From the sequence record MZ234035.1: a stretch of 64,000 nucleotides of DNA. One strand, written 5' to 3'. Of the stretch, positions 1 to 64,000 are shown one piece after another; positions within the stretch are counted from its first letter, which is position 1; each line of letters starts with the position of its first letter. A program made the translations under genes and the position numbers. Origin of the DNA: Escherichia phage vB_EcoM-G3F7. The notes under the pieces were generated by a model. The model worked only from the letters and a program-made list of their open reading frames with translations, was not told where the DNA came from and ran no database searches.

Positions 1-1152
1 GAAACAGAAAAATATGTTCAGCAAAGGGCGATGTTTAATGCTACGTCTAAAATAATCGAAATTCAAACTAATGCTGAGCTTCCTCCGGAAAAACGAAATA
101 AGAAAATGCCAGATGTAGGTGCTATTCCTGACATCATGCGCCAAGCATTATCAATTTCATTTGATAGTTACGTTGGTCATGATTGGATGGATGACTACGA
201 AGCACGCTGGCTATCTTATATGAATAAAGCTCGTAAAGTTCCATTTAAACTCAGAATTCTAAACAAAATTACGAAAGGCGGAGCTGAAACTGGAACACTG
301 AACGTTTTAATGGCTGGCGTTAACGTTGGTAAGTCATTAGGTCTGTGTTCATTGGCAGCAGATTATTTGCAGCTCGGACATAATGTTCTTTACATTTCCA
401 TGGAAATGGCAGAAGAAGTCTGTGCTAAGCGTATTGACGCTAACATGCTTGATGTTTCTCTTGATGACATTGATGATGGGCATATTTCTTACGCTGAGTA
501 TAAAGGAAAAATGGAAAAATGGCGTGAGAAATCTACTCTCGGCCGTTTAATCGTTAAACAGTATCCTACTGGTGGAGCAGATGCTAATACATTTCGGTCG
601 CTTTTAAATGAATTAAAGCTCAAGAAGAATTTTGTTCCAACAATCATTATTGTTGACTATCTAGGTATTTGTAAATCTTGCCGCATTAGAGTTTATTCAG
701 AAAATAGTTACACAACTGTTAAAGCCATCGCAGAAGAATTGCGTGCTCTGGCTGTTGAAACTGAAACTGTTCTTTGGACTGCAGCACAGGTTGGTAAACA
801 AGCTTGGGACTCTTCCGATGTTAACATGAGTGATATCGCAGAATCTGCTGGTCTTCCAGCGACAGCTGATTTTATGCTTGCGGTCATTGAAACCGAGGAG
901 TTAGCAGCTGCTGAACAACAACTCATTAAGCAAATCAAATCACGATATGGTGATAAGAATAAATGGAATAAGTTTTTGATGGGTGTTCAAAAAGGAAATC
1001 AGAAATGGGTAGAAATTGAACAAGATTCTACTCCAACTGAAGTGAACGAAGTAGCAGGTTCACAACAGATTCAGGCTGAACAGAATCGCTATCAAAGAAA
1101 CGAATCGACTCGAGCTCAGTTAGATGCTTTGGCGAATGAATTAAAATTTTAG
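1..1152 (+). CDS. 41: Replicative DNA helicase gp41 (DnaB-like), 5'-truncated by window edge
   Basis: Frame open from nt 1; track ORF 31..1152 with P-loop-like GVNVGKS; matches my recollection of T4 gp41 C-terminal ~380 aa; followed by dmd/sp/61 as in T4. Confidence 0.93.
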   Translation, partial: ETEKYVQQRAMFNATSKIIEIQTNAELPPEKRNKKMPDVGAIPDIMRQALSISFDSYVGHDWMDDYEARWLSYMNKARKVPFKLRILNKITKGGAETGTLNVLMAGVNVGKSLGLCSLAADYLQLGHNVLYISMEMAEEVCAKRIDANMLDVSLDDIDDGHISYAEYKGKMEKWREKSTLGRLIVKQYPTGGADANTFRSLLNELKLKKNFVPTIIIVDYLGICKSCRIRVYSENSYTTVKAIAEELRALAVETETVLWTAAQVGKQAWDSSDVNMSDIAESAGLPATADFMLAVIETEELAAAEQQLIKQIKSRYGDKNKWNKFLMGVQKGNQKWVEIEQDSTPTEVNEVAGSQQIQAEQNRYQRNESTRAQLDALANELKF

Positions 1153-1181
1153 TTTACAAGCTGACAAGACTATGGTATAGT
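1152..1181 (+). promoter_or_regulatory. T4-type early promoter (GTTTAC -35, TATAGT -10) upstream of dmd
   Basis: GTTTAC at 1152-1157, 18-nt spacer, TATAGT at 1176-1181, then GGAG SD and ATG 1211. Confidence 0.5.
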
Positions 1182-1210
1182 AGTCTTGTTGGTTAAATGA
1201 GGAGATTGTT

Positions 1211-1393
1211 ATGGAATTGGTAAAGGTAGTTTTTATGGGGTGGTTTAAGAATGAAAGCACGTTTACTAAAGAAACCACAATGATGAAAGATGACGTTCAA
1301 TGGGCTACTACTCAGTATGCTGAAGTTAATAAAGCATTAGTTAAAGCTTTCATTGATGACAAGAAAGTATGTGAAGTGGATTGCCGAGGATAA
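1211..1393 (+). CDS. dmd: Dmd, discriminator of mRNA degradation (antitoxin against host RnlA/LsoA)
   Basis: 60-aa ORF MELVKVVFMGWFKNES...CEVDCRG, near-identical to T4 Dmd as I recall it; position next to gene 41. Confidence 0.88.
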   Translation: MELVKVVFMGWFKNESTFTKETTMMKDDVQWATTQYAEVNKALVKAFIDDKKVCEVDCRG

Positions 1394-1394
1394 T

Positions 1395-1652
1395 ATGCAT
1401 ATTGTTTTATTTAAACCTACTCCGTATAACGTCAGGAAAAATACACAATTCAAAGCACTTATTGCCGATACGTGGGAATTGGTGTTAGATATTCCAGCAG
1501 AAGAAAGTCCTCCATTTGGTCGAGTGGAATTTATTAAGTTTGCTGTTCGCCCTACGAAGCGGCAGATTCGTCAGTGTAAAAGGTATTTTCGTAAGATCGT
1601 TAAGCTAGAGAAACAGTTTGTAACATGTGATTACGCAAAAGTTTTAAAATAA
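1395..1652 (+). CDS. Hypothetical early protein (T4 61.4-like position)
   Basis: Track ORF 1353..1652 starts with TTG inside dmd; in-frame ATG at 1395 lies 4 nt after GAGGA and 2 nt after the dmd stop, so 1395 is preferred. Confidence 0.5.
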   Translation: MHIVLFKPTPYNVRKNTQFKALIADTWELVLDIPAEESPPFGRVEFIKFAVRPTKRQIRQCKRYFRKIVKLEKQFVTCDYAKVLK

Positions 1653-1710
1653 CTGTTTACTTTTATTGGAAATTGAGATACTATAAACATAAACTACTGA
1701 GGAGATTATC

Positions 1711-2004
1711 ATGAAAAAATTTATCTTTGCTACAATTTTTGCTTTAGCTTCTTGTGCTGCTCAGCCTGCTATGGCAGGTTATGATAAAGATTTGTGCGAA
1801 TGGTCTATGACTGCGGATCAGACTGAGGTTGAAACTCAAATTGAAGCAGATATTATGAATATCGTTGAGCGTGATCGTCCTGAAATGAAAGCTGAAGTGC
1901 AAAAACAGCTTAAGTCTGGTGGTGTAATGCAGTATAATTACGTTCTGTATTGTGATAAAAACTTTAATAATAAAAATATCATCGCTGAAGTGGTAGGTGA
2001 ATAA
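1711..2004 (+). CDS. sp: Spackle (Sp), periplasmic protein with signal peptide
   Basis: 97 aa, N-terminal signal peptide MKKFIFATIFALASCAAQPAMA; matches T4 Sp size and sequence as recalled; GGAGA SD. Confidence 0.82.
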   Translation: MKKFIFATIFALASCAAQPAMAGYDKDLCEWSMTADQTEVETQIEADIMNIVERDRPEMKAEVQKQLKSGGVMQYNYVLYCDKNFNNKNIIAEVVGE

Positions 2005-2016
2005 TTAGAGGCTAAT

Positions 2017-2181
2017 ATGAAAACGTTTAAAGAATTTATCAAAGAAGATATGGTCGCTGGAGATTCAGGTGGTAGTCCTGAAAATATCTCTACTGGAACA
2101 ACGTCAGGCGCTGTAGTAAATAAAGGTCCTGAACAGATTCCTAAAAAGAAAAAAGAGGAATCTAAAGAAAAAGAAGAGTAA
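2017..2181 (+). CDS. Hypothetical small Lys/Glu-rich protein (54 aa)
   Basis: ATG 2017 to TAA 2179-2181, hand-translated MKTFKEFIKEDMVAGDSGG...KEESKEKEE; ends 2 nt before the gene 61 ATG. Confidence 0.45.
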   Translation: MKTFKEFIKEDMVAGDSGGSPENISTGTTSGAVVNKGPEQIPKKKKEESKEKEE

Positions 2182-2183
2182 AA

Positions 2184-3212
2184 ATGTCATCAATACCTTG
2201 GATTGATAATGAGTTTGCATACCGTGCATTAGCTCATTTACCTAAATTCACACAAGTAAATAATAGTTCAACTTTTAAATTACGGTTTAGATGCCCAGTT
2301 TGTGGAGATTCAAAAACCGACCAGAATAAAGCCCGTGGATGGTATTATGGTGATAATAATGAAGGAAATATTCATTGTTATAACTGTAACTATCATGCAC
2401 CAATCGGAATATATTTAAAGGAGTTTGAACCTGATTTATATCGTGAGTATATCTTTGAAATAAGAAAAGAAAAAGGTAAAAGTCGTCCAGTAGAAAAACC
2501 TAAAGAACTTCCTAAACAACCTGAGAAGAAAATAATTAAATCTCTTCCGTCATGTGTTAGATTAGATAAACTGGCGGAAGACCATCCAATTATAAAATAT
2601 GTAAAAGCTCGTTGTATTCCAAAGGATAAATGGAAATATCTTTGGTTTACAACCGAATGGCCTAAATTAGTTAATAGCATAGCACCGGGAACATATAAAA
2701 AGGAAATTTCTGAGCCTCGTCTTGTTATTCCAATTTATAATGCTAATGGAAAAGCTGAGTCTTTTCAAGGACGCGCATTAAAGAAAGATGCTCCTCAAAA
2801 ATATATCACCATCAAAGCTTATCCTGAAGCAACAAAAATTTATGGAGTCGAACGAGTTAAAGATGGTGATGTATATGTTCTAGAAGGACCTATAGATTCA
2901 CTTTTTATTGAAAATGGTATAGCTATTACGGGTGGTCAATTAGACCTAGAAGTTGTTCCATTTAAAGATAGACGAGTGTGGGTTTTAGATAATGAACCTC
3001 GTCACCCTGACACTATTAAACGAATGACTAAATTAGTTGATGCAGGAGAAAGGGTTATGTTTTGGGATAAATCTCCCTGGAAATCAAAAGATGTTAATGA
3101 TATGATTAGAAAGGAAGGTGCAACCACTGAACAAATTATGGAATATATGAAAAATAATATTGCCCAGGGGTTAATGGCTAAAATGCGGCTATCTAAATAT
3201 GCTAAGATTTAA
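2184..3212 (+). CDS. 61: DNA primase gp61
   Basis: 342 aa, zinc-ribbon CPVCGDS...CYNC plus TOPRIM-like region; matches T4 gp61 as recalled. Confidence 0.93.
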   Translation: MSSIPWIDNEFAYRALAHLPKFTQVNNSSTFKLRFRCPVCGDSKTDQNKARGWYYGDNNEGNIHCYNCNYHAPIGIYLKEFEPDLYREYIFEIRKEKGKSRPVEKPKELPKQPEKKIIKSLPSCVRLDKLAEDHPIIKYVKARCIPKDKWKYLWFTTEWPKLVNSIAPGTYKKEISEPRLVIPIYNANGKAESFQGRALKKDAPQKYITIKAYPEATKIYGVERVKDGDVYVLEGPIDSLFIENGIAITGGQLDLEVVPFKDRRVWVLDNEPRHPDTIKRMTKLVDAGERVMFWDKSPWKSKDVNDMIRKEGATTEQIMEYMKNNIAQGLMAKMRLSKYAKI

Positions 3213-3409
3213 ATTAACCCAACTAAAGCAAATGCTAAATCTACGAATGTATCAAGAGTAACTACTGGAATACTAACGCCATGAGCAATAGCAACTGGCG
3301 ATAAAACAAAATTCCAAAGTAAAATTCCTATCATAGCAGTAATAGTAAAAGCTATACGTTTCTTATTACCTTTTATGGCATTAACAAGTGCCATTAATTT
3401 TTGTACCAT
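3209..3409 (-). CDS. Hypothetical small membrane protein, antisense to the early gene block
   Basis: 66-aa hydrophobic ORF; ATG at 3409 preceded on the minus strand by AAGGAGG with a 4-nt spacer; its stop overlaps the gene 61 stop tail-to-tail. Confidence 0.4.
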   Translation of the reverse strand: MVQKLMALVNAIKGNKKRIAFTITAMIGILLWNFVLSPVAIAHGVSIPVVTLDTFVDLAFALVGLI

Positions 3410-3421
3410 ATGTCCTCCTTA

Positions 3422-3446
3422 TTGCTTTATATATTTATTGTATAAT
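3422..3446 (+). promoter_or_regulatory. Candidate MotA-dependent middle promoter upstream of gene 56
   Basis: MotA-box-like TTGCTTTA at 3422-3429, 11-nt gap, TATAAT at 3441-3446. Confidence 0.4.
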
Positions 3447-3482
3447 TAATCTACTAACCCATGAATTGAAAGGAAAAATAAC

Positions 3483-3998
3483 ATGCCACATTTCAACGAA
3501 TGTAGTCAACTGATCGAAGGCGCTGATAAAGCTCAAAATGAATATTGGGATATTCTCGGTGATGAAAAAGACCCGCTGCAGGTAATGCTTGATATGCAGA
3601 AATCTTTACAGATTCGTTTAGCAAATGACCGCGAATACTGTTATCATCCAGATAAATTAGAAACTGCCGGTGATGTTGTTTCTTGGATGCGTGAACAAAA
3701 AGACTGTATTGATGATGAATTCCGCGAACTTCTGACTTCTCTTGGTGAAATGTCACGTGGTGAAAAAGATGCATCGGCAGTTTGGAAAAAATGGAAAGCA
3801 CGTTATATTGAAGCGCAAGAAAAACGCATTGATGAAATGTCCCCAGAAGATCAGCTCGAAATTAAATTTGAGCTTGTGGATATATTTCATTTCGTATTAA
3901 ATATGTTTGCTGGCCTTGGAATGAATGCGGAAGAAATCTTTAAACTTTATTATTTGAAAAATAAACATAATTTTGAACGTCAAGATAATGGGTATTAA
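3483..3998 (+). CDS. 56: dCTPase/dCTP pyrophosphatase gp56 (MazG-like)
   Basis: 171 aa MPHFNECSQLIEGADKAQNEYWDILGDEKDPLQVMLDMQ...; near-identical to T4 gp56 as recalled. Confidence 0.93.
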   Translation: MPHFNECSQLIEGADKAQNEYWDILGDEKDPLQVMLDMQKSLQIRLANDREYCYHPDKLETAGDVVSWMREQKDCIDDEFRELLTSLGEMSRGEKDASAVWKKWKARYIEAQEKRIDEMSPEDQLEIKFELVDIFHFVLNMFAGLGMNAEEIFKLYYLKNKHNFERQDNGY

Positions 3999-4662
3999 AC
4001 AAAAATTTTATAGAACATATATCGTAAAAGTTAGGACGCCGAAAGGCGTCTTTTGGTACGCTGGGAAACATGAATCATTTATTGTAAATCCATATGATGA
4101 TAAATATCCGGGGTCAGGCAAAATACTATGGAACATATATCGTAAGTATGGTTTTAATTATAAAATACGTTGGTCAAAATGCCATGGTTCTAGAGAAAAA
4201 TCATATGAAGTTGAACGCGAGCTAATATCTGCATTAAAACGTAAACACCCAGATACTTGCATTAATATTTCTCCTGGTGGTCAGGGTGGAGAAGGAAGAA
4301 AATGGACTGAGCAACAACGATTAGAACATAAACTTAGATTAAACAATCCTGAAACAAAAACTCGGATGAAGAATTCACAACGTATAGCCCAAAATAGAGC
4401 AGAACGAAAAGCTCGGCAATCTGAAGTAATGAAAAAGTTTTATTCGAATGGCGGAAATAAAAAGATTTCAGAAGGAACTTCAAGGGCGCAAAGAAAAGCG
4501 CCGCATTGGCATGAACCGCTTAAAAGCGAAATACATGAGTTATGGGTTTCTTTAGGTAAACCAGCAACAGGCCCGGTTGTAAAGGCGCTTAAAGGAAAAT
4601 ATGATGTAACAAGTTCAGCTCTTAAGAATTTAATTTACTTATTCAGAAAAGAAGATGTATAA
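3973..4662 (+). mobile_element. Free-standing GIY-YIG homing endonuclease (SegF-like position between 56 and soc)
   Basis: 229-aa ORF with GIY-YIG-like motifs (TYIVKV...WYAGKH; NISPGGQGGEGRKW); overlaps 3' end of gene 56; alternative ATG at 3988. Confidence 0.6.
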
Positions 4663-4665
4663 ATA
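4658..4665 (+). promoter_or_regulatory. T4 late promoter TATAAATA upstream of soc
   Basis: Exact TATAAATA overlapping the stop of the upstream ORF, about 30 nt before soc ATG. Confidence 0.55.
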
Positions 4666-4695
4666 ATCATGTAATTTAAATAAAAGGAGAATTAC

Positions 4696-4941
4696 ATGGC
4701 TAGTACTCGCGGTTATGTTAATATTAAAACATTTGAGCAGAAATTAGATGGAAATAAGAAAATTGAAGGAAAGGAAATTTCTGTAGCTTTCCCTCTTTAT
4801 TCTGACGTTCACAAAATTTCTGGTGCTCATTACCAGACGTTCCCTTCAGAAAAAGCAGCATATACTACTGTATATGAAGAAAATCAGCGTACTGAATGGA
4901 TTGCTGCAAACGAAGATTTGTGGAAAGTAACTGGTGGTTAA
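4696..4941 (+). CDS. soc: Small outer capsid protein Soc
   Basis: 81-codon ORF MASTRGYVNIKTFEQKLDGNKKIEGKEISVAFPLYSDVHKISGAHYQTFPSEKAAY...; matches T4 Soc as recalled. Confidence 0.93.
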   Translation: MASTRGYVNIKTFEQKLDGNKKIEGKEISVAFPLYSDVHKISGAHYQTFPSEKAAYTTVYEENQRTEWIAANEDLWKVTGG

Positions 4942-4947
4942 TAATTC

Positions 4948-4973
4948 AAGGACTCCTTCGGGAGTCCTTTTTT
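4948..4973 (+). terminator. Rho-independent terminator after soc
   Basis: aaGGACTCC-TTCG-GGAGTCCtt stem-loop with UUCG loop followed by T-run; same hairpin recurs at 58550-58574. Confidence 0.6.
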
Positions 4974-4983
4974 CATTTAAATG

Positions 4984-5013
4984 GTTTACTTTCCAAAATG
5001 AGTATGGTATAAT
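4984..5013 (+). promoter_or_regulatory. T4-type early promoter
   Basis: GTTTAC 4984-4989, 18-nt spacer, TGGTATAAT with TATAAT at 5008-5013. Confidence 0.5.
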
Positions 5014-5039
5014 AGAATTATCTTATAGAGGAGAGCGCT

Positions 5040-5246
5040 ATGTTAAATCGTTGGATTAAACCGAATGAAGATTTAGATATTATCATTTCACGACACGTAA
5101 TGAAGAAATATGAATTGCAACCATGGTCTACAGAAGTTGTTGTGCATTCATTTATGATGTACGCAGATGGTTCTGTTGAATTTAATGCAGAGATTCGATA
5201 CGATTATGGCGAGAAGCAAGTTGAATTCAAAAGAGGCTTTTTGTAA
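5040..5246 (+). CDS. Hypothetical protein (68 aa)
   Basis: ATG with GAGGAGAG SD; follows early promoter. Confidence 0.5.
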   Translation: MLNRWIKPNEDLDIIISRHVMKKYELQPWSTEVVVHSFMMYADGSVEFNAEIRYDYGEKQVEFKRGFL

Positions 5247-5587
5247 TGTTTATCTTTAATTGGTTTAAAAATTTCTTTACGGATTTTTTCTCTACAGTTC
5301 CTGGGGAAGGTGTAGTTCCTATTTCAAATGACGACCTTCCTTTAACTGTAGTTGAGTATGTTTATATGGGAGATGGAACAGTAGAAGCAGTCACTATGAC
5401 TTATGAAGAAGCCCAAGAATATTATAAAAATCCTTGGCGCTGGTCAGTACCTACTACATCATCTAATGCACAGAATACACAGTCTAGTTCTGATTCATAT
5501 GATACTAATGTTCCTGTTCATGTATGGACGGGCGATTCATGTGGAAGTTCTTGTGATTCTAGTTGTTCATCTACATCTTGTGATTGA
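5246..5587 (+). CDS. Hypothetical protein with Ser/Cys-rich C-terminal tail
   Basis: 113 aa; TAATG start overlap; C-terminus [18 protein letters not shown]. Confidence 0.5.
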
Positions 5588-5595
5588 GGAAAATT

Positions 5596-6081
5596 ATGGA
5601 AGCAATTTTGTTTGAAATGTCTATCAATAGTATTAGTATGGCGTTTGTCAAGGATGTTCCAATTACCGTAGCAGTAATGATTGATAAAAGATATGACAAT
5701 GACATGTATCTAGTAGAAGATTTTATTTCAATGCCAGTTCCAGAAGATGTTGAAATAAAACTTAAAAAGATCGGAATTATTGAAACTGTACAAAATTCTC
5801 CATTTATGGCAATTCAAGCATTTACTAAATCTAACTATATTGATGTTGCTGAAGCATACTATAATAATAAACCGTTATCCTTCTATTCATATGATTCAAT
5901 ATATGACTGGAAAATTGATAAGGGAAATAAATTTATAATTACGGACGAAAGTGCGCTATCATATTTTATTACCTCTTTATGGAATAATTTAAATCCTAAT
6001 TTGCTAAAAATTCATGAATTTGACGGTGTCCATACTATTGTTTTAGGTAAAATAAATGAAAGCTCTCAAGAAGATTCTTGA
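5596..6081 (+). CDS. Hypothetical protein (161 aa from ATG 5596; possible Mrh by size only)
   Basis: Track ORF 5584..6081 begins with TTG; ATG at 5596 follows GAGGAAAA. Confidence 0.45.
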
Positions 6082-6259
6082 ATGGTTCAATAGACCAAAC
6101 TCAATGTACATTGATGATGGTTGGGTTGAACAAGCAAATAAAGAAATGCAGAACGAATCAGAAGAATGGATGAAATCAATGATTAGTGCTGAGAAAGAAA
6201 AGAAATTAGAACGCTCAGCGCTTAAATTAATGAGAGACATCTATGGGGATAAATCGTGA
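6056..6259 (+). CDS. Hypothetical protein (67 aa)
   Basis: Track ORF overlapping end of previous gene; charged/coiled-coil-like composition. Confidence 0.4.
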
Positions 6260-6267
6260 ACAAAGAT

Positions 6268-6420
6268 ATGACGTTAGAAGAGGCTAAAGCAAAAGCAAAT
6301 GAAGCATTGGATTTGCTTCTTAAAATTGGCAGTAAAATGATGGAAGAAAATGAGAAATATATCCAGGAAAACAAAATTCCTGACGGCCCATTAGTAGGCA
6401 AGAGGAAATCACATGATTGA
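6268..6420 (+). CDS. Hypothetical small protein (50 aa)
   Basis: Hand-translated [50 protein letters not shown]; stop overlaps next ATG (ATGATTGA). Confidence 0.3.
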
Positions 6421-6883
6421 AGTAGCAAAACATTATTCAATAGAATTTATGTCTAAAGAAGGTAAATCAGTAAATACACTTGACAAAAAGTGCTCGTTAA
6501 TTATTCCTTTAGCAGAAAATCCGGATATTTTAATTAAAGATATAAAAGAAAGAAAATACCCAGAAAATGTTATTCTAATTATAAAGCATACTGAAGATAT
6601 TTTGCAGAATACTGATTCACCGTTTTCTTCTTCTGAAGCTTTAACTATTAAAGGCTATAAAAGAGCTCATGAATATGGTCTTTTTGACCTGTTTGAAGAC
6701 GATAAAGTTAAATTAGCGAGTCAACCTTCTAAAAGTAAAACATTCATTATTGAAGATATTAAAGATATAAATGCATTCGTTAAGATGGTCTGGGCTCATT
6801 TTGATGTTGGACTACGCTGGAGAATGTCCGAAGAAGAAAGAAAGATTATTGAAGCTAATCGTCAATTTGGTTTTTATCGCTAG
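6413..6883 (+). CDS. Hypothetical protein (156 aa)
   Basis: Track ORF with ATG start; no recognisable motif. Confidence 0.5.
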
Positions 6884-6891
6884 GAATTAAT

Positions 6892-7074
6892 ATGGATTTA
6901 TTTGAGATGTTAGAAGATAATCATTCTACGAATATCCAGAATGATTCTAGTGATTATAAGAAAGAGTACCGTATAGTATTACAGAATTATGGAATTGAAG
7001 CCCCAGATGCTCTTCTAGAAGAACTAGCTTCATACCATCTTGACCCTCCGCCTTGGGCTCCTTGGGCAAAATAA
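6892..7074 (+). CDS. Hypothetical protein (60 aa)
   Basis: Track ORF with ATG start. Confidence 0.4.
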   Translation: MDLFEMLEDNHSTNIQNDSSDYKKEYRIVLQNYGIEAPDALLEELASYHLDPPPWAPWAK

Positions 7075-7085
7075 TTCAAAAAGTT

Positions 7086-7115
7086 GTTTACTTTCCTTTC
7101 TAACGATGATATGAT
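7086..7115 (+). promoter_or_regulatory. T4-type early promoter upstream of modB
   Basis: GTTTAC 7086-7091, 18-nt spacer, TATGAT at 7110-7115. Confidence 0.4.
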
Positions 7116-7141
7116 AGCTTCTGAAGTATACGGAGGCTATC

Positions 7142-7765
7142 ATGATTATTAATCTTGCAGATGTTGAACAGTTATCTATAAAAGCTGAAAGCGTTGATTT
7201 TCAATATGATATGTATAAAAAGGTCTGTGAAAAATTTACTGACTTTGAGCAGTCTGTTCTTTGGCAATGTATGGAAGCTAAAAAGAATGAAGAGCTTCAT
7301 CGGCAATTGAATAAAATCATTAAAAAGCATTTAACTAAATCGCCTTATCAGTTATATCGTGGTATATCAAAATCGACAAAAGAACTTATTAAAGATTTAC
7401 AAGTTGGAGAAGTGTTTTCAACGAACAGGGTAGATTCATTTACTACTAGTTTGCATACAGCGTGTTCTTTTTCTTATGCTGAATATTTTACTAAAATAAT
7501 ACTTCGTTTAAAAACTAATAAAGCTTTTAATTATTCTGACCATATCAGCGATATTATACTTTCTTCTCCTAATACTGAGTTTAAGTACACGTATGAAGAT
7601 ACTGATGGGCTAGATTCAGAGCGTACTGATAACTTAATGATGATTGTGCGTGAACAAGAATGGATGATTCCAATTGGAAAGTATAGAATAACTTCTATTT
7701 CAAAAGAAAAATTACACGATTCATTTGGAACATTTAAAGTTTATGATATTGAGGTAGTTGAATGA
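7142..7765 (+). CDS. modB: ADP-ribosyltransferase ModB
   Basis: 207 aa; ART-like motifs (YRG, S-T-x, EQEWMIP); paralog of the next ORF; size and synteny as in T4. Confidence 0.7.
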   Translation: MIINLADVEQLSIKAESVDFQYDMYKKVCEKFTDFEQSVLWQCMEAKKNEELHRQLNKIIKKHLTKSPYQLYRGISKSTKELIKDLQVGEVFSTNRVDSFTTSLHTACSFSYAEYFTKIILRLKTNKAFNYSDHISDIILSSPNTEFKYTYEDTDGLDSERTDNLMMIVREQEWMIPIGKYRITSISKEKLHDSFGTFKVYDIEVVE

Positions 7766-8364
7766 AATACTCAGTAATGCAACTAAAAGATTTTAAAATA
7801 AAATCAATGGATGCATCGGTGCGTGCTTCTATTCGTGAAGAATTACTTTCTGAAGGGTTTAATTTATCTGAAATTGAACTTTTAATTCATTGTATTACTA
7901 ATAAGCCAGATGACCATACTTGGTTAAATGAAATAATCAAATCTCGTTTGGTTCCAAACGATAAACCTCTTTGGAGAGGTGTTCCAGCTGAGACTAAACA
8001 AGTATTAAATCAAGGAATTGATATTATTACATTTGATAAAGTCGTATCAGCTTCATATGATAAAAATATAGCTCTACATTTTGCTTCCGGTTTAGAGTAT
8101 AACACACAAGTTATTTTTGAATTCAAAGCTCCTATGGTATTCAATTTCCAGGAGTATGCTATAAAAGCTCTGCGCTGTAAAGAATACAATCCAAACTTTA
8201 AGTTTCCGGATAGCCATCGTTATCGTAATATGGAATTAGTTTCAGATGAACAAGAAGTAATGATACCAGCTGGAAGTGTATTTAGAATTGCAGATAGATA
8301 TGAGTATAAAAAGTATTCAACATACACTATCTATACTCTTGATTTTGAAGGATTTAATCTATAA
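7762..8364 (+). CDS. modA: ADP-ribosyltransferase ModA
   Basis: 200 aa; WRG, SAS, EQEVMIP motifs; size and synteny as in T4. Confidence 0.7.
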   Translation: MKYSVMQLKDFKIKSMDASVRASIREELLSEGFNLSEIELLIHCITNKPDDHTWLNEIIKSRLVPNDKPLWRGVPAETKQVLNQGIDIITFDKVVSASYDKNIALHFASGLEYNTQVIFEFKAPMVFNFQEYAIKALRCKEYNPNFKFPDSHRYRNMELVSDEQEVMIPAGSVFRIADRYEYKKYSTYTIYTLDFEGFNL

Positions 8365-8420
8365 TGGAAGGACTTAGATTCATTATACCATGAAATTTTT
8401 GAAGCATTTTTCATAAAATT

Positions 8421-8450
8421 GTTTACAAGCCAAGGTAAAAATGTTATAGT
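8421..8450 (+). promoter_or_regulatory. T4-type early promoter upstream of srd
   Basis: GTTTAC 8421-8426, spacer, TATAGT 8445-8450. Confidence 0.45.
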
Positions 8451-8485
8451 ATAGTAGTCAATCGTCCGTAAGATGTGAGAAAAAT

Positions 8486-9232
8486 ATGAAACTGTCTAAT
8501 AATCAAATTCGTAAAATTAAACGTCGTTTAGAGCACACTCAGGCATCTGCAAAAAGACGTTCTAAAGATTTTAACTTAGACTTCAATTACATTAAGAATA
8601 TTTTAGATCAAAAAGTTTGTGCCTATTCAGGAGAACCTTTTGATAATCGTATTGAAGGAGAGAAATTATCATTAGAACGTTTTGATAATAACATTGGATA
8701 CATTAAAGGGAATGTTATTGCAGTAAAGAAAAAGTATAATACATTTCGTTCTGATTATACTTTAGAAGAGTTGATTGAAAAACGGGATTTATTTGCTTTG
8801 CGAATTGGTCGTTCATCTGCGAAAAAAGTTCATAAACTAAATTTAGATGAAAAGAAATGGGCTAAAATCAAAAAGACTTATAATCAAATTAAAGCTATAC
8901 AGAAAAAGCGTGAAAATCGAATTGAACACATTTCTCAGCTTTCTAAATCAAAACAGACCTCTGACATTAAGCTAAGAATTATAGCACTTAAAGCTCGTAT
9001 TGATGGTTCTCGCATAGCAGAAGGCGCTGAAGTTGTTAAACTGAACGTTCTTCTTAAAGGCTCGGATTGGAAAATTGTGAAAAAGTTGTCAGAAGCAGAA
9101 ATGCAATATGATGTGTGTGATAAAATTATTCAAGGTGTAGAGCGGTATCAAAACTTGTCTTTTATTGATAAACTTAAACTGAAAAGAGGATACCCGCTAA
9201 ATTGTTCAATTTTTAAACTTATCCGAGGATAA
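8486..9232 (+). CDS. srd: Srd-like protein (sigma decoy), assigned by size and synteny
   Basis: 248 aa between modA and dda as in T4; no motif independently recognised. Confidence 0.55.
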   Translation: MKLSNNQIRKIKRRLEHTQASAKRRSKDFNLDFNYIKNILDQKVCAYSGEPFDNRIEGEKLSLERFDNNIGYIKGNVIAVKKKYNTFRSDYTLEELIEKRDLFALRIGRSSAKKVHKLNLDEKKWAKIKKTYNQIKAIQKKRENRIEHISQLSKSKQTSDIKLRIIALKARIDGSRIAEGAEVVKLNVLLKGSDWKIVKKLSEAEMQYDVCDKIIQGVERYQNLSFIDKLKLKRGYPLNCSIFKLIRG

Positions 9233-9233
9233 T

Positions 9234-9545
9234 ATGGTTTATGTATATGCGATAGTTTACCGAGACAAAGACGGATTTACGGCGCCAGTTCCACTTGATG
9301 AACATCGTCCTGCTGTGTTTTTTGAAAGAGAGATTGCTGATAGAGTTTTTACTACTCTCAAAGACCAATATAAACTAGCTTTAGGTATGGGAATTCCAAG
9401 ACTAGTTGAGACTCCACGCAAGTTTTGGTTTAATAAAATAGAAGTTAAACATGTTAAGCCTGATGTAGATACACAAAGATTATATCAACGAATTCTAGAT
9501 ACTGGGCGTATTGTTAGTATTCCAATTGCAGGGACTTTCCGATGA
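9234..9545 (+). CDS. Hypothetical protein (dda.1 position)
   Basis: 103 aa, ATG start, immediately upstream of dda. Confidence 0.5.
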   Translation: MVYVYAIVYRDKDGFTAPVPLDEHRPAVFFEREIADRVFTTLKDQYKLALGMGIPRLVETPRKFWFNKIEVKHVKPDVDTQRLYQRILDTGRIVSIPIAGTFR

Positions 9546-10861
9546 CATTTGATGATTTGACAGAAGGCCAGAAAAATGCCTTTAACATCGTTATGAGGGC
9601 TATTAAAGAAAAGAAACATCATGTAACTATTAATGGACCTGCTGGTACTGGTAAGACTACTCTTACTAAGTTCATCATTGAAGCTTTAATATCTACGGGT
9701 GAAACTGGTATTATTTTAGCAGCTCCTACACATGCAGCTAAAAAGATTCTTTCAAAACTGTCGGGGAAAGAAGCGAGTACTATTCACAGTATTCTTAAAA
9801 TTAACCCAGTTACGTATGAAGAAAACGTTCTTTTTGAACAGAAGGAAGTACCAGATTTAGCTAAATGCAGGGTATTAATCTGCGACGAAGCGTCAATGTA
9901 TGATAGAAAGCTATTTAAAATTCTGCTTTCAACTATTCCACCTTGGTGTACTATAATTGGAATAGGTGATAATAAGCAAATTAGACCTGTTGATCCAGGA
10001 GAAAATACTGCTTATATCAGTCCATTCTTTACACATAAAGATTTTTATCAGTGTGAACTCACTGAAGTTAAACGCAGTAATGCTCCTATTATTGATGTAG
10101 CTACTGACGTTCGTAACGGTAAGTGGATTTATGATAAAGTTGTTGACGGGCATGGAGTACGTGGATTTACTGGTGATACCGCTTTACGCGATTTTATGGT
10201 AAATTATTTTTCAATCGTCAAATCTCTAGATGATTTGTTTGAAAATCGCGTAATGGCATTTACGAATAAATCTGTTGACAAGTTAAATAGCATTATTCGT
10301 AAAAAGATTTTTGAAACTGATAAAGATTTTATTGTCGGTGAAATTATTGTAATGCAGGAACCATTAATTAAAACATATAAAATTGATGGAAAGCCTGTGT
10401 CAGAAATTATTTTTAATAACGGACAATTAGTTCGTATTATAGAAGCAGAGTATACATCAACATTTGTTAAAGCTCGTGGTGTTTCTGGAGAATACTTAAT
10501 TCGTCATTGGGATTTAACAGTAGAAACTTACGGCGATGATGAATATTATCGTGAAAAGATTAAAATAATTTCATCTGATGAAGAGCTATATAAGTTTAAC
10601 CTATTTTTAGGTAAAACAGCAGAAACTTATAAAAACTGGAATAAGGGTGGAAAAGCTCCATGGAGTGATTTTTGGGATGCTAAATCACAGTTTAGTAAAG
10701 TGAAAGCACTTCCTGCATCAACATTCCATAAAGCGCAGGGTATGTCTGTAGACCGTGCTTTCATCTATACACCTTGTATTCATTATGCAGATGCTGAATT
10801 GGCTCAACAACTTCTTTATGTTGGTGTTACCCGTGGTCGTTATGACGTATTTTATGTGTGA
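9542..10861 (+). CDS. dda: Dda 5'-3' DNA helicase (SF1B)
   Basis: 439 aa; Walker A GPAGTGKTT; matches T4 Dda as recalled. Confidence 0.93.
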   Translation: MTFDDLTEGQKNAFNIVMRAIKEKKHHVTINGPAGTGKTTLTKFIIEALISTGETGIILAAPTHAAKKILSKLSGKEASTIHSILKINPVTYEENVLFEQKEVPDLAKCRVLICDEASMYDRKLFKILLSTIPPWCTIIGIGDNKQIRPVDPGENTAYISPFFTHKDFYQCELTEVKRSNAPIIDVATDVRNGKWIYDKVVDGHGVRGFTGDTALRDFMVNYFSIVKSLDDLFENRVMAFTNKSVDKLNSIIRKKIFETDKDFIVGEIIVMQEPLIKTYKIDGKPVSEIIFNNGQLVRIIEAEYTSTFVKARGVSGEYLIRHWDLTVETYGDDEYYREKIKIISSDEELYKFNLFLGKTAETYKNWNKGGKAPWSDFWDAKSQFSKVKALPASTFHKAQGMSVDRAFIYTPCIHYADAELAQQLLYVGVTRGRYDVFYV

Positions 10862-10867
10862 GGATAT

Positions 10868-11128
10868 ATGATTAACATCAATTCAAAATATTTAAATCGT
10901 CTAATAGATTGTATAAGGAAGCATACTAATAAGCAAGATAATCTCGATGTTATGGTAACAGGAGCTGAGCTCCTTCATAAGCTTTATCTTATAAGTGATA
11001 CTATATTAGCAATTAAACGAATTGAAAAACAATCATATCACAGTAATACAGATACGGTAATTACACTAGATGAAAGTGTCTGTAAATTACTAATTAAATT
11101 TGAGGAAGCTATTCGTGGAAATAACTAA
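10868..11128 (+). CDS. Hypothetical small protein (86 aa)
   Basis: ATG with GAGGA SD. Confidence 0.45.
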   Translation: MININSKYLNRLIDCIRKHTNKQDNLDVMVTGAELLHKLYLISDTILAIKRIEKQSYHSNTDTVITLDESVCKLLIKFEEAIRGNN

Positions 11129-11360
11129 AGACCAGTTTTATCTGCTTCAAGATAAAGTGAGCGAAATTTATGAAATAGCTTATAGTAAAAATCGTGAAAC
11201 TGTAAAAATTGAATCTAGTAAGTTGATGCTTCAATTAGAAGAAATTGAACGAGATTTAATTGCGTTAGAATTCTTTTGTGGTGAAGTGAAAACTGTCACA
11301 ATCAGTGATTATGTTTTAGGTGAAATTAGCTATCTTTATAAGGCGATTATTAATGATTGA
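11100..11360 (+). CDS. Hypothetical small protein; paralog of next ORF; start uncertain (TTG 11100 or GTG 11115)
   Basis: Track ORF begins with TTG; shares L.EE...D......V.I.DY.LG.I..L pattern with 11353..11595. Confidence 0.4.
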   Translation: MRKLFVEITKDQFYLLQDKVSEIYEIAYSKNRETVKIESSKLMLQLEEIERDLIALEFFCGEVKTVTISDYVLGEISYLYKAIIND

Positions 11361-11595
11361 ATTAAGTTGGTGTCAGTTTAAATCTCTTATGACAAATGTT
11401 AAAGCTGTCATTGAGAAAAATTCTGGTCCTGAAAATATTACTATTCGCGAAAAAGCTTTAAAGATAATATACAGTCTTGAAGAGATGCAAAAAGATATTG
11501 AATCTATGGCAAAATTTATTGATGAACCTATTAATAAAGTTTATATTCAAGACTATACTGTAGGCCAAATTCGCGATTTAGCGAGGAAAATTTAA
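11353..11595 (+). CDS. Hypothetical small protein; paralog of previous ORF
   Basis: Track ORF 11320..11595; ATG at 11353 overlaps upstream stop; similarity to preceding ORF. Confidence 0.45.
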   Translation: MIELSWCQFKSLMTNVKAVIEKNSGPENITIREKALKIIYSLEEMQKDIESMAKFIDEPINKVYIQDYTVGQIRDLARKI

Positions 11596-12278
11596 TGTTT
11601 GATTTTATTATAGATTTTGAAACAATGGGAAGTGGTGAAAAAGCAGCTGTTATTGATTTAGCTGTAATTGCTTTTGACCCTAACCCAGAAGTAGTTGAAA
11701 CATTTGATGAATTAGTTTCACGCGGCATTAAAATCAAATTTGATTTAAAAAGCCAAAAAGGACATCGTCTTTTTACTAAAAGCACTATCGAATGGTGGAA
11801 AAATCAGTCTCCTGAAGCTCGAAAAAATATTGCACCGTCCGATGAAGATGTAAGCACTATCGACGGTATTGCGAAATTTAATGATTACATCAATGCACAT
11901 AATATCGATCCTTGGAAATCTCAAGGCTGGTGCCGTGGAATGTCGTTTGATTTTCCAATTTTAGTCGATCTCATTCGTGATATTCAACGTCTTAATGGTG
12001 TTTCTGAGAATGAACTTGACACATTTAAGTTAGAACCATGTAAATTCTGGAATCAGCGTGATATTCGTACCAGAATTGAAGCACTTCTGCTTGTTCGTGA
12101 TATGACCACGTGTCCTCTTCCAAAAGGAACTTTAGATGGATTCGTTGCGCATGATTCTATTCATGACTGCGCGAAAGACATCCTGATGATGAAGTACGCT
12201 TTGCGATATGCTATGGGTCTTGAAGATGCTCCATCAGAGGAAGATTGCGATCCTCTATCTCTTCCAACAAAACGATAA
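11595..12278 (+). CDS. dexA: Exonuclease A DexA (DnaQ-like 3'-5' exonuclease)
   Basis: 227 aa MFDFIIDFETMG...; matches T4 DexA as recalled. Confidence 0.88.
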   Translation: MFDFIIDFETMGSGEKAAVIDLAVIAFDPNPEVVETFDELVSRGIKIKFDLKSQKGHRLFTKSTIEWWKNQSPEARKNIAPSDEDVSTIDGIAKFNDYINAHNIDPWKSQGWCRGMSFDFPILVDLIRDIQRLNGVSENELDTFKLEPCKFWNQRDIRTRIEALLLVRDMTTCPLPKGTLDGFVAHDSIHDCAKDILMMKYALRYAMGLEDAPSEEDCDPLSLPTKR

Positions 12279-12284
12279 AAAGTT

Positions 12285-12314
12285 GTTTACTTCCTCGGTT
12301 AGTTGTGGTATTAT
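12285..12314 (+). promoter_or_regulatory. T4-type early promoter
   Basis: GTTTAC 12285-12290, 18-nt spacer, TATTAT 12309-12314. Confidence 0.4.
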
Positions 12315-12341
12315 AACACCATAGCTACTGAGGATAATAAA

Positions 12342-12842
12342 ATGAAAATTTATCGTGTTGAATCATCGTTTAGTATTCTTGATTATGAAGATGCTATAAC
12401 AATACGTCGAAATCTTTGTGTTCAAATAACGCCGTACAGGAGTATAATAGATTCATGGAGCGAAGAGTGGCTATTACACGTAGGTTATGACAGACCTAAT
12501 TTTATGCATCATAGCGATAATAATAAAAGAATTCCTTTACCACACGAAGATAAACTATTAGTTAAAAACGCTAATATAGTAATTAATACTAAGTTCAAGA
12601 AAGATTATGTTGGAGTAGAATATCATATTCCAGGATGGTTTATAGCTCTTTATCATTTTGCTTTCGCTAGCGAATATGATATGATGAGATGGTTCACACG
12701 AGAAGAGCGTGAAGAATTAGCTTCGAAAGGATTTTATCTTGCTGTATACGAAGTACCAGATGACCAAGTTATCGTTGGCGGGCATCAAGTAATGTTCCGT
12801 AAATCCCATGCTGAACTTGTAGATTTTATTGAAATGAGATAA
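12342..12842 (+). CDS. Hypothetical protein (166 aa)
   Basis: Track ORF 12303..12842 begins with TTG inside the promoter; ATG 12342 follows GAGGA. Confidence 0.5.
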   Translation: MKIYRVESSFSILDYEDAITIRRNLCVQITPYRSIIDSWSEEWLLHVGYDRPNFMHHSDNNKRIPLPHEDKLLVKNANIVINTKFKKDYVGVEYHIPGWFIALYHFAFASEYDMMRWFTREEREELASKGFYLAVYEVPDDQVIVGGHQVMFRKSHAELVDFIEMR

Positions 12843-12844
12843 TT

Positions 12845-13390
12845 ATGAAATTTAATTATAATCCTGAATACACACCGAATCCGGCAGCTAAACTGATTGA
12901 TTTTGACGTTGTAAGTACTTATGTATGCCCTGTTAAACCACTGGAAATTAAGGAACCTACTATGACTACCGCTATTGAAATCGGCAAAACCTACAAACTG
13001 GTTGAACCTAAAATTAAAACTAATGCCTTGATTTCTGGTCATAAAACTCTGACTGATGTTTTTGGCGAAGGCGAATTTATTGTTGAAGAATTTGCCAAAA
13101 GTGAGTGGTTTGACAAATCTTACGTCATCCACGGTCGCCGGTTAGATAATAACAAAATAAAGAAAAACCTGGTTTATGAAGATGAGTTCATCCTGTTCCA
13201 AGAAGTTGAAGAACAAGACCCTACAGACCTGTTGTGTGCTGCTGTGTCTATCCGTCGTCCTTTTGATAATCCTATCTGTGGTTGGGTAACAGACCAGTGG
13301 ATTGAAGATGGTGTTGAGCTTCTGAACGTTGTCCATGCAGGAGATTTTAGTGTAGTACCTCGTAGTGCGGTGGTAGCTATTTTGAATTAA
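12845..13390 (+). CDS. MotB-paralog protein (motB.1 position)
   Basis: 181 aa; C-terminal CGWVTDQWIEDGVELLNVVHAGDFSVVP is clearly paralogous to CGYITDQWVEDGVKLYNVVFLGTYKVIP in the next ORF. Confidence 0.5.
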   Translation: MKFNYNPEYTPNPAAKLIDFDVVSTYVCPVKPLEIKEPTMTTAIEIGKTYKLVEPKIKTNALISGHKTLTDVFGEGEFIVEEFAKSEWFDKSYVIHGRRLDNNKIKKNLVYEDEFILFQEVEEQDPTDLLCAAVSIRRPFDNPICGWVTDQWIEDGVELLNVVHAGDFSVVPRSAVVAILN

Positions 13391-13393
13391 TAG

Positions 13394-13422
13394 TTTACAA
13401 ACTCTTGGGACCAGAGTATAAT
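13394..13422 (+). promoter_or_regulatory. T4-type early promoter
   Basis: GTTTAC 13394-13399, 17-nt spacer, TATAAT 13417-13422. Confidence 0.5.
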
Positions 13423-13466
13423 GGTCCTGTGGAGTATAAAATCTTTTTAACAAGTGAGAGATAACT

Positions 13467-13955
13467 ATGATTATTAATATTGGTGAAATTGCTCGTGTAT
13501 CTGATAAATCCCGTTCTAAAGCAGCAGGAAAATTGGTCGAAGTTGTAAGCATTCAGCTTAAACACGGTGTTAAAGATGAAGATTCTGAAGTAAAAGTACG
13601 TATCATTGCTAAAGATGGAATGTCTAAGCCCCAGTTTGGTTATGTTCGATGGAAATTTCTTGAGCCTGCGTTTTTGAAAGCTGTTCCTGCTAAAGGAATT
13701 GAAACGATTGATACTTCGCATGTAGGTGTAGACTTTAAGTGGAAACTCGGTCAAGCTATCAAGTTCATTGCTCCTTGTGAATTTAAATTTATCAAAGATG
13801 ATGGAAAGGCTGTTTATACTCGCGCTATGTGTGGATACATTACCGATCAATGGGTAGAAGATGGCGTTAAGTTGTACAACGTGGTATTTTTAGGAACATA
13901 TAAAGTCATTCCTGAAAGTTGGATTAAACACTACAGCAATGCTCTCTATGCATAA
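13467..13955 (+). CDS. motB: MotB-like protein, assigned by size (162 aa) and synteny
   Basis: 162 aa; position between dexA and gene 39 as T4 motB; paralog of upstream ORF. Confidence 0.45.
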   Translation: MIINIGEIARVSDKSRSKAAGKLVEVVSIQLKHGVKDEDSEVKVRIIAKDGMSKPQFGYVRWKFLEPAFLKAVPAKGIETIDTSHVGVDFKWKLGQAIKFIAPCEFKFIKDDGKAVYTRAMCGYITDQWVEDGVKLYNVVFLGTYKVIPESWIKHYSNALYA

Positions 13956-13985
13956 AGTTTAAAATTTTTTCATAAAACTATATAC

Positions 13986-14028
13986 ATCAGTAGTTGATTA
14001 TGGTACTATATCAATATCAACTACTGAT
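13986..14028. repeat. 13-bp perfect inverted repeat bracketing a promoter-like -10 region
   Basis: ATCAGTAGTTGAT (13986-13998) and ATCAACTACTGAT (14016-14028) flank TATGGTACTATATCAAT. Confidence 0.5.
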
Positions 14029-14129
14029 ACAGAAAACAACTTGGAGAATAAAATGGATAATTCGTTAAAGGTGCGCTGATACTCTTCTGAAACGCATCGC
14101 TCCAATGTTCAATTAATGAGGAAATTATG

Positions 14130-14345
14130 ATGAAACGTAAAATTGTTCAGAATTGCACTAATGATGAATTTGAAGATGTATTATTCGATCCAGATTTGGT
14201 AGTAGTTCAAAAGGAACACACTATCAAGTTTACTCACTTGACTTCGGTTTATGTGTATGAAAAGGTTGGGGATAAACAACCAATTTACGGTGTATTTCGT
14301 GAAATCACTGAAGATGGTACAACTTACTGGAAGGAAATTTATTAA
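14130..14345 (+). CDS. cef: Cef-like protein, by size and synteny
   Basis: Track ORF 14127..14345 starts ATGATG; second ATG gives 71 aa, the size I recall for T4 Cef; GAGGA SD. Confidence 0.4.
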
Positions 14346-14758
14346 TGGCTATTAAATTTGAAGTTAATAAATGGTATCAATTTAAAAATAAACAAGCTCA
14401 AGAAAATTTTATTAAAGACCATACTGATAACGGAATCTATGCACGCCGTTTAGGTATGCATCCTTTTAAAATTTTAGATGTGGATGCTCTTGGGCGTCCT
14501 ATTAAAATTATGTCATTTGCTGGAAATTTAGTACTATCTTCTGGTAAAGATATTTTGGATGAAGATTTTATTTGGCTTTCATCGAATGAAGCTGAATTCT
14601 TTAATGAAGTTGAAAATCCATACCAGGCAGCTGAAGAGCAGGAAGAATCTGCACCGATAACTGATCAATCTAAATTCCCTGTAATGAAAGTTACTATTGA
14701 AAATGATGAACAGGCATGGTCCTTGTATCAGATGTTGAAAGCTCACTTTAAGGAATAA
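14345..14758 (+). CDS. goF: GoF-like protein, by synteny
   Basis: 137 aa, adjacent to cef-like ORF as in T4. Confidence 0.35.
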
Positions 14759-14760
14759 TT

Positions 14761-14937
14761 ATGCCGCTTTATGATTATAAATGTCAATCAAAAGACTGCG
14801 CAAAAGAATACGAAAAAATCAAGAAAATTTCTGAAAGAGATACTGATGTATGTCCTGATTGTCATCGGATTGCTATTCGGTTAGTCTCTGCCCCTAAGCA
14901 TGTGAATGGCGGATTTTACGACTTACTTAAAGGGTAA
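14761..14937 (+). CDS. Small zinc-ribbon protein (FmdB-like CxxC...CxxC)
   Basis: Hand-translated MPLYDYKCQSKDCAKEYEKIKKISERDTDVCPDCHRIAIRLVSAPKHVNGGFYDLLKG; AAGGA SD. Confidence 0.45.
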   Translation: MPLYDYKCQSKDCAKEYEKIKKISERDTDVCPDCHRIAIRLVSAPKHVNGGFYDLLKG

Positions 14938-14939
14938 TT

Positions 14940-15311
14940 ATGTTTAAAATCGGTAAGAAATATCGCATTCGCGAAGGTGAAGAAAAGAAATATCTATTTT
15001 CTGCTATTTATAGGAATGGTTCTATTAATGCTGTAATATCTACAAGCGAATTTATCGTTGAAGATATGAAAGGTAATAATGTTACAATGATTAGTACAGC
15101 ATCTGGAAATGACGGAAAAATTCTTCACAGTTTTCAGAGTAATGTTCTAATTTATGATGAAGAATTTGACTTCTTCGAAGAAGTTCCCGAAGGTTTTGCT
15201 TTTGAATGCACTATCACTATGAAATCTGGTGACCCTCTTTCTTTTACAGTTAAAGATGAAGGAAGTCGCTTGAGAATTATTAGTCTTCTTCAAGCCATTA
15301 AATTTAAGTGA
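14940..15311 (+). CDS. Hypothetical protein (123 aa)
   Basis: Track ORF, ATG start. Confidence 0.5.
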   Translation: MFKIGKKYRIREGEEKKYLFSAIYRNGSINAVISTSEFIVEDMKGNNVTMISTASGNDGKILHSFQSNVLIYDEEFDFFEEVPEGFAFECTITMKSGDPLSFTVKDEGSRLRIISLLQAIKFK

Positions 15312-15316
15312 AAATT

Positions 15317-15577
15317 ATGAAATATATTAATCGTTCTATCGCGGCATTAGTATTAGCAGTGTCTTTAGTAGGATGTACTGATGCTGATAATGCAACCAAA
15401 GTTTTGTCTTCAAGCGGTTTTACTAATATTGAAATCACTGGATATAACTGGTTCGGTTGTTCTGAAAATGATTTCCAACATACTGGATTTCGTGCTATTG
15501 GACCTACTGGGCAGAAAGTAGAAGGAACAGTATGTTCTGGGCTGTTCTTTAAGGATTCAACTATTCGTTTTAAATAA
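15317..15577 (+). CDS. Putative lipoprotein (signal peptide with lipobox LVGC)
   Basis: Track ORF 15308..15577 starts GTG; ATG at 15317 gives MKYINRSIAALVLAVSLVGCTD... Confidence 0.45.
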   Translation: MKYINRSIAALVLAVSLVGCTDADNATKVLSSSGFTNIEITGYNWFGCSENDFQHTGFRAIGPTGQKVEGTVCSGLFFKDSTIRFK

Positions 15578-15594
15578 AAGGCCTTCGGGCCTTT
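15577..15594 (+). terminator. Stem-loop terminator upstream of gene 39
   Basis: AAAGGCC-TTCG-GGCCTTT; same hairpin recurs at 63349-63366. Confidence 0.45.
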
Positions 15595-15619
15595 AGCTTT
15601 ATGATTACCGGAGTATAAT
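15595..15619 (+). promoter_or_regulatory. Candidate middle promoter for gene 39
   Basis: MotA-box-like AGCTTTA followed by TATAAT at 15614-15619. Confidence 0.3.
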
Positions 15620-15646
15620 ATTCCCGAAACCAAACGAGGATAAGTG

Positions 15647-17464
15647 ATGATTAAGAATGAAATTAAAATTCTGAGCGATATTGAACATATCAAAAAGCGT
15701 AGCGGCATGTACATTGGCTCTTCTGCTAATGAAATGCATGAGCGCTTTCTGTTTGGTAAATGGGAAAGTGTTCAGTATGTACCTGGTCTTGTTAAGCTTA
15801 TTGATGAAATTATCGATAACTCAGTAGATGAAGGTATTCGTACTAAGTTTAAATTCGCAAATAAAATTAATGTTACTATTAAAAACAATCAAGTAACAGT
15901 TGAAGATAACGGTCGTGGTATTCCACAAGCGATGGTTAAAACACCTACCGGTGAAGAAATTCCTGGTCCAGTTGCTGCATGGACTATTCCAAAAGCGGGT
16001 GGTAACTTCGGTGATGATAAAGAACGCGTCACCGGCGGTATGAATGGTGTTGGTTCTAGTTTGACAAACATTTTTTCTGTGATGTTTGTCGGTGAAACTG
16101 GTGATGGTCAAAATAATATTGTAGTTCGTTGTTCAAATGGCATGGAAAATAAATCATGGGAAGATATTCCTGGAAAATGGAAAGGAACTCGTGTTACTTT
16201 CATTCCAGATTTTATGTCATTTGAAACTAATGAATTATCTCAAGTTTATCTTGACATTACACTAGATCGTCTCCAGACACTTGCTGTTGTTTATCCTGAT
16301 ATTCAATTTACCTTTAATGGTAAAAAGGTTCAGGGCAATTTTAAGAAATATGCACGACAGTATGATGAACATGCTATCGTTCAAGAACAAGAAAATTGTT
16401 CTATTGCGGTTGGTCGTTCACCCGACGGTTTTCGTCAATTAACATACGTCAATAACATTCATACTAAGAATGGTGGCCATCACATTGACTGTGTTATGGA
16501 TGATATTTGTGAAGACCTTATTCCACAAATCAAACGCAAGTTCAAAATTGATGTAACTAAAGCACGCGTTAAAGAATGTTTGACTATCGTTATGTTTGTT
16601 CGTGATATGAAAAACATGCGATTTGATTCTCAAACTAAAGAGCGTTTGACTTCTCCATTTGGTGAAATCCGTAGTCATATTCAGCTTGATGCTAAAAAGA
16701 TTTCACGTGCTATTTTGAATAATGAAGCAATTCTGATGCCAATTATTGAAGCTGCTTTGGCTCGTAAATTGGCGGCAGAAAAAGCAGCAGAAACTAAAGC
16801 AGCTAAAAAGGCATCTAAAGCTAAGGTTCATAAACATATCAAAGCGAATCTTTGTGGTAAAGATGCTGATACTACATTGTTCTTGACTGAGGGTGATTCT
16901 GCTATCGGATATCTTATTGATGTTCGTAATAAAGAACTTCATGGTGGTTATCCATTACGTGGTAAAGTTCTCAACAGTTGGGGTATGTCATATGCTGATA
17001 TGCTTAAAAACAAAGAACTATTTGATATTTGCGCAATCACTGGATTAGTTCTTGGTGAAAAAGCTGAAAACTTGAATTATCATAATATTGCTATTATGAC
17101 TGATGCTGACCATGATGGTCTAGGAAGCATTTATCCTTCTCTGCTTGGATTTTTTAGTAATTGGCCAGAACTGTTTGAGCAAGGAAGAATTCGCTTCGTC
17201 AAAACTCCTGTAATCATCGCTCAGGTCGGTAAAAAACAAGAATGGTTTTATACAGTCGCTGAATATGAGAGTGCCAAAGATGCTCTACCTAAACATAGCA
17301 TCCGTTATATTAAAGGACTTGGCTCTTTGGAAAAATCTGAATATCGTGAGATGATTCAAAACCCAGTATATGATGTTGTTAAACTTCCTGAGAACTGGAA
17401 AGAGCTTTTTGAAATGCTCATGGGAGATAATGCTGACCTTCGTAAAGAATGGATGAGCCAGTAG
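15647..17464 (+). CDS. 39: DNA topoisomerase II large (ATPase, GyrB-like) subunit, uninterrupted 39+60-type fusion
   Basis: 605 aa from ATG 15647 (track ORF starts at GTG 15644); GHKL ATPase plus TOPRIM region in a single ORF. Confidence 0.9.
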   Translation: MIKNEIKILSDIEHIKKRSGMYIGSSANEMHERFLFGKWESVQYVPGLVKLIDEIIDNSVDEGIRTKFKFANKINVTIKNNQVTVEDNGRGIPQAMVKTPTGEEIPGPVAAWTIPKAGGNFGDDKERVTGGMNGVGSSLTNIFSVMFVGETGDGQNNIVVRCSNGMENKSWEDIPGKWKGTRVTFIPDFMSFETNELSQVYLDITLDRLQTLAVVYPDIQFTFNGKKVQGNFKKYARQYDEHAIVQEQENCSIAVGRSPDGFRQLTYVNNIHTKNGGHHIDCVMDDICEDLIPQIKRKFKIDVTKARVKECLTIVMFVRDMKNMRFDSQTKERLTSPFGEIRSHIQLDAKKISRAILNNEAILMPIIEAALARKLAAEKAAETKAAKKASKAKVHKHIKANLCGKDADTTLFLTEGDSAIGYLIDVRNKELHGGYPLRGKVLNSWGMSYADMLKNKELFDICAITGLVLGEKAENLNYHNIAIMTDADHDGLGSIYPSLLGFFSNWPELFEQGRIRFVKTPVIIAQVGKKQEWFYTVAEYESAKDALPKHSIRYIKGLGSLEKSEYREMIQNPVYDVVKLPENWKELFEMLMGDNADLRKEWMSQ

Positions 17465-17493
17465 TTTACTTTACCACAAGGATGTGGTATAAT
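17464..17493 (+). promoter_or_regulatory. T4-type early promoter
   Basis: GTTTAC 17464-17469, 18-nt spacer, TATAAT 17488-17493. Confidence 0.5.
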
Positions 17494-17518
17494 TAATTGG
17501 GCAAATGAGGATATTGAA

Positions 17519-17722
17519 ATGAAATCATATAAAGTAAATTTAGAACTTTTTGATAAAGCAGTTCATCGAGAATATAGAATCATTCAACGCTTTTTCGATA
17601 TGGGAGAAGCTGAAGAGTTTAAAAACCGCTTTAAGGATATTAGAGATAAAATTCAATCCGACACCGCAACTAAAGATGAACTACTAGAAGTTGCTGAAGT
17701 TATTAAACGCAATATGAATTAA
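17519..17722 (+). CDS. Hypothetical protein (rIIA.1 position)
   Basis: 67 aa, ATG with GAGGA SD. Confidence 0.5.
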
Positions 17723-17732
17723 TGAGGAAATT

Positions 17733-19910
17733 ATGATTATCACCACTGAAAAAGAAACAATTCTTGGTAATGGTTCTAAATCAAAAGCATTTAGCATCAC
17801 AGCATCTCCTAAAGTATTTAAAATTCTATCATCTGATTTGTACACAAACAAGATTCGCGCAGTAGTCCGTGAATTGATTACCAACATGATTGATGCCCAT
17901 GCTCTCAATGGAAATCCTGAAAAATTTATCATTCAAGTTCCTGGACGTTTAGACCCACGATTTGTTTGTCGAGATTTTGGTCCGGGTATGAGTGATTTTG
18001 ATATTCAGGGTGATGATAATTCTCCTGGGTTGTATAATTCATACTTCAGTTCATCTAAAGCTGAATCTAATGACTTTATTGGCGGATTTGGTTTAGGTTC
18101 TAAATCTCCGTTTAGTTATACTGATACGTTTAGTATTACTTCGTATCATAAAGGTGAAATTCGTGGTTATGTAGCTTACATGGATGGTGATGGCCCACAG
18201 ATTAAACCTACATTCGTAAAAGAAATGGGTCCAGATGATAAAACTGGTATTGAAATCGTAGTTCCAGTTGAAGAAAAAGACTTTAGAAACTTTGCTTATG
18301 AAGTTTCTTATATCATGCGACCATTCAAAGATTTGGCTATCATTAATGGTCTTGACCGCGAAATTGATTATTTTCCGGATTTTGATGATTATTACGGCAT
18401 AAATCCAGAAAGATACTGGCCTGATCGTGGTGGATTATATGCTATCTATGGCGGTATTGTTTATCCTATCGATGGTGTTATTAAAGACCGTAACTGGCTA
18501 AGCATTCGTAATGAAGTGAATTACATTAAGTTTCCAATGGGTTCGCTTGATATTGCTCCATCACGCGAAGCTCTTTCACTAGATGATCGTACTCGTAAAA
18601 ATATTATTGAACGAGTTAAAGAACTCAGTGAGAAAGCATTTAATGAAGATGTAAAACGATTTAAAGAATCTACATCTCCTCGTCACACATATCGTGAATT
18701 GATGAAGATGGGATATTCTGCTCGAGATTATATGATTAGTAATTCAGTCAAATTCACGACTAAAAATCTGTCATATAAAAAGATGCAGAGCATGTTTGAA
18801 CCTGACAATAAGTTATGTAATGCAGGAGTTGTGTATGAAGTAAATCTTGATCCTCGACTGAAGCGCATTAAGCAAAGTCATGAAACTTCAGCCGTTGCAT
18901 CAAGTTATCGTCTGTTTGGTATTAATACAACAAAAATTAATATCGTTATTGATAATATTAAAAATCGTGTTAATATTGTTCGTGGATTAGCACGAGCGTT
19001 AGATGATAGTGAATTTAATAACACTTTGAATATTCATCATAATGAGCGTCTTCTGTTTATTAATCCAGAAGTAGAATCGCAGATTGATTTGCTTCCTGAT
19101 ATTATGGCGATGTTTGAAAGTGATGAAGTTAACATTCATTATTTGTCAGAAATTGAAGCTTTAGTTAAAAGCTATATTCCAAAGGTAGTTAAAAGTAAAG
19201 CTCCTCGTCCTAAAGCTGCTACAGCATTTAAGTTTGAAATTAAAGACGGGCGCTGGGAAAAAGAGGAATTATTTACGCTCACATCAGAAGCAGATGAAAT
19301 TACTGGGTATGTAGCGTATATGCATCGTTCTGATATTTTCTCTATGGATGGTACTACATCTCTTTGTCATCCATCTATGAATATTTTGATTCGTATGGCT
19401 AATCTTATTGGCATTAATGAGTTTTATGTTATTCGTCCGCTTTTGCAGAAAAAGGTAAAAGAACTCGGTCAGTGCCAATGTATTTTTGAAACTCTGCGTG
19501 ATTTATATGTAGATGCTTTTGATGATGTAGATTATGATAAGTACGTAGGTTATTCAAGTTCAGCTCAACGATATATTGATAAAATTATCAAGTATCCTGA
19601 ACTAGATTTTATGATGAAGTACTTCAGTACAGATGAAGTTTCTGAAGAATATACACGACTCGCTAATATAGTTAGTTCATTGCGCGGTGTATATTTTAAT
19701 GGTGGAAAAGATACCATCGGTCATGATATCTGGACAGTAACTAATCTTTTTGATGTATTATCAAATAATGCTTCAAAAAACAGTGATAAAATGGTTGCTG
19801 AGTTTACCAAGAAATTCCGTATTGTTTCCGACTTCATCGGATATCGCAACTCTTTAAGTGATGATGAAGTTTCCCAAATCGCTAAAACTATGAAGGCCCT
19901 TGCGGCCTAA
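17733..19910 (+). CDS. rIIA: rIIA membrane-associated protein
   Basis: 725 aa, [20 protein letters not shown]...; matches T4 rIIA as recalled. Confidence 0.93.
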
Positions 19911-19921
19911 TAAGGAAAATT

Positions 19922-20860
19922 ATGTACAATATTAAATGCCTGACCAAAAACGAACAAGCTGAAATTGTTAAACTGTATTCAAGTGGTAATTACACCCAGC
20001 AGGAATTGGCTGATTGGCAAGGTGTATCGGTTGACACAATCCGTCGTGTTTTGAAAAATGCTGAAGAAGCAGAACGCTCTAAAGTTACTATTAGCGGTGA
20101 CATTACAGTTAAAGTTAATAGCGATGCAGTTATTGCTCCAGTTGCTAAATCTGACATTATTTGGAATGCATCTAAAAAATTCATTTCAATTACTGTTGAC
20201 GGTGTAACTTATAACGCAACTCCTAATACTCATTCAAACTTCCAGGAAATTCTTAATCTGCTTGTAGCGGATAAGTTGGAAGAAGCGGCACAAAAAATTA
20301 ATGTTCGTCGCGCTGTTGAAAAATATATTTCCGGCGATGTTCGAATTGAAGGTGGAAGCTTATTCTATCAAAATATTGAATTGCGGTCTGGTTTGGTTGA
20401 TCGTATTCTTGATTCGATGGAAAAAGGCGAAAACTTTGAATTTTATTTTCCGTTCTTGAAAAATCTGCTGGAAAACCCAAGCCAGAAAGCGGTATCTCGA
20501 CTCTTTGATTTCTTGGTAGCAAACGATATTGAAATTACAGAAGATGGTTACTTCTATGCTTGGAAAGTAGTTCGTAGCAATTACTTTGATTGTCACTCAA
20601 ACACTTTTGATAACAGTCCTGGTAAAGTAGTTAAAATGCCGCGTACTCGTGTGAATGACGATGATACGCAAACTTGTTCCCGCGGTTTGCATGTATGTTC
20701 TAAATCTTATATTCGTCACTTTGGCAGTTCAACCAGCCGAGTCGTAAAAGTTAAAGTACATCCGCGTGATGTAGTATCAATTCCGATTGATTACAACGAT
20801 GCTAAAATGCGTACCTGCCAATACGAAGTAGTTGAAGACGTTACTGAACAATTTAAATAA
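19922..20860 (+). CDS. rIIB: rIIB protein
   Basis: 312 aa MYNIKCLTKNEQAEIVKLYSSGNYTQQELADWQGVS...; matches T4 rIIB as recalled. Confidence 0.93.
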   Translation: MYNIKCLTKNEQAEIVKLYSSGNYTQQELADWQGVSVDTIRRVLKNAEEAERSKVTISGDITVKVNSDAVIAPVAKSDIIWNASKKFISITVDGVTYNATPNTHSNFQEILNLLVADKLEEAAQKINVRRAVEKYISGDVRIEGGSLFYQNIELRSGLVDRILDSMEKGENFEFYFPFLKNLLENPSQKAVSRLFDFLVANDIEITEDGYFYAWKVVRSNYFDCHSNTFDNSPGKVVKMPRTRVNDDDTQTCSRGLHVCSKSYIRHFGSSTSRVVKVKVHPRDVVSIPIDYNDAKMRTCQYEVVEDVTEQFK

Positions 20861-20874
20861 GGGCTTCGGCCCTT
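20859..20874 (+). terminator. Stem-loop after rIIB
   Basis: AAGGGC-TTCG-GCCCTT; weak T-tract. Confidence 0.4.
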
Positions 20875-20888
20875 AACTAAGGAAAATT

Positions 20889-21083
20889 ATGTTAGGTTAT
20901 CAAGCACGAGTAAAAGAAGAATACGATCAATTAATGCTCAAAATTAATGCACTTAGCAATTTTTTAGAAAGCACAAAGTTTCTAACGGTTAGTGCAGTTG
21001 AGCAAGAATTGCTACTTTCGCAGTTTATCTCAATGAAATCTTACGCAGATTGTTTAGAAAAAAGAATTGCACAATTCAAATAA
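20889..21083 (+). CDS. Hypothetical protein (64 aa)
   Basis: Track ORF with ATG, flanked by two GGGCTTCGGCCC hairpins. Confidence 0.5.
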   Translation: MLGYQARVKEEYDQLMLKINALSNFLESTKFLTVSAVEQELLLSQFISMKSYADCLEKRIAQFK

Positions 21084-21086
21084 AAT

Positions 21087-21108
21087 AAGGGCTTCGGCCC
21101 TTTTGTTT
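21087..21108 (+). terminator. Rho-independent terminator
   Basis: AAGGGC-TTCG-GCCCTT followed by TTTTGTTTT. Confidence 0.5.
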
Positions 21109-21146
21109 TAAGGGAAATTATGATTCCGACATAAAGGAAAGTTTAA

Positions 21147-21704
21147 ATGCAGAAAACGAATCCGGGTTTGCAGAGACTATTTCAGATTCCGTCATTTACC
21201 CTATCGAACAGTGACTTGACTAGTGAAATGAAGGTCAAAATTGCTGATACTGCAAGATACTCTTTAAAACAAAACCCGAACCAGGATAAAGCAGAAGTTA
21301 TCGAAAGATGTCGTATCGCTGTGTACGCAGAGTTTTTTGTGGCAGATTGGCTAAGAGGGTATGTTAACAAAGGCCAAGAGGATGTTAATGACCCGTATAC
21401 ATACGCATGGGATGTACTGGCGCATCCAAAATACTGCGGGCTTCGTGTAGAAGTTAAGACACATCAAACTGACTCACGTTGGATTTCGGTAACAACAGGA
21501 TGCAGCGGAGAGTATCCATATGGTTCTGGAATAAATCTAGGGCCCATTCTAAATCATCAAGTCGCTGACTGTATAATTATATTCAACACTAAAGAAATTC
21601 ATCCAGGTGTCATCCAGTACACTCCGAAGTTCATCGGTGACAGAGAAGACCTTCGTAAGGTTGTAAGAAAAAGCAACTACAATGGATGGTATCTTTCCAT
21701 TTAA
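21147..21704 (+). CDS. denB: Endonuclease IV DenB
   Basis: 185 aa, size and synteny (after rIIB) as in T4. Confidence 0.8.
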   Translation: MQKTNPGLQRLFQIPSFTLSNSDLTSEMKVKIADTARYSLKQNPNQDKAEVIERCRIAVYAEFFVADWLRGYVNKGQEDVNDPYTYAWDVLAHPKYCGLRVEVKTHQTDSRWISVTTGCSGEYPYGSGINLGPILNHQVADCIIIFNTKEIHPGVIQYTPKFIGDREDLRKVVRKSNYNGWYLSI

Positions 21705-21720
21705 AAATTTTCACAAAACG

Positions 21721-21750
21721 GTTTACATACCACAAGGACTGTGGTACTAT
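21721..21750 (+). promoter_or_regulatory. T4-type early promoter (member of repeated promoter cassette)
   Basis: GTTTAC 21721-21726, 18-nt spacer, TACTAT 21745-21750. Confidence 0.5.
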
Positions 21751-21777
21751 ACAACTATCAGCTACGGAGGAGTAAAA

Positions 21778-22041
21778 ATGAAATTTAAATTTTATTACGC
21801 TAAACATAAAATTACCGGTGAATTTATTGCATTTACGACTTCAACTACAGATGAAGGAGATATTTTTACTGCAGTATTTTTATCAAAATGGGAATCAGAT
21901 CAACCTTACTTATCATCACGTGAAGATCTCCAACGATTAGTTAATGGAGAATATAATGATTCATGGTCATATTTAGTCCATGATTGTGTTAAAAAGGCAA
22001 TAAAACAAAAACACTTGGAAATCGTTGAGATTGAACTATGA
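21778..22041 (+). CDS. Hypothetical protein (87 aa)
   Basis: Track ORF 21682..22041 runs through the promoter; ATG 21778 follows GGAGG with 7-nt spacer. Confidence 0.5.
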   Translation: MKFKFYYAKHKITGEFIAFTTSTTDEGDIFTAVFLSKWESDQPYLSSREDLQRLVNGEYNDSWSYLVHDCVKKAIKQKHLEIVEIEL

Positions 22042-22120
22042 GTTCATTATGGTGGTGTTTCGTTTGGTTAATTAGTATTCCATTAATTTGTTTAACATTT
22101 ACTTTTGTGATGAGGTTATT

Positions 22121-22219
22121 ATGAAAATTTTGAATTCTGTGCTTATTGCTTGTGCGTGGTGGGTTGCGCAAGTTTCAGCAGTAGTAGTTGGTATTCACAT
22201 TTATTACGAATATTTTTAA
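22121..22219 (+). CDS. Tiny hydrophobic peptide (32 aa)
   Basis: Hand-translated MKILNSVLIACAWWVAQVSAVVVGIHIYYEYF. Confidence 0.3.
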   Translation: MKILNSVLIACAWWVAQVSAVVVGIHIYYEYF

Positions 22220-22284
22220 AAAAGTTGTTTACAAGACTGTTCTTCCGTGGTATTATTACCCTATCAACTACGGAGGAACAGAAA

Positions 22285-22398
22285 ATGAAAAAGATTGTTA
22301 AAGCTATATGGAATGTAGTTATAATACTAATAGTTTTGAGTATATTCCCAATCGTTTTAATGATTGATGTATTAAACGCTTACTTTGGATTTATGTGA
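22285..22398 (+). CDS. Tiny transmembrane peptide (37 aa)
   Basis: Track ORF 22150..22398 N-terminus overlaps a promoter; ATG 22285 follows GGAGG; MKKIVKAIWNVVIILIVLSIFPIVLMIDVLNAYFGFM. Confidence 0.4.
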   Translation: MKKIVKAIWNVVIILIVLSIFPIVLMIDVLNAYFGFM

Positions 22399-22405
22399 GG
22401 AAAAT

Positions 22406-22603
22406 ATGAAGCGTAAACGCAGTGCTTTTACATTTATTGAATGGTTTTTCGATAATATTTTTCCGGCTTTATTCATTTTCATGCTGATTTTTGCTTTAGG
22501 TTCAGTTGTAGTTGGAATCTATTTGATGACAGTAGTCGGAATTGATATTCATCAAAATGGTTTAAAATCCGTAGTTGAAACAATTTGGAACGGTGTAAAA
22601 TGA
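22406..22603 (+). CDS. Small transmembrane protein (65 aa)
   Basis: Track ORF 22385..22603; ATG 22406 follows GAGGAAAA. Confidence 0.4.
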   Translation: MKRKRSAFTFIEWFFDNIFPALFIFMLIFALGSVVVGIYLMTVVGIDIHQNGLKSVVETIWNGVK

Positions 22604-22710
22604 TGAATTTGCTGAGCGGTTGGTTTTATATTCTTATGTTTTACATTGGCGCAAATTTTCCATATTGGATGGGATGGTCAACAACTGCGTTTGGATTTTA
22701 TACTCCTTGA
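22600..22710 (+). CDS. Tiny hydrophobic peptide (36 aa)
   Basis: Hand-translated MMNLLSGWFYILMFYIGANFPYWMGWSTTAFGFYTP; ATGATGA overlap with upstream stop. Confidence 0.3.
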   Translation: MMNLLSGWFYILMFYIGANFPYWMGWSTTAFGFYTP

Positions 22711-22718
22711 GGTGAATT

Positions 22719-22934
22719 ATGAAAATCTTTAAAGATGTAAAAGTTGGTGAAATTTTCTGTTTAGATAACGGTGATCAGTTAATTCGTATTTCACCTCTTA
22801 AGAGCACTAGCGAGAAACCGACAGTTAACGCTACTTTAGCAAACAATAGTAATGAACGTTTCTGTATTGAAAATGATACTGAAACTTATACCGTAGAAGA
22901 GTTTTGGGAATTGAGCGTCGACTGCGACGATTAA
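22719..22934 (+). CDS. Hypothetical protein (71 aa)
   Basis: Track ORF, ATG after GAGGTG. Confidence 0.45.
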   Translation: MKIFKDVKVGEIFCLDNGDQLIRISPLKSTSEKPTVNATLANNSNERFCIENDTETYTVEEFWELSVDCDD

Positions 22935-22994
22935 TTTAATGGCCGTGTGTATTCATGCGGCCTTGGAGTAGAAAATAATTTAGAGGAAATTAAT

Positions 22995-23453
22995 ATGAAA
23001 TACATGACTGTTACTGATCTGAATAATGCAGGCGCTACCGTTATTGGTACAATCAAGAACGGTGAATGGTTTTTGGGAGTTCCACATAAAGATATTTTAT
23101 CTAAACCTGGATTTTACTTTTTAGTAAGTAAATTAGATGGTCGTCCATTTAGTAATCCATGTGTGTCTGCACGATTTTATGTAGGTAATCAGCGTTCTAA
23201 GCAAGGATTTAGTGCGGTTCTAAGTCATATTCGTCAACGTCGGTCTCAGCTTGCGCGTACTATTGCAAATAACAATGTTCCATACACAGTATTTTATCTG
23301 CCTGCTTCTAAGATGAAACCTCTGACTACGGGATTTGGAAAAGGTCAGTTAGCTTTGGCGTTTATTCGTAATCATCATTCTGAGTATCAAACACTTGAAG
23401 AAATGAACCGTATGTTGGCTGATAACTTTAAATTCGTTTTGCAGGCATATTAA
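22995..23453 (+). CDS. ndd: Nucleoid disruption protein Ndd
   Basis: Track ORF 22947..23453; from ATG 22995 the sequence [18 protein letters not shown]... matches T4 Ndd as recalled. Confidence 0.85.
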
Positions 23454-23533
23454 TGAGTAATTTCCACAACGAACATGTGATGCAGTTCTATCGTAATAAT
23501 TTTAAAACTAAAGGCGTCTTCGGACGCCAGTGA
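23453..23533 (+). CDS. stp: Stp peptide (26 aa), activator of the host PrrC anticodon nuclease system
   Basis: Hand-translated [26 protein letters not shown], identical to T4 Stp as I recall it; TAATG overlap with ndd stop; contains GGCGTC-TTCG-GACGCC hairpin. Confidence 0.8.
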
Positions 23534-23540
23534 GGAAAAT

Positions 23541-23699
23541 ATAAATATTGCAAAATTATTAGGAGTTATTTCATTTATTTGTTGGATAGTAGCATGTGTT
23601 TTAACTATCTGTATTGATGTCAGCAGTGTGTTTTCGCAAGCTTTAGCTCAGGGTATGTGTGCATATTTAACATTTGTGTTGTTATCTACTAATGATTAA
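23541..23699 (+). CDS. ac: ac-like small membrane protein ORF without an in-frame AUG at its 5' end
   Basis: 52-codon hydrophobic frame INIAKLLGVISFICWIVACVLTICIDVSS...LSTND after GAGGA; possible AUA/AUU initiation or an inactivated gene; position between stp and 52 as T4 ac. Confidence 0.3.
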   Translation: MNIAKLLGVISFICWIVACVLTICIDVSSVFSQALAQGMCAYLTFVLLSTND

Positions 23700-23832
23700 G
23701 AAAATCTTGGGCTATTCATTAGCCCTTGCTATTTTATTGATAGCATTATATTACGGAATAATGTTCGGATTAATTCAAGTCGTGCTTTTCATTTCTGATG
23801 TTATTATGGCACTACATTCACTAGTATGGTAA
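23692..23832 (+). CDS. Small membrane protein (46 aa)
   Basis: Hand-translated MIKKILGYSLALAILLIALYYGIMFGLIQVVLFISDVIMALHSLVW; ends 4 nt before gene 52. Confidence 0.4.
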   Translation: MIKKILGYSLALAILLIALYYGIMFGLIQVVLFISDVIMALHSLVW

Positions 23833-23836
23833 ATTT

Positions 23837-25165
23837 ATGCAACTGAATAATCGTGATTTAAAAAGTATCATTGATAATGAAGCATTGGCTTATGCTATGT
23901 ACACGGTTGAAAATCGTGCCATTCCAAATATGATTGACGGATTTAAGCCAGTTCAACGATTTGTTATTGCTCGAGCTCTTGATTTGGCACGAGGAAATAA
24001 AGATAAGTTTCACAAACTCGCTTCTATCGCAGGCGGTGTAGCGGACCTTGGATATCATCATGGTGAAAACTCTGCGCAAGACGCAGGTGCTTTGATGGCT
24101 AACACTTGGAATAATAACTTTCCTCTGTTAGACGGTCAAGGAAACTTTGGTTCTCGTACTGTCCAAAAGGCAGCAGCAAGTCGTTATATTTTTGCTCGTG
24201 TAAGTAAAAATTTCTATAACGTATATAAAGATACTGAATATGCTCCAGTACATCAAGATAAAGAACACATTCCGCCTGCTTTCTATTTGCCTATTATTCC
24301 TACTGTTCTTCTTAATGGCGTTTCCGGTATTGCAACTGGTTATGCAACTTACATTCTTCCTCATAGTGTTTCTTCTGTCAAGAAAGCTGTACTGCAAGCT
24401 CTTCAAGGAAAGAAAGTAACTAAACCGAAGGTAGAATTCCCAGAATTTCGTGGTGAAGTCGTTGAAATTGATGGGCAATATGAAATTCGTGGAACATATA
24501 AGTTTACTTCACGAACTCAAATGCATATCACTGAGATTCCATATAAGTATGATCGTGAAACTTATGTGAGTAAAATCTTAGACCCGCTTGAAGATAAAGG
24601 CTTCATTACATGGGATGATGCTTGTGGTGAGCATGGCTTTGGCTTCAAAGTTAAATTCCGAAAAGAATACTCTTTGAGCGATAATGAAGAAGAACGCCAT
24701 GCAAAAATTATGAAAGACTTCGGGTTGATTGAGCGTCGTTCCCAGAATATTACCGTCATTAATGAGAAAGGAAAGCTGCAAGTTTACGATAATGTAGTTG
24801 ATTTAATCAAAGACTTCGTTGAAGTTCGTAAAACTTATGTCCAAAAACGAATTGATAACAAAATCAAAGAAACTGAATCAGCATTTCGTTTAGCTTTTGC
24901 CAAGGCACATTTCATTAAGAAAGTAATTTCAGGTGAAATTGTTGTACAAGGTAAAACTCGCAAAGAACTGACCGAAGAACTTTCTAAAATTGATATGTAT
25001 TCTTCTTATGTTGATAAACTAGTTGGAATGAACATTTTTCATATGACTTCCGACGAAGCAAAGAAACTTGCTGAAGAAGCTAAAGCCAAAAAAGAAGAAA
25101 ACGAATATTGGAAAACTACTGATGTAGTTACAGAATACACCAAAGATTTAGAGGAAATCAAATGA
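23837..25165 (+). CDS. 52: DNA topoisomerase II medium subunit gp52 (GyrA-like)
   Basis: 442 aa; matches T4 gp52 as recalled. Confidence 0.93.
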   Translation: MQLNNRDLKSIIDNEALAYAMYTVENRAIPNMIDGFKPVQRFVIARALDLARGNKDKFHKLASIAGGVADLGYHHGENSAQDAGALMANTWNNNFPLLDGQGNFGSRTVQKAAASRYIFARVSKNFYNVYKDTEYAPVHQDKEHIPPAFYLPIIPTVLLNGVSGIATGYATYILPHSVSSVKKAVLQALQGKKVTKPKVEFPEFRGEVVEIDGQYEIRGTYKFTSRTQMHITEIPYKYDRETYVSKILDPLEDKGFITWDDACGEHGFGFKVKFRKEYSLSDNEEERHAKIMKDFGLIERRSQNITVINEKGKLQVYDNVVDLIKDFVEVRKTYVQKRIDNKIKETESAFRLAFAKAHFIKKVISGEIVVQGKTRKELTEELSKIDMYSSYVDKLVGMNIFHMTSDEAKKLAEEAKAKKEENEYWKTTDVVTEYTKDLEEIK

Positions 25166-25311
25166 GTCCATTCATTGGTATCACAAGCGCTGCATTAGTA
25201 TCTGGTGGCATTTTACTGGCGGGTTTAGGTGTTGTTCCTGCCGTAGCAGGAGGTCTTCTTGCGTTCGGAATTCAACGTGTTATCATGACAGTTATCACAG
25301 TCATGCAGTAA
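25162..25311 (+). CDS. Small membrane protein (49 aa)
   Basis: Hand-translated MSPFIGITSAALVSGGILLAGLGVVPAVAGGLLAFGIQRVIMTVITVMQ; ATGA overlap with gene 52 stop. Confidence 0.4.
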   Translation: MSPFIGITSAALVSGGILLAGLGVVPAVAGGLLAFGIQRVIMTVITVMQ

Positions 25312-25316
25312 TTTTA

Positions 25317-25341
25317 GGGAGAGCCTCGGCTCTCCCTTTTT
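25317..25341 (+). terminator. Rho-independent terminator
   Basis: GGGAGAG...CTCTCCC stem-loop followed by TTTTT. Confidence 0.55.
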
Positions 25342-25366
25342 ATTTCAAAAATTTTTTCACAAAACG

Positions 25367-25396
25367 GTTTACAACCAAAGCATACTGTGGTACTAT
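25367..25396 (+). promoter_or_regulatory. T4-type early promoter (repeated cassette)
   Basis: GTTTAC 25367-25372, 18-nt spacer, TACTAT 25391-25396; cassette shared with 42716-42769. Confidence 0.5.
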
Positions 25397-25445
25397 ACAA
25401 CTATCAAATAAATGAACTGAAACAAACAACCCGGAGATACAAAAA

Positions 25446-25673
25446 ATGAAATTTAAAATCGAAAACGAAATCGTTAAAGCTAAAAATGCTCTGACTGCTA
25501 ACAAACTGGTTGTAGATGGTATTGAATATGATATCTGTGGAGTTCGTGAAGAAAAACCTGGTGTTCTGACTTTCTTCACAATGATTTTTAAATTTAAAGG
25601 TGACACAGAATTCAAACAGTTTGATTTTGCCCATGAAGACGAAATCGAAGTTCGTAATCTGAACATTAAGTAA
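25446..25673 (+). CDS. Hypothetical protein (75 aa)
   Basis: Track ORF, ATG start after promoter. Confidence 0.5.
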   Translation: MKFKIENEIVKAKNALTANKLVVDGIEYDICGVREEKPGVLTFFTMIFKFKGDTEFKQFDFAHEDEIEVRNLNIK

Positions 25674-25778
25674 GTACTTTATTAGAGCTCTTGAAAAAGA
25701 GTGCAAAAAAGTGTTTACTTCTGCTTTAAACATGATACTATAGACCTATCAAATAAATGAACTGAAACGGAGATTAAA

Positions 25779-26414
25779 ATGTCTAAAGTAACTTACATCA
25801 TCAAAGCTTCTAACGATATTCTGAATGAAAAAACTGCTGCGATTTTAATTACCATTGCTAAGAAAGATTTCATTACAGCTGCAGAAGTTCGTGAGGTGCA
25901 TCCAGATTTAGGCAATGCAGTAGTTAATAGTAATATTGGGGTATTGATTAAAAAAGGCCTGGTGGAGAAATCTGGTGATGGATTAATCATTACTGGTGAA
26001 GCTCAGGATATTATTTCAAATGCAGCAACTTTATACGCACAGGAAAACGCTCCGGAACTGCTGAAAAAACGAGCAACTCGTAAAGCTCGCGAAATTACTT
26101 CTGATATGGAAGAAGATAAAGACTTCATGTTAAAACTTTTAGATGAAAATGGATTTGTTCTTAAAAAGGTTGAAACTTACCGCAGTAACTATCTCGCTAT
26201 TTTAGAAAAACGCACTCACGGAATTCGTAATTTTGAAATTAACAACAATGGAAATATGCGAATTTTTGGATACAAAATGATGGAACATCATATTCAGAAA
26301 TTTACTGACATCGGAATGTCATGTAAAATCGCTAAAAACGGTAATGTGTATCTTGACATTAAACGTTCGGCAGAAAACATTGAAGCTGTAATCACTGTAG
26401 CATCTGAACTGTGA
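25779..26414 (+). CDS. motA: MotA, activator of middle transcription
   Basis: 211 aa MSKVTYIIKASNDILNEKTAAILITIAKKDFITAAEVREVHPDLGNAVV...; matches T4 MotA as recalled. Confidence 0.9.
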   Translation: MSKVTYIIKASNDILNEKTAAILITIAKKDFITAAEVREVHPDLGNAVVNSNIGVLIKKGLVEKSGDGLIITGEAQDIISNAATLYAQENAPELLKKRATRKAREITSDMEEDKDFMLKLLDENGFVLKKVETYRSNYLAILEKRTHGIRNFEINNNGNMRIFGYKMMEHHIQKFTDIGMSCKIAKNGNVYLDIKRSAENIEAVITVASEL

Positions 26415-26424
26415 GGAATAAATA

Positions 26425-26754
26425 ATGAACAAGTTAGAAATTGTCAATGAACTTCGTCGTTGTGTAGAACCTACTCAAGAGGGTTGGGACATCTGGTACC
26501 ATGGAGCTTATCTTGGAACTATCGTAAAGATTAAGACTGGCAAATACATGATTATTCGTGAAAGTAAAGATGCTCCAGTAGGTATTCGCAATAATTTCAT
26601 GGCAGCTATAAGTTCCTTTATGGATTCAGCTTACGAAATTTACCTTGCTGATTATAAAGAATTCCATGAATCTCAACCAGTTATTCGCTCAATTGGTGTT
26701 AACAAAGCTCAACAGAAAACTTTATGGCAACGTATTAAAGGATGGTTTAAATGA
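26425..26754 (+). CDS. Hypothetical protein (109 aa)
   Basis: Track ORF, ATG after GAGGA. Confidence 0.5.
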   Translation: MNKLEIVNELRRCVEPTQEGWDIWYHGAYLGTIVKIKTGKYMIIRESKDAPVGIRNNFMAAISSFMDSAYEIYLADYKEFHESQPVIRSIGVNKAQQKTLWQRIKGWFK

Positions 26755-26906
26755 AAACATTTAAAATTGTCGTAGAATTTTATAACGGCGAAGGTGTAGT
26801 CCATCTTAAAGCGGCCAACCAGTTTGATGCGGTAAGAGTATATTGTCAATGCTTTGAAAGTTCTAAACAAGCTATAAAAATTAAAAGTGTTGAGGAAACC
26901 AAATGA
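26751..26906 (+). CDS. Hypothetical small protein (51 aa)
   Basis: Hand-translated [51 protein letters not shown]; ATGA overlaps at both ends. Confidence 0.35.
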
Positions 26907-27370
26907 AAACCTTCAAAGAGCGTCTTGAATTATTAGACCTGGCTTTATTACGTGAAACTCCAGAAAGTCTAGCAGCTAAATTACAGGCCTATGGCGACTA
27001 CACCGAATATACGGAAGAGGATGTTTTAGAAGAGGTTCCTGAAATCTGTTGGCAAGTAGCTCATTGGAACAATAATGAAAAATATCAACGTCGAATTGTG
27101 TGTGCAGCCAACCGCTTTAAGTTAAAAGATGGTGGGACTCTGGTTATTCCTGGTGCTCGTCATTATTCTAAAGATATGGCTGAAGTTCTTGACCAGGTAA
27201 GTGATAAACTTGTATCAGACCATGTTTGTGGTGAAGACCAAGGATTTATTGACCAGTATAGCAATTACTGGACACGTGAAGAAGCAATGATTATTGCAAC
27301 TTACGCTGGACAAGTGCGTATTGAACGTGGTGGTAGTGAAAAAGAACTTTACTCTGAGGACCTTTACTAA
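26903..27370 (+). CDS. Hypothetical protein (155 aa)
   Basis: Track ORF, ATG after GAGGAAA. Confidence 0.5.
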
Positions 27371-27666
27371 TGAATATTAAAAAGTTTCAAATTGATGGAA
27401 TTAAGAATCAAATCCAGGCGTTGGAATATGCCAATAAAATGATGTCAACTAATTGGGGAATTTATACAAATGAACCGGCATTTCAGTTCTGTGATATGGA
27501 ATTCACTAAAAAGCTCGTAGGAAAAGATTATGTATGCCCATTTAGTTTTCCGGTAAATGGAATGCTAAAACCTGCTTTACGCGATCTTTATATTGCGATG
27601 AACGAAGAAATGATAAAAGAATTAAAACGTCAACTGAAGGTGATTCAATTTGGCCAGGGAAATTAA
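27370..27666 (+). CDS. Hypothetical protein (98 aa)
   Basis: Track ORF, TAATG overlap. Confidence 0.5.
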   Translation: MNIKKFQIDGIKNQIQALEYANKMMSTNWGIYTNEPAFQFCDMEFTKKLVGKDYVCPFSFPVNGMLKPALRDLYIAMNEEMIKELKRQLKVIQFGQGN

Positions 27667-27868
27667 TTCAAAATCTGATTATTTTAATTCTCTCAATGAT
27701 AAAGATAAAAATCTAATACGGCATTTTATTGTTGAGATGGGATATACTGATACACGTGATTTAAGAGAACATATATTTGAATGTGGTGTAGCTAAAAAGT
27801 TTTCATTCACATGCAAATGTTTAAGAGAGGTAATTCAGCATTATGAACAATTTAGTCGCAAAACATAA
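27650..27868 (+). CDS. Hypothetical Cys-containing small protein; start uncertain (TTG 27650 or ATG 27737)
   Basis: Track ORF begins with TTG overlapping the upstream gene. Confidence 0.3.
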   Translation: MAREINSKSDYFNSLNDKDKNLIRHFIVEMGYTDTRDLREHIFECGVAKKFSFTCKCLREVIQHYEQFSRKT

Positions 27869-27951
27869 TTTTAATAAAGCTTCTGTCCATAAAGATAAGA
27901 AGAAAGCGTTTAAAGAATCTAATCGCAAACAGAAACATAAGGGGAAGGTCT

Positions 27952-28230
27952 ATGATTATTGATTCTCAATCTGTGGTTCAATATACAATCAAAATTGATA
28001 TTCTAGAAAAGCTATATAAGTTTCTACCAAATTTATACCACTCAATTGTTAATGAATTAGTTGAAGAACTACATCTTGAGAATAATGATTTCTTGATTGG
28101 AACTTATAAAGACCTCTCAAAAGCAGGATATTTTTACGTAATTCCAGCTCCAGGAAAAAGTATTGATGATGTATTAAAAACTATAATGATTTATGTCCAT
28201 GATTATGAAATTGAAGATTATTTCGAATGA
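27952..28230 (+). CDS. arn: Acidic protein, candidate Arn (anti-restriction DNA mimic) by size and position
   Basis: 92 aa, Asp/Glu-rich, between motA and asiA where T4 arn lies; AAGGGGAAGG SD. Confidence 0.4.
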   Translation: MIIDSQSVVQYTIKIDILEKLYKFLPNLYHSIVNELVEELHLENNDFLIGTYKDLSKAGYFYVIPAPGKSIDDVLKTIMIYVHDYEIEDYFE

Positions 28231-28379
28231 GTTATAATCTTGAAATGGTAATCGAGCATAATGTAGCTCAGGAACGTGAGTCGTTCAAGGAATTCGTAGA
28301 AAAAATTTTTGAAGAAAATAACACAGACCAGTTTACAAATCAAACGTCTGATGATATTATAACAAAGTCAACTAATTGA
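28227..28379 (+). CDS. Hypothetical small acidic protein (50 aa)
   Basis: Hand-translated MSYNLEMVIEHNVAQERESFKEFVEKIFEENNTDQFTNQTSDDIITKSTN; ATGA overlap. Confidence 0.35.
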   Translation: MSYNLEMVIEHNVAQERESFKEFVEKIFEENNTDQFTNQTSDDIITKSTN

Positions 28380-28392
28380 GTGGTATAAGTTA

Positions 28393-28665
28393 ATGAATAA
28401 AAATATTGATACAGTTCGTGAAATTATTACTGTTGCGTCTATTTTGATTAAATTTTCCAGAGAAGATATTGTTGAGAATCGCGCTAATTTTATTGCATTT
28501 CTGAATGAGATTGGAGTAACGCATGAAGGTAGAAAGTTAAATCAGAATTCATTCCGTAAAATTGTTTCTGAATTAACTCAAGAAGATAAGAAAACCCTCA
28601 TCGACGAATTCAACGAGGGTTTTGAGGGTGTATATCGATATCTAGAGATGTATACGAACAAATAA
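28393..28665 (+). CDS. asiA: AsiA anti-sigma-70 factor
   Basis: 90 aa MNKNIDTVREIITVASILIKFSREDIVENRANFIAFLNEIG...; matches T4 AsiA as recalled. Confidence 0.9.
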   Translation: MNKNIDTVREIITVASILIKFSREDIVENRANFIAFLNEIGVTHEGRKLNQNSFRKIVSELTQEDKKTLIDEFNEGFEGVYRYLEMYTNK

Positions 28666-29322
28666 TTATTTAGCCCTTCCTAATATTCTGGCCGCCTGAG
28701 CACATATTGATTCAAGGCGGTCATTACTTATATGATCATTTCTATACCAGTACATGGTTATTGTTCCAGCATAGATATTATCCAAATTAAAATATGGACA
28801 ACTGTACATGTAGTTTATTTCGGGAGTAGGCTTTTTAGTTGGTAAAAAAGCAAATTTTGAGTCGGAATAATAATGACGTCCATTTAAATGAACTGTATAT
28901 TCATCCATAGTTTTATCAACAGGATATCCTCCAAGTGATTTTTCACTTATTGTTGAAGGTAATTTTCCTTCATATGCTATAATATCAACAAAATAGTTTA
29001 AGTTTTTAGGGCGGAAAGAATACACCGCACTAAAGTCTGCCTCAGATGATATATGAACTATCTGGAGTTGTTCCAGGGCGACAGATTCAAAGCGTGCATT
29101 TCTTTCCTTTTCAATAATTTCACTGTATGTTTCATACTTTGATTGCTTATAGTACTCAAAGAAACTATCTCCCCTATACCAAACAATCGCCATCATAAAT
29201 AAAAGAATTACGACAGCTACCCGGGAAGCAAGAACTTTCCCGGTAGCGTTATCTTTGAACAAGCGATCTAGAACACCAAACAGAATACCAGAGGGCGAAA
29301 ATGATATTCTAGGTGCTGCCAT
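28666..29322 (-). CDS. t: Holin T
   Basis: 218 aa with N-terminal TMD and large periplasmic domain; matches T4 T as recalled; AGGAGGG SD. Confidence 0.9.
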   Translation of the reverse strand: MAAPRISFSPSGILFGVLDRLFKDNATGKVLASRVAVVILLFMMAIVWYRGDSFFEYYKQSKYETYSEIIEKERNARFESVALEQLQIVHISSEADFSAVYSFRPKNLNYFVDIIAYEGKLPSTISEKSLGGYPVDKTMDEYTVHLNGRHYYSDSKFAFLPTKKPTPEINYMYSCPYFNLDNIYAGTITMYWYRNDHISNDRLESICAQAARILGRAK

Positions 29323-29355
29323 AGACCCTCCTTTTAAGGGTATTTATTCACATTA

Positions 29356-29552
29356 TACTCTTGGACCATATATTGCTCCAACATTTTGCCATGTTGGAGC
29401 GGACCCTATGACAGCATAACCAGCAGCGCCGCCATTATATTCAGATCCTTGACCGCGAATATTGCATCTACCTCCCGCGGAACCTACTTCACCACCGTTT
29501 CCACCATTATAGATACCATTCACGGATCCTGAGCCAGGTGCAGAAATAGAAT
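29356..29552 (-). other. 38: gp38 C-terminal coding segment lying in a different frame from the main gp38 ORF
   Basis: Minus-strand frame offset by one nt encodes ...[63 protein letters not shown] with stop at 29353-29355. Confidence 0.55.
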
Positions 29553-30107
29553 AGATCCTCCTGGCGCACCAAAAGGACGACCGCCACCACCACCAAAGGT
29601 CAATCTCATTCGTGAAAAAGGAGAATAATATCCGCCGCCGCCACCGCCGCCACCGCCTGCAATAGCTCCGCCATTATTAATTCTTAGTCTCCCACCAATA
29701 TCGTTTTGAATACAATGACCTCCAGCTGAGCCAGGACTATTGCTACCGCCATTACCTCCACGACCATACATCGTTACGCCATGTATATTTAACTGAACAT
29801 ATTCATTTGGTGTATCTCCGTACATGAAGAATAAAGGAACATCTTTAGAATAAGAAACGATATCACCAACAATATTGAATACAATAGGTGCACCGCCAGC
29901 TTCAAAGCATCTATCACGGAACCACTGACCATTAAAATTGTGGTTTGCTCCTACAGTATGAATAATTTCTCGTGAGCGACCTGCAAATTGACTCATCCAG
30001 CAAGGAACACCCAATCTTAATTGACCAGCCGCTTGACTCATCCAGCGCTGTCCTGTTTCATTTGCGGCTGAACTTCCAATCCAACCAGGAACACCAACTA
30101 CTGCCAT
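29520..30107 (-). CDS. 38: Tail-fibre adhesin gp38, T2-type with glycine-rich motifs; ORF ends prematurely at an apparent frameshift
   Basis: 195-codon [16 protein letters not shown]...[35 protein letters not shown] then out-of-frame tail; not the T4-type gp38 chaperone. Confidence 0.7.
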
Positions 30108-30120
30108 AATTTATACTCCA

Positions 30121-30139
30121 AAGGGGGCATTTCCCCCTT
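30121..30139 (-). other. Perfect 7-bp stem-loop between genes 37 and 38
   Basis: AAGGGGG-CATTT-CCCCCTT between gp37 stop and gp38 SD; no U-tract, so more likely an RNA structure than a terminator. Confidence 0.35.
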
Positions 30140-30143
30140 GTTG

Positions 30144-33092
30144 TTAGAATTTAAAATATTTACTAATTTTGCGAGCAATTTTAGTAAAGAGAGGCGTTTT
30201 CAATTCTTTAATTTCTTCACTCATTTCCTGAATAGCCTTAATTAAAAGAGCATTCACAGCAGAGTTAGAAATTGTCAGAACATCAGATCCATCAACTTCA
30301 ACTTTAGATACAGCTTCCGGTAATTCCTTTTCAAGGTCCTGAGCAATAATACCAACTTCACGTTTAATAACACTACGGTCTTTAATAGACTTAACTTTAT
30401 CGTAAATATAAACTTTCAGTCGGCAAACTTTTTCGACTGCTCCATATTCTAATTCTTCTTTATTAATCTTGAGACGGGAGTCAGAACGAATATACACATC
30501 GCTAAAGCTACCATTTCCTGGTGTATAAAAGAATCCATCATGATGGAATTCAAACACAGCTTGTGGGTGTCCAGCATCAGGAGAAGCCTCCGTGGATCCG
30601 ACACGAATGATTGCTTGCCCCCACTGTGATGGAATACGACGCATACCAAAGTCAACAGCGGTGCTATATCCTTGATTGGTTATAACGCTTCTTGCTTTAA
30701 GAATAGGATAATAACTATCTTGACCAACATAACCATGATCAACGAATAATGGAGCTTCTACTCGCCATTGGTTGCCCCAATCACCCGGTTGTCTAGCAAT
30801 CCATCCAGAACCGTTAATGTGTACACGGTCACGGTTAACGTTAACCATTGCGGTATTTTGCGGGTTTAACGCAATCTCACCATTGTTTGTGATATGTACT
30901 GCCGCCTGAGAAGCATAGCTATAAAATGCTAGCGAATTATCAGCACCACCCTTGCCAATATACCAGTTACCAGTCCCGTCTATGTCACCGCGAATATGCA
31001 AAGAATTACTAGCAGTTGTTGATAATACAATAGAATCATTAGGTGCATTGATTGTTAACCGACCTGTCATCGTATCACCGCCTTTACCTAGGCGAGTATT
31101 CAAGGCAGCATCTAAATTGGTTGCATCGTTGTATTTCTTCCAGATTGAACCAGCAATGTTACCATCAGTGTTCAAGAATGCTGCGCCAGCATAAACTCGG
31201 CTTTGTGACATGAATCGGCCAGACGGCAAGAAACGCCATATAGCTAATTCAGTGGCTGTAGTTCCAGTAGCGGATAAATCACCCTGAGCAACGATACGAT
31301 ATTCTGAACTAGCAATATCCATACCAGAAGCCATAGTAATATTTGTTACAGTGTTTTTCTGTTTAACAATTGGCGCAAACTGGTTTTTATTTGAATCGTC
31401 AATAGCCTGATATAATGGCGCAATGGTAGTATTCTGATTTGCGTAAGTATTAGAACCAGAACCGCTAGCAGGGGCTTGAATATATGCTCCTGGAGCAAGT
31501 GAAATTTTCTGATTAGCACCAAGATTAACAGCAGCAGTGATATTCAGCAATCCCCTAAAGTTTTGTTGAGCAGTCCAAGTGTGTGATCCGTCTTCAAGAA
31601 CAACACGACGACAAGTATTAGTCCTACTTCCTGGATTACCAGCGATACGAACAACGAAATAACGATAGTTCGCCTGAGATACAGTACCGCGCCACACTTG
31701 AACAGTTCGACCCGTTCCGGTATGTTCGCTAGGACCGACAGAAAACATAACCAGGTTTCCATCAATCGTGCCCCAATCCATATTTGCTGGCATATTCTTT
31801 ATTTTGTTCAAAGGAACACTAAACATACTACCAGGGACAAAATCAAAGGTTTGCCAATCTAACTCCGCTAATTGAGCTTTAATACCACCCATACCCAAAG
31901 TAATTGGCAGAGAATAAGATGTATATACTTCGTTCCATGCACCCCACGCACCACCAGTATATGCACGCTCAAAAATACGATCGCGAGTAGTTGCACCCGT
32001 TCCTGCGGTAGTGAAACGTTGGAAAATAGCACCGCCAGAAGCACGCTGTTTAACTTCCAGCAAACCAACAATAACAGTCGGCAAACCTTCACCTGTAGGA
32101 CAGTTAATAACGGCATCAGTGCCTAAAATATTATATAACCCGGGAGTTTTAAAATCATTCAGATCTCCATCATAGAAAGTCGCTGGTGTGCCATGACCAA
32201 CCTGCTTCCATTCCTCCCACTTAGGTGCACTAGCATCCCATGCAGCAGCGAGACAACGAGTATAAACCATACCCATGCGGGTAGTATAACGCTGAGTTCT
32301 CGTGTATAAACCACCTTCAAATATTTCTAAAAATCCTTGTGCGGCTGATCCTTCTTCTGGATAATGGCGATCAAATGATGCGATTGCGCTTGAACTGTTT
32401 CGCCATAAGCCACAATGTTCTAATTTTCCCAAGCTATCAAGGTCAATCGTTTGTGAAAGTGGACGAGTTGACGCTTGAACATTACGCCACACACCCCATG
32501 GACCATCGACGCCATTCCATTTAGCAGATAAGGAACGAATATAGACGTTACCAGATCTTACAGTATAACGCTGAGTGCCAGCAAATTGGCCGGCCACAAA
32601 CACTTCTAGTACACCTACGGCATTTTCTTCTGGGAATTTATTTGCTGGTTGCGCATTTGTTGAAGTAGATTTCGACCAAACACCAAGATATTCTTCAATG
32701 GGCCCATACGTATCTAAATTAGCATCAGTAGGTAATTCGCCATTATTTTTTATAAATGTTGTGCTATTGACATTTATGTCAGATGGAGTTAAGGTAATGT
32801 CCTTTGACCCATCAAAAGATATACCATTAATTTTCCTAGGTGTTTGCAATTTAGTAGCTGTGCTAGAATTTCCAATTAAAGTTCCAGTTATATTTTCTGT
32901 AACCTCTAAAGACCCATTTATAGTTCCTCCATATTTTAAACCTAATTCTATAACACTACCTGAGTCATCTTTTGTGAAAATTGTTTTATCTTTTAAGTTT
33001 ATAGCCAATTCACCTTCGGCTAATACTGAAGCAGCAGGACGTTGACCTGCAGTTTTGCTTCTTTTAAATTGTATTTGTTTTAAAGTAGCCAT
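30144..33092 (-). CDS. 37: Long tail fibre distal subunit gp37 (T2-type)
   Basis: 982 aa; N-terminus [13 protein letters not shown] conserved with T4 gp37, remainder divergent from T4 as I recall it. Confidence 0.88.
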
Positions 33093-33100
33093 AAGTCCTC

Positions 33101-33751
33101 TTAATAATAGCCGAAATCTTGAACAGAATCCTTAATTACGATTTGGTCAAATCGTGGAACGTGTGAAGGTTGAGATGCAGGATTCTGTGAAAAAAGGTTT
33201 GGCGCAGTTAAATTTCCTGTCATAGTGTCTCCAGAGCGTAATACCCTAGAGTTTGCATTTGCTGTAACAGTATTTATTGCTCCATCAACATAATCTTTGC
33301 GAGTAACATCAGATGCTGCGGAAGGAGTAGATGTAACAGTTACCGATGGAGCCGTTACAGCCCTGGTAAATGTTGTCAAACCTTCTGGCGTAATAGTAAT
33401 TTGTCCAGTAGTGATTTCACTACCTGCAGGTCTAAAACTAATACCACCGGAAGAGCCGCCAACTACAAGAGTATTACCAGTGCCGCCACCAGAACGAATT
33501 CGGATAGGGGTTTCATTATTACTTAATTGAAGATAACTATTTACCCCGTAATTAATAGTAATTGGACCGGCGTAAGTACCACCATTAGCTTTAGAAACGA
33601 AATCGTTATCAGCTGCCTGCGGTTTATTATATTCTGAATATATTTTAAATGATTTGTAGAGTACATCGTCACCGGCTGAATTCAATGGAAAATTTCCTTG
33701 ATGCCAAATGACAGATCCACCCACAGTTGAACCTACTTTTAAATCAGCCAT
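33101..33751 (-). CDS. 36: Long tail fibre hinge protein gp36
   Basis: 216 aa; N- and C-termini match T4 gp36 as recalled, central part divergent. Confidence 0.88.
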
Positions 33752-33774
33752 TATATGCCCCTTTATTTTAATAT

Positions 33775-33782
33775 TATTTATA
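33775..33782 (-). promoter_or_regulatory. T4 late promoter TATAAATA (minus strand) upstream of gene 36
   Basis: Plus-strand TATTTATA is the reverse complement of TATAAATA, ~25 nt upstream of gene 36 ATG. Confidence 0.55.
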
Positions 33783-33790
33783 AAGAAAAA

Positions 33791-33808
33791 GGGAACCCGA
33801 AGGCTCCC
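33791..33808 (-). terminator. Stem-loop terminator after gene 35 (minus strand)
   Basis: Minus strand GGGAGCC-UUCG-GGUUCCC followed by U-rich tract. Confidence 0.5.
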
Positions 33809-33813
33809 TCAGT

Positions 33814-34929
33814 TTAAACTTCTCTAAATTCCTGTCCAAACACTTTGCCAGTTTTAGAAGAGGCTTGTGTAGGAAGTACCATTATATCTGGAGGTGAAGC
33901 CGATTCACAGACATAATTAACGCGAATACCGTTGACGCCAAATTCGGCAGGTTTTGAAATGCCGCCATTTCTTGATACTTCAGAAAAACTTAAATTTCTC
34001 ATGCCGCCTTGACCTGCTTGAGCAGTTCTTTGTGCATATATCGTAAATCCTACGGCGTTTTCTGGAACAACTACATAGTCTTCTTTTAATTCCCAAGACC
34101 CAGCTTGCCCAGTAAACTCAGCTTGGGTCGAGGAAATATATCCATTTGATGCATCATAAAAACGAATGGATATGTTTGTAGTTCCAAGATCAAGTAAATC
34201 AGCATCAGCATATAACTGTGCTTTAAGATAAAGAACATCACCGGGAATTAAATTATAGTCAGAAAGTTTACTTATAGCAGCTGAAGTTGGCAATCGCGCA
34301 ATTTCGTTATTAGTTCCACCAACTGCTGACATGAATTGCTCTACACTTTCATAAGTTCTTTTTGGAAATCCTGTCGCTCCGACGTCTTCTAAACTATCAA
34401 ATACAACATCTAAAATAGTTTGATAATCATCTGTGCTTTTTCTATTACTTAGTTTAACATGCTCTAATGCAATAGCTCTTTTAGAAGAAGTATAAAAAGC
34501 AGCATATGATACGTCAAATCTTGACAATACTGAATCTGATGGAAAAACTGAAGTTCCTGCTCCCCTTAACCAAGATACCACTTCAGGAGGAAAATTAACC
34601 TTTCCGCTAGTTAATATAGCAACAAGTCTATTGTTTGACAAAGAATTCATGAAACTGACAAAAGCGGCAGATGTTGTATTGTTTGAAGCAGAAAAAGCAT
34701 ATGACTTGCTATCAACTAATGCTCCCGTAGAAGGGTCAAAAACTCTTAAATGAAGACCTGCACTAAATGTTTGATTTCCAACGGGATTATCCTGAAATTT
34801 AACATATGGCCCCGCAGTAGAAAGCGGGCAAGAACCCGCTATGCTTATTTTGTATCTTACTGAATTACTTTCCGATAAAAATGGCGTTTGGACGTATCCT
34901 TGTCCAAACTCTGCCATAAATTTTTCCAT
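33814..34929 (-). CDS. 35: Long tail fibre proximal connector gp35
   Basis: 371 aa MEKFMAEFGQGYVQTPFLSESNSVRYKISIAGSCPLSTAGP...; near-identical to T4 gp35 as recalled. Confidence 0.9.
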   Translation of the reverse strand: MEKFMAEFGQGYVQTPFLSESNSVRYKISIAGSCPLSTAGPYVKFQDNPVGNQTFSAGLHLRVFDPSTGALVDSKSYAFSASNNTTSAAFVSFMNSLSNNRLVAILTSGKVNFPPEVVSWLRGAGTSVFPSDSVLSRFDVSYAAFYTSSKRAIALEHVKLSNRKSTDDYQTILDVVFDSLEDVGATGFPKRTYESVEQFMSAVGGTNNEIARLPTSAAISKLSDYNLIPGDVLYLKAQLYADADLLDLGTTNISIRFYDASNGYISSTQAEFTGQAGSWELKEDYVVVPENAVGFTIYAQRTAQAGQGGMRNLSFSEVSRNGGISKPAEFGVNGIRVNYVCESASPPDIMVLPTQASSKTGKVFGQEFREV

Positions 34930-34937
34930 AATACCTC

Positions 34938-37900
34938 TTATTCAACCCATTCAAATTTAACAGTTTTATTCACTGGGTCAGGAATAATGCGAACATTACC
35001 AATTCGTAAGAAATCACGAATAGTAAGATTACCTATTATTCCATTATCAGATGGGATTGCTCCTATATCCGAAGGTTGAGGAGGGTTACCTCCATCAAAT
35101 ACCTGAACAAAACTTGACCAAGAATTTTTAGTTTTCTGCCATGTACGCGTCCAGCGAGTGGTACGTGCTTCTGGAGTCGTTGGATAAGTAATCCAATCTT
35201 GGTAAAGCGAATCAAGTGTGTTACCAAACTGAGTCAATGTACCAGGAGATTTAACTTCTTCGCCACGTTCTAAGTATGGAAGTCCAGTCACTTCATTAGT
35301 TTTTTCAACCATTTTAAAATAACCTGGGAACTGATTATAAGTGGCTGAATCGTTAATATCAATTGACCAGAATCCTACAGTATCAGATGTTGGAGCGCGG
35401 GTGTATAAATCAGATGTTTTAGTGCCCTGAGAACGAATTCTCGAGTTAACAGTTAAACCACCTGAATTTATAGTAGCACCTTTGGCAATGATTAAGCTTT
35501 CACCAATCGTTACTTGGCCAGATGCATTATTAATAGCTAAAGGACGTAATCCATTAAATCCACCAGTCTGATCACCCGATGCAGTAAGCATAAAATTCGT
35601 TACTGATCCATCATTGCGAACAATGAAACCATAATTTCCGTTAATAGCACGGAAAGCATTTGCGCTTCGAGAAATAATTTCACCAGTTGCAGTGACTGAA
35701 TTACCAAATGTTGCTACACCATTTGCATTCAATGTTCCTGAAGCATTAACATTTATCGGTGTTACTGTACCGTTGATATTAAATGTTATATTTCCAGCTT
35801 TATTACGCTGAGAATAAAAATGACTAGACGTTTCATCACTAACTTCAAATACGGTAGAACGTGTTGTGTCTGATTCCCCGCTAAATTGATTTCCCCACAC
35901 TCTGACTGTCATCGTTTGAGCCGGGTTTGTTCCAGTTTGAGGTCCTTTCTCAAAAATCAGACGAGTTGCCGTTCCAGTATTAGAAATAGTTAATGTACTA
36001 TTTGCTGAAACTGATCCACCGAATGTAGCAGTACTAGATGATACAAGAGGGGCACCCAGATTCGTTTGTTGGGTTAAGGTTAGTGAACCATTAACTGTTT
36101 GTGCAATGTCCCTACGAATGAACTGGAGCGAATCTAGACCATCTAATAAATTACTATCTACAGCTTTTGCTTTTAATGGCAAATAATTTGCTAATACGCG
36201 ATTTAATTCATATGGTGATACTGCATAACCATTTTTCTCATATGATTCTAATGGCTGTGTTGAACCTACCGTATCATTACCAACAAACGTTAATGAACCA
36301 GAAGAAGTTTTAACAAACCCTCTTATCAGAGTAGTTGCTGCCCAAGTTGGTTCACTCTGCACAATCCATTTTAAATTTTTTGGAGATACAGCAGTATTTG
36401 CTGACGTTCCAGTCACAGTTTCAGACTGAGTTGCAACTTTAATAACACCTTCTTGCGATTCGGTAGATTTAGTACCTAAAAGCTTTTTAGGAGTTATTAA
36501 AACATTATCTAATGTTCCTGCAGCAGCTTCAACTTGTGTAGCTACACGAAGTGTACCACGCTGTGTCTCATTTGCTTCAAGAATATTAAGGGTATAATGG
36601 TCCCAGAGAGTTCCTGATTCAACTAATCCAGATAGAGCAACAACAGAAGTACGATCAGTACTATTAAATCTGGTTTTAATTTTTAATGGTGTAGAGATAC
36701 GAGTATCGTCGACGCCTGCGTCGAATTCAACTTGCGTAGCAATTTCAGCTATACCACTTAAACTTTCAGTTGCTCTACGGTCATTTAAAGTTTTAGGAGT
36801 GACTGCGCGAGTATAATCAGTTCCTGTATTAACTTCGCTTTGCGTAGCAATTTCAATTAAACCAATTCTTCCATCAGTTGATGTCTTTTTATGTAACGTT
36901 TCTGGTGTTACAACCGCATTTGCCCATCCTTCTTGGCTTTGTCCAGCAATTACTTCACTTTCAACTGCTAAAATTACTGCGCCTTGTTGCGTTGGAGTAG
37001 CTTTATACTGATCCAAAGCTTTAGGTGAAACAACTAAATTATTAGTGTTTTTATTATAAACATTCGTACCATTTAATTCACGACTAGAAGCTGGAGTAGC
37101 TCCTGCGGTAGATACAAAAGTTACAATACCAGATAATGATTCAGAACCTTGACGAGCTTGAAGCTTTTTAGGAGTGATGATTGTAGTATCATCAGTACCT
37201 GTATTAGTTTCCTGCTGCGTAGCAATTTCAGCGACACCTCTACGAGTTTCTGTAGCAGTTCTTTCATTCAGCTTTTTAGGAGTGATGATAAGGTCATCTG
37301 CAAAAGAGAATGTGGTGTTCTGATTTACTTGAGCAGTAGTTGCTATTCTTGCAATACCTCTGCGAGTTTCAGTAGCAGTACGATTAGCTAACGTTTCTGG
37401 AGTAATTGCCAATTCTTTTTGCGGAGAATTTTCTAAATCAGCATTTGCTTGAGCTTGTGTAGCTAAAGCAATTACGCCTAATCTTGCTCTAGTAGAAGCA
37501 TTTAAAGAGTCTACTCTTTCTACAGTTGGAACGTTTTGCTGTACAACCCAGTATTTTCCATCAGAATCTTCTATATAAGCAAGTTGTAAAACTGGAACAT
37601 AATTAGTTTCACCGTTAAAAACTAATTCTTGAACTGTTACCCATTCAGCTTCAGGCGGATATTCTGAACGTTTTGGGAATTGCAGCAATTGAACTGAAGA
37701 AGCAATTTTATCTTCACCAGCAGCTTTGATTTTAACTGTTTGTCCTTTTCTCATGTAATTCATGGAAATTTTAACAGTATCACCAACAGAAATATCAGTC
37801 GGAAGCTGAAGTTCAATTGTTTGGGTTGTTCCATTATTCGCGCCAAATACCATGACTTCTTCATTTGGACGAATATTTGAATTAGTTGTTATAATGCGTA

Positions 37901-38807
37901 AACGTGCTTTACTATCCCCGTCAAACAATCTCCACAATTTCTCATTATCGTCAAACATCAAGAAACCGTCAATCGATGTACGGCCTTCAATGGAATGAGT
38001 TCCAACTTCTTGTACTGAAGTCGTTTCATCGTATGTAGTAACAATTGTATGATAAAGTGGATTCAGTTTATCTAAATCAACGAAATTAATAATATCGCCA
38101 TGATTAGCAAATCTCGGAAGTTTAACATTAATTGGTGCAGCAGAAGTAAATCTACGTACGATAAAATCATTAGATTGTGCTTGATACGCAGTCGATGGAG
38201 TAACAATCGCAGCTTCTCTGCTATAATCAGCAACATACATTTGCCACAAACGATTATTAAAAATGAATATCATCTGTGACTTTGGATGAGTCATTAAAAC
38301 TGAACGTACTTGTTCACCTCTAAAATTGACAATACTCTGATTTGAAGAATTTATTTTAACCTGATTTATGCCAGGTTTTCCACCGATATCTTGAATTATT
38401 ACGGTTTCTCCATCAAGCGGAGAAGGTGGTAAAGTAAACTCAATGTCATTGCCAACTGATGTATCTACTGAAATTGCTTCTCCGGATTTTAATTGATATG
38501 GTCCAGATGATACAGTTGTATATACAGCATCAGTACGTAATGCTTTCCAACGAATTCTATTAAAATTTCCAGCAGGTTTTGGAATATTATCCGTTGCTGC
38601 CCAAAAACGATTATTATAAATGATTACAAAATCTTTTAAATATCCACGAGTTGGATCATATTGCTGAACTGTGTTTTCTTGAATTAAGTAATCAACGTTA
38701 ACACCGTCAGTTCCTACGGTACGATCAGCTAAAGCTACGTTGATTATTTTATCGCCACCTGCGTCCAGACCATCTTCTGCTCTGAACTTTCTTTTAATCT
38801 CGGCCAT
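34938..38807 (-). CDS. 34: Long tail fibre proximal subunit gp34
   Basis: 1289 aa, same length as T4 gp34; repeated TPKKL/ATQ motifs. Confidence 0.93.
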   Translation of the reverse strand: MAEIKRKFRAEDGLDAGGDKIINVALADRTVGTDGVNVDYLIQENTVQQYDPTRGYLKDFVIIYNNRFWAATDNIPKPAGNFNRIRWKALRTDAVYTTVSSGPYQLKSGEAISVDTSVGNDIEFTLPPSPLDGETVIIQDIGGKPGINQVKINSSNQSIVNFRGEQVRSVLMTHPKSQMIFIFNNRLWQMYVADYSREAAIVTPSTAYQAQSNDFIVRRFTSAAPINVKLPRFANHGDIINFVDLDKLNPLYHTIVTTYDETTSVQEVGTHSIEGRTSIDGFLMFDDNEKLWRLFDGDSKARLRIITTNSNIRPNEEVMVFGANNGTTQTIELQLPTDISVGDTVKISMNYMRKGQTVKIKAAGEDKIASSVQLLQFPKRSEYPPEAEWVTVQELVFNGETNYVPVLQLAYIEDSDGKYWVVQQNVPTVERVDSLNASTRARLGVIALATQAQANADLENSPQKELAITPETLANRTATETRRGIARIATTAQVNQNTTFSFADDLIITPKKLNERTATETRRGVAEIATQQETNTGTDDTTIITPKKLQARQGSESLSGIVTFVSTAGATPASSRELNGTNVYNKNTNNLVVSPKALDQYKATPTQQGAVILAVESEVIAGQSQEGWANAVVTPETLHKKTSTDGRIGLIEIATQSEVNTGTDYTRAVTPKTLNDRRATESLSGIAEIATQVEFDAGVDDTRISTPLKIKTRFNSTDRTSVVALSGLVESGTLWDHYTLNILEANETQRGTLRVATQVEAAAGTLDNVLITPKKLLGTKSTESQEGVIKVATQSETVTGTSANTAVSPKNLKWIVQSEPTWAATTLIRGFVKTSSGSLTFVGNDTVGSTQPLESYEKNGYAVSPYELNRVLANYLPLKAKAVDSNLLDGLDSLQFIRRDIAQTVNGSLTLTQQTNLGAPLVSSSTATFGGSVSANSTLTISNTGTATRLIFEKGPQTGTNPAQTMTVRVWGNQFSGESDTTRSTVFEVSDETSSHFYSQRNKAGNITFNINGTVTPINVNASGTLNANGVATFGNSVTATGEIISRSANAFRAINGNYGFIVRNDGSVTNFMLTASGDQTGGFNGLRPLAINNASGQVTIGESLIIAKGATINSGGLTVNSRIRSQGTKTSDLYTRAPTSDTVGFWSIDINDSATYNQFPGYFKMVEKTNEVTGLPYLERGEEVKSPGTLTQFGNTLDSLYQDWITYPTTPEARTTRWTRTWQKTKNSWSSFVQVFDGGNPPQPSDIGAIPSDNGIIGNLTIRDFLRIGNVRIIPDPVNKTVKFEWVE

Positions 38808-38841
38808 TCTCCCGGGCTCCTATTGTGTTTTCAATAATAAG

Positions 38842-38849
38842 TATTTATA
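38842..38849 (-). promoter_or_regulatory. T4 late promoter TATAAATA (minus strand) for gene 34
   Basis: Plus-strand TATTTATA ~35 nt upstream of gene 34 ATG. Confidence 0.55.
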
Positions 38850-38852
38850 CCT

Positions 38853-38882
38853 GTTTACTTTAAGATTTAGATAGTATATAAT
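38853..38882 (+). promoter_or_regulatory. T4-type early promoter for rnh, divergent from the gene 34 late promoter
   Basis: GTTTAC 38853-38858, 18-nt spacer, TATAAT 38877-38882. Confidence 0.45.
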
Positions 38883-38911
38883 AGAAATCTCACTAATTGA
38901 ACGAGGTTCAT

Positions 38912-39829
38912 ATGGATTTAGAAATGATGCTGGATGAAGATTACAAAGAAGGAATTTGCTTTATTGACTTTAGTCAAATTGCTCTTTCAACTGCTCTGGT
39001 AAACTTCCCAGATAAAGAAAAAATTAATTTATCGATGGTTCGTCATTTGATATTGAACTCAATTAAGTTTAATGTCAAAAAAGCAAAAACGCTTGGATAC
39101 ACTAAAATTGTGCTGTGTATTGATAACGCGAAATCTGGATACTGGCGTCGTGATTTTGCTTACTATTACAAGAAAAACCGTGGAAAAGCACGAGAAGAAT
39201 CTACTTGGGACTGGGAAGGTTATTTTGAATCCAGTCATAAAGTTATAGATGAATTGAAAGCTTATATGCCATACATTGTTATGGATATTGATAAGTATGA
39301 AGCAGATGACCACATTGCTGTTCTTGTTAAAAAGTTCTCTTTAGAAGGACATAAGATTTTAATCATTTCATCGGACGGTGACTTTACACAGCTTCACAAA
39401 TATCCAAATGTTAAGCAATGGTCACCGATGCATAAGAAATGGGTTAAAATTAAAAGCGGTTCTGCTGAAATTGACTGTATGACTAAAATCCTTAAAGGCG
39501 ACAAAAAGGATAACGTTGCTTCAGTTAAAGTACGATCTGACTTTTGGTTTACCAGAGTTGAAGGTGAACGAACCCCTTCAATGAAAACTTCAATCGTTGA
39601 AGCTATTGCTAATGACCGTGAGCAAGCTAAGGTGCTTCTCACAGAATCTGAATATAATCGTTATAAAGAAAATTTAGTTCTAATTGATTTTGATTATATT
39701 CCTGATAATATTGCTTCAAACATTGTGAATTACTATAATTCATATAAATTACCACCGCGTGGCAAAATTTATTCATATTTTGTAAAAGCGGGTCTTTCTA
39801 AATTAACTAATAGCATTAATGAATTTTGA
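38912..39829 (+). CDS. rnh: RNase H (5'-3' exonuclease, FEN-1 family)
   Basis: Track ORF 38897..39829 starts with TTG; from ATG 38912 the 305-aa product MDLEMMLDEDYKEGIC... matches T4 RNase H as recalled. Confidence 0.9.
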   Translation: MDLEMMLDEDYKEGICFIDFSQIALSTALVNFPDKEKINLSMVRHLILNSIKFNVKKAKTLGYTKIVLCIDNAKSGYWRRDFAYYYKKNRGKAREESTWDWEGYFESSHKVIDELKAYMPYIVMDIDKYEADDHIAVLVKKFSLEGHKILIISSDGDFTQLHKYPNVKQWSPMHKKWVKIKSGSAEIDCMTKILKGDKKDNVASVKVRSDFWFTRVEGERTPSMKTSIVEAIANDREQAKVLLTESEYNRYKENLVLIDFDYIPDNIASNIVNYYNSYKLPPRGKIYSYFVKAGLSKLTNSINEF

Positions 39830-39837
39830 GGTGAATA

Positions 39838-40107
39838 ATGGCTAAAAAAGAAATGGTTGAATTTGATGAAGCTATCCACGGCGAAGACTTGGCTAAATTT
39901 ATTAAAGAAGCATCTGATCATAAACTGAAAATTTCTGGTTATAATGAATTGATTAAAGATATTCGAATTCGTGCCAAAGATGAACTTGGCGTTGATGGTA
40001 AGATGTTTAATCGTCTATTAGCTTTGTATCATAAAGATAATCGTGATGTGTTTGAAGCTGAAACTGAAGAGGTAGTTGAACTTTATGACACAGTTTTCTC
40101 TAAATGA
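39838..40107 (+). CDS. dsbA: DsbA, dsDNA-binding late-transcription enhancer
   Basis: 89 aa, size and position between rnh and gene 33 as in T4. Confidence 0.7.
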   Translation: MAKKEMVEFDEAIHGEDLAKFIKEASDHKLKISGYNELIKDIRIRAKDELGVDGKMFNRLLALYHKDNRDVFEAETEEVVELYDTVFSK

Positions 40108-40423
40108 TATTCGCCCGGTCGATGAGACCGGTCTTTCAGAAAAAGAACTTTCAATCAAGAAAGAAAAGGATGAAATAGCAAAGCTTCTTGATCGTCAAGA
40201 AAATGGATTTATTATTGAAAAAATGGTAGAAGAGTTTGGAATGAGTTATCTTGAAGCTACAACAGCATTCTTGGAAGAAAATTCTATTCCTGAAACTCAA
40301 TTTGCTAAATTTATTCCTTCTGGTATAATTGAAAAAATTCAGTCAGAAGCTATTGACGAAAATCTTTTACGTCCTTCTGTTGTTCGTTGTGAAAAAACTA
40401 ATACATTAGATTTTCTACTATGA
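40085..40423 (+). CDS. 33: Late transcription co-activator gp33
   Basis: Track ORF 40076..40423 starts TTG; from ATG 40085 the 112-aa product MTQFSLNDIRPVDETG... matches T4 gp33 as recalled. Confidence 0.85.
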   Translation: MTQFSLNDIRPVDETGLSEKELSIKKEKDEIAKLLDRQENGFIIEKMVEEFGMSYLEATTAFLEENSIPETQFAKFIPSGIIEKIQSEAIDENLLRPSVVRCEKTNTLDFLL

Positions 40424-41073
40424 TTAAACTCCGCATGCCTGCTGGTGGTGAAAGATACATTGATGGTAAATCAGTTTATAAATTATACTTAATGATAAAA
40501 CAGCATATGAATGGAAAGTATGATGTAATTAAGTATAATTGGTGCATGCGGGTGTCTGATGCCGCTTATCAAAAGCGAAGGGATAAGTATTTTTTCCAGA
40601 AGTTATCAGAAAAATATAAATTAAAGGAACTTGCTTTAATTTTTATAAGTAATTTGGTTGCTAACCAAGATGCTTGGATTGGTGACATCTCTGACGCTGA
40701 TGCACTTGTGTTTTATCGTGAATATATCGGACGCTTAAAACAAATTAAATTTAAGTTTGAAGAAGATATTCGCAACATTTATTATTTTAGTAAAAAAGTT
40801 GAAGTTTCTGCTTTTAAAGAAATCTTTGAGTATAATCCAAAGGTTCAATCAAGTTATATTTTTAAACTTCTGCAATCGAACATAATTTCGTTTGAGACGT
40901 TTATCTTGCTTGATTCGTTTTTAAATATAATTGATAAACACGATGAACAGACTGATAATTTAGTCTGGAATAATTATTCTATAAAGTTAAAGGCTTATAG
41001 AAAAATTTTAAATATTGATTCACAGAAAGCTAAAAATGTTTTCATTGAAACTGTGAAATCTTGCAAGTATTGA
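40420..41073 (+). CDS. 59: Helicase loader gp59
   Basis: 217 aa MIKLRMPAGGERYIDGKSVYKLYLMIKQHMNGKYD...; matches T4 gp59 as recalled. Confidence 0.9.
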   Translation: MIKLRMPAGGERYIDGKSVYKLYLMIKQHMNGKYDVIKYNWCMRVSDAAYQKRRDKYFFQKLSEKYKLKELALIFISNLVANQDAWIGDISDADALVFYREYIGRLKQIKFKFEEDIRNIYYFSKKVEVSAFKEIFEYNPKVQSSYIFKLLQSNIISFETFILLDSFLNIIDKHDEQTDNLVWNNYSIKLKAYRKILNIDSQKAKNVFIETVKSCKY

Positions 41074-41074
41074 T

Positions 41075-41707
41075 ATGAATATAGTATATTGGTTTACATT
41101 TGAAGACCGTGTCAAAAATAAGACTCCGCCATACTACTATATCGGTAGTAAATTAAATTGCTCATTTGAGAACGGAATAATATATGACTCTTCCGGAAAG
41201 GAATACTGGAGCTCATGTAAACAAAAAAGATTTTTGAATGCGCTAATGCTTCAAAAACCGAGCGTTAAAATAATTCAAATTGATGATGACTTGGATGTTA
41301 TTGAAGCAGAACGAAAATACCAACTTGAAGTAAATGCCAGAGATAATCCAGACTATTTTAATCTGGTATATGCTGGTGGTGGATTTGGTGTGAGTGGTGA
41401 AACTCATCCAGCCAAAGACTCGGAAGTTAGAGAGCATATGAGATTGGCTAATTATATGAACCGTGACGATTTTAGACCTTGGAAAACATCACGAGCTAAT
41501 ATAGAGTCTTGGAAATTATCTCATATTGCTTACGAGAATTATGTGTTATTATTATCCTCTAATCTGTACGGTAAAACTCCTGGATGGCGAAGAGTTAAAG
41601 GTAATATAAATATAACTGATACAACTGCTAAATCGATGGTAAAGTATTTCAACTCAGGTTGGATACCTCTCGAAGACCCAGAGTATTGCGAATTATGCCA
41701 GCTATGA
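41075..41707 (+). mobile_element. Free-standing GIY-YIG homing endonuclease (SegG-like position between 59 and 32)
   Basis: 210 aa; GIY-YIG-like N-terminus IVYWFTF...PYYYIGSK and downstream E/N region (YQLEVNARDNPDYFNLVYAGGGFG). Confidence 0.55.
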
Positions 41708-41761
41708 GGTAAAGTGTCATAGCACCAACTGTTAATTAAATTAAATTAAAAAGGAAATAAA

Positions 41762-42667
41762 ATGTTTAAACGTAAATCTACTGCTGAACTTGCTGCACAA
41801 ATGGCTAAACTGAATGGCAATAAAGGTTTTTCTTCTGAAGATAAAGGCGAGTGGAAACTGAAACTCGATAATGCGGGTAACGGTCAAGCAGTAATTCGTT
41901 TTCTTCCGTCTAAAAATGATGAACAAGCACCATTCGCAATTCTTGTAAATCACGGTTTCAAGAAAAATGGTAAATGGTATATTGAAACATGTTCATCTAC
42001 CCATGGTGATTACGATTCTTGCCCAGTATGTCAGTACATCAGTAAAAATGATCTGTACAACACTGACAATAAAGAGTACAGTCTTGTTAAACGTAAAACT
42101 TCTTACTGGGCTAATATTCTTGTAGTAAAAGACCCAGCTGCTCCAGAAAACGAAGGTAAAGTATTTAAATACCGTTTCGGTAAGAAAATCTGGGATAAAA
42201 TTAATGCAATGATTGCAGTTGATGTTGAAATGGGTGAAACTCCGGTTGATGTAACTTGTCCGTGGGAAGGTGCTAACTTTGTACTGAAAGTTAAACAGGT
42301 TTCTGGATTTAGTAACTACGATGAATCTAAATTCCTGAATCAATCTGCGATTCCAAACATTGACGATGAATCTTTCCAGAAAGAACTGTTCGAACAAATG
42401 GTTGACCTTTCTGAAATGACTTCTAAAGATAAATTCAAATCGTTTGAAGAACTGAGCACTAAGTTCAGTCAAGTTATGGGAACTGCTGCTATGGGTGGTG
42501 CCGCAGCAACTGCCGCTAAGAAAGCTGATAAAGTTGCTGATGATTTGGATGCATTCAATGTTGATGACTTCAATGCAAAAACTGAAGATGATTTTATGAG
42601 CTCAAGCTCTGGCAGTTCATCTAGTGTTGATGACACGGACCTGGATGACCTTTTGAATGACCTTTAA
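41762..42667 (+). CDS. 32: Single-stranded DNA-binding protein gp32
   Basis: 301 aa [49 protein letters not shown]...; matches T4 gp32 as recalled. Confidence 0.95.
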
Positions 42668-42689
42668 TAGATTATATTACTAATTAATT

Positions 42690-42714
42690 GGGGACCTCTA
42701 GGGTCCCCTTTTTT
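42690..42714 (+). terminator. Rho-independent terminator after gene 32
   Basis: GGGGACC-TCTAG-GGTCCCC followed by TTTTTT. Confidence 0.65.
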
Positions 42715-42739
42715 ATTTCAAAAATTTTTTCACAAAACG

Positions 42740-42769
42740 GTTTACATCCTTGTCCTTCCATGGTACTAT
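42740..42769 (+). promoter_or_regulatory. T4-type early promoter (repeated cassette)
   Basis: GTTTAC 42740-42745, 18-nt spacer, TACTAT 42764-42769. Confidence 0.5.
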
Positions 42770-42812
42770 ACAACTATCGGCAATACTGCTGATGATTAAA
42801 GAGGAAAATAAT

Positions 42813-43040
42813 ATGGCTAAAGTTGATATTGACATCGTTGATTTTGAATATATCGAAGAAATTATTCGTAATCGTTATCCTGAACTTAGTATCACAAGCG
42901 TGCAAGATTCTAAGTTTTGGAGTATTCAAATCGTTATTGAAGGTCCTCTTGAAGACCTCACCCGCTTTATGGCTAATGAATATTGTGATGGTATGGATTC
43001 TGAAGACGCAGAATTTTACATGGGATTGATTGAACAATAA
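42813..43040 (+). CDS. Hypothetical acidic protein (75 aa)
   Basis: Track ORF 42750..43040 starts TTG in the promoter; ATG 42813 follows AGAGGA. Confidence 0.5.
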
Positions 43041-43084
43041 TTATCAAGGGGCTATTACAGCCCCGTTAAAATGAGGAAAACATA

Positions 43085-43450
43085 ATGTATATCGGTAAAA
43101 AGTATGAACTTGTTCCAAGACTTATTGATACATTTATTAATTATCGCCCACGTTCTAATTCAGCAATAGTTAAAATTATTCAAGAAAATGGCGGATGGTT
43201 TGAAGTTAAAGAAGCTTTCTTTGTTGATGGATTTAGAGTAATAAAACACATTGAATGCGCAAATGGAAAGCATTTTTACTTTAACGTTTGTGAAGACGAA
43301 TTTCATTGTTTTCGTGAGTATAAAGAACCGACTTCTGAAGAAGATGAAGTCAAAGACAAAGTTTCTGGCGTAACAAAAATTCACTGCATTGTTGACGAAA
43401 ACAATGTAGATGAAATCATTGAACTTTTGCGAAAAACTTTCAAAAAGTAG
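43085..43450 (+). CDS. Hypothetical protein (121 aa)
   Basis: Track ORF, ATG after GAGGAAAA. Confidence 0.5.
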   Translation: MYIGKKYELVPRLIDTFINYRPRSNSAIVKIIQENGGWFEVKEAFFVDGFRVIKHIECANGKHFYFNVCEDEFHCFREYKEPTSEEDEVKDKVSGVTKIHCIVDENNVDEIIELLRKTFKK

Positions 43451-43588
43451 TTTACAGAAGGGTAGTAGTGTGATACTATTACCCTATCAAAACTAATGGA
43501 GAAAAGAAAATGTTCGCACCTTATATTATGGCAGCAGTTATGTTGGTCTGTTTATATCTTTTGATTAAAGCTTGCTAAGGAGAATAAA

Positions 43589-43831
43589 ATGAGATTACAA
43601 CGCCAGAGCATCAAAGATTCAGAAGTTAGAGGTAAATGGTATTTTAATATCATCGGTAAAGATTCTGAACTTGTTGAAAAAGCTGAACACCTTTTACGTG
43701 GCATGGGATGGGAAGATGAATGTGATGGGTGTCCGCTTTATGAAGACGGTGAAAGCGCAGGATTTTGGATTTATCACTCTGACGTCGATCAGTTTAAAGC
43801 TGATTGGAAAATTGTGAAAAAGTCTGTTTAA
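43589..43831 (+). CDS. Hypothetical protein (80 aa)
   Basis: Track ORF, ATG after AAGGAGA. Confidence 0.5.
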   Translation: MRLQRQSIKDSEVRGKWYFNIIGKDSELVEKAEHLLRGMGWEDECDGCPLYEDGESAGFWIYHSDVDQFKADWKIVKKSV

Positions 43832-43841
43832 GGAAAATAAT

Positions 43842-44671
<830 letters not shown>

Positions 44672-44691
44672 AATAACACGTGGCGGAAAAT

Positions 44692-45039
44692 ATGAATTTT
44701 AATTATTACCCTATTCTATTAGAAAAAGACACGAAACAGCCAAAGTGGCAGGGTCCTCAGTTTATTAAAGGTGTCTATCAATTAGTAGTTCCTAAAGACA
44801 AGATTTATAGCAGTTGTTTCACTGAATCCGCTTGCAGTATTTTCGGTAATAGTTCTCTGTATTGGAATTTTGACATAAAGCTGGATAGAAATATCGATAT
44901 TTGGTTGAAAGCTATGGATATTGGTAATATCACGTTTGATGAGAATAATTATCATATTATTGGTCGCTTTTCCAAACGCGGTAAAGAATTATATTTCACG
45001 CCTGAAATTGAGAGAAAATTTGATGCTAAACCGTATTGA
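44692..45039 (+). CDS. Hypothetical protein inserted between frd and td (115 aa)
   Basis: Track ORF 44680..45039 starts GTG; ATG at 44692; no recognisable domain. Confidence 0.5.
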   Translation: MNFNYYPILLEKDTKQPKWQGPQFIKGVYQLVVPKDKIYSSCFTESACSIFGNSSLYWNFDIKLDRNIDIWLKAMDIGNITFDENNYHIIGRFSKRGKELYFTPEIERKFDAKPY

Positions 45040-45084
45040 TTATTTAGCTTCATAAAATGTATTATAATTTATATAAGGTACTAA

Positions 45085-45945
45085 ATGAAACAATACCAAG
45101 ATTTAATTAAAGACATTTTTGAAAATGGCTATGAAACCGATGACCGAACAGGCACAGGAACAATTGCTTTGTTCGGTACTAAATTACGTTGGGATTTAAC
45201 TAAAGGTTTTCCTGCGGTAACAACTAAGAAGCATGCATGGAATGCATGCATTGCTGAGCTTCTATGGTTTATTTCCGGTTCTACCAATGTTAATGATTTA
45301 CGTCTTCGCACACATGGTAGTCTTATTCAAGGTAAAACTATTTGGGACGATAACTATGAAAACCAGGCTAAAGACCTAGGATATCATAGTGGTGAACTTG
45401 GTCCTATATACGGTAAACAATGGCGTGATTTCGGCGGCGTGGATCAATTAGTTGAAACTATTGATCGTATTAAAAAATTACCAACTGATCGACGTCAAAT
45501 CGTTTCAGCATGGAATCCAGCTGAAATCAATCAAATGGCATTACCACCCTGTCATATGTTCTATCAGTTTAATGTGCGTAATGGTTATTTGGATTTGCAG
45601 TGGTATCAACGATCAGTAGATGTTTTCTTGGGCTTGCCATTCAACATTGCCTCGTACGCTGCCTTGACGCATATTGTGGCTAAGATGTGTAATCTTATCC
45701 CAGGAGATTTGATATTTTCCGGTGGTAATACTCACATCTATATGAATCATACTGAGCAATGTAAAGAAATTTTACGTCGTGAGCCTAAAGAACTGTGTGA
45801 ACTTAAAATTGATTGGCCTATAGAGTTTGGAAATTGTGACACCGAAACGCAGCTTTACTGGTTAACTGAATACATGAAACCGAAAGATTTTATCCTTGAA
45901 AATTATGAATCGCATCCAGCAATTAAAGGGAAAATGGCAATATGA
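45085..45945 (+). CDS. td: Thymidylate synthase Td, uninterrupted (no group I intron)
   Basis: 286 aa continuous ORF with TS active-site region PPCH; matches spliced T4 Td as recalled. Confidence 0.93.
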
Positions 45946-46205
45946 TTTTACGATTTAAAGATACTTCTGGCGTTGTTCTTTTTACACTTCCTAACCCAAG
46001 CGAGTTAGAAGTTCCAGGACCAGAACAGCCTATTACCATTTATGGTAAAAAATACTATACTCATAAAATGACTCGTGAGTATTTTGATAATAAAATTTCC
46101 ACAGTTAAAACTTCTTCTGACTGTTACTACGATATTACTGTTTTAACGGAAAAACAATATGACGAATTATTCCAGCGTGGGCCGTCTATGCCGGGTAGTG
46201 AATAA
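45942..46205 (+). CDS. Hypothetical protein (87 aa)
   Basis: Track ORF, ATGA overlap with td stop. Confidence 0.5.
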
Positions 46206-46485
46206 ATACAAATCCGACTTTGATGTTAATATTCACCGCGGTACATTTTGGGGAAATTACGTCGGTAAAGATGCTGGCAGCCGGGAGGCTGCCATTGAAT
46301 TATTCAAAAAAGATTTTATACGTCGAATTAAATCTGGAGAAATAACTAAAGCACATTTAGAGCCTTTACGTGGAATGAGGCTAGGATGCACATGTAAACC
46401 AAAGCCGTGTCATGGTGATATAATAGCTCATATAGTTAACCGATTGTTTAAAGACGATTTTCAAGTTGAGGACTTATGCAATTAA
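46159..46485 (+). CDS. Hypothetical protein (108 aa); start uncertain
   Basis: Track ORF overlaps upstream gene by ~47 nt. Confidence 0.4.
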
Positions 46486-48740
46486 TTAATGTTATCAAAA
46501 GTAGTGGTGTTTCTCAGAGCTTTGACCCGCAAAAAATTATTAAAGTTTTATCTTGGGCAGCTGAAGGAACATCAGTAGATCCTTATGAATTATATGAAAA
46601 TATTAAATCTTATCTCCGTGATGGAATGACAACTAATGATATTCAGACTATTGTCATTAAGGCTGCTGCGAATTCTATTTCGGTTGAAGAGCCTGATTAT
46701 CAATATGTAGCTGCACGTTGTTTAATGTTTGCTCTTCGTAAGCATGTTTATGGACAGTATGAACCACGTTCATTTATTGACCATATTTCTTACTGTGTAA
46801 ATGAAGGTAAATACGACCCTGAATTATTGTCAAAATATTCAGCAGAAGAAATTACATTTTTAGAATCAAAAATTAAGCACGAGCGGGATATGGAATTTAC
46901 TTATTCCGGGGCGATGCAATTAAAAGAAAAATATCTTGTTAAAGATAAAACCACTGGTCAAATTTATGAAACTCCACAGTTTGCATTTATGACTATTGGA
47001 ATGGCACTGCATCAAGATGAACCTGTTGATAGATTAAAACATGTTATCCGTTTTTATGAAGCAGTATCTACTCGACAGATTTCATTGCCAACTCCTATTA
47101 TGGCTGGTTGTCGTACTCCGACTCGACAGTTTAGTTCATGCGTTGTTATTGAGGCAGGTGATTCGCTGAAGTCTATCAATAAAGCTTCTGCTTCAATTGT
47201 TGAATATATTTCTAAACGCGCTGGAATTGGAATTAACGTAGGTATGATTCGTGCTGAAGGTTCTAAGATTGGCATGGGTGAAGTACGCCATACTGGTGTT
47301 ATTCCTTTTTGGAAACATTTTCAGACTGCAGTTAAATCATGTTCACAGGGTGGAATTCGTGGCGGCGCTGCTACTGCTTATTATCCTATTTGGCATTTGG
47401 AAGTTGAAAATCTTCTCGTTTTGAAAAATAACAAAGGCGTAGAAGAAAACCGCATTCGTCACATGGATTATGGTGTTCAGCTGAATGATCTAATGATGGA
47501 ACGATTCGGAAAGAACGATTACATTACTTTGTTCAGTCCACATGAAATGGGTGGCGAGCTTTATTATTCTTATTTTAAAGATCAAGACCGTTTCCGTGAA
47601 TTATACGAAGCAGCAGAAAAAGACCCTAATATTCGTAAAAAGCGTATTAAAGCCCGTGAACTATTTGAATTGCTCATGACTGAACGTTCAGGAACAGCAA
47701 GGATTTATGTGCAGTTCATTGATAATACGAATAACTATACTCCGTTTATTCGTGAAAAGGCACCTATTCGTCAGAGTAACTTGTGCTGTGAAATTGCTAT
47801 TCCAACAAATGATGTGAATAGCCCTGATGCTGAAATTGGATTGTGTACTCTTTCTGCATTCGTATTAGATAATTTTGACTGGCAAGACCAAGATAAAATT
47901 AATGAATTGGCAGAAGTTCAAGTTCGTGCTCTTGATAATCTTTTGGATTATCAAGGATATCCAGTTCCTGAAGCAGAAAAAGCTAAAAAGCGTCGTAACC
48001 TCGGTGTAGGTGTTACCAACTATGCAGCTTGGCTGGCAAGTAACTTTGCTTCTTATGAAGATGCTAACGATTTAACACATGAACTATTTGAGAGATTACA
48101 GTATGGACTCATTAAAGCATCCATTAAGCTCGCCAAAGAAAAAGGACCTTGCGAATATTATTCAGACACTCGTTGGTCTCGAGGCGAATTACCTATCGAC
48201 TGGTACAATAAAAAGATTGACCAAATCGCAGCTCCAAAATACGTTTGTGACTGGTCGTCGCTGCGGGAAGACCTTAAGCTCTTTGGCATCCGTAATAGCA
48301 CATTATCAGCACTTATGCCATGTGAGTCATCTTCCCAAGTTTCTAACAGTACAAACGGTATCGAGCCTCCACGTGGACCAGTCTCTGTTAAAGAATCAAA
48401 AGAGGGCTCCTTTAATCAAGTCGTGCCCAATATTGAGCATAACATAGACCTTTACGACTATACATGGAAATTAGCTAAGAAAGGTAATAAACCTTATCTT
48501 ACGCAGGTAGCTATTATGCTGAAATGGGTTTGTCAATCAGCTTCGGCGAATACATACTATGACCCCCAAATCTTCCCTAAAGGCAAGGTTCCAATGTCAA
48601 TAATGATTGATGACCTTTTGTATTTTTGGTATTTTGGCGGAAAAAATTTCTATTATCATAATACCCGCGATGGTTCTGGTACTGATGATTATGAAATAGA
48701 AACTCCAAAAGCTGAAGAGTGTTCATCCTGTAAATTATGA
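46476..48740 (+). CDS. nrdA: Aerobic ribonucleotide reductase large subunit NrdA
   Basis: 754 aa, class Ia RNR; matches T4 NrdA size and sequence as recalled. Confidence 0.93.
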   Translation: MQLINVIKSSGVSQSFDPQKIIKVLSWAAEGTSVDPYELYENIKSYLRDGMTTNDIQTIVIKAAANSISVEEPDYQYVAARCLMFALRKHVYGQYEPRSFIDHISYCVNEGKYDPELLSKYSAEEITFLESKIKHERDMEFTYSGAMQLKEKYLVKDKTTGQIYETPQFAFMTIGMALHQDEPVDRLKHVIRFYEAVSTRQISLPTPIMAGCRTPTRQFSSCVVIEAGDSLKSINKASASIVEYISKRAGIGINVGMIRAEGSKIGMGEVRHTGVIPFWKHFQTAVKSCSQGGIRGGAATAYYPIWHLEVENLLVLKNNKGVEENRIRHMDYGVQLNDLMMERFGKNDYITLFSPHEMGGELYYSYFKDQDRFRELYEAAEKDPNIRKKRIKARELFELLMTERSGTARIYVQFIDNTNNYTPFIREKAPIRQSNLCCEIAIPTNDVNSPDAEIGLCTLSAFVLDNFDWQDQDKINELAEVQVRALDNLLDYQGYPVPEAEKAKKRRNLGVGVTNYAAWLASNFASYEDANDLTHELFERLQYGLIKASIKLAKEKGPCEYYSDTRWSRGELPIDWYNKKIDQIAAPKYVCDWSSLREDLKLFGIRNSTLSALMPCESSSQVSNSTNGIEPPRGPVSVKESKEGSFNQVVPNIEHNIDLYDYTWKLAKKGNKPYLTQVAIMLKWVCQSASANTYYDPQIFPKGKVPMSIMIDDLLYFWYFGGKNFYYHNTRDGSGTDDYEIETPKAEECSSCKL

Positions 48741-48791
48741 TATAATTTGACTCATGGACGAGTCACCAACTATTAACTAAGCGGAAAATTT

Positions 48792-49961
48792 ATGAGCACA
48801 GTTTTTAATACAAATCCAGTTGATGTTTTAAAAGAACCTATGTTCTTCGGTTCAGGTCTTGGTATTGCGCGTTATGATATTCAACGCCATAAAGTTTTTG
48901 AAGATTTGACTGAAAAGCAATTATCATTTTTCTGGCGTCCTGAAGAAGTAAACTTGATGATGGATGCTGCACAATTTAATAAACTTCCTCAGTATCAACA
49001 GAATATTTTTACTAATAACCTGAAGTATCAATCACTTTTGGATAGCATTCAGGGTCGCGCGCCATCTGCTGTACTTATGTCATTAATTTCAGACCCAAGC
49101 CTTGATACATGGGTTGCTACGTGGACTTTTAGTGAAACTATTCACAGCCGTTCATATACACATATCATGCGAAATCTTTATACTGATCCATCGAAGGTGT
49201 TTGATGAGATTGTATTAGATGAAGCTATTATGAAACGTGCTGAGTCCATTGGGCGATATTACGATGATGTCTTGGTTAAAACCCGTGAATGGGAAAACGC
49301 TAAAGAAGAATACGAAGGAATTTTGTCTGAAGGTTGGCGCAAAGATGAACTTGGTAAAGTCGTTGAATACGCCAAACGAGAGCTAATGAAATCTCTTTAC
49401 CTCTGTTTGCACGTTATTAATGCCTTAGAAGCTATTCGTTTTTATGTATCTTTCGCATGTACCTTTAACTTCCACAAGAATATGGAAATCATGGAAGGTA
49501 ATGCCAAGATTATGAAGTTCATTGCACGTGATGAACAGCTTCACCTTAAAGGCACCCAATATATTATTCGTCAGCTTCAATCCGGTACTGATGGTGATGA
49601 ATGGGTTAAAATTGCTCAAGAGTGTGAACAAGAAGCAGTTGATATTTTCATGGAAGTTAACCGCCAAGAAAAAGATTGGGCAGTTCATTTATTTAAAGAT
49701 GGCGATGTTCCTGGATTAAATACAAATAGCATGTGGAGCTTTATTGATTACTTAACTGTATCTCGTATGAAACAGTGCGGTCTTCCATGCCCAATTACCG
49801 ATGCTCCGGTTAAACATCCATATCCTTGGATTCGTGAATATCTTAATTCTGATAATGTTCAATCCGCGCCACAAGAAGTAGAACTGTCATCTTACCTTGT
49901 TGCACAGATTGATAATGATGTTGATGATAAAGTTATGATGAGTTTTAAAAAATACTTTTAA
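48792..49961 (+). CDS. nrdB: Ribonucleotide reductase small subunit NrdB, uninterrupted (no intron)
   Basis: 389 aa continuous ORF; T4 NrdB-like. Confidence 0.93.
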   Translation: MSTVFNTNPVDVLKEPMFFGSGLGIARYDIQRHKVFEDLTEKQLSFFWRPEEVNLMMDAAQFNKLPQYQQNIFTNNLKYQSLLDSIQGRAPSAVLMSLISDPSLDTWVATWTFSETIHSRSYTHIMRNLYTDPSKVFDEIVLDEAIMKRAESIGRYYDDVLVKTREWENAKEEYEGILSEGWRKDELGKVVEYAKRELMKSLYLCLHVINALEAIRFYVSFACTFNFHKNMEIMEGNAKIMKFIARDEQLHLKGTQYIIRQLQSGTDGDEWVKIAQECEQEAVDIFMEVNRQEKDWAVHLFKDGDVPGLNTNSMWSFIDYLTVSRMKQCGLPCPITDAPVKHPYPWIREYLNSDNVQSAPQEVELSSYLVAQIDNDVDDKVMMSFKKYF

Positions 49962-49966
49962 GGAGT

Positions 49967-49985
49967 GGGCCGCAAGGCCCATTTT
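49967..49985 (+). terminator. Rho-independent terminator after nrdB
   Basis: GGGCC-GCAA-GGCCC followed by ATTTT. Confidence 0.5.
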
Positions 49986-49988
49986 ATT

Positions 49989-51576
<1,588 letters not shown>

Positions 51577-51579
51577 GCT

Positions 51580-51611
51580 GTTTACAAGTCCCTCGTGTTG
51601 TGTTATAGTAG
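51580..51611 (+). promoter_or_regulatory. T4-type early promoter upstream of alc
   Basis: GTTTAC 51580-51585, spacer, TGTTATAGT -10. Confidence 0.45.
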
Positions 51612-51640
51612 TCTTACTGACATAACATGAGGACTTTATG

Positions 51641-52144
51641 ATGGATTTACAACTTATTACTACTGAAATGGTCGTTGAAGCATACGGTGATACTACAGAT
51701 GGGATTTCTGTATTCAAAGGAAATCGTCGAGTTGGATATATCACCGATCTTAAGAAAGATTTAGCTAAGCAAGTCAAGCGGAAAACGACCATTAAAGAAT
51801 ATCGAAATCGTCGTCTTGAGCAAGCCCGTGATATGCTTCCTGATGCGGTTGAGGAGATGAAAGTCTTTTTAGAAAATCAGCTTGCGAAATATGATTGTGA
51901 TGTGTTCATTAATCAGACTCAACCTAATGTTCATATTAACAACTGTAAATGCTATATCATCGTTAATCCTTTAACGGGAAAACACCGCCTTGGGATTAGT
52001 AATCCAAATCGTAGTGCATCAGATATGGCAGAAGATGTTGCGGCATGCTTTAAAATTTCTAAATCTCCGGCGGAACATCATATTTTAATTAACGGTCTTT
52101 CTCAAGACGATATTATAGAGGTTATTAAAACTTTATGCAATTAA
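51641..52144 (+). CDS. alc: Alc, inhibitor of host transcription elongation
   Basis: Track ORF 51638..52144 starts ATGATG; second ATG gives 167 aa, the size I recall for T4 Alc; synteny. Confidence 0.75.
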   Translation: MDLQLITTEMVVEAYGDTTDGISVFKGNRRVGYITDLKKDLAKQVKRKTTIKEYRNRRLEQARDMLPDAVEEMKVFLENQLAKYDCDVFINQTQPNVHINNCKCYIIVNPLTGKHRLGISNPNRSASDMAEDVAACFKISKSPAEHHILINGLSQDDIIEVIKTLCN

Positions 52145-52488
52145 GTAATACGACAACAGGTTTGCTATTAATTGTAATTGCATTGGGCGGAACTTCTTTA
52201 ATTTTAAAAAATAAAATTGAAAGATTAGAAACGTCTGTTGTAGAAATTACAAAAACGGCCAATGAAAACGCTTTAGCATTAAACAATTTGCGAATTCAGT
52301 ATAATTATATTGATGCGATGAATAATAAAAATCGTGAGGCAATTGCTGCTATTGAGCGTGAAAATGAAAAACTGCGCAAAGACGCAAAGAAGGCGGATGT
52401 GGTGGCTCATAAGCCAGGATTGGTTGAAAAACAAATCAACAACTCCTTCAACAAGTTCGCAGAAGACATCCAGGACCTTTCTAAATGA
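52135..52488 (+). CDS. Inner-membrane spanin (Rz-like; T4 pseT.3 equivalent)
   Basis: 117 aa with N-terminal TMD then coiled coil; paired with downstream lipoprotein. Confidence 0.6.
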   Translation: MQLSNTTTGLLLIVIALGGTSLILKNKIERLETSVVEITKTANENALALNNLRIQYNYIDAMNNKNREAIAAIERENEKLRKDAKKADVVAHKPGLVEKQINNSFNKFAEDIQDLSK

Positions 52489-52784
52489 TTAAACTATCAG
52501 CAGTAATATTATCTATTGGTCTTCTAGTTGGTTGTTCGACAAAGCCTCTAGAAGTAAAGAAAGAAACAGTTCATCCTAATTGGCCTGTACAAATAAAGTC
52601 ATATGATGAAGCTAAACTATCTTGGCAAGTTAAAGTTATTGATGGTAAAGCTTGGGTCGGTATGCCATTTGAAGATTCCCAGGAATTTCGTATTTGGCTT
52701 AATGATGTAAAACGATATGTACATGACCAAAAAACTATGATATGTTATTATCGTCAAGAGCTAAAAGAGGATAAATGCAAATGA
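52485..52784 (+). CDS. Outer-membrane lipoprotein spanin (Rz1-like; T4 pseT.2 equivalent)
   Basis: 99 aa, signal peptide with lipobox LLVGCS; ATGA overlap with i-spanin. Confidence 0.6.
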   Translation: MIKLSAVILSIGLLVGCSTKPLEVKKETVHPNWPVQIKSYDEAKLSWQVKVIDGKAWVGMPFEDSQEFRIWLNDVKRYVHDQKTMICYYRQELKEDKCK

Positions 52785-53005
52785 TTTCATGGCATCAATT
52801 TGAACATCTCAAAGGATTGATTTATGAATCCGAGATGGCTGCAATGATTTATGGACGCCAGATTCAACGGTTAGAATCTTTACCTCCAACTAATGATGTT
52901 TTATTAGCTCAATCTCGGGCTAATCTTAAAAATGAATACCAAAATAAGTGGGGTAAAGCATCTAAAGACCTGCATGATTATATTCAATCATTGGTTGAGA
53001 AATAA
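52781..53005 (+). CDS. Hypothetical protein (74 aa)
   Basis: Track ORF 52775..53005; ATG 52781 overlaps upstream stop (ATGA). Confidence 0.45.
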   Translation: MISWHQFEHLKGLIYESEMAAMIYGRQIQRLESLPPTNDVLLAQSRANLKNEYQNKWGKASKDLHDYIQSLVEK

Positions 53006-53008
53006 TAA

Positions 53009-54233
<1,225 letters not shown>

Positions 54234-54234
<1 letters not shown>

Positions 54235-54431
54235 TGGCGTGGCATCATGAAACTTGGTCTATTGTTATTGTAAATAGTGGTTTAGTTGGTACTAGTAATG
54301 GGCAATTTTGTGTATTCACTAGTGAAATCAGAGCTTGGGAGGAATGCCTTAAATTAAGAGAAAAGAATCCTGATATTGAACTAACAGTAAAGAAAACTAA
54401 ACTGCCTTTACCATGGAAAACTTATGAATAA
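54234..54431 (+). CDS. Hypothetical protein (65 aa)
   Basis: Track ORF, TAATG overlap. Confidence 0.45.
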
Positions 54432-54624
54432 TATAGAAAAGATTTATCGTCTTTGTGATAAAATTGAAAAAGAAAAGAAATATCTATTTTGTTTATGGCC
54501 TATTGTTGACGGAAGAGTAGGCCTAGATGTTCTTGATTATGAAACAGAAGACAAAGTAGATGGTTCAACTTTTGATAACGCTTTGGATGTTATTGATTGG
54601 CTCGAAGAAAATTATGTGAGGTAA
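54424..54624 (+). CDS. Hypothetical acidic protein (66 aa)
   Basis: Track ORF, ATGA overlap. Confidence 0.45.
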   Translation: MNNIEKIYRLCDKIEKEKKYLFCLWPIVDGRVGLDVLDYETEDKVDGSTFDNALDVIDWLEENYVR

Positions 54625-54626
54625 AT

Positions 54627-54902
54627 ATGTTTCCGACTTACTCTAAAATCGTAGAAGTAGTGTTTAGCCAAATTATCGCTAATAACATGTTTGAAAAGCT
54701 TGATAATGCAGCTGAACTTCGAATCCACGCTCAAGTGACTCATGTATTGAATACTTTGCTTCCAGATCAGGTGGATTCTGTTGCCATCACGTTGTATCCA
54801 GGTTCAGCGCATATCATTGTTGTATTCGGTCTTGATGCTGAGCTAGTCATCAAAGGCGATATTCGCTTTGAATCACAGACATCAGAATTCAAAGCAATTT
54901 AA
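54627..54902 (+). CDS. Hypothetical protein (91 aa)
   Basis: Track ORF 54597..54902 starts TTG; ATG 54627 follows GAGG. Confidence 0.45.
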   Translation: MFPTYSKIVEVVFSQIIANNMFEKLDNAAELRIHAQVTHVLNTLLPDQVDSVAITLYPGSAHIIVVFGLDAELVIKGDIRFESQTSEFKAI

Positions 54903-54904
54903 TA

Positions 54905-54934
54905 GTTTACTTTACGGTAGAGTTGTGATATTAT
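54905..54934 (+). promoter_or_regulatory. T4-type early promoter with -10 inside an inverted repeat
   Basis: GTTTAC 54905-54910, 18-nt spacer, TATTAT 54929-54934. Confidence 0.45.
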
Positions 54935-54943
54935 AGCTCTACC
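54916..54943. repeat. 7-bp inverted repeat bracketing the -10 element
   Basis: GGTAGAG (54916-54922) and CTCTACC (54937-54943). Confidence 0.45.
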
Positions 54944-54964
54944 AAAACAAATGAGGAAATTGAA

Positions 54965-55492
54965 ATGAGCGAATGGTTTGAAGAAGATAAGGTTTATCGC
55001 TTTAAAGCTGGATATAAAGATATTTTTAATGAAACTTGCGGGGCTAATAAACGAATTGCCCAGTTTATTGGGGAAAATTCATTTAAAGTAAAAATAGATC
55101 CTGCGAAAAATGTTATTAGCATTAAACGCGAAATTGATGATTGTTGGTATAAAGCTGTTGATGTAATGGGCGAATCTTATAAAGTTAGCCCGTTATTTTC
55201 AATTGCTTATATGTTAGAATATTCTTTTTTCGAAGAAGTTCAAAAAGATGATTCTGTCAGTAAATTTGAAATTAAAACTGATAAAGAAATTAAGTGGAAA
55301 GTAGTAGGTATTACTGGTTGTATGTTTTATATCTATGCTCAAACTGATACGAAGGAAGAAGCTAAAAAGAAAGCTCTAGAATATCTTGAAGAGTATGAAG
55401 AAGGCCCGGTAATGATTACTCAAGATGCTGAATTAGTTTCTGTCAAATTAGTTAAAAACGTTGAAAGTAAGGAGCTGGGATCAACATGCTAA
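54965..55492 (+). CDS. Hypothetical protein (175 aa)
   Basis: Track ORF, ATG after GAGGAAA. Confidence 0.5.
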   Translation: MSEWFEEDKVYRFKAGYKDIFNETCGANKRIAQFIGENSFKVKIDPAKNVISIKREIDDCWYKAVDVMGESYKVSPLFSIAYMLEYSFFEEVQKDDSVSKFEIKTDKEIKWKVVGITGCMFYIYAQTDTKEEAKKKALEYLEEYEEGPVMITQDAELVSVKLVKNVESKELGSTC

Positions 55493-55722
55493 GTGAAAAA
55501 CCAATTACTGTTAAAGAATTCCAAGAAAAAGTTAAACTATTTGCGCAGGAATTGGTAAATAAGGTTTCTGAACGATTTCCTGAAACATCGGTTCGTGTTA
55601 TTACCGAAACTCCTCGTTCAGTATTAGTAATTGTGAATCCAGGTGATGGCGATCAAATATCGCATCTTAAACTGGATTTTGATGGATTAGTTGAAGCACA
55701 AAGGGTGTATGGCGTACTATGA
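55486..55722 (+). CDS. Hypothetical protein (78 aa)
   Basis: Track ORF. Confidence 0.45.
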   Translation: MLSEKPITVKEFQEKVKLFAQELVNKVSERFPETSVRVITETPRSVLVIVNPGDGDQISHLKLDFDGLVEAQRVYGVL

Positions 55723-56057
55723 TGAATTTAACTGATATAATTGATAATTGTCTTGAAAATGATACTGGTGATCATAGAGCGCTTGACTCTGAAACAGCAA
55801 AGTTCATTAGAATAACTTTAATGAATGATACTCTGGTGAATAGTATTCATCCTTCTGTGTATGATGCTATTATTGTGACGAAGTATCCAGTTGAGCTTCA
55901 CAAAAAGATGACTGGTGCAGTTTTTATTGATAAGAAAAACCGCTTTAAAGATGGGCAGAATATAATTAGTTCTGTTATTAAAAGTATAACTAAACTTCGT
56001 CACGAAATTTATCGTGTTGAAACTGCTAAATCTGCTTATCTGGTGATTATGAAATGA
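55719..56057 (+). CDS. Hypothetical protein (112 aa)
   Basis: Track ORF, ATGATGA overlap. Confidence 0.45.
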   Translation: MMNLTDIIDNCLENDTGDHRALDSETAKFIRITLMNDTLVNSIHPSVYDAIIVTKYPVELHKKMTGAVFIDKKNRFKDGQNIISSVIKSITKLRHEIYRVETAKSAYLVIMK

Positions 56058-56635
56058 AAGCGAGTACAGTACTTCAAATTGCATATTTAGTATCGCAGGA
56101 ATCAAAATGTTGCTCCTGGAAGGTAGGAGCAGTAATTGAAAAGAATGGACGTATTATTTCTACTGGGTATAATGGTTCACCCGCAGGGGGTGTGAACTGT
56201 TGTGATTATGCTGCTGAGCAAGGTTGGTTGTTGAATAAGCCTAAACATACTATCATTCAAGGTCATAAGCCTGAATGCGTATCATTTGGTTCAACTGATC
56301 GTTTTGTTTTGGCGAAAGAACATCGTAGTGCTCACTCGGAATGGTCATCTAAAAATGAAATTCATGCTGAACTAAATGCAATTTTGTTTGCTGCACGAAA
56401 TGGTTCTTCTATTGAAGGTGCTACTATGTATGTAACACTTTCTCCTTGCCCAGATTGCGCAAAAGCGATAGCTCAATCTGGTATTAAAAAGCTGGTTTAT
56501 TGTGAAACATACGACAAAAATAAACCTGGTTGGGATGATATTCTGCGAAATGCAGGTATTGAAGTGTTTAATGTTCCTAAGAAAAACTTGAATAAGTTAA
56601 ACTGGGAAAATATCAACGAATTCTGCGGTGAATAA
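56054..56635 (+). CDS. cd: dCMP deaminase Cd
   Basis: 193 aa with zinc-binding HAE and PCxxC motifs; matches T4 Cd as recalled. Confidence 0.9.
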   Translation: MKASTVLQIAYLVSQESKCCSWKVGAVIEKNGRIISTGYNGSPAGGVNCCDYAAEQGWLLNKPKHTIIQGHKPECVSFGSTDRFVLAKEHRSAHSEWSSKNEIHAELNAILFAARNGSSIEGATMYVTLSPCPDCAKAIAQSGIKKLVYCETYDKNKPGWDDILRNAGIEVFNVPKKNLNKLNWENINEFCGE

Positions 56636-56871
56636 TGAAATTTCGTTTGGTAAAGCTCACAGCAATTAGTTCTTATTCTAACGAGAACATCTCATTTGCT
56701 GTAGAGTATAAGAAATATTTTTTCTCTAAATGGAAACAGTATTATAAGACAAATTGGGTTTGTATTGATAAACCATATAGTTGGAAATCTGATTTAGAAA
56801 AATGCCAAAAATTACTTTCCACCCTTAAAGAACGTGGAACAACTCATATTAAAACTGTGATAGGTAAATAA
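56635..56871 (+). CDS. Hypothetical protein (78 aa)
   Basis: Track ORF, TAATG overlap. Confidence 0.45.
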   Translation: MKFRLVKLTAISSYSNENISFAVEYKKYFFSKWKQYYKTNWVCIDKPYSWKSDLEKCQKLLSTLKERGTTHIKTVIGK

Positions 56872-57180
56872 ATGAAACTAACAACTGAGCAGAAAGTAGC
56901 AATTCGTGAAATTTTGAAAACTAAATTGTCCATGGGTGTTTCAAACGTAGTTTTTGAAAAGTCTGATGGTACTATTCGTACTATGAAAGGTACTCGTGAT
57001 GCAGACTTTATGCCAACCATGCAAACCGGTAAATTGACTGAATCTACTCGGAAAGAATCTACGGATATGATTCCAGTATTTGATGTTGAGCTCGGTGCAT
57101 GGCGAGGTTTTTCTATTGACAAATTGATTTCTGTTAATGGTATGAAAGTTGAGCATTTGCTTCAATTTATTGGTAAATAA
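56872..57180 (+). CDS. Hypothetical protein (102 aa)
   Basis: Track ORF, ATG start. Confidence 0.45.
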   Translation: MKLTTEQKVAIREILKTKLSMGVSNVVFEKSDGTIRTMKGTRDADFMPTMQTGKLTESTRKESTDMIPVFDVELGAWRGFSIDKLISVNGMKVEHLLQFIGK

Positions 57181-57236
57181 ATGCTTTAAGAATTATTTGT
57201 TATTATTAACTCATCTGTTAACAAAAAGGAAAAACG

Positions 57237-57572
57237 ATGTCTGAAGTACAACAGCTACCAATTCGTGCTGTCGGTGAATATGTTATTTTAGTTTCTGAAC
57301 CTGCACAAGCCGGTGATGAAGAAGTTACAGAATCAGGACTTATTATCGGTAAACGTGTTCAAGGTGAAGTTCCTGAACTGTGTGTAATTCACTCTGTCGG
57401 TCCTGATGTTCCTGAAGGTTTCTGCGAAGTTGGTGATTTGACTTCTCTCCCAGTTGGTCAAATTCGAAATGTTCCGCATCCTTTTGTAGCTCTGGGTCTT
57501 AAGCAGCCAAAAGAAATTAAACAAAAATTTGTTACCTGTCACTATAAAGCTATTCCGTGTCTTTATAAGTGA
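57237..57572 (+). CDS. 31: Co-chaperonin gp31 (GroES-like)
   Basis: 111 aa [49 protein letters not shown]...; matches T4 gp31 as recalled. Confidence 0.9.
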
Positions 57573-57580
57573 TATAAATA
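57573..57580 (+). promoter_or_regulatory. T4 late promoter TATAAATA upstream of rIII
   Basis: Exact TATAAATA directly after the gene 31 stop, ~140 nt before rIII ATG. Confidence 0.45.
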
Positions 57581-57719
57581 ATAATATGAATTGGGTGTCG
57601 GAATAATAAGTTAACCGAACAATTCTATGTGGTAGTCTACAACTGAGAGATCTGTCGAAAGAAGATGAAATTCAGAAGAACGTGACTACCGAGTTTTAAT
57701 CTCTAACGAGAATTTTTAA

Positions 57720-57968
57720 ATGATTAAACAATTACAACACGCTCTTGAACTGCAACGAAACGCATGGAATAATGGTCACGAAAACTATGGCGCATCTATT
57801 GATGTTGAAGCCGAAGCTCTTGAAATCCTGCGTTATTTCAAACATCTGAATCCTGCTCAAACTGCATTAGCTGCTGAGCTTCAGGAAAAAGATGAACTTA
57901 AATATGCTAAGCCTTTGGCTTCTGCTGCACGAAAAGCAGTTCGTCACTTTGTGGTAACACTGAAGTAA
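57720..57968 (+). CDS. rIII: rIII lysis-inhibition accessory protein
   Basis: 82 aa MIKQLQHALELQRNAWNNGHENYGASIDVEAEALEILRYFKHLNPAQTAL...; matches T4 rIII as recalled. Confidence 0.85.
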   Translation: MIKQLQHALELQRNAWNNGHENYGASIDVEAEALEILRYFKHLNPAQTALAAELQEKDELKYAKPLASAARKAVRHFVVTLK

Positions 57969-58368
57969 TTTACTGGAGATTCACTGCCTTAGTGTGAGCT
58001 AAAATCGAGGAGCCGTCGAACTGTCTGATTAATGATTTGCGAATCATTATAGTTTTAAGACCCCGGCAGTTTTACGGTGTACCTCTTGAATGTTATTCTT
58101 ATAGCGGCAAGTGCATGCTACCCCGAGGTGATGGCCAATCGGGAGTACGCCTCAAGGCCTATATATATCCATCAGTATATATCTTATCCTCGAGAAATCG
58201 AACCCGGAACCTTTAAGCTAACGGTGTGCAACAGATAAGAGCTATAAGGTATGATGACGGGTTTATGGTTATCCTGGTCGTTAAATATCCAAAAACCTAT
58301 GTTCCCCTTGAGGGCTTGCGCAGGCAATGCCAATAAGTCCTGCATTTTCATTTAAAAGAGAATTTATA
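57969..58368. other. ORF-free, G+C-enriched intergenic island; candidate structured RNA or decayed element
   Basis: No ORF of 60 aa or more on either strand; hand count ~45% G+C over 58051-58330 against AT-rich flanks; stable hairpin TAATGATT-TGCG-AATCATTA at 58030-58049. Confidence 0.4.
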
Positions 58369-58545
58369 ATGGCAAAACAAGCTAAAGCAAAGAAAGCAGT
58401 TGAAAAGAAAGTTGGTGATTCTAAACGCGCTGGCTACAAGCGTGGGTCGAACTCTCGTATCAATCAAACTGTTGAGAAGATCATGCGCCGAGCACGTGCG
58501 GTTCTTCGAGATGATGCTTCTCGTTTTGGTAAGCAGAAAGCATAA
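58369..58545 (+). CDS. Small highly basic protein (58 aa)
   Basis: Track ORF 58327..58545 extends into the island; internal ATG 58369 gives MAKQAKAKKAVEKKVGDSKRAGYKRGSNSRINQTVEKIMRRARAVLRDDASRFGKQKA. Confidence 0.45.
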   Translation: MAKQAKAKKAVEKKVGDSKRAGYKRGSNSRINQTVEKIMRRARAVLRDDASRFGKQKA

Positions 58546-58549
58546 GTTG

Positions 58550-58574
58550 AGGACTCCTTCGGGAGTCCTTTTTT
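58550..58574 (+). terminator. Rho-independent terminator (second copy of the soc terminator hairpin)
   Basis: AGGACTCC-TTCG-GGAGTCCT followed by TTTTT. Confidence 0.6.
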
Positions 58575-58598
58575 ATTTTCCAAAGATTGCATAAAGTT

Positions 58599-58631
58599 GT
58601 TTACAGTATGGTTCCTTTGTGATAGTATTAT
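58599..58631 (+). promoter_or_regulatory. T4-type early promoter
   Basis: GTTTAC 58599-58604, spacer, TGATAGTATTAT -10 region. Confidence 0.45.
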
Positions 58632-58655
58632 CTTACACAAACAAAGGAGAATAAA

Positions 58656-58988
58656 ATGAAAACGATTAATCTGAACGCTACAGTTAAAACTAAATGCTTC
58701 AATGGTAAATATGATGAAACTATGTGGTTCTTAATGGCAGTTGAAGGTGATATCATTGAAGTAGAAACAACAGAAGGTATGGGAACAGATTTCACCTTTA
58801 CAATTCAAGTTCATAATTTCTTTACTGGTTGGATTTATGAATTGAATACAGTAATCGTTGGAAAAATTGAACAAAATGAATTAGGTGAATGGTATTATGT
58901 TACAGCTCGCCAACGTGCCGAACGCTTAATTGAGAAGATGAAAAAAGTTGGTAAACTTGACATGCAGCATTGGAAAGTAGTAAAATAA
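58656..58988 (+). CDS. Hypothetical protein (110 aa)
   Basis: Track ORF, ATG after AAGGAGA. Confidence 0.5.
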   Translation: MKTINLNATVKTKCFNGKYDETMWFLMAVEGDIIEVETTEGMGTDFTFTIQVHNFFTGWIYELNTVIVGKIEQNELGEWYYVTARQRAERLIEKMKKVGKLDMQHWKVVK

Positions 58989-58990
58989 TT

Positions 58991-59019
58991 GTTTACTTTG
59001 GTACAGGATATGATATTAT
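58991..59019 (+). promoter_or_regulatory. T4-type early promoter with -10 inside an inverted repeat
   Basis: GTTTAC 58991-58996, 17-nt spacer, TATTAT 59014-59019. Confidence 0.45.
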
Positions 59020-59030
59020 ATACCTGTACC
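59000..59030. repeat. 8-bp inverted repeat bracketing the -10 element
   Basis: GGTACAGG (59000-59007) and CCTGTACC (59023-59030). Confidence 0.45.
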
Positions 59031-59055
59031 GCAATTAAACATCTTGGAGAATAAA

Positions 59056-59421
59056 ATGAACTACATCAACTTTGAACGTAAATATGTTTCTAATGGTATT
59101 GCAGGTTCTATTGATACTATTTGCCTTTGGAAACATCAAAATGGATCAGTATGCGAAATTGAGCAGTATATGACTCCTAATTACGTTTATATGCGATTTG
59201 AAAACGGTATCACGGTTTCAATCACGATGGAAGGTTCCAACTTTAAAATCGCTCTGGATGATGATTTCCGTGAACGCGATTTAGGGACTCATCCTTGCTG
59301 GAATGGCGTTAATCGCAAGCTTTTGGTTAAAACTTGGATTCGTCATATTCTGAGTAACAGAGCTAAACCTGAGCATCTTGAAGCAATCTTTGATGTAGTT
59401 CTTAACGAATTTGATATTTAA
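59056..59421 (+). CDS. Hypothetical protein (121 aa)
   Basis: Track ORF 59044..59421 starts TTG; ATG 59056 follows GGAGA. Confidence 0.5.
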   Translation: MNYINFERKYVSNGIAGSIDTICLWKHQNGSVCEIEQYMTPNYVYMRFENGITVSITMEGSNFKIALDDDFRERDLGTHPCWNGVNRKLLVKTWIRHILSNRAKPEHLEAIFDVVLNEFDI

Positions 59422-59461
59422 AATAAATGAGGGGCTTTGGCCCCTTACTGAGGAAAATGTT

Positions 59462-59749
59462 ATGTTTATGACTACTTATTTTGATACCCGTAAAAACTTC
59501 TGCGAAGTAGTTTTCTCAAAGGCGCCTAAAGACCTTCCTGCACATTTGCAACCTACCAGTGAATCGATTAAAAACTACGTTAATGTAGTCTGCCCTTTAG
59601 AGTTCCGTACTGTAAATGGGCGCGATACTTTAGCTATCACTAAACTCAATCGCGAAATTGACATTGACCCTTCAATTGCGCGTGAAATTAACATTTCTGA
59701 TATTGGCGGCGGTAATGTTAAATCGCACGGTTTTCAGATGAGGTTTTAA
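59462..59749 (+). CDS. Hypothetical protein (95 aa)
   Basis: Track ORF 59411..59749; ATG 59462 follows GAGGAAAA and a GGGGC-TTTG-GCCCC hairpin. Confidence 0.45.
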   Translation: MFMTTYFDTRKNFCEVVFSKAPKDLPAHLQPTSESIKNYVNVVCPLEFRTVNGRDTLAITKLNREIDIDPSIAREINISDIGGGNVKSHGFQMRF

Positions 59750-59946
59750 TGAAATTCTTTTTAGGTCAAACCGTTGAATTAAAGGGAGTTGGTATACCTG
59801 GATTAATTTCTAAGGTTTTACCTCCATTTAAATGGAGTGGTATTCAAATAAAAGAGGCTTATATTGTTTCCTGGGTAGATGGAAATGAAGACCTTCGTAT
59901 GGGTGATGAATTATCTCCTATCTACGGATTAAAGGAAATAGTATGA
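59749..59946 (+). CDS. Hypothetical protein (65 aa)
   Basis: Track ORF, TAATG overlap. Confidence 0.45.
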   Translation: MKFFLGQTVELKGVGIPGLISKVLPPFKWSGIQIKEAYIVSWVDGNEDLRMGDELSPIYGLKEIV

Positions 59947-60149
59947 ATATAATTAATAAGATTTTTGGAATTCAGTACATTAAGGTCACATATAAAGTAA
60001 CAGATAAAAATCCGTATACTGATGAACATGAAGAACCGCAAGTTGAGTCTATTATATTAGAAAAGGACCCTAACTGGCCAGTTGAATTTCGTCTTCCTTG
60101 CTATGGTCATTGGGCTGATGTTGAAATTATAAGCATTGAAAATGTCTGA
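59943..60149 (+). CDS. Hypothetical protein (68 aa)
   Basis: Track ORF, ATGA overlap. Confidence 0.45.
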   Translation: MNIINKIFGIQYIKVTYKVTDKNPYTDEHEEPQVESIILEKDPNWPVEFRLPCYGHWADVEIISIENV

Positions 60150-60600
60150 GTTAGAGATTAGAAGCAATTTTAGGTGGCCATCATGTGCATTAAGTAATTT
60201 CGCCCATTGGCCTTTCGTTATGGATGGCATTCAATTTGGAGGTCTTGAAGGATTCCTCCAAGGATGCAAAGTGAAAAATGTTGAACAACAACGTCGTATA
60301 TTTGGGTTATCCGGGCTTGCCGCCCAACAAGCTGGAAGGTCTTATGCAAGAGCTCAGGACCGTGGGACCCTCTTCTGGCTTGGAGTTCCATTTTCAAGAT
60401 ACTCCCCGGCGTGGAAAGAATTATACACAAATGCATATTTTGAAGCAGCGATCCAAAACAAGGGCTTCCGTGATGCATTACAAGCCTCGAAAGGAAAAGT
60501 TTTGAAGCACAGCATGGCTAGTGGTCTAACAAAAGATGATACAATACTAACCGAAGCTGAATTTATTGATGTGTTAAACCTATTAAGAGACTCTCTATGA
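60142..60600 (+). CDS. NADAR/YbiA-like domain protein (candidate ADP-ribosyl hydrolase)
   Basis: Track ORF 60136..60600 starts TTG; ATG 60142; motif LSNFAHWPFVMDGIQFGGLEGFLQGCK resembles the YbiA/NADAR signature and C-terminal FIDVLNLLRDSL resembles the YbiA C-terminus as I recall them. Confidence 0.55.
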   Translation: MSELEIRSNFRWPSCALSNFAHWPFVMDGIQFGGLEGFLQGCKVKNVEQQRRIFGLSGLAAQQAGRSYARAQDRGTLFWLGVPFSRYSPAWKELYTNAYFEAAIQNKGFRDALQASKGKVLKHSMASGLTKDDTILTEAEFIDVLNLLRDSL

Positions 60601-61436
60601 AGCCTACTATTTTAACTGATATTGATGGAGTGTGTTTAAGCTGGCAATCAGGCCTTCCTTATTTTGCTCAGAAATATAATCTTCCGTTGGAACATATTTT
60701 AAAAATGATCCAAGATGAAAAATTTATTTCTCCTGGTAAACTTTTTAATTGTGATGAAGAACTTGGTGTCAAGTTAATTGAAAAATACAATCGTTCAGAT
60801 TTTATTCGTTACTTGTCTCCATATAAAGATGCTCTGTGTGTAATTAACAAATTAAAAGAAGATTATAATTTTGTAGCTGTTACAGCGCTGGGTGATTCTA
60901 TTGACGCTCTGCTGAATCGTCAATTTAATTTGAATGCTCTTTTTCCTGGTGCCTTCTCAGAAGTACTGATGTGTGGTCATGATTCTTCAAAAGAAGAGTT
61001 GTTCAAAAAGGCAAAAGAGAAATATAACGTAATTTGTTATATTGACGATCTCGCTCACCACTGCGATCACGCGAGTGAAATATTAAGTGTTCCTGTTTAT
61101 TGGATGGCTCGAGGGGAACGTGACAGTATTCCAAAAACTGCTCAGCGAGTTTATACATGGAACGATGTAGAGAATAAGCTTTTTTCACCAAAGGAAAATA
61201 AAGAAAGTTTTGATAGTGAAAAAACTATAAAAGATGTAATTGAAAAGATGATTAAAAACGATTCTTTTCGTTGGAACACTACCTGGAGAACTCCTGGATT
61301 TAATCCTTATAATCATCTATATCATCCATATCAGACACATCCGTTTCAGACATGGAACTATATTAAACCCGGCGGTATAGAGTATTTGTATAATAGACCT
61401 ACTTGTGGTGATAATATTTTCCAAGGAGCATTCTAA
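60597..61436 (+). CDS. HAD-superfamily hydrolase-like protein
   Basis: 279 aa; N-terminal motif I ILTDIDGV typical of HAD phosphatases/nucleotidases. Confidence 0.5.
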   Translation: MKPTILTDIDGVCLSWQSGLPYFAQKYNLPLEHILKMIQDEKFISPGKLFNCDEELGVKLIEKYNRSDFIRYLSPYKDALCVINKLKEDYNFVAVTALGDSIDALLNRQFNLNALFPGAFSEVLMCGHDSSKEELFKKAKEKYNVICYIDDLAHHCDHASEILSVPVYWMARGERDSIPKTAQRVYTWNDVENKLFSPKENKESFDSEKTIKDVIEKMIKNDSFRWNTTWRTPGFNPYNHLYHPYQTHPFQTWNYIKPGGIEYLYNRPTCGDNIFQGAF

Positions 61437-61705
61437 TGTTTGTTGTTCACACTATTTATGAAAATGAAGGTAATACTACACGTGATTACGGTCACGTAAA
61501 TCAATTTTTTAGATGCAATCCAGAATTCCGAGCTCAAAAAGACGAACGAATTTTTAAAAAATGCGTAGAGCAAGGTTTCATTTATATCAAGCACTGGATG
61601 CAAGGAAATAAAGTTAGAACCACATATCATAAGTCTTTGACTGAGCTTAATGATGAATTGATTTATAATAGAGCTGTAAACCAAACTCTGAAGGATGAAC
61701 AATGA
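61436..61705 (+). CDS. Hypothetical protein (89 aa)
   Basis: Track ORF, TAATG overlap; immediately upstream of ligase. Confidence 0.5.
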   Translation: MFVVHTIYENEGNTTRDYGHVNQFFRCNPEFRAQKDERIFKKCVEQGFIYIKHWMQGNKVRTTYHKSLTELNDELIYNRAVNQTLKDEQ

Positions 61706-63165
61706 TTCTTAAAATTCTGAACGAAATAGCATCTATTGGTTCAACTAAGCAGAAGCAAGCAATTCTTGAAAAGAATAAAGATAATGAATTGCTTAAACGA
61801 GTATATCGTCTGACTTATTCTCGTGGGTTACAGTATTATATCAAGAAATGGCCTAAACCTGGTATTGCTACCCAGAGTTTTGGAATGTTGACTCTTACCG
61901 ATATGCTTGACTTCATTGAATTCACGTTAGCTACTCGGAAATTGACTGGAAATGCGGCAATTGAGGAATTAACTGGATATATCACCGATGGTAAAAAAGA
62001 TGATGTTGAAGTTTTGCGTCGAGTGATGATGCGAGACCTTGAATGTGGTGCTTCAGTATCTATTGCAAACAAAGTTTGGCCAGGTTTAATTCCTGAACAA
62101 CCTCAAATGCTTGCAAGTTCTTATGATGAAAAAGGCATTAATAAGAATATCAAGTTTCCAGCCTTTGCGCAGTTAAAAGCAGATGGAGCTCGGTGTTTTG
62201 CTGAAGTCCGAGGCGATGAATTAGATGATGTTCGTCTTTTATCACGAGCTGGTAATGAATATCTAGGATTAGATCTTCTTAAGGAAGAGTTAATCAAAAT
62301 GACTGCAGAAGCTCGCCAGATTCATCCAGAAGGTGTGTTAATTGATGGCGAATTGGTATACCATGAGCAAGTTGAAAAGGAGCCAGAAGGCCTAGATTTT
62401 CTTTTTGATGCTTATCCTGAAATTAGTAAAGCTAAAGAATTCGCCGAAGTAGCTGAATCACGTACTGCATCTAATGGCATCGCCAATAAATCTTTAAAGG
62501 GAACCATTTCTGAAAAAGAAGCTCAATGCATGAAGTTTCAGGTCTGGGATTATGTCCCGTTGGTAGAAATATACGGTCTTCCTGCATTTCGTTTGAAATA
62601 TGATGTACGTTTTTCTAAACTAGAACAAATGACATCAGGTTATGATAAAGTAATTTTAATTGAAAACCAGGTAGTAAATAACCTAGATGAAGCTAAGGTA
62701 ATTTATAAAAAGTATATTGACCAAGGTCTTGAAGGTATTATTCTCAAAAATACCGATGGATTGTGGGAAAATGCTCGTTCAAAAAATCTCTATAAATTTA
62801 AAGAAGTAATTGATGTTGATTTAAAAATTGTAGGAATTTATCCTCACCGTAAAGACCCTACTAAAGCGGGTGGATTTATTCTTGAATCAGAGTGTGGAAA
62901 AATTAAGGTAAATGCTGGTTCAGGCTTAAAAGATAAAGCCGGTGTAAAATCGCATGAACTTGACCGTACTCGCATTATGGAAAACCAAAATTATTATATT
63001 GGAAAAATTCTAGAGTGCGAATGCAACGGTTGGTTAAAATCTGATGGCCGCACTGATTACGTTAAATTATTTCTTCCGATTGCGATTCGTTTACGTGAAG
63101 ATAAAACTAAAGCTAATACATTCGAGGATGTATTTGGTGATTTTCATGAGGTAACTGGTTTATGA
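61702..63165 (+). CDS. 30: ATP-dependent DNA ligase gp30
   Basis: 487 aa; adenylation motif region KADGAR; matches T4 ligase as recalled. Confidence 0.93.
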   Translation: MILKILNEIASIGSTKQKQAILEKNKDNELLKRVYRLTYSRGLQYYIKKWPKPGIATQSFGMLTLTDMLDFIEFTLATRKLTGNAAIEELTGYITDGKKDDVEVLRRVMMRDLECGASVSIANKVWPGLIPEQPQMLASSYDEKGINKNIKFPAFAQLKADGARCFAEVRGDELDDVRLLSRAGNEYLGLDLLKEELIKMTAEARQIHPEGVLIDGELVYHEQVEKEPEGLDFLFDAYPEISKAKEFAEVAESRTASNGIANKSLKGTISEKEAQCMKFQVWDYVPLVEIYGLPAFRLKYDVRFSKLEQMTSGYDKVILIENQVVNNLDEAKVIYKKYIDQGLEGIILKNTDGLWENARSKNLYKFKEVIDVDLKIVGIYPHRKDPTKAGGFILESECGKIKVNAGSGLKDKAGVKSHELDRTRIMENQNYYIGKILECECNGWLKSDGRTDYVKLFLPIAIRLREDKTKANTFEDVFGDFHEVTGL

Positions 63166-63350
63166 AAGCTTACTTAGAAACAATTGTCATTGCTCAAAAA
63201 GAAGGTGGAGATGTTTCTACTTCTGTATCACAAGTCATTCTCGAATTTGTAGATGCATACGCTTATAATAAATTTACAGAAACATTTGATGCCTATGAAA
63301 AAGGACCAAAGTTTGAAATATATCGTACTCTCTTACCACTAGATTACTAA
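63162..63350 (+). CDS. Hypothetical protein (62 aa)
   Basis: Track ORF, ATGA overlap with ligase stop. Confidence 0.45.
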   Translation: MKAYLETIVIAQKEGGDVSTSVSQVILEFVDAYAYNKFTETFDAYEKGPKFEIYRTLLPLDY

Positions 63351-63366
63351 AGGCCTTCGGGCCTTT
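63349..63366 (+). terminator. Stem-loop terminator (second copy of AAAGGCC-TTCG-GGCCTTT)
   Basis: Same hairpin as at 15577-15594. Confidence 0.5.
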
Positions 63367-63371
63367 AATTT

Positions 63372-63379
63372 TATAAATA
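63372..63379 (+). promoter_or_regulatory. T4 late promoter TATAAATA upstream of alt
   Basis: Exact TATAAATA ~25 nt before the alt ATG. Confidence 0.5.
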
Positions 63380-63402
63380 GAATAAACACTAGAGAGGCTA
63401 TG

Positions 63403-64000
63403 ATGGAACTTATTACAGAATTATTTGACGAAGATACTACTCTTCCGATTACAAACTTAAATCCAAAGAAGAAAATACCGCAAATTTTTTCAGTTCATGT
63501 TGATGATGCAATTGAACAACCAGGCTTTCGTTTATGTACCTATACATCTGGAGGTGATACTAATCGCGATTTAAAAATGGGCGATAAAATGATGCATATT
63601 GTTCCTTTTACATTAACCGCTAAAGGTTCAATTGCTAAATTAAAAGGTCTTGGTCCAAGCCCAATTAATTATATCAATTCAGTTTTTACTGTTGCAATGC
63701 AAACAATGCGTCAGTATAAAATTGATGCTTGTATGCTTCGTATTCTTAAGTCTAAAACCGCTGGTCAAGCTCGACAAATTCAAGTTATTGCTGATAGACT
63801 TATCCGTAGTCGTTCAGGTGGCAGATACGTCCTTCTTAAGGAACTCTGGGATTATGATAAAAAGTATGCATATATTCTTATACATCGCAAAAATGTATCA
63901 CTAGAAGACATTCCAGGAGTTCCGGAAATTAGTACCGAGCTCTTTACTAAAGTTGAATCGAAGGTCGGTGATGTTTATATCAATAAAGATACCGGAGCTC
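63403..64000 (+). CDS. alt: Alt ADP-ribosyltransferase (head-packaged), 3'-truncated by window edge
   Basis: Open frame from ATG 63403 to window end; MELITELFDEDTTLPITNLNPKKKIPQIFSVHVDD... matches T4 Alt N-terminus as I recall it; position after ligase. Confidence 0.7.
   Translation, partial: MELITELFDEDTTLPITNLNPKKKIPQIFSVHVDDAIEQPGFRLCTYTSGGDTNRDLKMGDKMMHIVPFTLTAKGSIAKLKGLGPSPINYINSVFTVAMQTMRQYKIDACMLRILKSKTAGQARQIQVIADRLIRSRSGGRYVLLKELWDYDKKYAYILIHRKNVSLEDIPGVPEISTELFTKVESKVGDVYINKDTGA

Follow-up and report, generated by a model that had tools for sequence, protein, structure and literature searches.

The gene described here belongs to phrog_2024, a family of small phage proteins that is annotated in phage RB69 as RB69ORF029w and carries the note ‘dam.1’ in phage RB33 (RB33/RB32-type genomes). 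The RB69 protein has one TMHMM-predicted transmembrane span, residues 21–41, and no predicted signal peptide (Nolan et al., PMC1524935 supplement). Among proteins with described functions, the product of our gene would share its small size, inner-membrane location and apparently late synthesis with the T4 holin T, the class II holins and the antiholins (S21, RI). The T4 superinfection exclusion proteins Imm and Sp are likewise small envelope proteins of T-even phages. The type I toxin peptides Hok, Ldr and TisB are small and hydrophobic and are made from the strand complementary to another transcript.

We analysed a stretch of 64,000 nucleotides of Escherichia phage vB_EcoM-G3F7 (MZ234035.1), called the window in what follows, and focused on the interval between the genes for DNA primase (61) and dCTPase (56). 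The window belongs to a Tequatrovirus, its + strand gene order is that of T4 (Table 1), and its positions 3100–3600 match Escherichia phage vB_EcoM-CHD94UKE2 (MZ234031, species ‘gee4498’) with 100% identity. Both ends of the window continue exactly into the flanking sequence of this record. Within the gap between genes 61 and 56, which measures exactly 270 bp, the initial annotation had reported a 66-codon antisense ORF with an AAGGAGG Shine–Dalgarno sequence and a stop codon that overlaps the gene 61 stop tail to tail, and all of these features were confirmed in the sequence. The ATG occupies positions 3409–3407 and the TAA positions 3211–3209 of the minus strand, and the two genes share 4 nt where this stop codon meets the gene 61 TAA at 3210–3212. 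The translated product reads MVQKLMALVNAIKGNKKRIAFTITAMIGILLWNFVLSPVAIAHGVSIPVVTLDTFVDLAFALVGLI. In length, position and orientation, this small gene does not differ from the other members of the phrog_2024 family.

Table 1 Features of the gene 61–56 region in window coordinates.
Feature	Position	Strand	Basis and remarks
Gene 41		+	Truncated at the window edge
dmd	1211–1393	+
61.4	Between dmd and sp	+
sp	1711–2004	+
61.1	2017–2181	+
Gene 61, DNA primase, 342 aa	2184–3212	+	Convergent with the small gene; 99% identity to T4 gp61
Small gene, 66 codons, predicted small membrane protein	3209–3409	−	ORF, translation, phrog_2024 match
Terminator-like hairpin ATGGCAttaacaagTGCCAT followed by TAATTTTTGT	3375–3404	+	Terminator scan; 3′ of gene 61
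Shine–Dalgarno sequence AAGGAGG	3414–3420	−	4 nt upstream of the small gene ATG; read from the sequence
dam insertion site	3421–3440		In T4-type phages an 899-bp dam cassette replaces these 20 nt; blastn break-points
Putative gene 56 middle promoter: ATTGCTTTA, 11 nt, TATAAT	3421–3446	+	Read from the sequence
AATAAATA, variant of the T4 late-promoter (gp55) −10 motif	3432–3439	−	Conserved position; putative promoter
Second insertion site	3468–3474		In fPS-2-type phages a 642-bp HNH/NUMOD3 homing-endonuclease gene; break-points, annotation
Gene 56, dCTPase, 171 aa	3483–3998	+	Divergent from the small gene; 95% identity to T4 gp56
segF	Between 56 and soc	+
soc	4696–4941	+

The length of the small ORF is not significant by itself, as the first 7 kb of the window contain 65 ORFs of at least 30 amino acids. 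Since such a length is unremarkable in AT-rich DNA, the case for a gene depends on comparison with relatives. A tblastn search found the protein in 692 phage records (all record counts refer to the GenBank phage collection), in 685 of them at full length, and about 190 of the 692, including those of Mosigvirus and Gaprivervirus, are only 45–56% identical to the window protein. In close pairs, the pairwise Nei–Gojobori dN/dS ratio is 0.07–0.20 (window–T4, 0.20; window–fPS-2, 0.07; JK42–RB69, 0.10). Between genera, synonymous sites are saturated and the proteins can still be aligned end to end. A GGAGG-type ribosome-binding site is retained in the other lineages inspected, with the exception of the downstream copy of a tandem pair in phage VR26 (VR26b), which has GGTGG. 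The comparison shows that the small gene is protein-coding and under purifying selection.

The window protein matches the phrog_2024 profile over residues 2–66 (E 2.4e-30), as do 12 of 12 diverse relatives, and family members are 61–74 amino acids long. A second subtype is exemplified by JS98 (Dhakavirus), in which a 66-codon ORF occupies the same place (NC_010105, 15343–15543), and is found in 140 further records (Klebsiella phages, Gelderlandvirus, Kanagawavirus, Moonvirus and Enterobacter phages); the tandem copies of VR26 represent both subtypes (A+B). The two subtypes of the small gene together account for about 830 phage records, which represent at least nine genera of Tevenvirinae. At every individually examined locus it lies on the gene 56 side of the primase gene and is convergent with it, an arrangement that holds for Tequatro-, Mosig-, Gapriver-, Dhaka-, Gelderland-, Kanagawa- and Moonvirus, for a Klebsiella phage and for two metagenomic lineages.

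Searches of Pfam and NCBIfam, a PDB sequence search, and Foldseek comparisons with PDB and BFVD identified no relative outside the family; the sole PDB match, NqrE (E 0.06), was rejected as a hydrophobic-segment artefact. A profile search of 1.84 billion representatives returned six clusters, all of them obvious family members or fragments, and scans of IMG/VR returned no loci with the family alignment, none with a divergent member and five with the window protein. A family HMM search of the genome found no paralog. We conclude that this is a genuine single-copy gene that is conserved across Tevenvirinae and corresponds to dam.1, RB69ORF029w and phrog_2024.

The gene is already annotated as a conserved hypothetical gene. 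The window protein is 100% identical to CHD94UKE2_069, an annotated hypothetical protein of MZ234031, and most newer genomes list the small gene in the same way. An antisense membrane-protein gene at this place had at first been considered unusual; it is a hypothetical gene annotated in hundreds of genomes. T4 contains an intact 66-codon copy with 92% identity (NC_000866, 17738–17938, + strand), which is unannotated and sits in a 309-bp unannotated gap between dam (16846–17625) and gene 61 (17935–18963); it is likewise unannotated in a second T4 record, MT984581, as is the JS98 ORF. The literature on RB69ORF029w and dam.1, on T4 ribosome profiling, on small ORFs and on 5′-end mapping that we searched contains no mention of the gene. 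The reference annotations of T4 (NC_000866 and MT984581) and JS98 hence lack a conserved gene that is under selection, and the main value of the present finding lies in curation.

The second peculiarity of the interval, its lack of a dam methyltransferase gene, has a separate explanation. The premise of the initial annotation, that T4 carries dam between genes 61 and 56, agrees with the T4 map, and its statement that no methyltransferase-like ORF is present was borne out: a tblastn search with T4 Dam of the window and the remaining 104 kb of MZ234031 gave no match with an E value better than 1.0. Its description of the interval as shortened and occupied by a peculiar ORF does not hold, because T4 has the intact small ORF beside dam and the dam-less form is the commoner one. 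Only 184 phage records contain T4-type dam DNA, compared to about 500 Tequatrovirus records with the small gene; about two-thirds of the Tequatrovirus records are without it. The short form without dam is that of RB69, JK42, VR26, JS98 and most Tequatroviruses, and its presence in the first four suggests that it is probably the ancestral state.

The blastn break-points of the dam cassette (window 3420/3441; T4 locus L001, 3726/2826) place it between the ribosome-binding site of the small gene and the −10 element of the gene 56 promoter. The insert of fPS-2 at the second site, which corresponds to window 3474/3475, matches Pfam NUMOD3 and the phrog_655 homing-endonuclease profile. When the interval is compared across T-even genomes, as had been suggested at the outset, the small ORF is shared and dam is variable. 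We also considered the small ORF as a replacement for dam and rejected this, as T4 carries both. That dam is missing here reflects a cassette polymorphism that is common, separate from the small gene and without special meaning.

The product of the small gene was described as hydrophobic in the initial annotation, and its hydropathy indeed peaks at residues 19–41 with a Kyte–Doolittle value of 2.0. A second, weaker hydrophobic stretch (Kyte–Doolittle 1.86) comprises residues 45–66, so that the topology would be either a single span or a hairpin. All five lysine and arginine residues of the protein are located N-terminal to the first span and none on its C-terminal side; by the positive-inside rule this distribution predicts a cytoplasmic N-terminus. 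The C-terminal 25 residues are hydrophobic and contain no lysine or arginine and two aspartates. In the AlphaFold2 model (pLDDT 77.6), helices are formed by residues 2–12, 16–42 and 52–63, and both aspartates are found in the short hydrophobic C-terminal helix. The protein is thus predicted to reside in the inner membrane with its basic N-terminus in the cytoplasm.

The family alignment contains the invariant motif W32-N33-x4-P38-x5-G44-x3-P48-x-V50. Sequence varies in the N-terminal half of the span, and the invariant residues map onto its predicted periplasmic end and the loop that follows. This pattern suggests that a specific contact may be made at the periplasmic end.

In T4, early and middle transcripts all have one polarity and only late transcripts use either strand (PMC2988020). 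The small gene is on the strand opposite to genes 41, 61 and 56, which is the strand of holin gene t, and should thus be a late gene. The initial annotation had stated that the gene would need a promoter of its own, possibly a late one, and such a candidate is present upstream in the form of the AATAAATA box, with a predicted transcription start near position 3426 and a leader of about 17 nt. A scan for σ70 promoters found none upstream of the ORF on the minus strand.

The more general motif NATAAATA is present 23–30 nt upstream of the ATG in 9 of 12 lineages in which the surrounding sequence has otherwise diverged. The box reads AATAAATA in the window, fPS-2 and RB33, in RB69 and JK42, in JS98 and in the metagenomic lineage L018; it reads CATAAATA before the first VR26 copy and in PEi20, ATTAAATA in CGG4-1 and CF1, and is a perfect TATAAATA in Klebsiella phage Biddle. 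In T4 and T2 the box is GATAAATA, which comes from the dam cassette and keeps the distance to the small gene; in T4 it has a G at −13. A second metagenomic lineage (L021) has no box. Both strands of the 64-kb window contain 17 NATAAATA sites, or 1.3e-4 per position, which gives a chance of about 0.0016 for an occurrence in a slot of 12 positions.

The box had initially been regarded as imperfect. Among 50 listed T4 late sites, however, 32 are perfect TATAAATA and nine have an A at −13, the commonest variant (PMC2988020), and most T4-like phages have A or T at this position (Nolan et al.). AATAAATA is thus the commonest natural variant rather than a poor site, and in the window it also precedes holin gene t (28666–29322, minus strand; Pfam Phage_holin_T, E 1e-116), 19 nt before the ATG. 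Against a late promoter, the late-promoter HMM of Nolan et al. called no site before RB69ORF029w; the G at −13 in T4, the ATTAAATA of CGG4-1 and CF1 and the lack of a box in L021 also speak against it. On balance, strand and motif point strongly to transcription that would occur only late in infection, by the gp55 RNA polymerase, from AATAAATA at 3439–3432.

The reading that we favor, with a probability of roughly 70%, is that the small gene is a conserved Tevenvirinae gene for an accessory inner-membrane protein made late in infection, and that the absence of dam is unrelated to it. In the model that we propose, the gp55 RNA polymerase would transcribe the gene late from the AATAAATA box. The product would insert into the inner membrane with a cytoplasmic N-terminus, would bind a membrane partner through the conserved segment where the span reaches the periplasm, and would tune an envelope event at the end of infection. 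Such a protein would probably be among the few T-even membrane proteins that are made only late in infection.

The accessory nature of the gene is suggested by a transposon screen, HIDEN-SEQ (bioRxiv 10.1101/2025.11.20.689424). There, the Bas37 gene bas37_0144 (201 nt, 91945–92145, + strand) overlaps the primase gene by 4 nt and is the presumed ortholog by size, strand and this overlap, not by sequence. The screen recovered insertions at 20 of its 24 TA sites and assigned it to the Non-essential class; in three of about six host comparisons, its log2 fold changes are 0.33, 0.20 and −0.28, all with q = 1. From these data we infer that the small gene is accessory and not essential. The T4 gene table of HIDEN-SEQ jumps from dam to 61 (bioRxiv 10.1101/2025.11.20.689424), as does the T4 guide table of CRISPRi-ART (PMC11879866), because the T4 copy is missing from the T4 annotation; it was therefore left unscored in both genome-wide screens. 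The gene offers itself as an inexpensive knock-out target.

As to the specific envelope event, we rank a role in holin-dependent lysis timing or lysis inhibition as the most likely, ahead of a host-specific envelope or defense interaction, and offer it as a tentative best guess of low probability. In its favor, the gene would encode a late-made membrane protein like holin T, lies on the same strand as holin gene t and shares its AATAAATA promoter variant. The product is small, is predicted to have at least one transmembrane domain and, like class II holins, has two adjacent hydrophobic stretches. One database entry, the UniProt record of the OE5505 ortholog, is labeled ‘Holin’; this name was given by the depositor or automatically, no similarity supports it, and we discarded it as evidence. 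Against a role in lysis, no lysis gene adjoins the small gene and transposon insertions in the presumed ortholog are tolerated.

The gene product is unlikely to be a holin itself. It has no sequence or fold similarity to any holin, and where holins end in a hydrophilic, highly charged C-terminal domain, its C-terminus is hydrophobic and the charged part is N-terminal. Holin genes are linked to endolysin and spanin genes, whereas the small gene is flanked by those for primase and dCTPase. Finally, holins are required for lysis, but the presumed ortholog tolerates insertions and the phage has a full T holin. We rejected a holin identity on these four counts, namely the charged C-terminus, linkage to lysis genes, homology and requirement.

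In its broadest form, the proposal would be that essentially all Tevenvirinae possess an overlooked late regulator in the inner membrane that acts on lysis timing, on lysis inhibition or on a different envelope step, which we consider unlikely. If true, a regulator would have been overlooked in T4 for decades, its 66 codons left out of the reference annotation and never scored in genome-wide T4 screens.

The foremost alternative, unlikely in our estimate, is a role in host range, exclusion or anti-defense, in which a host inner-membrane protein, for example a membrane-anchored defense effector, a protease or a transporter, would be neutralized or occupied by the phage protein. Accessory genes collect in the 61–56 interval, where dam, a homing-endonuclease gene and a nuclease-like ORF occur, the small gene is non-essential on K-12, and the family, with no more than six clusters in the 1.84 billion representatives searched, is limited to Tevenvirinae that infect enterobacteria. 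The existence of two subtypes, and their tandem A+B arrangement in VR26, is a pattern typical of arms-race genes. Unlike typical accessory cargo, however, the small gene has a constant position and is almost universal among the genera. Furthermore, late expression fits anti-defense poorly, and the three host comparisons considered from HIDEN-SEQ show no significant change in fitness. Of the known exclusion genes, sp lies only 1.2 kb away, but both imm and sp are on the early strand and the small gene is on the late strand. The family HMM found nothing else in the genome, and the protein thus has no sequence similarity to Imm or Sp.

Far less probable is that a late antisense RNA and not the protein matters, with the late RNA polymerase shutting off expression of genes 61 and 56 or origin priming. 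The idea draws on the arrangement of signals on the + strand. We read the site at 3421–3446 as a putative MotA-box promoter by the consensus of T4 middle promoters, fPS-2 annotates the equivalent site as a ‘predicted middle promoter’, and in the T4 record the primer transcript of oriA is assigned to the promoter of gene 56. The minus-strand late box falls within the spacer of this promoter, and a search of the 3.2 kb beyond the ORF detected no minus-strand terminator, so that late transcripts would extend antisense into gene 61, possibly as a side effect. However, dN/dS of 0.07–0.2, the invariant W, N, P, G, P and V residues and the strong ribosome-binding site all indicate that it is the protein that is selected. 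In T4 and T2, moreover, the dam cassette parts the late box from the gene 56 promoter and the gene is still kept. An antisense effect could be secondary to the role of the protein.

The small gene resembles those of the type I toxins in that it is likewise complementary to another transcript, namely the 3′ end of the gene 61 mRNA. To our knowledge, there is no homology between them, and no dedicated antisense small RNA is evident at this locus.

The terminator-like hairpin downstream of gene 61 (3375–3394, with a T-rich tail to 3404) lies within approximately codons 2–12 of the minus-strand gene. The terminator scan that identified it found two sites against 0.4 expected, and in fPS-2 a terminator is annotated at the corresponding position. 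The hairpin is not conserved in RB69 or JS98, and we therefore rejected the gene 61 terminator as the cause of conservation. As the hairpin is not conserved outside Tequatrovirus, the conserved thing is the protein.

The remaining explanation, that the ORF is spurious and the interval a regulatory spacer that contains nothing but the terminator of gene 61 and the promoter of gene 56, could point to the many chance ORFs of similar size in AT-rich T4 DNA, to the absence of the gene from the T4 and JS98 RefSeq annotations and to the actual presence of a terminator and a promoter, but it is refuted by the comparative data: a frame open in about 830 records across genera with saturated synonymous sites, dN/dS far below 1, a conserved ribosome-binding site, and a protein that is conserved in RB69 and JS98, where the terminator is missing.

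T-even phages pack their signals tightly, as is seen at the 61–56 locus. Here, 26 bp carry a putative middle promoter on one strand and, within its spacer, a putative late promoter on the other. Cargo is inserted at two separate sites within 73 bp, and a terminator-like hairpin is written into coding sequence.

The small gene (phrog_2024) is a conserved 66-codon ORF, on the minus strand in the window, that converges on the primase gene 61; neither T4 nor JS98 has it annotated in RefSeq. In IME08, VR7, F48, PEi20 and others, the tblastn match to it likewise has no annotated feature beneath. The Gaprivervirus VR26 carries a tandem pair, one copy of each of the two subtypes, spaced by 8 nt. The second copy lacks a promoter box of its own and, therefore, judging by this arrangement, the pair is probably co-transcribed. 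The ECCR664 ortholog is frameshifted at an A-run (AATAAAAGAAAA), which represents either a pseudogene or a sequencing error; the length of the ECCR664 record is only 134 kb. Upstream of the holin gene t, the late box is present as the variant AATAAATA in place of the perfect TATAAATA.

Coordinates of the features discussed in the text (L-numbers denote DNA loci)
Feature	Locus	Equivalent position	Strand
Small gene, T4	L001 3739-3939	T4 17738-17938	
Small gene, JS98	L025 3344-3544	JS98 15343-15543	
Small-gene copies, VR26	L004 1995-2192 and 2201-2401		
Frameshifted ortholog, ECCR664	L005 1950-2150		
Late-box variant ahead of t	Window 29341-29348		minus
ORF abutting dam	L011 1841-2401		minus
ORF abutting dam, T2	L024 865-1410		
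HNH/NUMOD3 homing endonuclease, fPS-2	L006 1881-2531	Insertion at window 3474/3475	
CHD94UKE2_025	MZ234031 12506-12628 (L012, L014 for all three)		opposite surrounding early genes
CHD94UKE2_241	MZ234031 150155-150268		opposite surrounding early genes
CHD94UKE2_242	MZ234031 150273-150377		opposite surrounding early genes

In T2 and some other Tequatroviruses, dam is directly preceded by an abutting ORF of 181-186 amino acids, a member of phrog_8706. This ORF contains a PD-(D/E)xK-like motif (FDIVIS...EIK), and its Pfam match to DpnII, a GATC-specific restriction endonuclease, is sub-threshold (E 0.0045, 16.8 bits vs a cut-off of 23). Its product may act as a nuclease alongside Dam, as a partner. 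T4 has no counterpart of the ORF at the site upstream of dam, and a 61-aa ORF occupying the same place in Bas37 (bas37_0143) is possibly a remnant, matched by its position.

With expected tetramer counts derived from trinucleotide counts, GATC occurs 217 times vs 570 expected (ratio 0.38) in the one dam-less genome that comprises the window and the remainder of MZ234031 (L012-L014). Among the palindromic tetramers of this genome, GATC is avoided most by far, the second lowest being TCGA (0.71).

Many relatives (fPS-2, WL-3, G4498, IME340 and others) encode a 216-aa HNH/NUMOD3 homing endonuclease with the gene 56 middle promoter on one side and gene 56 on the other. This position constitutes a second cargo site, separated by 35 bp from the dam site. 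Elsewhere in the window, sp and 61.1 are 12 nt apart (2005-2016), and the T4 gene 61.2 (208 amino acids) is absent between them. Three further very small annotated ORFs of MZ234031 (CHD94UKE2_025, _241 and _242), which run on the other strand from the early genes around them, could be additional late-strand mini-genes or over-calls.

Follow-up and report, generated by a model that had tools for sequence, protein, structure and literature searches.

An intact and probably active orthologue of the T4 homing endonuclease gene segF, with a linked gene 56 haplotype, in Escherichia phage vB_EcoM-G3F7

The open reading frame between gene 56 and soc of Escherichia phage vB_EcoM-G3F7 (MZ234035.1) very probably encodes an intact, active orthologue of the T4 protein SegF, a free-standing homing endonuclease; we put the probability of this reading at about 94%. 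The feature is already known: the ORF is the well-studied selfish gene segF of T4 in its usual place, and GenBank already holds the identical protein under the name homing endonuclease. For T4, the gene and its family, the target, the regulation and the part played in marker exclusion have been in the literature for more than 20 years, so the ORF carries little weight as a discovery. Part of the practical value of the analysis lies in the surrounding DNA, which reads as a clean natural footprint of co-conversion, with borders set to the base, outside the species to which T4 belongs. Here we describe the identity, fold and domain make-up of the protein, the sporadic distribution of its gene, the boundaries of the insertion and the gene 56 haplotype that is linked to it. 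The analysis covers a 64,000-nt stretch of the phage DNA, referred to as the window, and follows up an initial annotation of it, which was correct in its essentials and was partly supported in its interpretation.

Bases 3300-5100 of the window are 100% identical to phage vB_EcoM-CHD94UKE2 (MZ234031, Tequatrovirus gee4498), in which position 32056 corresponds to window position 1, and about 96% identical to phage T4. Gene 61 is followed by a 66-aa ORF on the minus strand, gene 56, the segF ORF and soc, in that order, at the following coordinates.

2184-3212: gene 61 (primase)
3209-3409, minus strand: 66-aa ORF, with a 4-nt overlap with the end of gene 61
3483..3998, plus strand: gene 56, dCTPase/dUTPase, 171 aa (ORF list; Pfam dUTPase_2; annotation of T4 and MZ234031)
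3973..4662, plus strand: mechanically called ORF with a TTG start, 229 aa
3988..4662, plus strand: segF CDS, 224 codons and a TAA stop (4660-4662), identical to T4 SegF at 222 of 224 residues
4696..4941, plus strand: soc, small outer capsid protein (Pfam Soc, E 1e-54; features of X01416)

The initial annotation described a 229-aa ORF that overlaps the end of gene 56. The overlap stands, at 11 nt, while the start and the length had to be revised to ATG 3988 and 224 aa. The upstream TTG at 3973 was dropped as the start in favour of this ATG on the basis of the T4 annotation, the CDS of MZ234031, which runs over 3988..4662 in window coordinates exactly as in our call, and the N-termini of 12 orthologues, all of which begin with M-[G/D/A]-IK at ATG 3988. 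The same 11-nt overlap with gene 56 is also given for T4 segF (PMC2988022). Downstream, soc has a Shine-Dalgarno sequence, AAGGAG, at 4684-4689 and is followed by a strong terminator with a 9-bp stem at 4948-4969, which was found in the terminator scan and is also present in X01416. Next to this terminator, at 4985-5013, comes a good sigma-70 promoter, TTTACT-17-TATAAT with a TG upstream of it, and the T4 counterparts of the two elements are t15.02 and P(E) 14.98.

The match to T4 SegF extends over the full length of the protein (222 of 224 residues), which places the ORF far beyond chance, and the locus is that of T4, between 56 and soc and overlapping 56. The earlier claim of a free-standing GIY-YIG endonuclease gene in the position of T4 segF, the old gene 69/69*, is borne out by this near-identity and by the same neighbours. 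The two residue differences, G2/D2 and D37/N37, both fall at variable alignment columns. At the codon level there are 14 differences from T4 segF, 12 of them synonymous and two non-synonymous. Five other segF-carrying phages show 0-8 nt differences with zero amino-acid change, and the segF of a sixth, EC128, has 2 nt differences with one amino-acid change. This substitution pattern points to purifying selection on segF.

In the PHROGs collection SegF is assigned to phrog_314, "homing endonuclease" (2e-23). The family is small, comprising 13 clusters at 90% identity in an index of 5.8 billion proteins; among 1.84 billion proteins, 6 representatives at 50% identity were found at E<=1e-30 and 1,029 more distant ones at E<=1e-3. 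Distant orthologues, 63-83% identical, occupy the same site beside the dCTPase gene in Klebsiella, Enterobacter and other Escherichia phages. As an observation on database labels, SegF is called 'oligopeptide ABC transporter OppA' in the EC128 and FJ1 records, and the modA.2-modA.4 homologues of the window (6268-7074) are labelled 'molybdenum ABC transporter ModA', apparently through a collision of gene names.

The protein is divided into two regions.

4000..4287, plus strand: N-terminal GIY-YIG nuclease domain, about aa 5-100
4306..4656, plus strand: helical linker with NUMOD3-like repeats and C-terminal helical DNA-binding region (predicted), aa ~107-223

The secondary-structure elements of the N-terminal region (beta7-17, beta20-30, alpha45-54, beta58-66 and alpha69-86) have the beta-beta-alpha-beta-alpha arrangement of the I-TevI catalytic domain, as found by structure comparison. 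Its key residues are Y11, Y24, G26, E76 and N93. The motifs are degenerate, with R-T-Y11 in place of 'GIY' and Y24-A-G26 in place of 'YIG'; the Tyr of 'GIY' and the Tyr-x-Gly of 'YIG' are nevertheless on adjacent strands, with a Glu and an Asn downstream. Across 82 homologues, Y24, G26, Y40, G42 and E76 are invariant, and Y11, S43, G44, K53, G55, N93, G97 and G98 are nearly invariant. Profile-profile comparison by hhalign aligned residues 24-133 of SegF, represented by a profile of 13 orthologues, with T4 SegA at a probability of 91% (E 1e-6), and SegA itself matches Pfam GIY-YIG at 3e-9. The family profile was also aligned to I-TevI alone; this alignment is weak (hhalign probability 12%) and was used for the residue register only, in which Y11 pairs with Y6, Y24 with Y17, G26 with G19, E76 with E75 and N93 with N90. 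In I-TevI, Y6 and Y17 are the motif tyrosines, E75 is the catalytic Glu and N90 is a structural Asn. Structure and profile-profile comparison, transitive Pfam hits and the conserved catalytic residues together place the modelled N-terminal domain in the GIY-YIG fold.

A direct search told a different story. No Pfam family, GIY-YIG (PF01541) and SegE_GIY-YIG (PF19835) included, matched the whole protein at E<=1 or its N-terminal half alone at E<=10. The initial annotation had proposed to give up the GIY-YIG assignment if no such profile matched, and this is literally what happened, with no PF01541 match at E<=10, yet that test is too strict. Among 81 HMMER homologues, the GIY-YIG profile matches 5, the SegE_GIY-YIG profile 6 and NUMOD3 13, so the two nuclease profiles cover the SegF subfamily poorly. 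In the Seg group, a missing Pfam match is thus unsafe ground for rejecting the GIY-YIG assignment. The C-terminal half alone gave no Pfam match at E<=10, nothing relevant to SegF was found in NCBIfam, and no nuclease was found among PDB sequences by phmmer and hmmsearch with the single protein and the 13- and 82-sequence profiles. Foldseek returned no match with either of the two SegF structure models; the first model, built from 13 orthologues, was poor (pLDDT 59), and it was set aside together with its Foldseek search, which is meaningless.

The failure of the standard GIY-YIG profile is also what one would see if the ORF were a decaying or domesticated endonuclease remnant that no longer cuts and survives only through its tight position between an essential gene and the soc promoter. 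The same holds for the conserved arginine at the start of helix 1, R27 of I-TevI, of which no counterpart was found: in the weak I-TevI alignment the opposite region is an insertion or gap, and the candidates K27, H28 and K45 are none of them invariant. Embedding beside promoters has been argued to favour the retention of such genes (PMC2988022), and some phages keep the T4-type gene 56 allele after the loss of segF, as the life cycle of homing endonuclease genes predicts. However, the reading frame is of full length, substitutions are overwhelmingly synonymous and Y11, Y24, G26, E76 and N93 are conserved. In addition, only two residues, both at variable columns, differ from the T4 enzyme, which is classed as active with gene 56 as its target (PMC2988022). 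We consider a dead remnant very unlikely, and segF is a real gene that is almost certainly active.

Over its C-terminal ~115 residues SegF shares homology with the C-terminal half of MobD, an HNH endonuclease of T4, as detected by hhalign (96%, E 2e-9; 99%, E 5e-18 with a deeper profile) and by BLASTP (E 6e-6). A review of the T4 mobile elements uses the wording "hybrid endonuclease segF" (PMC2988022), and the combination of a GIY-YIG N-terminus with a MobD-type C-terminus supplies the sense of that phrase.

The comparison with T-even phages that lack the ORF, which had been proposed as a check, delimits the insertion. The type phage of the same species, G4498, and phage U115 are both without segF and have soc directly after gene 56. 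The window is 96-97% identical to both phages on either flank, for G4498 over 1-3474 and over 4658-10936, while in gene 56 the identity to G4498 and U115 is 78-79% (78.8% for G4498) and 3999-4657 is missing from G4498. Three segments can be distinguished from left to right.

3606..3998, plus strand: T4-type 3' part of gene 56 (~390 bp), the left part of the segF-linked block (informative-site maps)
3999..4657, plus strand: segF-specific DNA, 659 nt, absent from G4498 and U115, which carry 30 unrelated nt
4658..4665, plus strand: TATAAATA, late-promoter box of soc (exact sequence; present in segF-less phages; P(L) 15.32 of X01416)

In G4498 and U115 the 30 unrelated nt run from the gene 56 stop to TATAAATAATCATG...; the window and the two phages become homologous again exactly at 4658, the T of TATAAATA. 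At an identity of at least 95%, segF DNA is present in 45 of 50,697 phage records; gene 56 homologues are present in more than 1,100. The gene is not part of an intron or intein, lies between two genes and is present or absent at a single locus among close relatives. By location and by this presence and absence, segF can be classed as a free-standing (intronless) homing endonuclease gene.

The right border coincides with the promoter of the next gene. As noted earlier, the stop of segF overlaps an exact late promoter of soc, and we confirmed this: TATAAATA at 4658-4665 contains the segF stop TAA (4660-4662) and is 31 nt upstream of the soc ATG at 4696. The 8-mer occurs 9 times in the window against 9.2 copies expected by chance; support for the promoter therefore comes from its position, its conservation and the T4 annotation. 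The box is exact and is kept in phages with and without segF, and the T4 promoter P(L) 15.32 of the 1984 record X01416 maps to 4659-4670. By these marks, TATAAATA at 4658-4665 probably coincides with the soc late promoter. Because the box is present in segF-less phages and homology resumes at 4658, the box is resident soc DNA that was not brought by segF. The segF insertion ends flush at TATAAATA and borrows the TAA of the box as its stop codon.

The left side of the insertion extends into gene 56. Informative sites reveal that gene 56 is chimeric, with 3478-3605 identical to G4498 and 3606-3998 T4-like. In six other segF-carrying phages of several Tequatrovirus species the T4-type block starts at about 3629, and the sequence to the left of it is a variable mosaic. 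When the 3' 344 nt of gene 56 were compared across the phage collection, 50 records were at least 95% identical, none fell at 90-95%, 17 at 80-90% and 1,045 at 60-80%. The T4-type 3' allele is accompanied by segF in 45 of its 50 records, and all 45 segF records are among those 50. Linkage of the T4-type allele with segF is thus found almost always, and is not absolute. The exceptions are five records representing four phages (PD112, CE1, HMD-9 and CJY920), which have the T4-type allele and no segF. Their identity is 96-97% across the gene 56 region and 98-99% in the 3' 344 nt, and their homology to the window stops at or near the gene 56 stop, after which a different soc region or allele follows. 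In HMD-9 the first 11 nt of segF survive, PD112 has the segF-less form over the final ~13 nt of its gene 56, and PD112 and CE1 have two small ORFs together with a different soc allele. Such T4-type alleles without segF are presumably resistant and are to be expected as homing endonuclease genes pass through their life cycle. With a switch in gene 56 near 3606, the same block in six further phages and a right border at 4658, the segF-linked gene 56 block is best read as the footprint of co-conversion, as distinct from an observed event.

T4 SegF was reportedly studied by Belle, Landthaler and Shub in 2002, who are said to have found that it prefers the T2 gene 56 allele, rather than being unable to cut the T4 allele. 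SegF has been reported to cause the exclusion of T2 gene 56. Its target is gene 56 in phages without segF (PMC2988022). Two further elements bear on how the gene would be expressed.

3421..3446, plus strand: MotA-dependent middle promoter (predicted), with mot box ATTGCTT at 3421-3427 and -10 element TATAAT at 3441-3446
4033..4054, plus strand: GC-rich hairpin followed by a short T run, with stems 4033-4040/4045-4052 and loop GAAA

The predicted promoter maps base for base onto the mot box and -10 element of P(M) 16.53 in the T4 record X01416 and is the presumed source of the 56-segF transcript. The hairpin at 4033-4052 has a folding energy of -15.8 kcal/mol (z = -3.2) and is the 't 15.94' of X01416; it corresponds to the intrinsic terminator reported for the 5' end of segF, which would limit segF expression. 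T4 segF has been described as a promoter-less cassette that uses upstream promoters and is down-regulated by the overlap and the internal terminator (PMC2988022). The sigma-70 promoter scan gave 10 matches compared with 8.1 in shuffled sequence; since there is no excess, no promoter for segF itself is claimed. An Rfam search of 3200-5100 yielded sub-threshold chance matches only.

For the cleavage specificity of SegF and the homing event we infer from the published work on the T4 enzyme. The protein combines a GIY-YIG nuclease domain, a helical NUMOD3-like linker and a MobD-type helical DNA-binding region. Having no promoter of its own, segF would be co-transcribed with gene 56 from upstream early and middle promoters, and three features would restrict its translation: the 11-nt overlap, the absence of a good Shine-Dalgarno sequence and the internal terminator hairpin. 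Upon co-infection with a segF-less relative, SegF would cut the gene 56 allele of the relative, and the break would be repaired by recombination with the segF-carrying genome as the template. In this process the recipient would acquire segF together with the diverged 3' stretch of gene 56 next to it, a case of intronless homing accompanied by co-conversion. SegF presumably cuts the gene 56 allele of its own phage poorly. The tight linkage of segF with a strongly diverged 3' gene 56 allele gives indirect support to cleavage of the segF-less alleles.

The initial annotation also gave the T4 replication origin oriA as reported in the 56-soc interval. The T4 feature maps to the 5' end of gene 56.

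~3505, plus strand: equivalent of the T4 oriA point (AF158101:16763; rep_origin feature, coordinates moved via alignment)

This point lies 22 nt inside gene 56 and ~480 nt before segF, beyond the segF-linked block; around it the gene 56 of the window phage has the resident (G4498) sequence type, as opposed to that of T4. The promoter at 3421-3446 is likewise outside the block, so the origin determinants as annotated in T4 fall outside the element. A note in AF158101 gives the 56/segF transcript as the proposed oriA primer RNA of T4. We also observed that the T4 palindrome t16.39, a putative terminator beside oriA with perfect 8-bp arms in T4, is reduced to about 5 bp in the window (3573-3602), where the right arm is TGCAGAAA and not TGCAGCGG.

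These positions bear on the proposal that mobility, promoter and origin functions are joined in one element. In favour of such a composite module, in which the nuclease gene would have arrived with a late promoter of its own and possibly with origin sequences, are the location of the segF stop within TATAAATA and the nearby origin. However, the segF-less G4498 and U115 have TATAAATA and the complete soc leader at that very site, homology to these phages begins exactly at the box, and the 5' end of gene 56, where oriA is annotated, has resident sequence of the G4498 type. The combined element did not hold up, with the promoter resident in segF-less phages and oriA (~3505) outside the segF-linked block, and we give the composite module next to no chance of being right.

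The association of segF with an origin has a history in the databases. Under the title "gene 69 spanning an origin of replication", record X01416 of 1984 contains a gene 69 of 1,179 nt and an internal 69* of 675 nt. When X01416 is aligned to the window, one A is missing near 3969, and this missing base fuses gene 56 and segF into a 392-aa 'gene 69'; the 69* ORF is today's segF. The fused ORF of 1984 accounts for the lasting database labels "DNA replication protein" and "spans oriA"; the former is the name of SegF in records such as those of Lv5cm, 236Ecol005PP and 215Ecol030PP. Another reading takes the protein for 'gp69', a DNA replication protein acting at oriA as proposed in the 1980s. The T4 records X01416, K03113 and M30001 do describe it as a replication protein, with the wording 'spanning an origin' or 'in origin A', several modern records still name it 'DNA replication protein', and oriA is within about 0.5 kb of segF. 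We regard this role as extremely unlikely: a single missing base created the 392-aa 'gene 69', the fold of the protein is that of a nuclease, most close relatives lack the gene and replicate all the same, and the origin annotation is in gene 56 outside the segF-linked block. Nothing in the sequence supports an origin function tied to segF, and the reading of the ORF as a homing endonuclease gene is the one we retain.

Among the T4 origins, oriA is unusual in that it fires late and depends on the recombinase UvsX (PMC3016281). An unlikely, though conceivable, reading is that 'oriA' would owe some or all of its activity to recombination-dependent replication, for which SegF would create a hot spot by cutting the phage's own gene 56 at a low level. 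The late, UvsX-dependent firing, taken together with the allele preference that SegF reportedly has, leaves room for it. If this were true, segF-less phages would be without the oriA peak. Among the papers searched for a link between oriA and SegF, none mentioned both.

The site just upstream of gene 56 (window 3410-3482) is a second hypervariable site, at which the window phage has nothing. T4 carries dam there, an 899-bp difference (9124-10022 of the T4 sequence compared), G4498 has a gene for a 216-aa MobD-like HNH/NUMOD3 endonuclease (5344-5985 of the sequence compared), and U115 has dam preceded by a 186-aa ORF (4592-5931 of the sequence compared). With variable sites on both sides, gene 56 is flanked by two alternative insertion sites for homing endonucleases. 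The 216-aa HNH protein of G4498 is 35% identical to T4 MobD (E 2e-35). We considered whether it specifically shares the DNA-binding module of SegF, which would have suggested a common target; the likeness is at the family level only (BLASTP E 0.33), and the idea was dropped. The 186-aa ORF of U115 (4592-5149) has a weak, sub-threshold Pfam likeness to the restriction endonucleases DpnII (E 0.0045) and BanI. The dam product is a GATC methylase, and DpnII also recognises GATC; the ORF could be a remnant or a partner of a restriction-modification pair.

Two other observations concern the surrounding genes. The 66-aa ORF between genes 61 and 56 (3209-3409, minus strand) matches phrog_2024 of PHROGs, function unknown (E 2e-30), is named "putative membrane protein" in the records of relatives and is kept in G4498, U115 and others. 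Further away, the topoisomerase large subunit (window 15647-17464) is annotated as a single 605-aa ORF. If this gene is split in T4 into genes 39 and 60, with mobA nearby, the window phage would be without the T4-specific interruption of its topoisomerase gene.

Compared with known systems, the closest is T4 SegF itself (gene 69*, AAD42517), which is 99% identical, of equal length and at the same site between 56 and soc. The 11-nt overlap, the internal hairpin and the stop codon within the soc late-promoter box are all common to both phages; the genes differ by two substitutions (G2 for D2 and D37 for N37 in the window phage) and 12 silent changes. Unlike T4, the window phage has a G4498-type backbone, lacks dam upstream and has non-T4 sequence in the first ~125 nt of gene 56. 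T4 MobD and the MobD-like protein of G4498 are, like SegF, encoded by free-standing endonuclease genes of T-even phages, and their nuclease domain is HNH whereas that of SegF is GIY-YIG. I-TevI and the other T4 Seg enzymes (SegA-E and SegG) are GIY-YIG homing endonucleases; SegF is too diverged for Pfam GIY-YIG. SegF also differs from these enzymes in an insertion of ~15 residues between the YIG strand and helix 1, and its C-terminal region is not of the I-TevI or SegA type.

Follow-up and report, generated by a model that had tools for sequence, protein, structure and literature searches.

Between the genes for the Dda helicase and the DexA exonuclease, T4-like phages may carry small genes of roughly 80 codons, which raises the question of whether these genes are related to one another and what their products do. 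We addressed this question in a 64,000-nucleotide stretch of Escherichia phage vB_EcoM-G3F7 (MZ234035.1), hereafter the window, which is a Tequatrovirus genome segment whose + strand equals the minus strand of T4. Over bases 10800-11700 it shows 100% identity to WilhelmHis (Bas35) and to several further phages, and this region is matched by 498 phage records (Tequatrovirus). The genes srd (8486-9232), dda.1 (9234-9545) and dda are followed by three small ORFs, here termed A, B and C, and then by dexA (Table 1). With a probability of about 0.7, we consider that positions 10868-11595 represent a tandem array of A, B (dexA.2) and C (dexA.1), comprising one Tevenvirinae-specific family of single-domain proteins of ~80 residues.

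Table 1. Features of the dda-dexA interval, with positions counted from the first base of the window.
Feature	Position	Strand	Remarks
dda helicase gene	9542..10861	+	upstream edge of slot
ORF A	10868..11128	+	86 aa; annotated CDS in WilhelmHis; own family phrog_4967
Shine-Dalgarno GAGGAAG for dexA.2	11102..11108	+	within last codons of ORF A
ORF B, dexA.2 ortholog	11115..11360	+	81 aa; GTG start; acidic, pI 4.5
ORF C, dexA.1 ortholog	11353..11595	+	80 aa; ATG start; pI 6.25
dexA 3'-5' exonuclease gene	11595..12278	+	downstream edge of slot

The three ORFs were found on the same strand and tightly packed between dda and dexA, an arrangement likewise seen in eight other genera. The ATG of ORF A lies 6 nt past the dda stop, which is overlapped by its ribosome-binding site (RBS), GAGGA; A and B share 14 nt; the ATG of C overlaps the stop of B as ATGATTGA; and the stop of C overlaps the dexA start as TAATG. 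No convincing internal promoters or terminators were identified in the array. The initial annotation had begun the first of a pair of ORFs with TTG at 11100 and, although both ORFs exist, this start merely reflects the mechanical choice of the longest reading frame; the GTG at 11115 is the start given in GenBank and in T4, is served by the RBS GAGGAAG, and is kept in 5 phages. Among Tequatroviruses all three ORFs are under purifying selection, with pN/pS of 0.02-0.36 overall (A, 0.05-0.36; B, 0.02-0.36; C, 0.12-0.36). Judged by this pattern of substitution, A, B and C are all real genes.

While the location between dda and dexA had been given correctly, the pair had passed unrecognized as the named T4 genes dexA.2 and dexA.1. 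ORF B is the dexA.2 ortholog, 96% identical to T4 DexA.2 (NP_049631, P39418), and ORF C the dexA.1 ortholog, ~90% identical to T4 DexA.1 (NP_049630, P32285). Both match a single protein family profile, phrog_1700, with B occupying positions 1-80 (E=7.8e-50) and C positions 80-159 (E=6.3e-42). Furthermore, every listed homolog of B and C carries a precomputed assignment to the Pfam domain PF26837 (PF26837.1); the link to this family is made through these precomputed homolog domains, the model being absent from the Pfam copy that was scanned. ORF A shows no phrog_1700 match, and its homologs carry no Pfam domain.

Database entries for these genes proved a poor guide to their nature. The labels “exonuclease”, “Phage exonuclease” and “dextranase” are widespread on dexA.1 and dexA.2 orthologs, RefSeq naming T4 NP_049631 itself a dextranase. 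We reject these identities: the proteins are 80 aa long, and no nuclease or glycoside-hydrolase domain was found by Pfam, NCBIfam, PDB sequence or fold comparison. The names are annotation errors spread from the gene symbols “dexA.1” and “dexA.2”. Also identified were a T6 homolog labelled “tail sheath stabilizer”, and a 44-aa “truncated DexA.2” in Shigella phage sb1 (1159-1293 of the examined locus), where an intact DNA sequence runs collinear with that of the window and the gene caller missed the GTG, beginning instead at an internal Met38. The sb1 “truncated dexA.2” entries therefore look like a gene-calling artefact, as does, probably, phrog_28922 as a whole. A further 81-aa look-alike of DexA.2 from a protein library shows N, K, N and I throughout where DexA.2 has D, E, G and V (every G read as A), and looks like the product of bisulfite-converted or deaminated reads rather than a natural variant.

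Based on several comparisons, B and C are true tandem paralogs at the level of their sequences. Their Smith-Waterman score of 84 compares with a shuffle mean of 27.7 (sd 5.1), giving z=11, and was reached by 0/5000 shuffles, so that the similarity first proposed for 11100..11360 and 11353..11595 lies far above its shuffled controls. Composition-adjusted BLASTP (E=7e-8) aligned the two end to end with one gap and 22/79 identities (28%), and hhalign of the two ortholog sets gave E=3.7e-5 over 74 columns. Common to both are LEE...D (B 41-47, C 42-48) and, after an interval of 13-14 residues, V.I.DY..G.I..L (B 61-74, C 63-76). Compared with these, the pattern reported earlier, L.EE...D......V.I.DY.LG.I..L, is slightly off in its spacing, and the “L” before G is V in ORF C. 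The B/C relationship is itself already known, being encoded in Pfam PF26837 and phrog_1700, and annotators of phages VR5 and VR26 had earlier noted likeness to DexA.1/DexA.2.

The position of ORF A is less direct. The initial annotation had ascribed a weaker similarity to this ORF (10868..11128), which fails in pairwise comparison, where A yields z-scores of 3.2 and 2.2 with local alignments out of register, but holds through phrog_5263 and a hidden Markov model (HMM) built without A. Likewise, hhalign of the A ortholog set against B and against C found nothing, word-indexed homolog searches for A, B and C returned only homologs of >=71% identity (nearly all >84%), and a B+C profile run against 1.84 billion representatives retrieved no A-type proteins among its 10 matches, which comprised close relatives or fragments of B, C or the Dhakavirus gene, bar one marginal 352-aa protein. 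This metagenomic protein (B+C profile E=9e-4) contains at least six tandem repeats of ~45 aa with the motif ISEETKQSAIADYIAGELT...ICEKYNI, resembling I-S-D-Y-V-A-G-E-I; the match probably reflects the chance agreement of a short motif with a repeat that is helix-turn-helix-like.

The bridging profile is phrog_5263, of 77 positions, which aligns in one register with all three ORFs, at 2e-5 for A, 4e-8 for B and 0.05 for C. The HMM comprised eight members, namely B, C and the slot proteins (those encoded between dda and dexA) of VR5, VR26, CC31, TU02, CHI14 and TG1. It scored A at 20.1 bits, aligning A residues 1-82 with model positions 1-80, a score reached by 0/20,000 residue shuffles of A (maximum 14.4). 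In a ranking of the window's 551 six-frame ORFs, A came third, behind C and B (E=1.8e-5; next ORF 0.016). That next ORF, at 26425-26754 (109 aa, directly 3' of motA at 25779-26414), was the best match outside the family; we judged its 10.5 bits to be noise and do not count it as a member. Slot ORFs of other phages designated TG1_b, Phi1_c and Kimel_a scored no better than their own shuffles with the same model.

Structure prediction provided a second line of comparison. The AF2 model of ORF B (pLDDT 93.8, pTM 0.81) comprises E2-4, H5-24, H28-55, E60-62 and H65-79, and that of ORF A (pLDDT 84.1) follows the same order, with E2-5, H6-21, H26-52, E64-67 and H69-83; for A the input alignment comprised five sequences, and of the five AF2 models produced for it two had a poor pLDDT, of 62.9 and 49.2. 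Both are thus predicted to be single domains of ~80 residues, modelled as a three-helix bundle capped by a two-stranded sheet in the order beta-alpha-alpha-beta-alpha. The fold of C is read through B, with which it aligns end to end, and the B model matches its aligned half of a model of a B-C fusion from phage ime09. Foldseek searches of BFVD with the A and B models returned overlapping neighbours (CC31 E5DI27, fHe-Yen9-01, Cronus and A0A7D5FXR1), and those of A include DexA.2 itself (TM 0.69/0.73). Further BFVD neighbours belong to phages of Acinetobacter and Aeromonas and hint that the family of predicted folds extends more widely. Against the PDB, all 85 Foldseek matches had E>1 (best E=1.2), and no solved structure was alike. 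A ribbon-helix-helix (RHH) fold was considered for the N-terminal strand and two helices and rejected: RHH domains span ~45 aa and dimerise via the N-terminal strand, whereas the helices here are 20 and 28 residues long with an extra strand and helix, and no RHH was found in Pfam or among the Foldseek PDB matches listed.

We place A in the family on three independent grounds, namely the phrog_5263 bridge, the A-free HMM, and the predicted topology and Foldseek neighbours, despite the failed pairwise tests; its membership is thus based on a 20-bit profile score together with predicted structures. A is a third, older and much diverged member, rather than a recent duplicate of B or C; it no longer has the DY..G motif and contains an added loop of 6 residues. 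That the likeness instead reflects convergence or composition among short amphipathic helical proteins encoded by AT-rich DNA, with A an unrelated ORF, appears very improbable. Spurious alignments can arise between helical proteins that are alike in length, and the weak, out-of-register pairwise scores and the empty hhalign result for A are what such an origin would produce. However, the adjusted BLASTP and shuffle statistics for B and C, their collinearity from end to end and their common Pfam and PHROG families argue against it, as do, for A, composition-keeping shuffles that stop well short of the observed score, the failure of the other phages' slot ORFs to exceed shuffle level or, for the rest, 2 bits, and a predicted fold with the same element order and neighbours as B. 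Scarcely credible is the reading of B and C as one gene, expressed by fusion or programmed frameshift, for which the single 480-nt CDS of ime09 (“dexA.1”, 159 aa; 722-1201 of the examined locus) spanning both equivalents and the 160-position phrog_1700 covering B and then C might be cited, but which we reject, given that ime09 owes its fusion to the loss of 1 nt at a site 8 nt ahead of the C start, a deletion absent from the window and T4, that ~160-aa proteins occur in none of 102 clusters of B/C homologs, that T4 proteomics lists DexA.1 and DexA.2 separately (PMC9697503 supplement), and that single-copy orthologs have ~80 aa. The ime09 deletion may be a real mutation or a sequencing error, and a fusion of this type probably explains the 160 positions of phrog_1700 as an artefact.

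Reading the dda-dexA interval in one representative per genus revealed variation in copy number. In RB69 (Mosigvirus), dda is followed directly by dexA. Single copies were identified in VR5 (Dhakavirus), VR26 (Gaprivervirus), CC31 (Karamvirus), TU02 (Jiaodavirus) and CHI14 (Winklervirus), and two copies in T4 (Tequatrovirus) and in Erwinia phage IT22 (Roskildevirus), both IT22 copies being recognised by the HMM. TG1 (Tegunavirus) has two ORFs, only one of which is clearly a member, and the window has three copies. The slot ORFs of Krischvirus Phi1, Slopekvirus phT4A and Acinetobacter phage Kimel were unrecognisable by sequence (own-shuffle level or <2 bits). The single-copy proteins (VR5 gp014, VR26_015, CC31p016 and the TU02 and CHI14 gene products) occupy the same slot, have 77-84 aa, and carry the family motifs, namely the N-terminal strand, A-I...F-T-G and I-S-D-Y-V-A-G-x-I; they probably correspond to phrog_5263. 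They differ from the window in presenting one copy rather than three, with identities of 12-39%, and in being uniformly acidic. The scores of VR26 and CC31 lie nearer to B, and A is equally distant from all of the single-copy proteins.

A neighbour-joining tree of these proteins groups VR5 with C (97% bootstrap) and this pair with B (94.5%), leaving A outside with no supported partner. Given that VR5 groups with C, and that pair with B, the B/C duplication predates the split between Tequatrovirus and Dhakavirus. Dhakavirus has then either lost its B copy or carries a B/C recombinant: the N-terminal part of the VR5 protein is B-like (9/19 identities, versus 6/20 for C), and its C-terminal third is C-like (16/28, versus 8/28 for B).

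ORF A is present at >80% identity in 308 Tequatrovirus records, compared with the 498 that match the region. In the window/T4 alignment, T4 keeps only the last ~33 nt of A (KFEEAIRGNN*). Since this remnant holds the dexA.2 RBS and part of a conserved C-terminal helix, a deletion in T4 is favoured over an insertion in the window, and T4 appears, from this alignment, to have lost A by a clean deletion. In RB14, A is frameshifted by an 8-bp tandem duplication (AAATATTT AAATATTT) at about 795-815 of the examined RB14 locus, equivalent to window positions of about 10886-10900, and the annotated “RB14ncORF015c” (58 aa) restarts at Met29. A is thus decaying in some lineages, such as RB14, and deleted in T4, and the copy number of the slot varies by duplication and loss.

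A broader and rather doubtful proposal is that the dda-dexA slot of Straboviridae constitutes a conserved “cassette site” for one extremely fast-diverging family of a ~80-residue binding-protein fold, which would repeatedly duplicate in tandem to yield paralog-specific modulators of DexA/Dda or of host defence nucleases, ORF A being an unrecognised member. The examples considered were A, B and C in the window, the IT22 pair, and the BFVD look-alikes in Acinetobacter and Aeromonas phages, which are known by structure only.

Duplication of small genes was also observed elsewhere in this part of the genome. Just downstream of dexA, a second tandem pair in the window consists of an ORF at 12845-13390 (181 aa) and MotB at 13467-13955 (162 aa), which have in common a C-terminal module, CGW/YxTDQWxEDGVxLxNVV, with 51% identity over 35 aa (BLASTP E=1e-12); annotators of RB69 and ime09 already name such ORFs “similar to motB”. 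In the Phi1 slot, ORF010 and ORF009.1 (1898-2065 and 2067-2243 of the examined locus) are paralogs (phmmer E=2e-6) with the C-terminus CINKMxEHFTKRGF.

Available data from T4 provide a context for the possible function of these proteins. T4 DexA.1 and DexA.2 are detected as proteins and belong to an “early RNA / middle protein” class (PMC9697503 supplement), and dda.1-dda-dexA.2-dexA.1 are carried on one polycistronic transcript, for which one start site was detected (bioRxiv 10.1101/2024.04.04.588121). Together with the paralogy of B and C and the more distant relationship of A, this supports the original suggestion that the dda-dexA interval contains a family of small early proteins that arose by tandem duplication. 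A genome-wide dCas13d knockdown screen scored dexA.1 and dexA.2 as non-fit genes, along with dexA and dda themselves (PMC11879866 supplement). CBASS Cap2 was also found to conjugate two T4 proteins to cGAS, one of them being DexA.2, at Lys5 (PMC10097602). The phage literature found naming these genes assigns no function to DexA.1 or DexA.2, and Pfam, NCBIfam, PADLOC and PDB sequence searches gave nothing meaningful on function by homology.

We tentatively propose that A, B and C may act as non-enzymatic binding modules, given that they are too small for enzymes, belong to no known catalytic family, and derive from an ancestral form that was acidic. The most conserved features are the N-terminal strand, the A-I...F-T-G loop past helix 2, and the I-S-D-Y-x-x-G segment leading to helix 3, and from the order of predicted secondary-structure elements these positions should lie near one end of the bundle. 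This conserved end, comprising the loop between helix 2 and strand 2 and the I-x-D-Y-x-x-G segment where strand 2 passes into helix 3, might serve as the binding surface. The single-copy forms have pI values of 4.2-4.8, compared with 4.5 for B, 6.25 for C and 7.8 for A. Such divergence in charge after duplication, together with the loss of a motif in A, could lead each copy to bind a different partner, and fits partner divergence rather than simple dosage. The partner could be a host protein, which would imply that the copies serve in counter-defence or in some accessory capacity, or else DexA or Dda, with which they are co-translated. Binding modules of this sort would fit with genes that are dispensable in laboratory E. 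coli.

With regard to host partners, one possible though doubtful reading is that these are counter-defence or host-takeover factors, each paralog inhibiting its own host target, for example a nuclease or immune sensor, with turnover of copy number and sequence driven by an arms race. In favour are copy numbers of 0-3 among close relatives, the ongoing deletion and frameshifting of A, and between-genus identities as low as 12-39%. The proteins are also small, mostly acidic and expressed early or in the middle of infection, T4 can dispense with them on laboratory E. coli, and DexA.2 is conjugated to cGAS. On the other hand, PADLOC, a library of defence-system proteins, produced no match; copies within Tequatrovirus are >84% identical with pN/pS well below 1, which does not indicate fast positive selection; and the conjugation of DexA.2 to cGAS may reflect mere abundance.

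We consider it unlikely that the proteins are instead accessory subunits of DexA or Dda, binding and stabilising or modulating the adjacent exonuclease or helicase by analogy with theta/HOT, although several features of the locus point in this direction. A family member lies between dda and dexA in the examined representative of each of eight Tevenvirinae genera, in every locus with a member the last copy's stop overlaps the dexA start or directly adjoins it, the T4 genes are co-transcribed with dda, and DexA is a DnaQ-like exonuclease beside which A, B and C would be helical bundles of ~80 residues. However, start/stop overlap is common across T4 genomes, so that coupling with dexA constitutes weak evidence; dexA and dda are themselves non-fit in the knockdown screen; and three diverged paralogs are not obviously needed by one enzyme. 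Moreover, because RB69 keeps dda and dexA without any member, the family is not an obligatory DexA/Dda cofactor.

The natural variants with 0, 1, 2 and 3 copies (for example Bas35 with three and T4 with two) could be used to seek the function of a family that is kept beside dexA in most of the T-even-like genera examined. What is new here is modest: the membership of A, which brings ~300 orphan ORFs annotated “hypothetical protein” (phrog_4967) into the DexA.1/DexA.2 family; the variation of the slot between 0 and 3 copies with identifiable losses; and the recognition of several database entries as artefacts. The value of the finding lies mostly in annotation tidying, and it would not surprise a T4 specialist.

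Among known systems, theta (HolE) and HOT of phage P1 are small helical proteins of ~76-83 aa that bind a DnaQ-type proofreading 3'-5' exonuclease. A, B and C are similarly small and predicted to be helical, and are encoded beside and coupled with the DnaQ-like DexA, so that any correspondence would be one of functional analogy. They differ in showing no sequence or fold match to theta/HOT, and RB69 encodes DexA without such a partner gene. Membership of a theta/HOT-like fold was rejected, there being no theta/HOT chain among the top 50 Foldseek PDB matches listed and 0/85 matches at E<1. The 181-aa ORF/MotB pair and Phi1 ORF010/ORF009.1 exhibit the same local duplication of small genes of the early or middle class in the non-essential dda/dexA/motB region, whereas the protein families involved are unrelated to DexA.1/DexA.2. 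The closest counterparts are DexA.2 and DexA.1 of T4 itself, which agree with B and C in length, in their placement between dda and dexA and in how their starts and stops overlap, with no material difference; what sets the window apart from T4 is ORF A, which lies outside PF26837 and phrog_1700 and is absent from T4.

Follow-up and report, generated by a model that had tools for sequence, protein, structure and literature searches.

We analyzed a stretch of 64 kb (the window) from the genome of Escherichia phage vB_EcoM-G3F7 (MZ234035.1), in which two adjacent genes on the + strand code for proteins of 181 and 162 aa. A 4.2-kb stretch around this pair is 100% identical in the Escherichia phages vB_EcoM-CHD94UKE2 and G3F10 and shows 90–99% identity to hundreds of Tequatrovirus genomes. 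Judged from its sequence the window is therefore assigned to Tequatrovirus (T4-like). On the + strand the genes follow each other in the order dexA, a motB.2-like gene, the 181-aa ORF, motB, cef, goF, three small ORFs and gene 39. Synteny with T4 and annotated relatives identifies this as the T4 order in reverse complement. The pair and its features are as follows (coordinates refer to the window, evidence in brackets):

12845–13390, + strand: 181-aa gene, an allele of the motB.1 family (phrog_2333), located between the motB.2-like gene and motB (ORF, synteny, PHROG match)
12845–12967, + strand: N-terminal tail of the 181-aa protein, residues 1–41, predicted to be disordered (pLDDT 35–46)
12893–12955, + strand: linker motif LIDFDVVSTYVCPVKPLEIKE, residues 17–37 of the 181-aa protein (tail HMM)
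12974–13210, + strand: N-terminal small β-barrel of the 181-aa protein, residues 44–122, GoF/LSm-like and acidic (model, phrog_622, BLASTP)
13214–13384, + strand: shared C-terminal barrel in the 181-aa protein, residues 124–180, MotB.1 type (DPTDLLC...GWVTDQWIEDGVELLNVVHAG...VVPRS; PHROG, hhalign, model)
13262–13366, + strand: core block within this barrel, residues 140–174 of the 181-aa ORF (BLASTP, hhalign)
13394–13422, + strand: promoter-like site TTTACA-17-TATAAT between the 181-aa gene and motB, inside a stable hairpin (11/12 match)
13467–13955, + strand: motB, 162 aa (T4 MotB identity, PF17613, phrog_1671)
13467–13670, + strand: N-terminal KOW-like barrel of MotB, residues 1–68, basic (model, charge, published KOW prediction)
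13728–13934, + strand: shared C-terminal barrel in MotB, residues 88–156, with a β-hairpin extension of ~15 residues in comparison to the 181-aa protein (PHROG, hhalign, model)
13815–13919, + strand: core block in MotB, residues 117–151 (BLASTP)

Promoter-like matches occur in the region at chance frequency (20 found, 22.3 expected), and we therefore gave weight only to the T4-conserved 11/12 site upstream of motB. This site is identical in T4 and is a putative motB promoter. A further match overlapping the start codon of the 181-aa gene was given no weight for the same reason. The RNA of the motB.1–motB intergenic region (13380–13470) folds with a free energy of −23.7 kcal/mol (z=−3.25). In this fold a 12-bp stem surrounds the −10 box of the promoter-like site; the Shine-Dalgarno region of motB is paired with a second hairpin. 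The intergenic sequence is near-identical in T4.

Some of the surrounding genes show peculiarities of their own. The motB.2-like gene (12303–12842, + strand) is delimited mechanically by a TTG at 12303, resulting in 179 aa, while relatives annotate the ATG at 12342 and a protein of 166 aa (MKIYRVES...). In phage WilhelmHis the motB.2-like gene is present as two ORFs. In addition, in a 43-aa database protein (P0242) the motB.2 N-terminus is fused to the final 28 residues of MotB.1, implying a variant in which most of motB.2 and motB.1 has been deleted. Downstream of the pair, a 123-aa ORF (14940–15311, + strand) is a GoF-family paralog (phrog_622, E=1.1e-28) situated two genes downstream of goF (14345–14758); the small ORFs that T4 has here, 39.1 and 39.2, are different ones. 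Finally, gene 39 (15644–17464, + strand) codes for a single topoisomerase large subunit of 606 aa. In T4 this subunit is split into gp39 (~516 aa) and gp60, and the gene 39/60 split appears to be absent from this region of the phage.

Identity of the two proteins and their shared C-terminal block

The initial annotation had taken one of the two copies for a probable MotB-type protein and the other for an uncharacterised paralog, and both assignments hold. The 162-aa ORF is 95% identical to T4 MotB over its full length. It matches Pfam PF17613 with residues 1–162 on model positions 1–162 (E=1.5e-107, 357 bits at a cut-off of 25) as well as phrog_1671 (E=5.2e-77). As in T4, it is flanked by motB.1 and cef and lies upstream of goF and gene 39.

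The 181-aa ORF sits in the motB.1 position and is poorly characterised. It matches phrog_2333 over its full length (residues 1–181 on profile positions 1–210, E=2.8e-89), the same PHROG that is matched by T4 MotB.1 (143 aa, E=1.8e-68). PF17613 is matched at model positions 117–153 only, with 34.6 bits (cut-off 25). The ORF carries the C-terminal MotB signature GW[VI]TDQW[IV]EDG..L.N.V. The KOW-like N-terminal barrel of a full-length MotB (V.VS..SRSKAAG) is absent from it, and a KOW HMM gives no match. Homologues of ~180 aa share 73–94% identity with the ORF among the best 120 of 233 matches with E≤0.001, and the identity to ECML134_009 is 93%. The N-terminal region type is carried by ~380 phage records. 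At least one GenBank record annotates the gene as “transcription regulator MotB domain-containing protein”. Going by profile match and gene position we regard the 181-aa ORF as a common allele of motB.1.

NCBIfam holds zero models matching the three proteins tested, and a profile search against PDB sequences gave zero matches, so that solved structures are undetectable by sequence. Weak Pfam matches to Rrp44 CSD1 (E=0.076) and, for motB.2, to SRA (E=0.097) lie below threshold. The FRD2 match of the 123-aa ORF (E=0.022) is below threshold as well, yet it alone among the weak matches agrees with other evidence.

We then assessed the C-terminal block that had been noticed in the two adjacent ORFs. 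Both block peptides were found, and in a six-frame motif scan of the 64-kb window they occur at these two places only. BLASTP of the 181-aa against the 162-aa ORF aligns 35 residues with zero gaps, of which 18 are identical and 26 positive (E=1e-12). The Smith-Waterman score (BLOSUM62) of the two ORFs is 115, while 5000 shuffled controls reached a mean of 29.6 (sd 4.8) and a maximum of 61. None of the 5000 shuffles attained the observed score (z=17.7, Gumbel p ~6e-11), and comparison with shuffled controls thus decisively failed to refute the block. Alignment of the two family profiles with hhalign gives a probability of 98.6% and E=4.9e-16 over 36 columns. When the block is removed, no similarity is left between the two ORFs: the Smith-Waterman score drops to 30, in comparison to 27.2±4.9 for shuffles (z=0.6).

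The directly alignable block is short with its 35 residues, which would leave some room for chance similarity, low complexity or a recent patch of gene conversion. Neither the shuffled controls nor the profile E-value are compatible with chance, and the block is furthermore conserved across several genera of Tevenvirinae, in relatives of MotB as well as of MotB.1. At the DNA level the two copies of the block are only 59% identical (62/105). The relationship is therefore old, and recent gene conversion is ruled out. We consider an origin of the block by any of these routes to be practically out of the question. Conversely, we hold the identities of the two genes together with their homology at the domain level to be close to certain.

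Domain architecture of the two proteins

Direct hhalign comparison of the family profiles reaches only 36 columns, and the wider homology was established via intermediates and PHROG cross-matches. Bridging relatives from other Tevenvirinae combine a KOW-like N-terminus with a MotB.1-type C-terminus. With hhalign, these KOW-type intermediates can be aligned to the MotB family across 128 columns (E=1.1e-27) and to the 181-aa family across 56 columns (residues 125–180, E=1e-30). In the cross-matches, residues 122–179 of the 181-aa protein match the MotB-like phrog_1671 (E=1.2e-16), and residues 80–152 of MotB match phrog_2333 (E=4.9e-12). Since intermediates and cross-matches agree, the homologous unit is the entire C-terminal domain. 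It comprises ~57 residues in the 181-aa protein and ~70 residues in MotB, the latter with an insertion of ~15 residues.

AlphaFold2 models were built from the family alignments (mean pLDDT 76 and 83, ~90 in the C-terminal domains). Both proteins are modelled as two small β-barrels with a linker of low confidence, and every barrel of both models has a short helix between the fourth and fifth strands. The C-terminal barrel of the 181-aa protein is predicted to consist of five strands with this helix between β4 and β5 (residues 125–180, pLDDT ~90). The C-terminal barrel of MotB occupies residues 90–156 in the model, with strands at residues 97–109, 115–131, 134–141, 144–149 and 153–156 (pLDDT >90), including a long β-hairpin from 97 to 131. 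In the models the C-terminal barrel looks like an SH3/Tudor-like five-strand fold, with the signature GW[VI]TDQW[IV]EDG[VE][KE]L[LY]N[VI]V.

The N-terminal halves are of two different kinds. For the 181-aa protein the barrel is modelled as β-α-β-β-β-(short helix)-β with a pLDDT of 77–89. Residues 44–125 match phrog_622, the GoF family, weakly but consistently (E=2.9e-4), and this profile match together with the five-strand bent sheet and the helix after β1 in the model points to membership in the GoF/LSm group. Among the N-terminal domains compared, the closest non-allelic relative is that of the 123-aa ORF (BLASTP in a small database: 82 aligned residues, 28% identical, E=4e-5). The net charge of the barrel is −3. 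The N-terminal barrel of MotB has a net charge of +4 and a pI of 9.6; in the model it occupies residues 1–67 and has five strands, the last two of which are connected by a short helix, and a KOW domain has been predicted for it previously (PMC7827196). A relationship between the KOW and LSm N-terminal profiles was undetected by hhalign (probability 0.1%). The two N-terminal barrels are not detectably related and belong to different families.

The tail of the 181-aa protein contains the linker motif, for which the family pattern is [IV]xDxD[VI]xxxY...P[LI]. The tail HMM finds this motif also in Mosigvirus MotB.1 (domain E=1.4e-7) and in a Kanagawavirus MotB-family protein (E=6e-5). The 181-aa protein has the motif ahead of the barrel, Mosigvirus MotB.1 and KOW-type relatives have it between the N- and C-terminal barrels.

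An internal ATG is located within the 181-aa gene at 12962 (M40), with AAGGA upstream at a spacing of 7 nt (12950–12964). K36, E37 and M40 are invariant among close homologues. The 141-aa homologue of PP01 aligns end-to-end to this region of the model and appears to have been annotated from the M40 start. A shorter isoform of 142 aa, produced by internal initiation at M40, is possible. M40 as the sole start of the gene was rejected, since residues 1–39 are conserved and the motif occurs inside the ORFs of other members.

Origin of the tandem pair

An exhaustive search of 1.84 billion representative proteins returned 17 relatives only. All relatives examined have MotB or MotB.1 architectures, and an informative distant homologue is therefore absent. 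A Kanagawavirus genome carries a single gene of the family in the same slot, composed of a KOW barrel, the linker motif and a MotB.1-type C-terminal barrel. For the C-terminal barrel we calculated a neighbour-joining tree from 71 columns (without support values), in which two clades are seen. The first contains the MotB-type barrels, with a KOW N-terminus in every member. The second contains the MotB.1-type barrels, and here the KOW-bearing members lie outside a nested subclade of LSm-bearing members.

The upstream gene is present in several forms. In alleles of 246–250 aa the linker motif is preceded by an additional barrel. According to a DNA alignment the 181-aa allele of the window is 67 codons shorter than the 248-aa alleles, and its residues 1–17 align to the N-terminus of the latter. 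The first ~17 residues look like a remnant of the extra barrel in the 246–250-aa alleles, e.g. of phage NC-G. Other alleles have two tandem barrels or lack the linker motif. Module gain and loss in the upstream copy is continuing. In Mosigvirus SCS57 (2228–4260) we noticed three tandem genes with the C-terminal barrel, coding for a MotB.1-type protein of 164 aa, a MotB of 154 aa and a second MotB of 139 aa. The motB.2-like gene follows these three in SCS57; in Tequatrovirus it precedes the pair.

The initial annotation had explained the pair as tandem paralogs resulting from an old duplication followed by divergence. The age of the event and paralogy at the level of the domain are borne out. 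Paralogy of the whole genes is not, as homology is limited to residues ~124–180 of the 181-aa protein and ~88–156 of MotB and the N-terminal families differ. The simplest reading is a duplication with subsequent replacement of the N-terminal module. The ancestral gene would have had the KOW-motif-CTD arrangement that is still found as a single copy in Kanagawavirus. This gene would have been duplicated in tandem in an old event, after which the N-terminal module of the upstream copy would have been swapped for a GoF-like barrel. Since then the upstream copy would have repeatedly gained and lost modules.

Alternatively, the whole gene could have been duplicated in tandem and the N-terminal halves could have diverged past sequence recognition. 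In the models all four domains are small β-barrels that resemble each other in size and in the short helix between β4 and β5, the whole-family MAFFT alignment does line up N-terminal positions, if few, and the authors of PMC7827196 also suggest a duplication. However, neither profile comparison of KOW against LSm nor the Smith-Waterman score of the N-terminal parts, which equals that of shuffles, gives any sign of common descent. Instead, it is the GoF family and the 123-aa ORF to which the N-terminal barrel of the 181-aa protein shows significant matches. Furthermore, the presence of KOW-bearing proteins inside the MotB.1-type C-terminal clade fits better to module replacement than to gradual divergence. 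Duplication of the whole gene with mere divergence is thus improbable in our view. We favor duplication followed by module replacement. Taken jointly, the motB/motB.1 identity, the two-barrel architecture, this origin and the mechanism proposed in the following section form the explanation that we consider best overall and likely to be correct.

Possible functions and comparison with known systems

T4 MotB binds DNA tightly and non-specifically and is toxic when overexpressed. It co-purifies with H-NS/StpA, alters the H-NS footprint and perturbs H-NS-DNA complexes, part of the H-NS regulon is de-repressed, and burst size increases two-fold (PMC6070864, PMC7827196). With 95% identity between the two proteins, DNA binding and co-purification with H-NS/StpA can presumably be transferred to the 162-aa ORF. 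For MotB.1, an early gene, deletion from T4 had no phenotype and an RNA reporter was unaffected (PMC12152347). In the literature searched, motB.1 is mentioned only in PMC7827196 and PMC12152347.

When comparing the window with T4 we noticed a difference of one base within motB.1. The T4 reference (AF158101.6 / NC_000866.4) reads GATTGGAAGATGG where the window reads GATTGAAGATGG; the site of the extra G is located at ~2292–2310 on the minus strand of AF158101.6, corresponding to 13303–13315 of the window. The re-sequenced T4 genomes MT984581 and KJ477684, which were aligned directly, read GATTGAAGATGG without the extra G. In ten further T4 records as well as RB55 and RB59 the 471-nt query matched over a span of 470 nt, in agreement with the same difference of one base. 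If the extra G is left out, T4 MotB.1 has 143 aa and ends with a complete shared barrel. With the extra G, as annotated, it comprises 119 aa (13.8 kDa), and its last 28 residues are missing, so that most of the shared domain is lost. The only functional study of MotB.1, from 2025, gives a mass of 13.8 kDa for the protein and cites NC_000866.4 for T4 sequences and constructs; a frameshift or truncation of MotB.1 is nowhere mentioned in it (PMC12152347). The truncation of MotB.1 inside the shared domain by an insertion in the T4 reference is of practical interest for those working on T4 early genes.

The two proteins differ in charge, the pI of the whole protein being 4.8 for the 181-aa protein and 9.2 for MotB. 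The C-terminal barrel of the 181-aa protein is acidic (net charge −6, pI 4.1), that of T4-type MotB slightly basic (+2). From the linker to the C-terminus, 23 of the 25 sampled family members are acidic, with net charges from −1 to −13, and the KOW barrels in this sample are mostly basic. Based on this distribution we propose the KOW barrel as the DNA binder and the shared barrel as a protein-interaction module. MotB would bind DNA mainly through its basic KOW barrel, and the C-terminal barrel, conserved and mostly acidic, would be a protein-interaction or assembly module common to both proteins, directing MotB and the 181-aa protein to the same partner or to each other. The 181-aa protein would contribute a different N-terminal ligand module that does not bind DNA. 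This division of labour is suggested by charge, and we put it forward tentatively, as a proposal that may well turn out to be wrong. With its charge of +2, the C-terminal barrel of T4-type MotB may contribute to DNA binding.

A different role for the shared domain would follow from an OB fold. HHpred analysis in PMC7827196 assigned the C-terminal domain of MotB to the cold-shock-type OB fold, which could bind DNA. In that case both proteins would use the shared domain to bind DNA or RNA, which would make the paralog a second binder of nucleic acids. Judged by topology, for which an OB fold would have a helix between β3 and β4, and by nearest structures, the C-terminal barrel does not come out as an OB fold, and the mostly acidic character of the barrel, SH3/Tudor-like in the models, argues against a role in DNA binding. 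We regard nucleic-acid binding by an OB fold as unlikely. Lower still we rate the stronger version of our own proposal, in which the C-terminal barrel serves specifically for docking or oligomerisation, either targeting one host complex, e.g. H-NS/StpA-DNA filaments, or mediating hetero-oligomers of MotB and MotB.1. If it were true, the motB.1 slot would be a cassette in which N-terminal barrels are swapped, added and deleted on a constant docking domain. The family would then represent a modular toolkit for counter-silencing or host takeover instead of unrelated accessory genes. In addition, the published null results for T4 MotB.1 would stem from a protein without most of this domain, and the experiments would have to be repeated.

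The C-terminal relationship of MotB and MotB.1 is correct but already known. Patterson-West et al. 2021 (PMC7827196) described that the two share a conserved C-terminal domain while the N-terminal domains differ, and suggested a duplication; the relationship is also captured by PF17613 and the PHROGs. As a discovery the shared domain therefore matters little. The same paper describes further groups of MotB.1 with other N-terminal domains and includes ECML134_009 in its Table S4. The 181-aa protein corresponds to one of these MotB.1 groups with an N-terminal domain other than that of T4. Besides the insertion in the T4 reference, three refinements can be added. The homologous unit extends beyond the block of ~35 residues to the entire C-terminal barrel with a hairpin insertion in MotB; the SH3/Tudor-like appearance and mostly acidic charge of this barrel speak against a role as the DNA-binding element; and the motB.1 slot gains and loses barrel modules around a conserved linker motif.

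In comparison to known systems, the tandem SH3-like barrels of NusG/Spt5 KOW, tandem Tudor and EF-P domain I show a generic fold resemblance with identities of 6–25% and not family membership. Kim et al. 2025 (PMC12152347) grouped the N-terminal domains of MotB.1, GoF and Frd.2 as LSm-like barrels, and residues 44–122 of the 181-aa protein match this family (phrog_622). GoF and the 123-aa ORF differ from the 181-aa protein in that they have C-terminal regions of their own without the MotB-type barrel. With T4 MotB (PF17613, phrog_1671) the 181-aa ORF shares the C-terminal barrel. Unlike T4 MotB it has neither the KOW-like N-terminal barrel nor the hairpin of ~15 residues, and it is acidic instead of basic. 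A further counterpart is T4 MotB.1 (143 aa in re-sequenced genomes, 119 aa in the reference), which occupies the same slot between motB.2 and motB and belongs to the same PHROG. The C-terminal barrels of the two are of the same subtype, with 60% identity over residues 103–153. BLASTP aligns the two proteins only from the last strand onward (103–153), and the link between their N-terminal barrels, each of which weakly matches the GoF family, is indirect via P0233 and the shared PHROG. In contrast to T4 MotB.1, the 181-aa protein possesses an extra N-terminal tail of 41 residues with the linker motif.

Follow-up and report, generated by a model that had tools for sequence, protein, structure and literature searches.

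The 64-kb window, by which we mean the whole 64,000-nt stretch of DNA that was analyzed, belongs to a Tequatrovirus and is 100% identical to CHD94UKE2 over the stretches compared. It contains 21 early promoters of the T4 early type (sigma-70). The three considered first have an inverted repeat around the −10 element (Table 1) and lie in gene junctions: site 1 between motB and cef, site 2 between the cd.3 homologue and the gene that follows it, and site 3 between the 30.8 and 30.7 homologues. The original prediction had described perfect repeats of 13, 7, and 8 bp flanking the −10 of three early-type promoters. Direct reading and a repeat search confirmed the repeats and their positions, and a −35, a TG, and a −10 could be read at each site. 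The distance between the upstream stop codon and the −35 is 25 nt at site 1 and 3 nt at both sites 2 and 3.

Table 1. Promoter elements, promoter-enclosing hairpins, and T-run hairpins of the window.
Feature	Position	Strand	Description
Site 1 promoter	13981..14009	+	motB-cef intergenic; −35 TATACA 13981-13986; 17-bp spacer
Site 1 TGn / −10	TGn 14001-14003; TACTAT 14004-14009	+	sequence read directly
Site 1 hairpin arms, 13 bp perfect	ATCAGTAGTTGAT 13986-13998; ATCAACTACTGAT 14016-14028	+	repeat search
GGAG Shine-Dalgarno and 8-codon micro-ORF	14043-14046; 14053-14079	+	3′ of site 1
Site 2 promoter	54906..54934	+	between cd.3 homologue and next gene; 17-bp spacer, TGn
Site 2 −35 / −10	TTTACT 54906-54911; TATTAT 54929-54934	+	TG before −10
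Site 2 hairpin, 7 bp perfect	GGTAGAG 54916-54922; CTCTACC 54937-54943	+	repeat search
Site 3 promoter	58992..59019	+	between 30.8 and 30.7 homologues; 16-bp spacer, TGn
Site 3 −35 / −10	TTTACT 58992-58997; TATTAT 59014-59019	+	TG before −10
Site 3 hairpin, 8 bp perfect	GGTACAGG 59000-59007; CCTGTACC 59023-59030	+	repeat search
Hairpin, promoter 1153	1159..1194	+	ACAAGACT/AGTCTTGT, lengthened by G·U; z −4.7
Hairpin, promoter 12286	12292..12334	+	−23.7 kcal/mol, z −6.2; Shine-Dalgarno of downstream gene in 3′ arm
Hairpin, promoter 13394 (upstream of motB)	13401..13435	+	z −3.6
Hairpin, promoter 22228	22237..22281	+	−22.7 kcal/mol, z −4.1; GGAGG in 3′ arm
Hairpin, promoter 43451	43448..43495	+	AGGGTAG.../...CTATTACCCT; z −4.5
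Hairpin, promoter 51581	51587..51635	+	−23.2 kcal/mol, z −5.25; Shine-Dalgarno in 3′ arm
GC-rich hairpins with T-run	4921-4968, 25304-25347, 42665-42708, 58536-58580		just upstream of promoters

The −35 of site 1 is weaker than those of sites 2 and 3. Its repeat can be extended to 20-nt arms of 85% complementarity, the perfect stem being followed inward by a 2x2 internal loop, a 5-bp stem (14001-14005/14009-14013, with one G·U pair), and a 3-nt tip, with the −10 at the tip of the hairpin. As RNA, this structure has a predicted energy of −20.2 kcal/mol (z = −5.55; equaled by 0 of 200 shuffles), and the DNA folds of the two strands reach −11.5 and −10.9 kcal/mol. The promoter sequence is identical in T4 and in five IMG/VR relatives, and JS10 retains the same TATACA −35 at the motB-cef junction; other phages display four more stems at this junction, all of them different. 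The micro-ORF 3′ of site 1 is a deletion remnant, shared by T4, of an ORF that one relative (L027) carries intact between motB and cef, and it arose as an internal deletion of that ORF. We ruled out motB.1 as its source, because the T4 gene order places motB.1 upstream of motB; the remnant therefore stems from a different ORF that is intact in some relatives only. Downstream of the stem, sites 1 and 3 have a 22-nt segment in common.

Site 2 corresponds to the T4 early promoter Pe133295, named as such in the T4 GenBank note, and fPS-90 carries the annotation “predicted early promoter” at its orthologue. In RNA, G·U pairs that are present on the plus strand only bring the stem to 12 pairs (−16.3 kcal/mol, z = −4.24); on the minus strand the fold attains just −9.2 kcal/mol, and as DNA the site folds at only −5 kcal/mol per strand. 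Stems at the cd.3 junction comprise GGTAGAG/CTCTACC, GGTGGAG/CTCTACC (with a G·U pair), and, in JS98, GGTAGGACT/AGTCCTACC with compensatory changes. The cassette equals that of T4 up to the Shine-Dalgarno sequence and continues into a 528-bp ORF absent from T4, an insertion with a flanking cassette on one side only. According to the T4 GenBank note, the 14 bp between the arms of site 2 were once reported as the reverse complement. We looked for a natural inversion of this loop and rejected it: none of 690 records is inverted, and the best identity to the inverted query, 94%, is the level given by the normal orientation. Given this count, the old report probably reflects a sequencing or cloning artefact.

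At site 3, where the orthologous place in fPS-90 is likewise annotated as a “predicted early promoter,” additional inner and outer pairs extend the RNA stem (−20.1 kcal/mol, z = −5.74), and the two DNA strands fold at −8.4 and −7.6 kcal/mol. The arms are invariant in 13 of 14 IMG/VR loci from two genera, with variable loops and flanks; the 14th (L006) has a single C-to-T change in the 3′ arm that retains pairing as G·U. A profile search for gp30.7 relatives returned the same 14 loci from IMG/VR and none from GTDB genomes, and relatives beyond these loci were collected by tblastn against a phage collection. The stems at this junction are GGTACAGG/CCTGTACC in the T4 type, GGTGAGAGTCT/AGACTCTCACC in Winklervirus, GGTGTAGGAGTA/TACTCTTACACC in Marfavirus, GGGTGGT.CTGGGT/... 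in Roth34, and CTCCGTTGTAT/ATACAACGGAG in Karamvirus and Gelderlandvirus.

A perfect stem of at least 7 bp brackets 3.6% of random positions and 3.1% of 687 non-promoter −10-like hexamers; for stems of at least 8 bp the chance level is 1.0–1.6%, and for those of at least 13 bp ∼0.01%. On arm length alone, site 1 is the sole site that lies individually far past chance, and the three sites taken as a set exceed chance. A stem of 7 bp or more surrounds the −10 at five of the 21 early promoters, compared to ∼0.6 expected (binomial P = 3.6e-4 versus the 687 hexamers; flank-shuffle P = 5e-4). As RNA, each of the three sites folds better than 200 out of 200 dinucleotide shuffles. More widely, the fold z-score is −3.6 or lower at nine of the 21 promoters, and of the 12 strongest 50-nt folds across the entire 64 kb, seven enclose an early −10. 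Hairpin promoters also tend to follow closely on the preceding gene, with an upstream stop codon no more than 7 nt away in 7/9 cases versus 3/12 of the others (Fisher P = 0.024). No match to Rfam was obtained when the whole window was scanned at gathering thresholds.

The Shine-Dalgarno sequence falls inside the 3′ arm at promoters 12286, 22228, 51581, 7087, and 58600 of the window, as well as in orthologues from PG7, CF-SP2, and F2 and at RB69 promoter 7428. The latter is the one very strong hairpin promoter in the first 20 kb of RB69, where most scanned promoters have no hairpin; the feature is thus not uniformly frequent. Within the window, about half of the early promoters (10/21) have no such hairpin. 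Together with the RB69 promoters, these cases indicate that the hairpin is dispensable for early promoter function. Three other promoters of the window sit in common cassettes of 37–55 nt.

With +1 set 7 nt past the −10, transcription is predicted to start at 14016 (site 1), 54941 (site 2), and 59026 (site 3). At sites 2 and 3 these positions fall within the 3′ arm, and at site 1 on the first base of that arm. Consequently, the promoter's own transcript would never contain the 5′ arm, in agreement with the earlier proposal that only the downstream arm enters this RNA. The literature that we searched yielded no start-site or termination map of T4. The stems end at 14028, 54943, and 59030, ahead of Shine-Dalgarno sequences at 14043, 54953, and 59046 (sites 1, 2, and 3, respectively). 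A Shine-Dalgarno sequence and an ATG are found within 30–45 nt, the ATG of site 1 opening the 8-codon remnant. As the 3′ arms end 10–15 nt short of the Shine-Dalgarno sequence, the ribosome-binding site is left free at all three sites.

To compare these structures across phages, we picked orthologous junctions solely by homology of the neighboring proteins and assessed pairing by shuffle z-scores for each orthologous sequence. A pooled pair-count covariation test was rejected because the stems would have been selected by pairing, which is circular. The −10 is enclosed in the fold in all 15 orthologous regions, with z of −2.1 or lower in 13 of them, and in at least six other genera the promoters of these same junctions likewise have the −10 within a hairpin, with differing stem sequences. 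The repeats are therefore kept in relatives, an outcome that leaves the original prediction standing on this point. Many stems across junctions and genera start with GGTR and finish with YACC; arm lengths (7–13 bp) and inter-arm distances (10–30 nt) vary among elements. The folds favor the sense strand: they contain 29 G·U pairs on this strand versus seven on the antisense strand, and the mean sense-minus-antisense difference in minimum free energy (MFE) is −5.6 kcal/mol, compared to −0.94 kcal/mol for random windows (Mann-Whitney P = 4e-5; Wilcoxon P = 0.0018 for all 21 promoters). Sites 1 and 3 are near-perfect palindromes with a weak strand bias (MFE differences of −2.2 and −1.8 kcal/mol), and a DNA-level role is possible for these two sites specifically.

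Several alternative roles were weighed against these observations. The hairpins might terminate the upstream gene as ordinary Rho-independent terminators and overlap the next promoter by chance. They are intergenic and directly follow a stop codon, the papers on PeSL elements (Arbiol et al. 2010, Genome Biol Evol 2:140, PMC2839356; Comeau et al. 2014, Genome Biol Evol 6:1611, PMC4122927) use the term “terminators” for stem-loops, and one RB49 stem-loop reduced downstream lacZ about as much as rrnB T1 did (PMC2839356). However, none of the 11 promoter-enclosing hairpins is followed by a T-run. The 12 nt past the stem hold 0, 1, and 3 T residues at sites 1, 2, and 3, and the sequence there is A-rich, as expected from the original view that these are not simple terminators. 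Of the three sites, a terminator scan of positions 10000–18000 took in site 1 alone and predicted no terminator there, and the G50 and fPS-90 annotations place none at the positions of sites 2 and 3. Genuine T-run terminators occur separately in the window, preceding four promoters with longer junctions, and both G50 and fPS-90 annotate a GC-rich one upstream of the 30.8 homologue. Stems that have no U-tract are unlikely to terminate efficiently on their own, and we regard the terminator explanation as very improbable. The repeats could instead be duplex-DNA operators through which the −10 is occluded by a dimeric protein of the phage or the host, for instance in the shut-off of early promoters. 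The dyad is centered on the −10 at all three sites, the constancy of the site 3 arms amid variable loops and flanks would suit a sequence-specific site within a clade, the GGTR...YACC ends recur, and the mechanism by which T4 early promoters are shut off minutes after infection is still unexplained according to reviews (PMC3014915; PMC2988021). Yet the arms are wholly different among sites (ATCAGTAGTTGAT, GGTAGAG, GGTACAGG, ACAAGACT, and others) and among orthologous promoters, where they differ with compensatory changes and have no recurring half-site, and arm lengths and spacing are not fixed. Moreover, the imperfections are G·T pairs confined to the sense strand, a pattern for which a protein that binds duplex DNA would not select, and around half of the early promoters are repeat-free even though shut-off is described as general. 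The operator role that had been put forward for these repeats thus does not fit their variable stems, G·U asymmetry, and lack of a common operator sequence, and we consider it quite unlikely. It is still harder to accept that the repeats extrude in supercoiled DNA, as a cruciform or as a hairpin of the non-template strand, and thereby tune promoter activity. Sites 1 and 3 do fold on both strands under DNA parameters, as near-perfect palindromes should, and the favored strand is the non-template strand, whose −10 bases are bound by sigma-70. Nevertheless, loops of 14–17 nt combined with short A/T-rich arms make extrusion energetically costly; the DNA hairpins are weak (−5 to −11.5 kcal/mol), with site 2 the weakest, and the strand-asymmetric imperfections of most members disfavor a four-way structure. 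Extrusion would also wreck the duplex −35/TGn/−10 geometry on which these promoters depend (PMC2988021). Neither a duplex operator nor a cruciform is expected to prefer one strand, so the sense-strand bias counts against both.

A role of the stem-loops mainly as recombination substrates, with PeSL cassettes shuffling the small genes that flank them and any effect on RNA being secondary, strikes us as improbable, although it has a published basis: a crossover has been mapped in a PeSL loop and PeSL mini-circles have been detected (Arbiol 2010, PMC2839356), and PeSLs adjoin insertions and deletions between T4 and PST (Comeau 2014, PMC4122927). The T4-identical cassette of site 2 next to an ORF not found in T4, the deletion remnant 3′ of site 1, the 22 nt common to sites 1 and 3, and the cassettes shared by three other promoters all point in the same direction. 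However, homologous exchange requires shared sequence, and within the cassettes it is the stems that have least in common, among both sites and genera. Only one cassette flanks the site 2 insertion, the remnant at site 1 results from an internal ORF deletion, and a pure recombination role does not predict pairing that is kept through compensatory or G·U changes, nor a sense bias. The recombination and RNA roles are compatible and not mutually exclusive. A far more sweeping idea, to which we give little credence, is that the hairpins form a Tevenvirinae-wide device that reports the origin of a transcript, perhaps tied to early shut-off, with a factor that silences or degrades hairpin-marked RNA, or a structure-specific factor that recognizes the dyads on DNA and turns early promoters off. 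If true, early genes would be readable from their own promoters, RNA derived from upstream would be marked by the hairpin, and a nuclease, Rho, or a structure-binding protein would be candidate users of the mark.

We favor, as the probable explanation, that each site is a composite of a promoter and a PeSL-type stem-loop that acts on read-through RNA. The promoter is a strong sigma-70 promoter of the T4 early kind with an A/T-rich upstream region, a GTTTAC-type −35, a TGn, and a −10, in which the spacer and the start-site/initial transcribed region, both unconstrained in sequence, may have evolved complementarity, leaving the −10 hexamer in the loop. The promoter's own mRNA would be unable to form the hairpin because transcription begins at or inside the 3′ arm, whereas RNA from promoters further upstream would cross these 60–70-nt junctions with both arms and could fold into a stable hairpin between the cistrons (−16 to −20 kcal/mol). 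It would therefore be a mark borne by read-through transcripts only. Both the start positions and the effect of the hairpin on RNA (attenuation, 3′-end protection, or insulation) are our inference: it may attenuate or punctuate upstream transcription, shield the upstream cistron's 3′ end once an endonuclease has cut, or both. In the sister elements that hold their Shine-Dalgarno sequence in the 3′ arm, the hairpin would also keep the downstream gene from being translated on read-through RNA. Lack of room in these short junctions for a separate stem-loop presumably accounts for the overlap of hairpin and promoter; where space allows, the genome appears to place a GC-rich T-run terminator just upstream of the promoter. 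Conservation of the structure across genera, the sense bias, and the missing U-tract argue for a role on read-through RNA other than classical termination, and the evidence as a whole speaks against an operator common to the sites, a cruciform, and intrinsic termination of the classical kind. Thus, among the three readings offered at the outset, structure in read-through RNA fits the evidence and matches PeSL elements, whereas operator and cruciform do not. The arrangement bears on how the dense multi-promoter early regions of T4-like phages separate neighboring transcription units.

Promoters built on hairpins or cruciforms are exemplified by engineered cruciform promoters in E. coli and by the early promoters of phage N4, which are used by the virion RNA polymerase. 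The present sites resemble them in having an inverted repeat centered on the core promoter, but T4 promoters are read as duplex −35/TGn/−10 elements by host sigma-70 RNA polymerase, the loops found here are long, the stems are strand-asymmetric, and any extrusion is putative. Intercistronic mRNA hairpins, such as the RNase III sites of T7 early mRNA and REP stem-loops, block 3′ exonucleases. Our elements are likewise stable hairpins without a U-tract between cistrons of a long early transcript, although their stems fall short of the usual length of RNase III substrates, and hairpins of the T7 RNase III-site or REP type are not known to overlap a promoter. A likely target for cleavage downstream is the GGAG Shine-Dalgarno sequence of sites 1 and 3, which is the motif cleaved by T4 RegB (PMC3014915). 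The T4 e, soc, 49, and I-TevI leaders are comparable in having a promoter between or within the arms, so that only the longer upstream transcripts fold; in these leaders, the hairpin of early read-through RNA hides the ribosome-binding site, and a late or middle promoter lies inside (PMC3014915). The geometry of an internal promoter is found at our three sites, given the predicted +1. Pairing of the Shine-Dalgarno sequence or start codon by the 3′ arm is absent from these three sites and present in the sister elements. The internal promoter here is an early sigma-70 promoter and not a late or middle one, and hence no temporal switch is implied.

The closest counterpart is the PeSL, and the three sites match these elements as already published, including a subclass that overlaps the −10. 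PeSLs are divided into five positional subclasses, among them stem-loops that overlap the −10 or lie between the −35 and −10; their stems are drawn with G-T pairs, and termination or attenuation of upstream transcription has been proposed (PMC2839356). They were later extended to the T4/PST pair, with the consensus TTTACW-N17-TAYWAT (PMC4122927). Our sites have the promoter (TTTACT-N17/16-TATTAT with TGn at sites 2 and 3, which match this consensus, and TATACA-N17-TACTAT with TGn at site 1), stable RNA folds with the −10 in the loop at all three, and the order upstream stop codon, A/T-rich region, promoter, Shine-Dalgarno sequence, and start codon. They share with PeSLs the intergenic composite architecture, the possible overlap of stem-loop and −10, G-T pairs, and a proposed attenuating role, and may also resemble them in lying beside indels. 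The T4/PST stem-loops differ in being described as lying just upstream of the promoter, like the four T-run terminators of the window, and not as bracketing the −10. Unlike the Gn-loop-Cn stems of RB49, the stems here are A/T-rich and have no U-tract; a G/C-rich RB49 stem-loop is the only one of the PeSL type that has been put to an experimental test (PMC2839356). The palindromes are thus instances of a published T4-type element, and no new kind of element is needed to account for them. Whereas the PeSL papers emphasize recombination, the measurements made here add to the older description a structure that persists in at least six further genera despite changes in its sequence, a bias toward the sense strand, and stems with no U-tract.

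All three perfect inverted repeats of the original prediction are present at sites 1, 2 and 3 (see table). Each belongs to an early-type promoter whose -10 is TAYWAT, preceded by a TGn motif, and whose -35 is of the GTTTAC type (at site 1, TATACA); in each the 5' arm lies inside the promoter spacer and the 3' arm directly past the -10. Site 1 falls within the 171-nt motB-cef intergenic region, site 2 in the junction of the cd.3 homologue with the gene that follows it, and site 3 in that of the 30.8 and 30.7 homologues; early transcription in T4 has the direction of the window's + strand. Positions 13500-14600 are 100% identical to Tequatrovirus phages CHD94UKE2 and WilhelmHis, and 54600-59400 to CHD94UKE2. 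The T4 GenBank record names early promoter Pe133295 at site 2, and a "predicted early promoter" is annotated in phage fPS-90 at the orthologous positions of sites 2 and 3. A T4 misc_feature (AF158101, 133300-133313, equivalent to window 54923-54936) coincides precisely with the 14-bp loop that separates the arms of site 2 and reads 'inverted complement of previously reported sequence; corrects the early promoter Pe133295'. That this stretch, flanked as it is by inverted repeats, had earlier been reported in reverse suggests a hairpin-driven sequencing or cloning artefact; the inverted form is absent from all 690 records searched.

Inverted repeats, stems in distant relatives, and classical terminators
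Feature	Arms or position	Strand	Remark
Site 1 perfect inverted repeat	ATCAGTAGTTGAT 13986-13998; ATCAACTACTGAT 14016-14028	+	direct reading
Site 2 perfect inverted repeat	GGTAGAG 54916-54922; CTCTACC 54937-54943	+	direct reading
Site 3 perfect inverted repeat	GGTACAGG 59000-59007; CCTGTACC 59023-59030	+	direct reading
gp30.7 junction, Winklervirus	GGTGAGAGTCT/AGACTCTCACC		encloses -10
gp30.7 junction, Marfavirus	GGTGTAGGAGTA/TACTCTTACACC		encloses -10
gp30.7 junction, Roth34	two-part stem		encloses -10
gp30.7 junction, Karamvirus and Gelderlandvirus	CTCCGTTGTAT/ATACAACGGAG		encloses -10; Shine-Dalgarno sequence forms the 3' arm
Downstream of cd.3, a Mosigvirus phage	GGTGGAG/CTCTACC		one G·U pair
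Downstream of cd.3, JS98	GGTAGGACT/AGTCCTACC		compensatory changes
motB-cef junction, four further phages			four further stems
Classical terminators (GC-rich stem, T-run)	4921-4968, 25304-25347, 42665-42708, 58536-58580		directly upstream of four other early promoters

The promoter set comprised 21 + strand promoters of the early type: a consensus scan supplied 20, and site 1, which the scan missed owing to its weak -35, was added. Each was scored by its longest perfect stem whose arms lie on either side of the -10. Such a stem reaches 7 bp or more in 5 of the 21 (0.6 by flank shuffling, P=5e-4) and 6 bp or more in 7 (2.4 by shuffling, P=5e-3); the background frequency of stems of 7 bp or more is 3.6% at random positions and 3.1% at 687 -10-like hexamers outside promoters (binomial P=3.6e-4). 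In 9/21 promoters the RNA fold spanning -26 to +24 around the -10 has a z-score of -3.6 or below relative to dinucleotide shuffles, and a whole-window scan in 50-nt frames found an early -10 enclosed in 11 of 72 strongly folding places and in seven of the 12 strongest folds. Sites 1-3 are therefore members of a larger class of promoter-enclosing hairpins. Judged only by the length of their arms, the repeats of site 2 (7 bp) and site 3 (8 bp) would not be individually remarkable, but they are once judged as folds with G·U pairs (z of -4.24 and -5.74, respectively, with 0/200 shuffles as good). Four further local RNA folds of high stability (-19 to -22 kcal/mol) lie away from early promoters, at 22916-22962, 46260-46307, 15701-15746 and 29212-29250, two of them within ORFs.

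The original prediction had proposed conservation in related phages as a check, and all three elements are unchanged in T4. Site 1 is identical in five IMG/VR relatives, and the site 3 arms are unchanged in 13/14 IMG/VR loci in which the loop and both flanks differ, with gp30.7 91-93% identical in some of the phages; the exception (L006) carries one C-to-T change that retains a G·U pair. A stronger test used distant relatives chosen solely by homology of the neighbouring protein, ignoring structure. The -10 is enclosed in the folds of all 15 regions, 13 of which have z of -2.1 or lower and nine of which fold better than all 200 shuffles. The hairpin structure is conserved and the stem sequence is not. 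Many promoter-enclosing stems start 2-4 nt past the -35 with GGTR (Roth34 and the 43451 promoter have GGGT) and end in YACC or a near variant near +1, followed by AACAAA; this pattern recurs across different junctions and genera (sites 2 and 3; 43451; relatives' loci L044, L045, L047, L049, L051 and L053-L055) and could stem from common descent of cassettes or from a sequence constraint near the start site.

The repeats had been read as DNA-level operators, as cruciforms, or as attenuators of read-through transcripts. Folding the + strand of the 11 promoter-enclosing hairpins in the window gives 29 G·U pairs, versus 7 for the - strand, and the + strand fold is more stable by 5.6 kcal/mol on average, against a random-window mean of 0.9 (P=4e-5); for the full set of 21 promoters the strand difference gives a Wilcoxon P of 0.0018. 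Since a duplex operator or cruciform has no reason for a strand preference, this bias points to RNA from the + strand, although the argument is weak for sites 1 and 3 because both are nearly perfect palindromes. Neither DNA-level reading is supported. The operator reading is further disfavored by stem sequences that differ across junctions, and the cruciform reading by weak DNA-parameter hairpins (-5 to -11.5 kcal/mol) with loops of 14-17 nt.

The read-through reading is supported by the strand bias and by the predicted position of the start sites. Setting +1 at 7 nt past the -10, we infer starts at 14016, 54941 and 59026, at or inside the 3' arm; hence the promoter's own mRNA would be unable to form the hairpin, in agreement with the earlier expectation that the downstream arm alone is transcribed, while RNA from upstream could form it. 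The element is most likely an intercistronic RNA hairpin specific to read-through transcripts, and the most probable proposed effects would be that upstream transcription is attenuated or paused, or that the 3' end of the upstream cistron is protected. In RB69 (L028, NC_004928), a 13-bp perfect repeat, TTCTCCTCTGGTT/AACCAGAGGAGAA, surrounds the -10 TATTAT of a promoter upstream of motB.2 (-35 hexamer at ~7428; -24.4 kcal/mol, z -7.2). Its 3' arm is the downstream gene's Shine-Dalgarno sequence, so this is a clear case of a ribosome-binding site predicted to be hidden in read-through RNA only.

That the repeats are not simple terminators holds: no T-run follows any promoter-enclosing hairpin, and the 12 nt past the stem are A-rich, with no T at site 1, one at site 2 and three at site 3. 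Two of the four classical terminators in the window carry a CUUCGG loop, and other annotators marked the orthologue of 58536-58580 as a terminator and placed none at sites 2 and 3. An identical 25-nt sequence, aggactccttcgggagtcctttttt, occurs in the CUUCGG/T-run hairpins at 4945-4973 and 58550-58574, each of which directly precedes an early promoter. By simple ORF calls, the promoter abuts the upstream stop codon in 7/9 hairpin promoters versus 3/12 others (P=0.024), which suggests that the overlap of hairpin and promoter results from very short junctions.

Sites 1-3 are promoter-early stem-loop (PeSL) elements of T4-type phages, a kind of element already published. Arbiol et al. 2010 (PMC2839356) described intergenic composites in which an A/T-rich region and a sigma-70 early promoter are combined with a stem-loop and a Shine-Dalgarno sequence, distinguished five subclasses by stem-loop position (most commonly between -35 and -10 or overlapping the -10), drew G-T pairs in the stems, and proposed termination or attenuation of upstream transcription by the stem-loop, and gene shuffling mediated by the cassettes. 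Two early promoters in the window contain short inverted repeats confined to the spacer, of the 'between -35 and -10' subclass (17474-17489, CCACA AGGA TGTGG; 21731-21746, CCACA AGGAC TGTGG). Comeau et al. 2014 (PMC4122927) extended PeSLs to the T4/PST pair, with promoter consensus TTTACW-N17-TAYWAT and stem-loops placed just upstream of the promoter.

Three features appear in line with shuffling: the site 2 cassette is T4 sequence up to the Shine-Dalgarno sequence, followed by a 528-bp ORF without T4 counterpart; a deletion remnant follows site 1; and a 22-nt segment past the stem is common to sites 1 and 3. The 528-bp ORF (54965-55492), which G50, fPS-90 and several IMG/VR loci also have, is an insertion placed precisely between the site 2 Shine-Dalgarno sequence and the start codon of the cd.2 homologue. 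The remnant, also present in T4, is an 8-codon ORF at 14053-14079 (ATG GAT AAT TCG TTA AAG GTG CGC TGA) with a good GGAG Shine-Dalgarno sequence, and fuses the start and end of a longer ORF, of which IMG/VR locus L027 has an intact copy between motB and cef. Near-identical cassettes at three other early promoters (21708-21760, 25337-25406 and 42710-42778; 37 nt at 100%, 55 nt at 91%) span the upstream A/T-rich region, -35, -10 and start region with completely different spacers; they are recurrent promoter cassettes, a type proposed to permit recombination.

To the published description our analysis adds hairpin conservation across genera with changing stems, a sense-strand bias and the lack of a U-tract, which together question the 'terminator' label without settling function. 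The 3' arm stops short of the Shine-Dalgarno sequence at sites 1, 2 and 3; it reaches that sequence in six sister elements and several orthologues, which, unlike sites 1-3, resemble the known logic of T4 genes e, soc, 49 and I-TevI, with the Shine-Dalgarno sequence in the 3' arm (PMC3014915).
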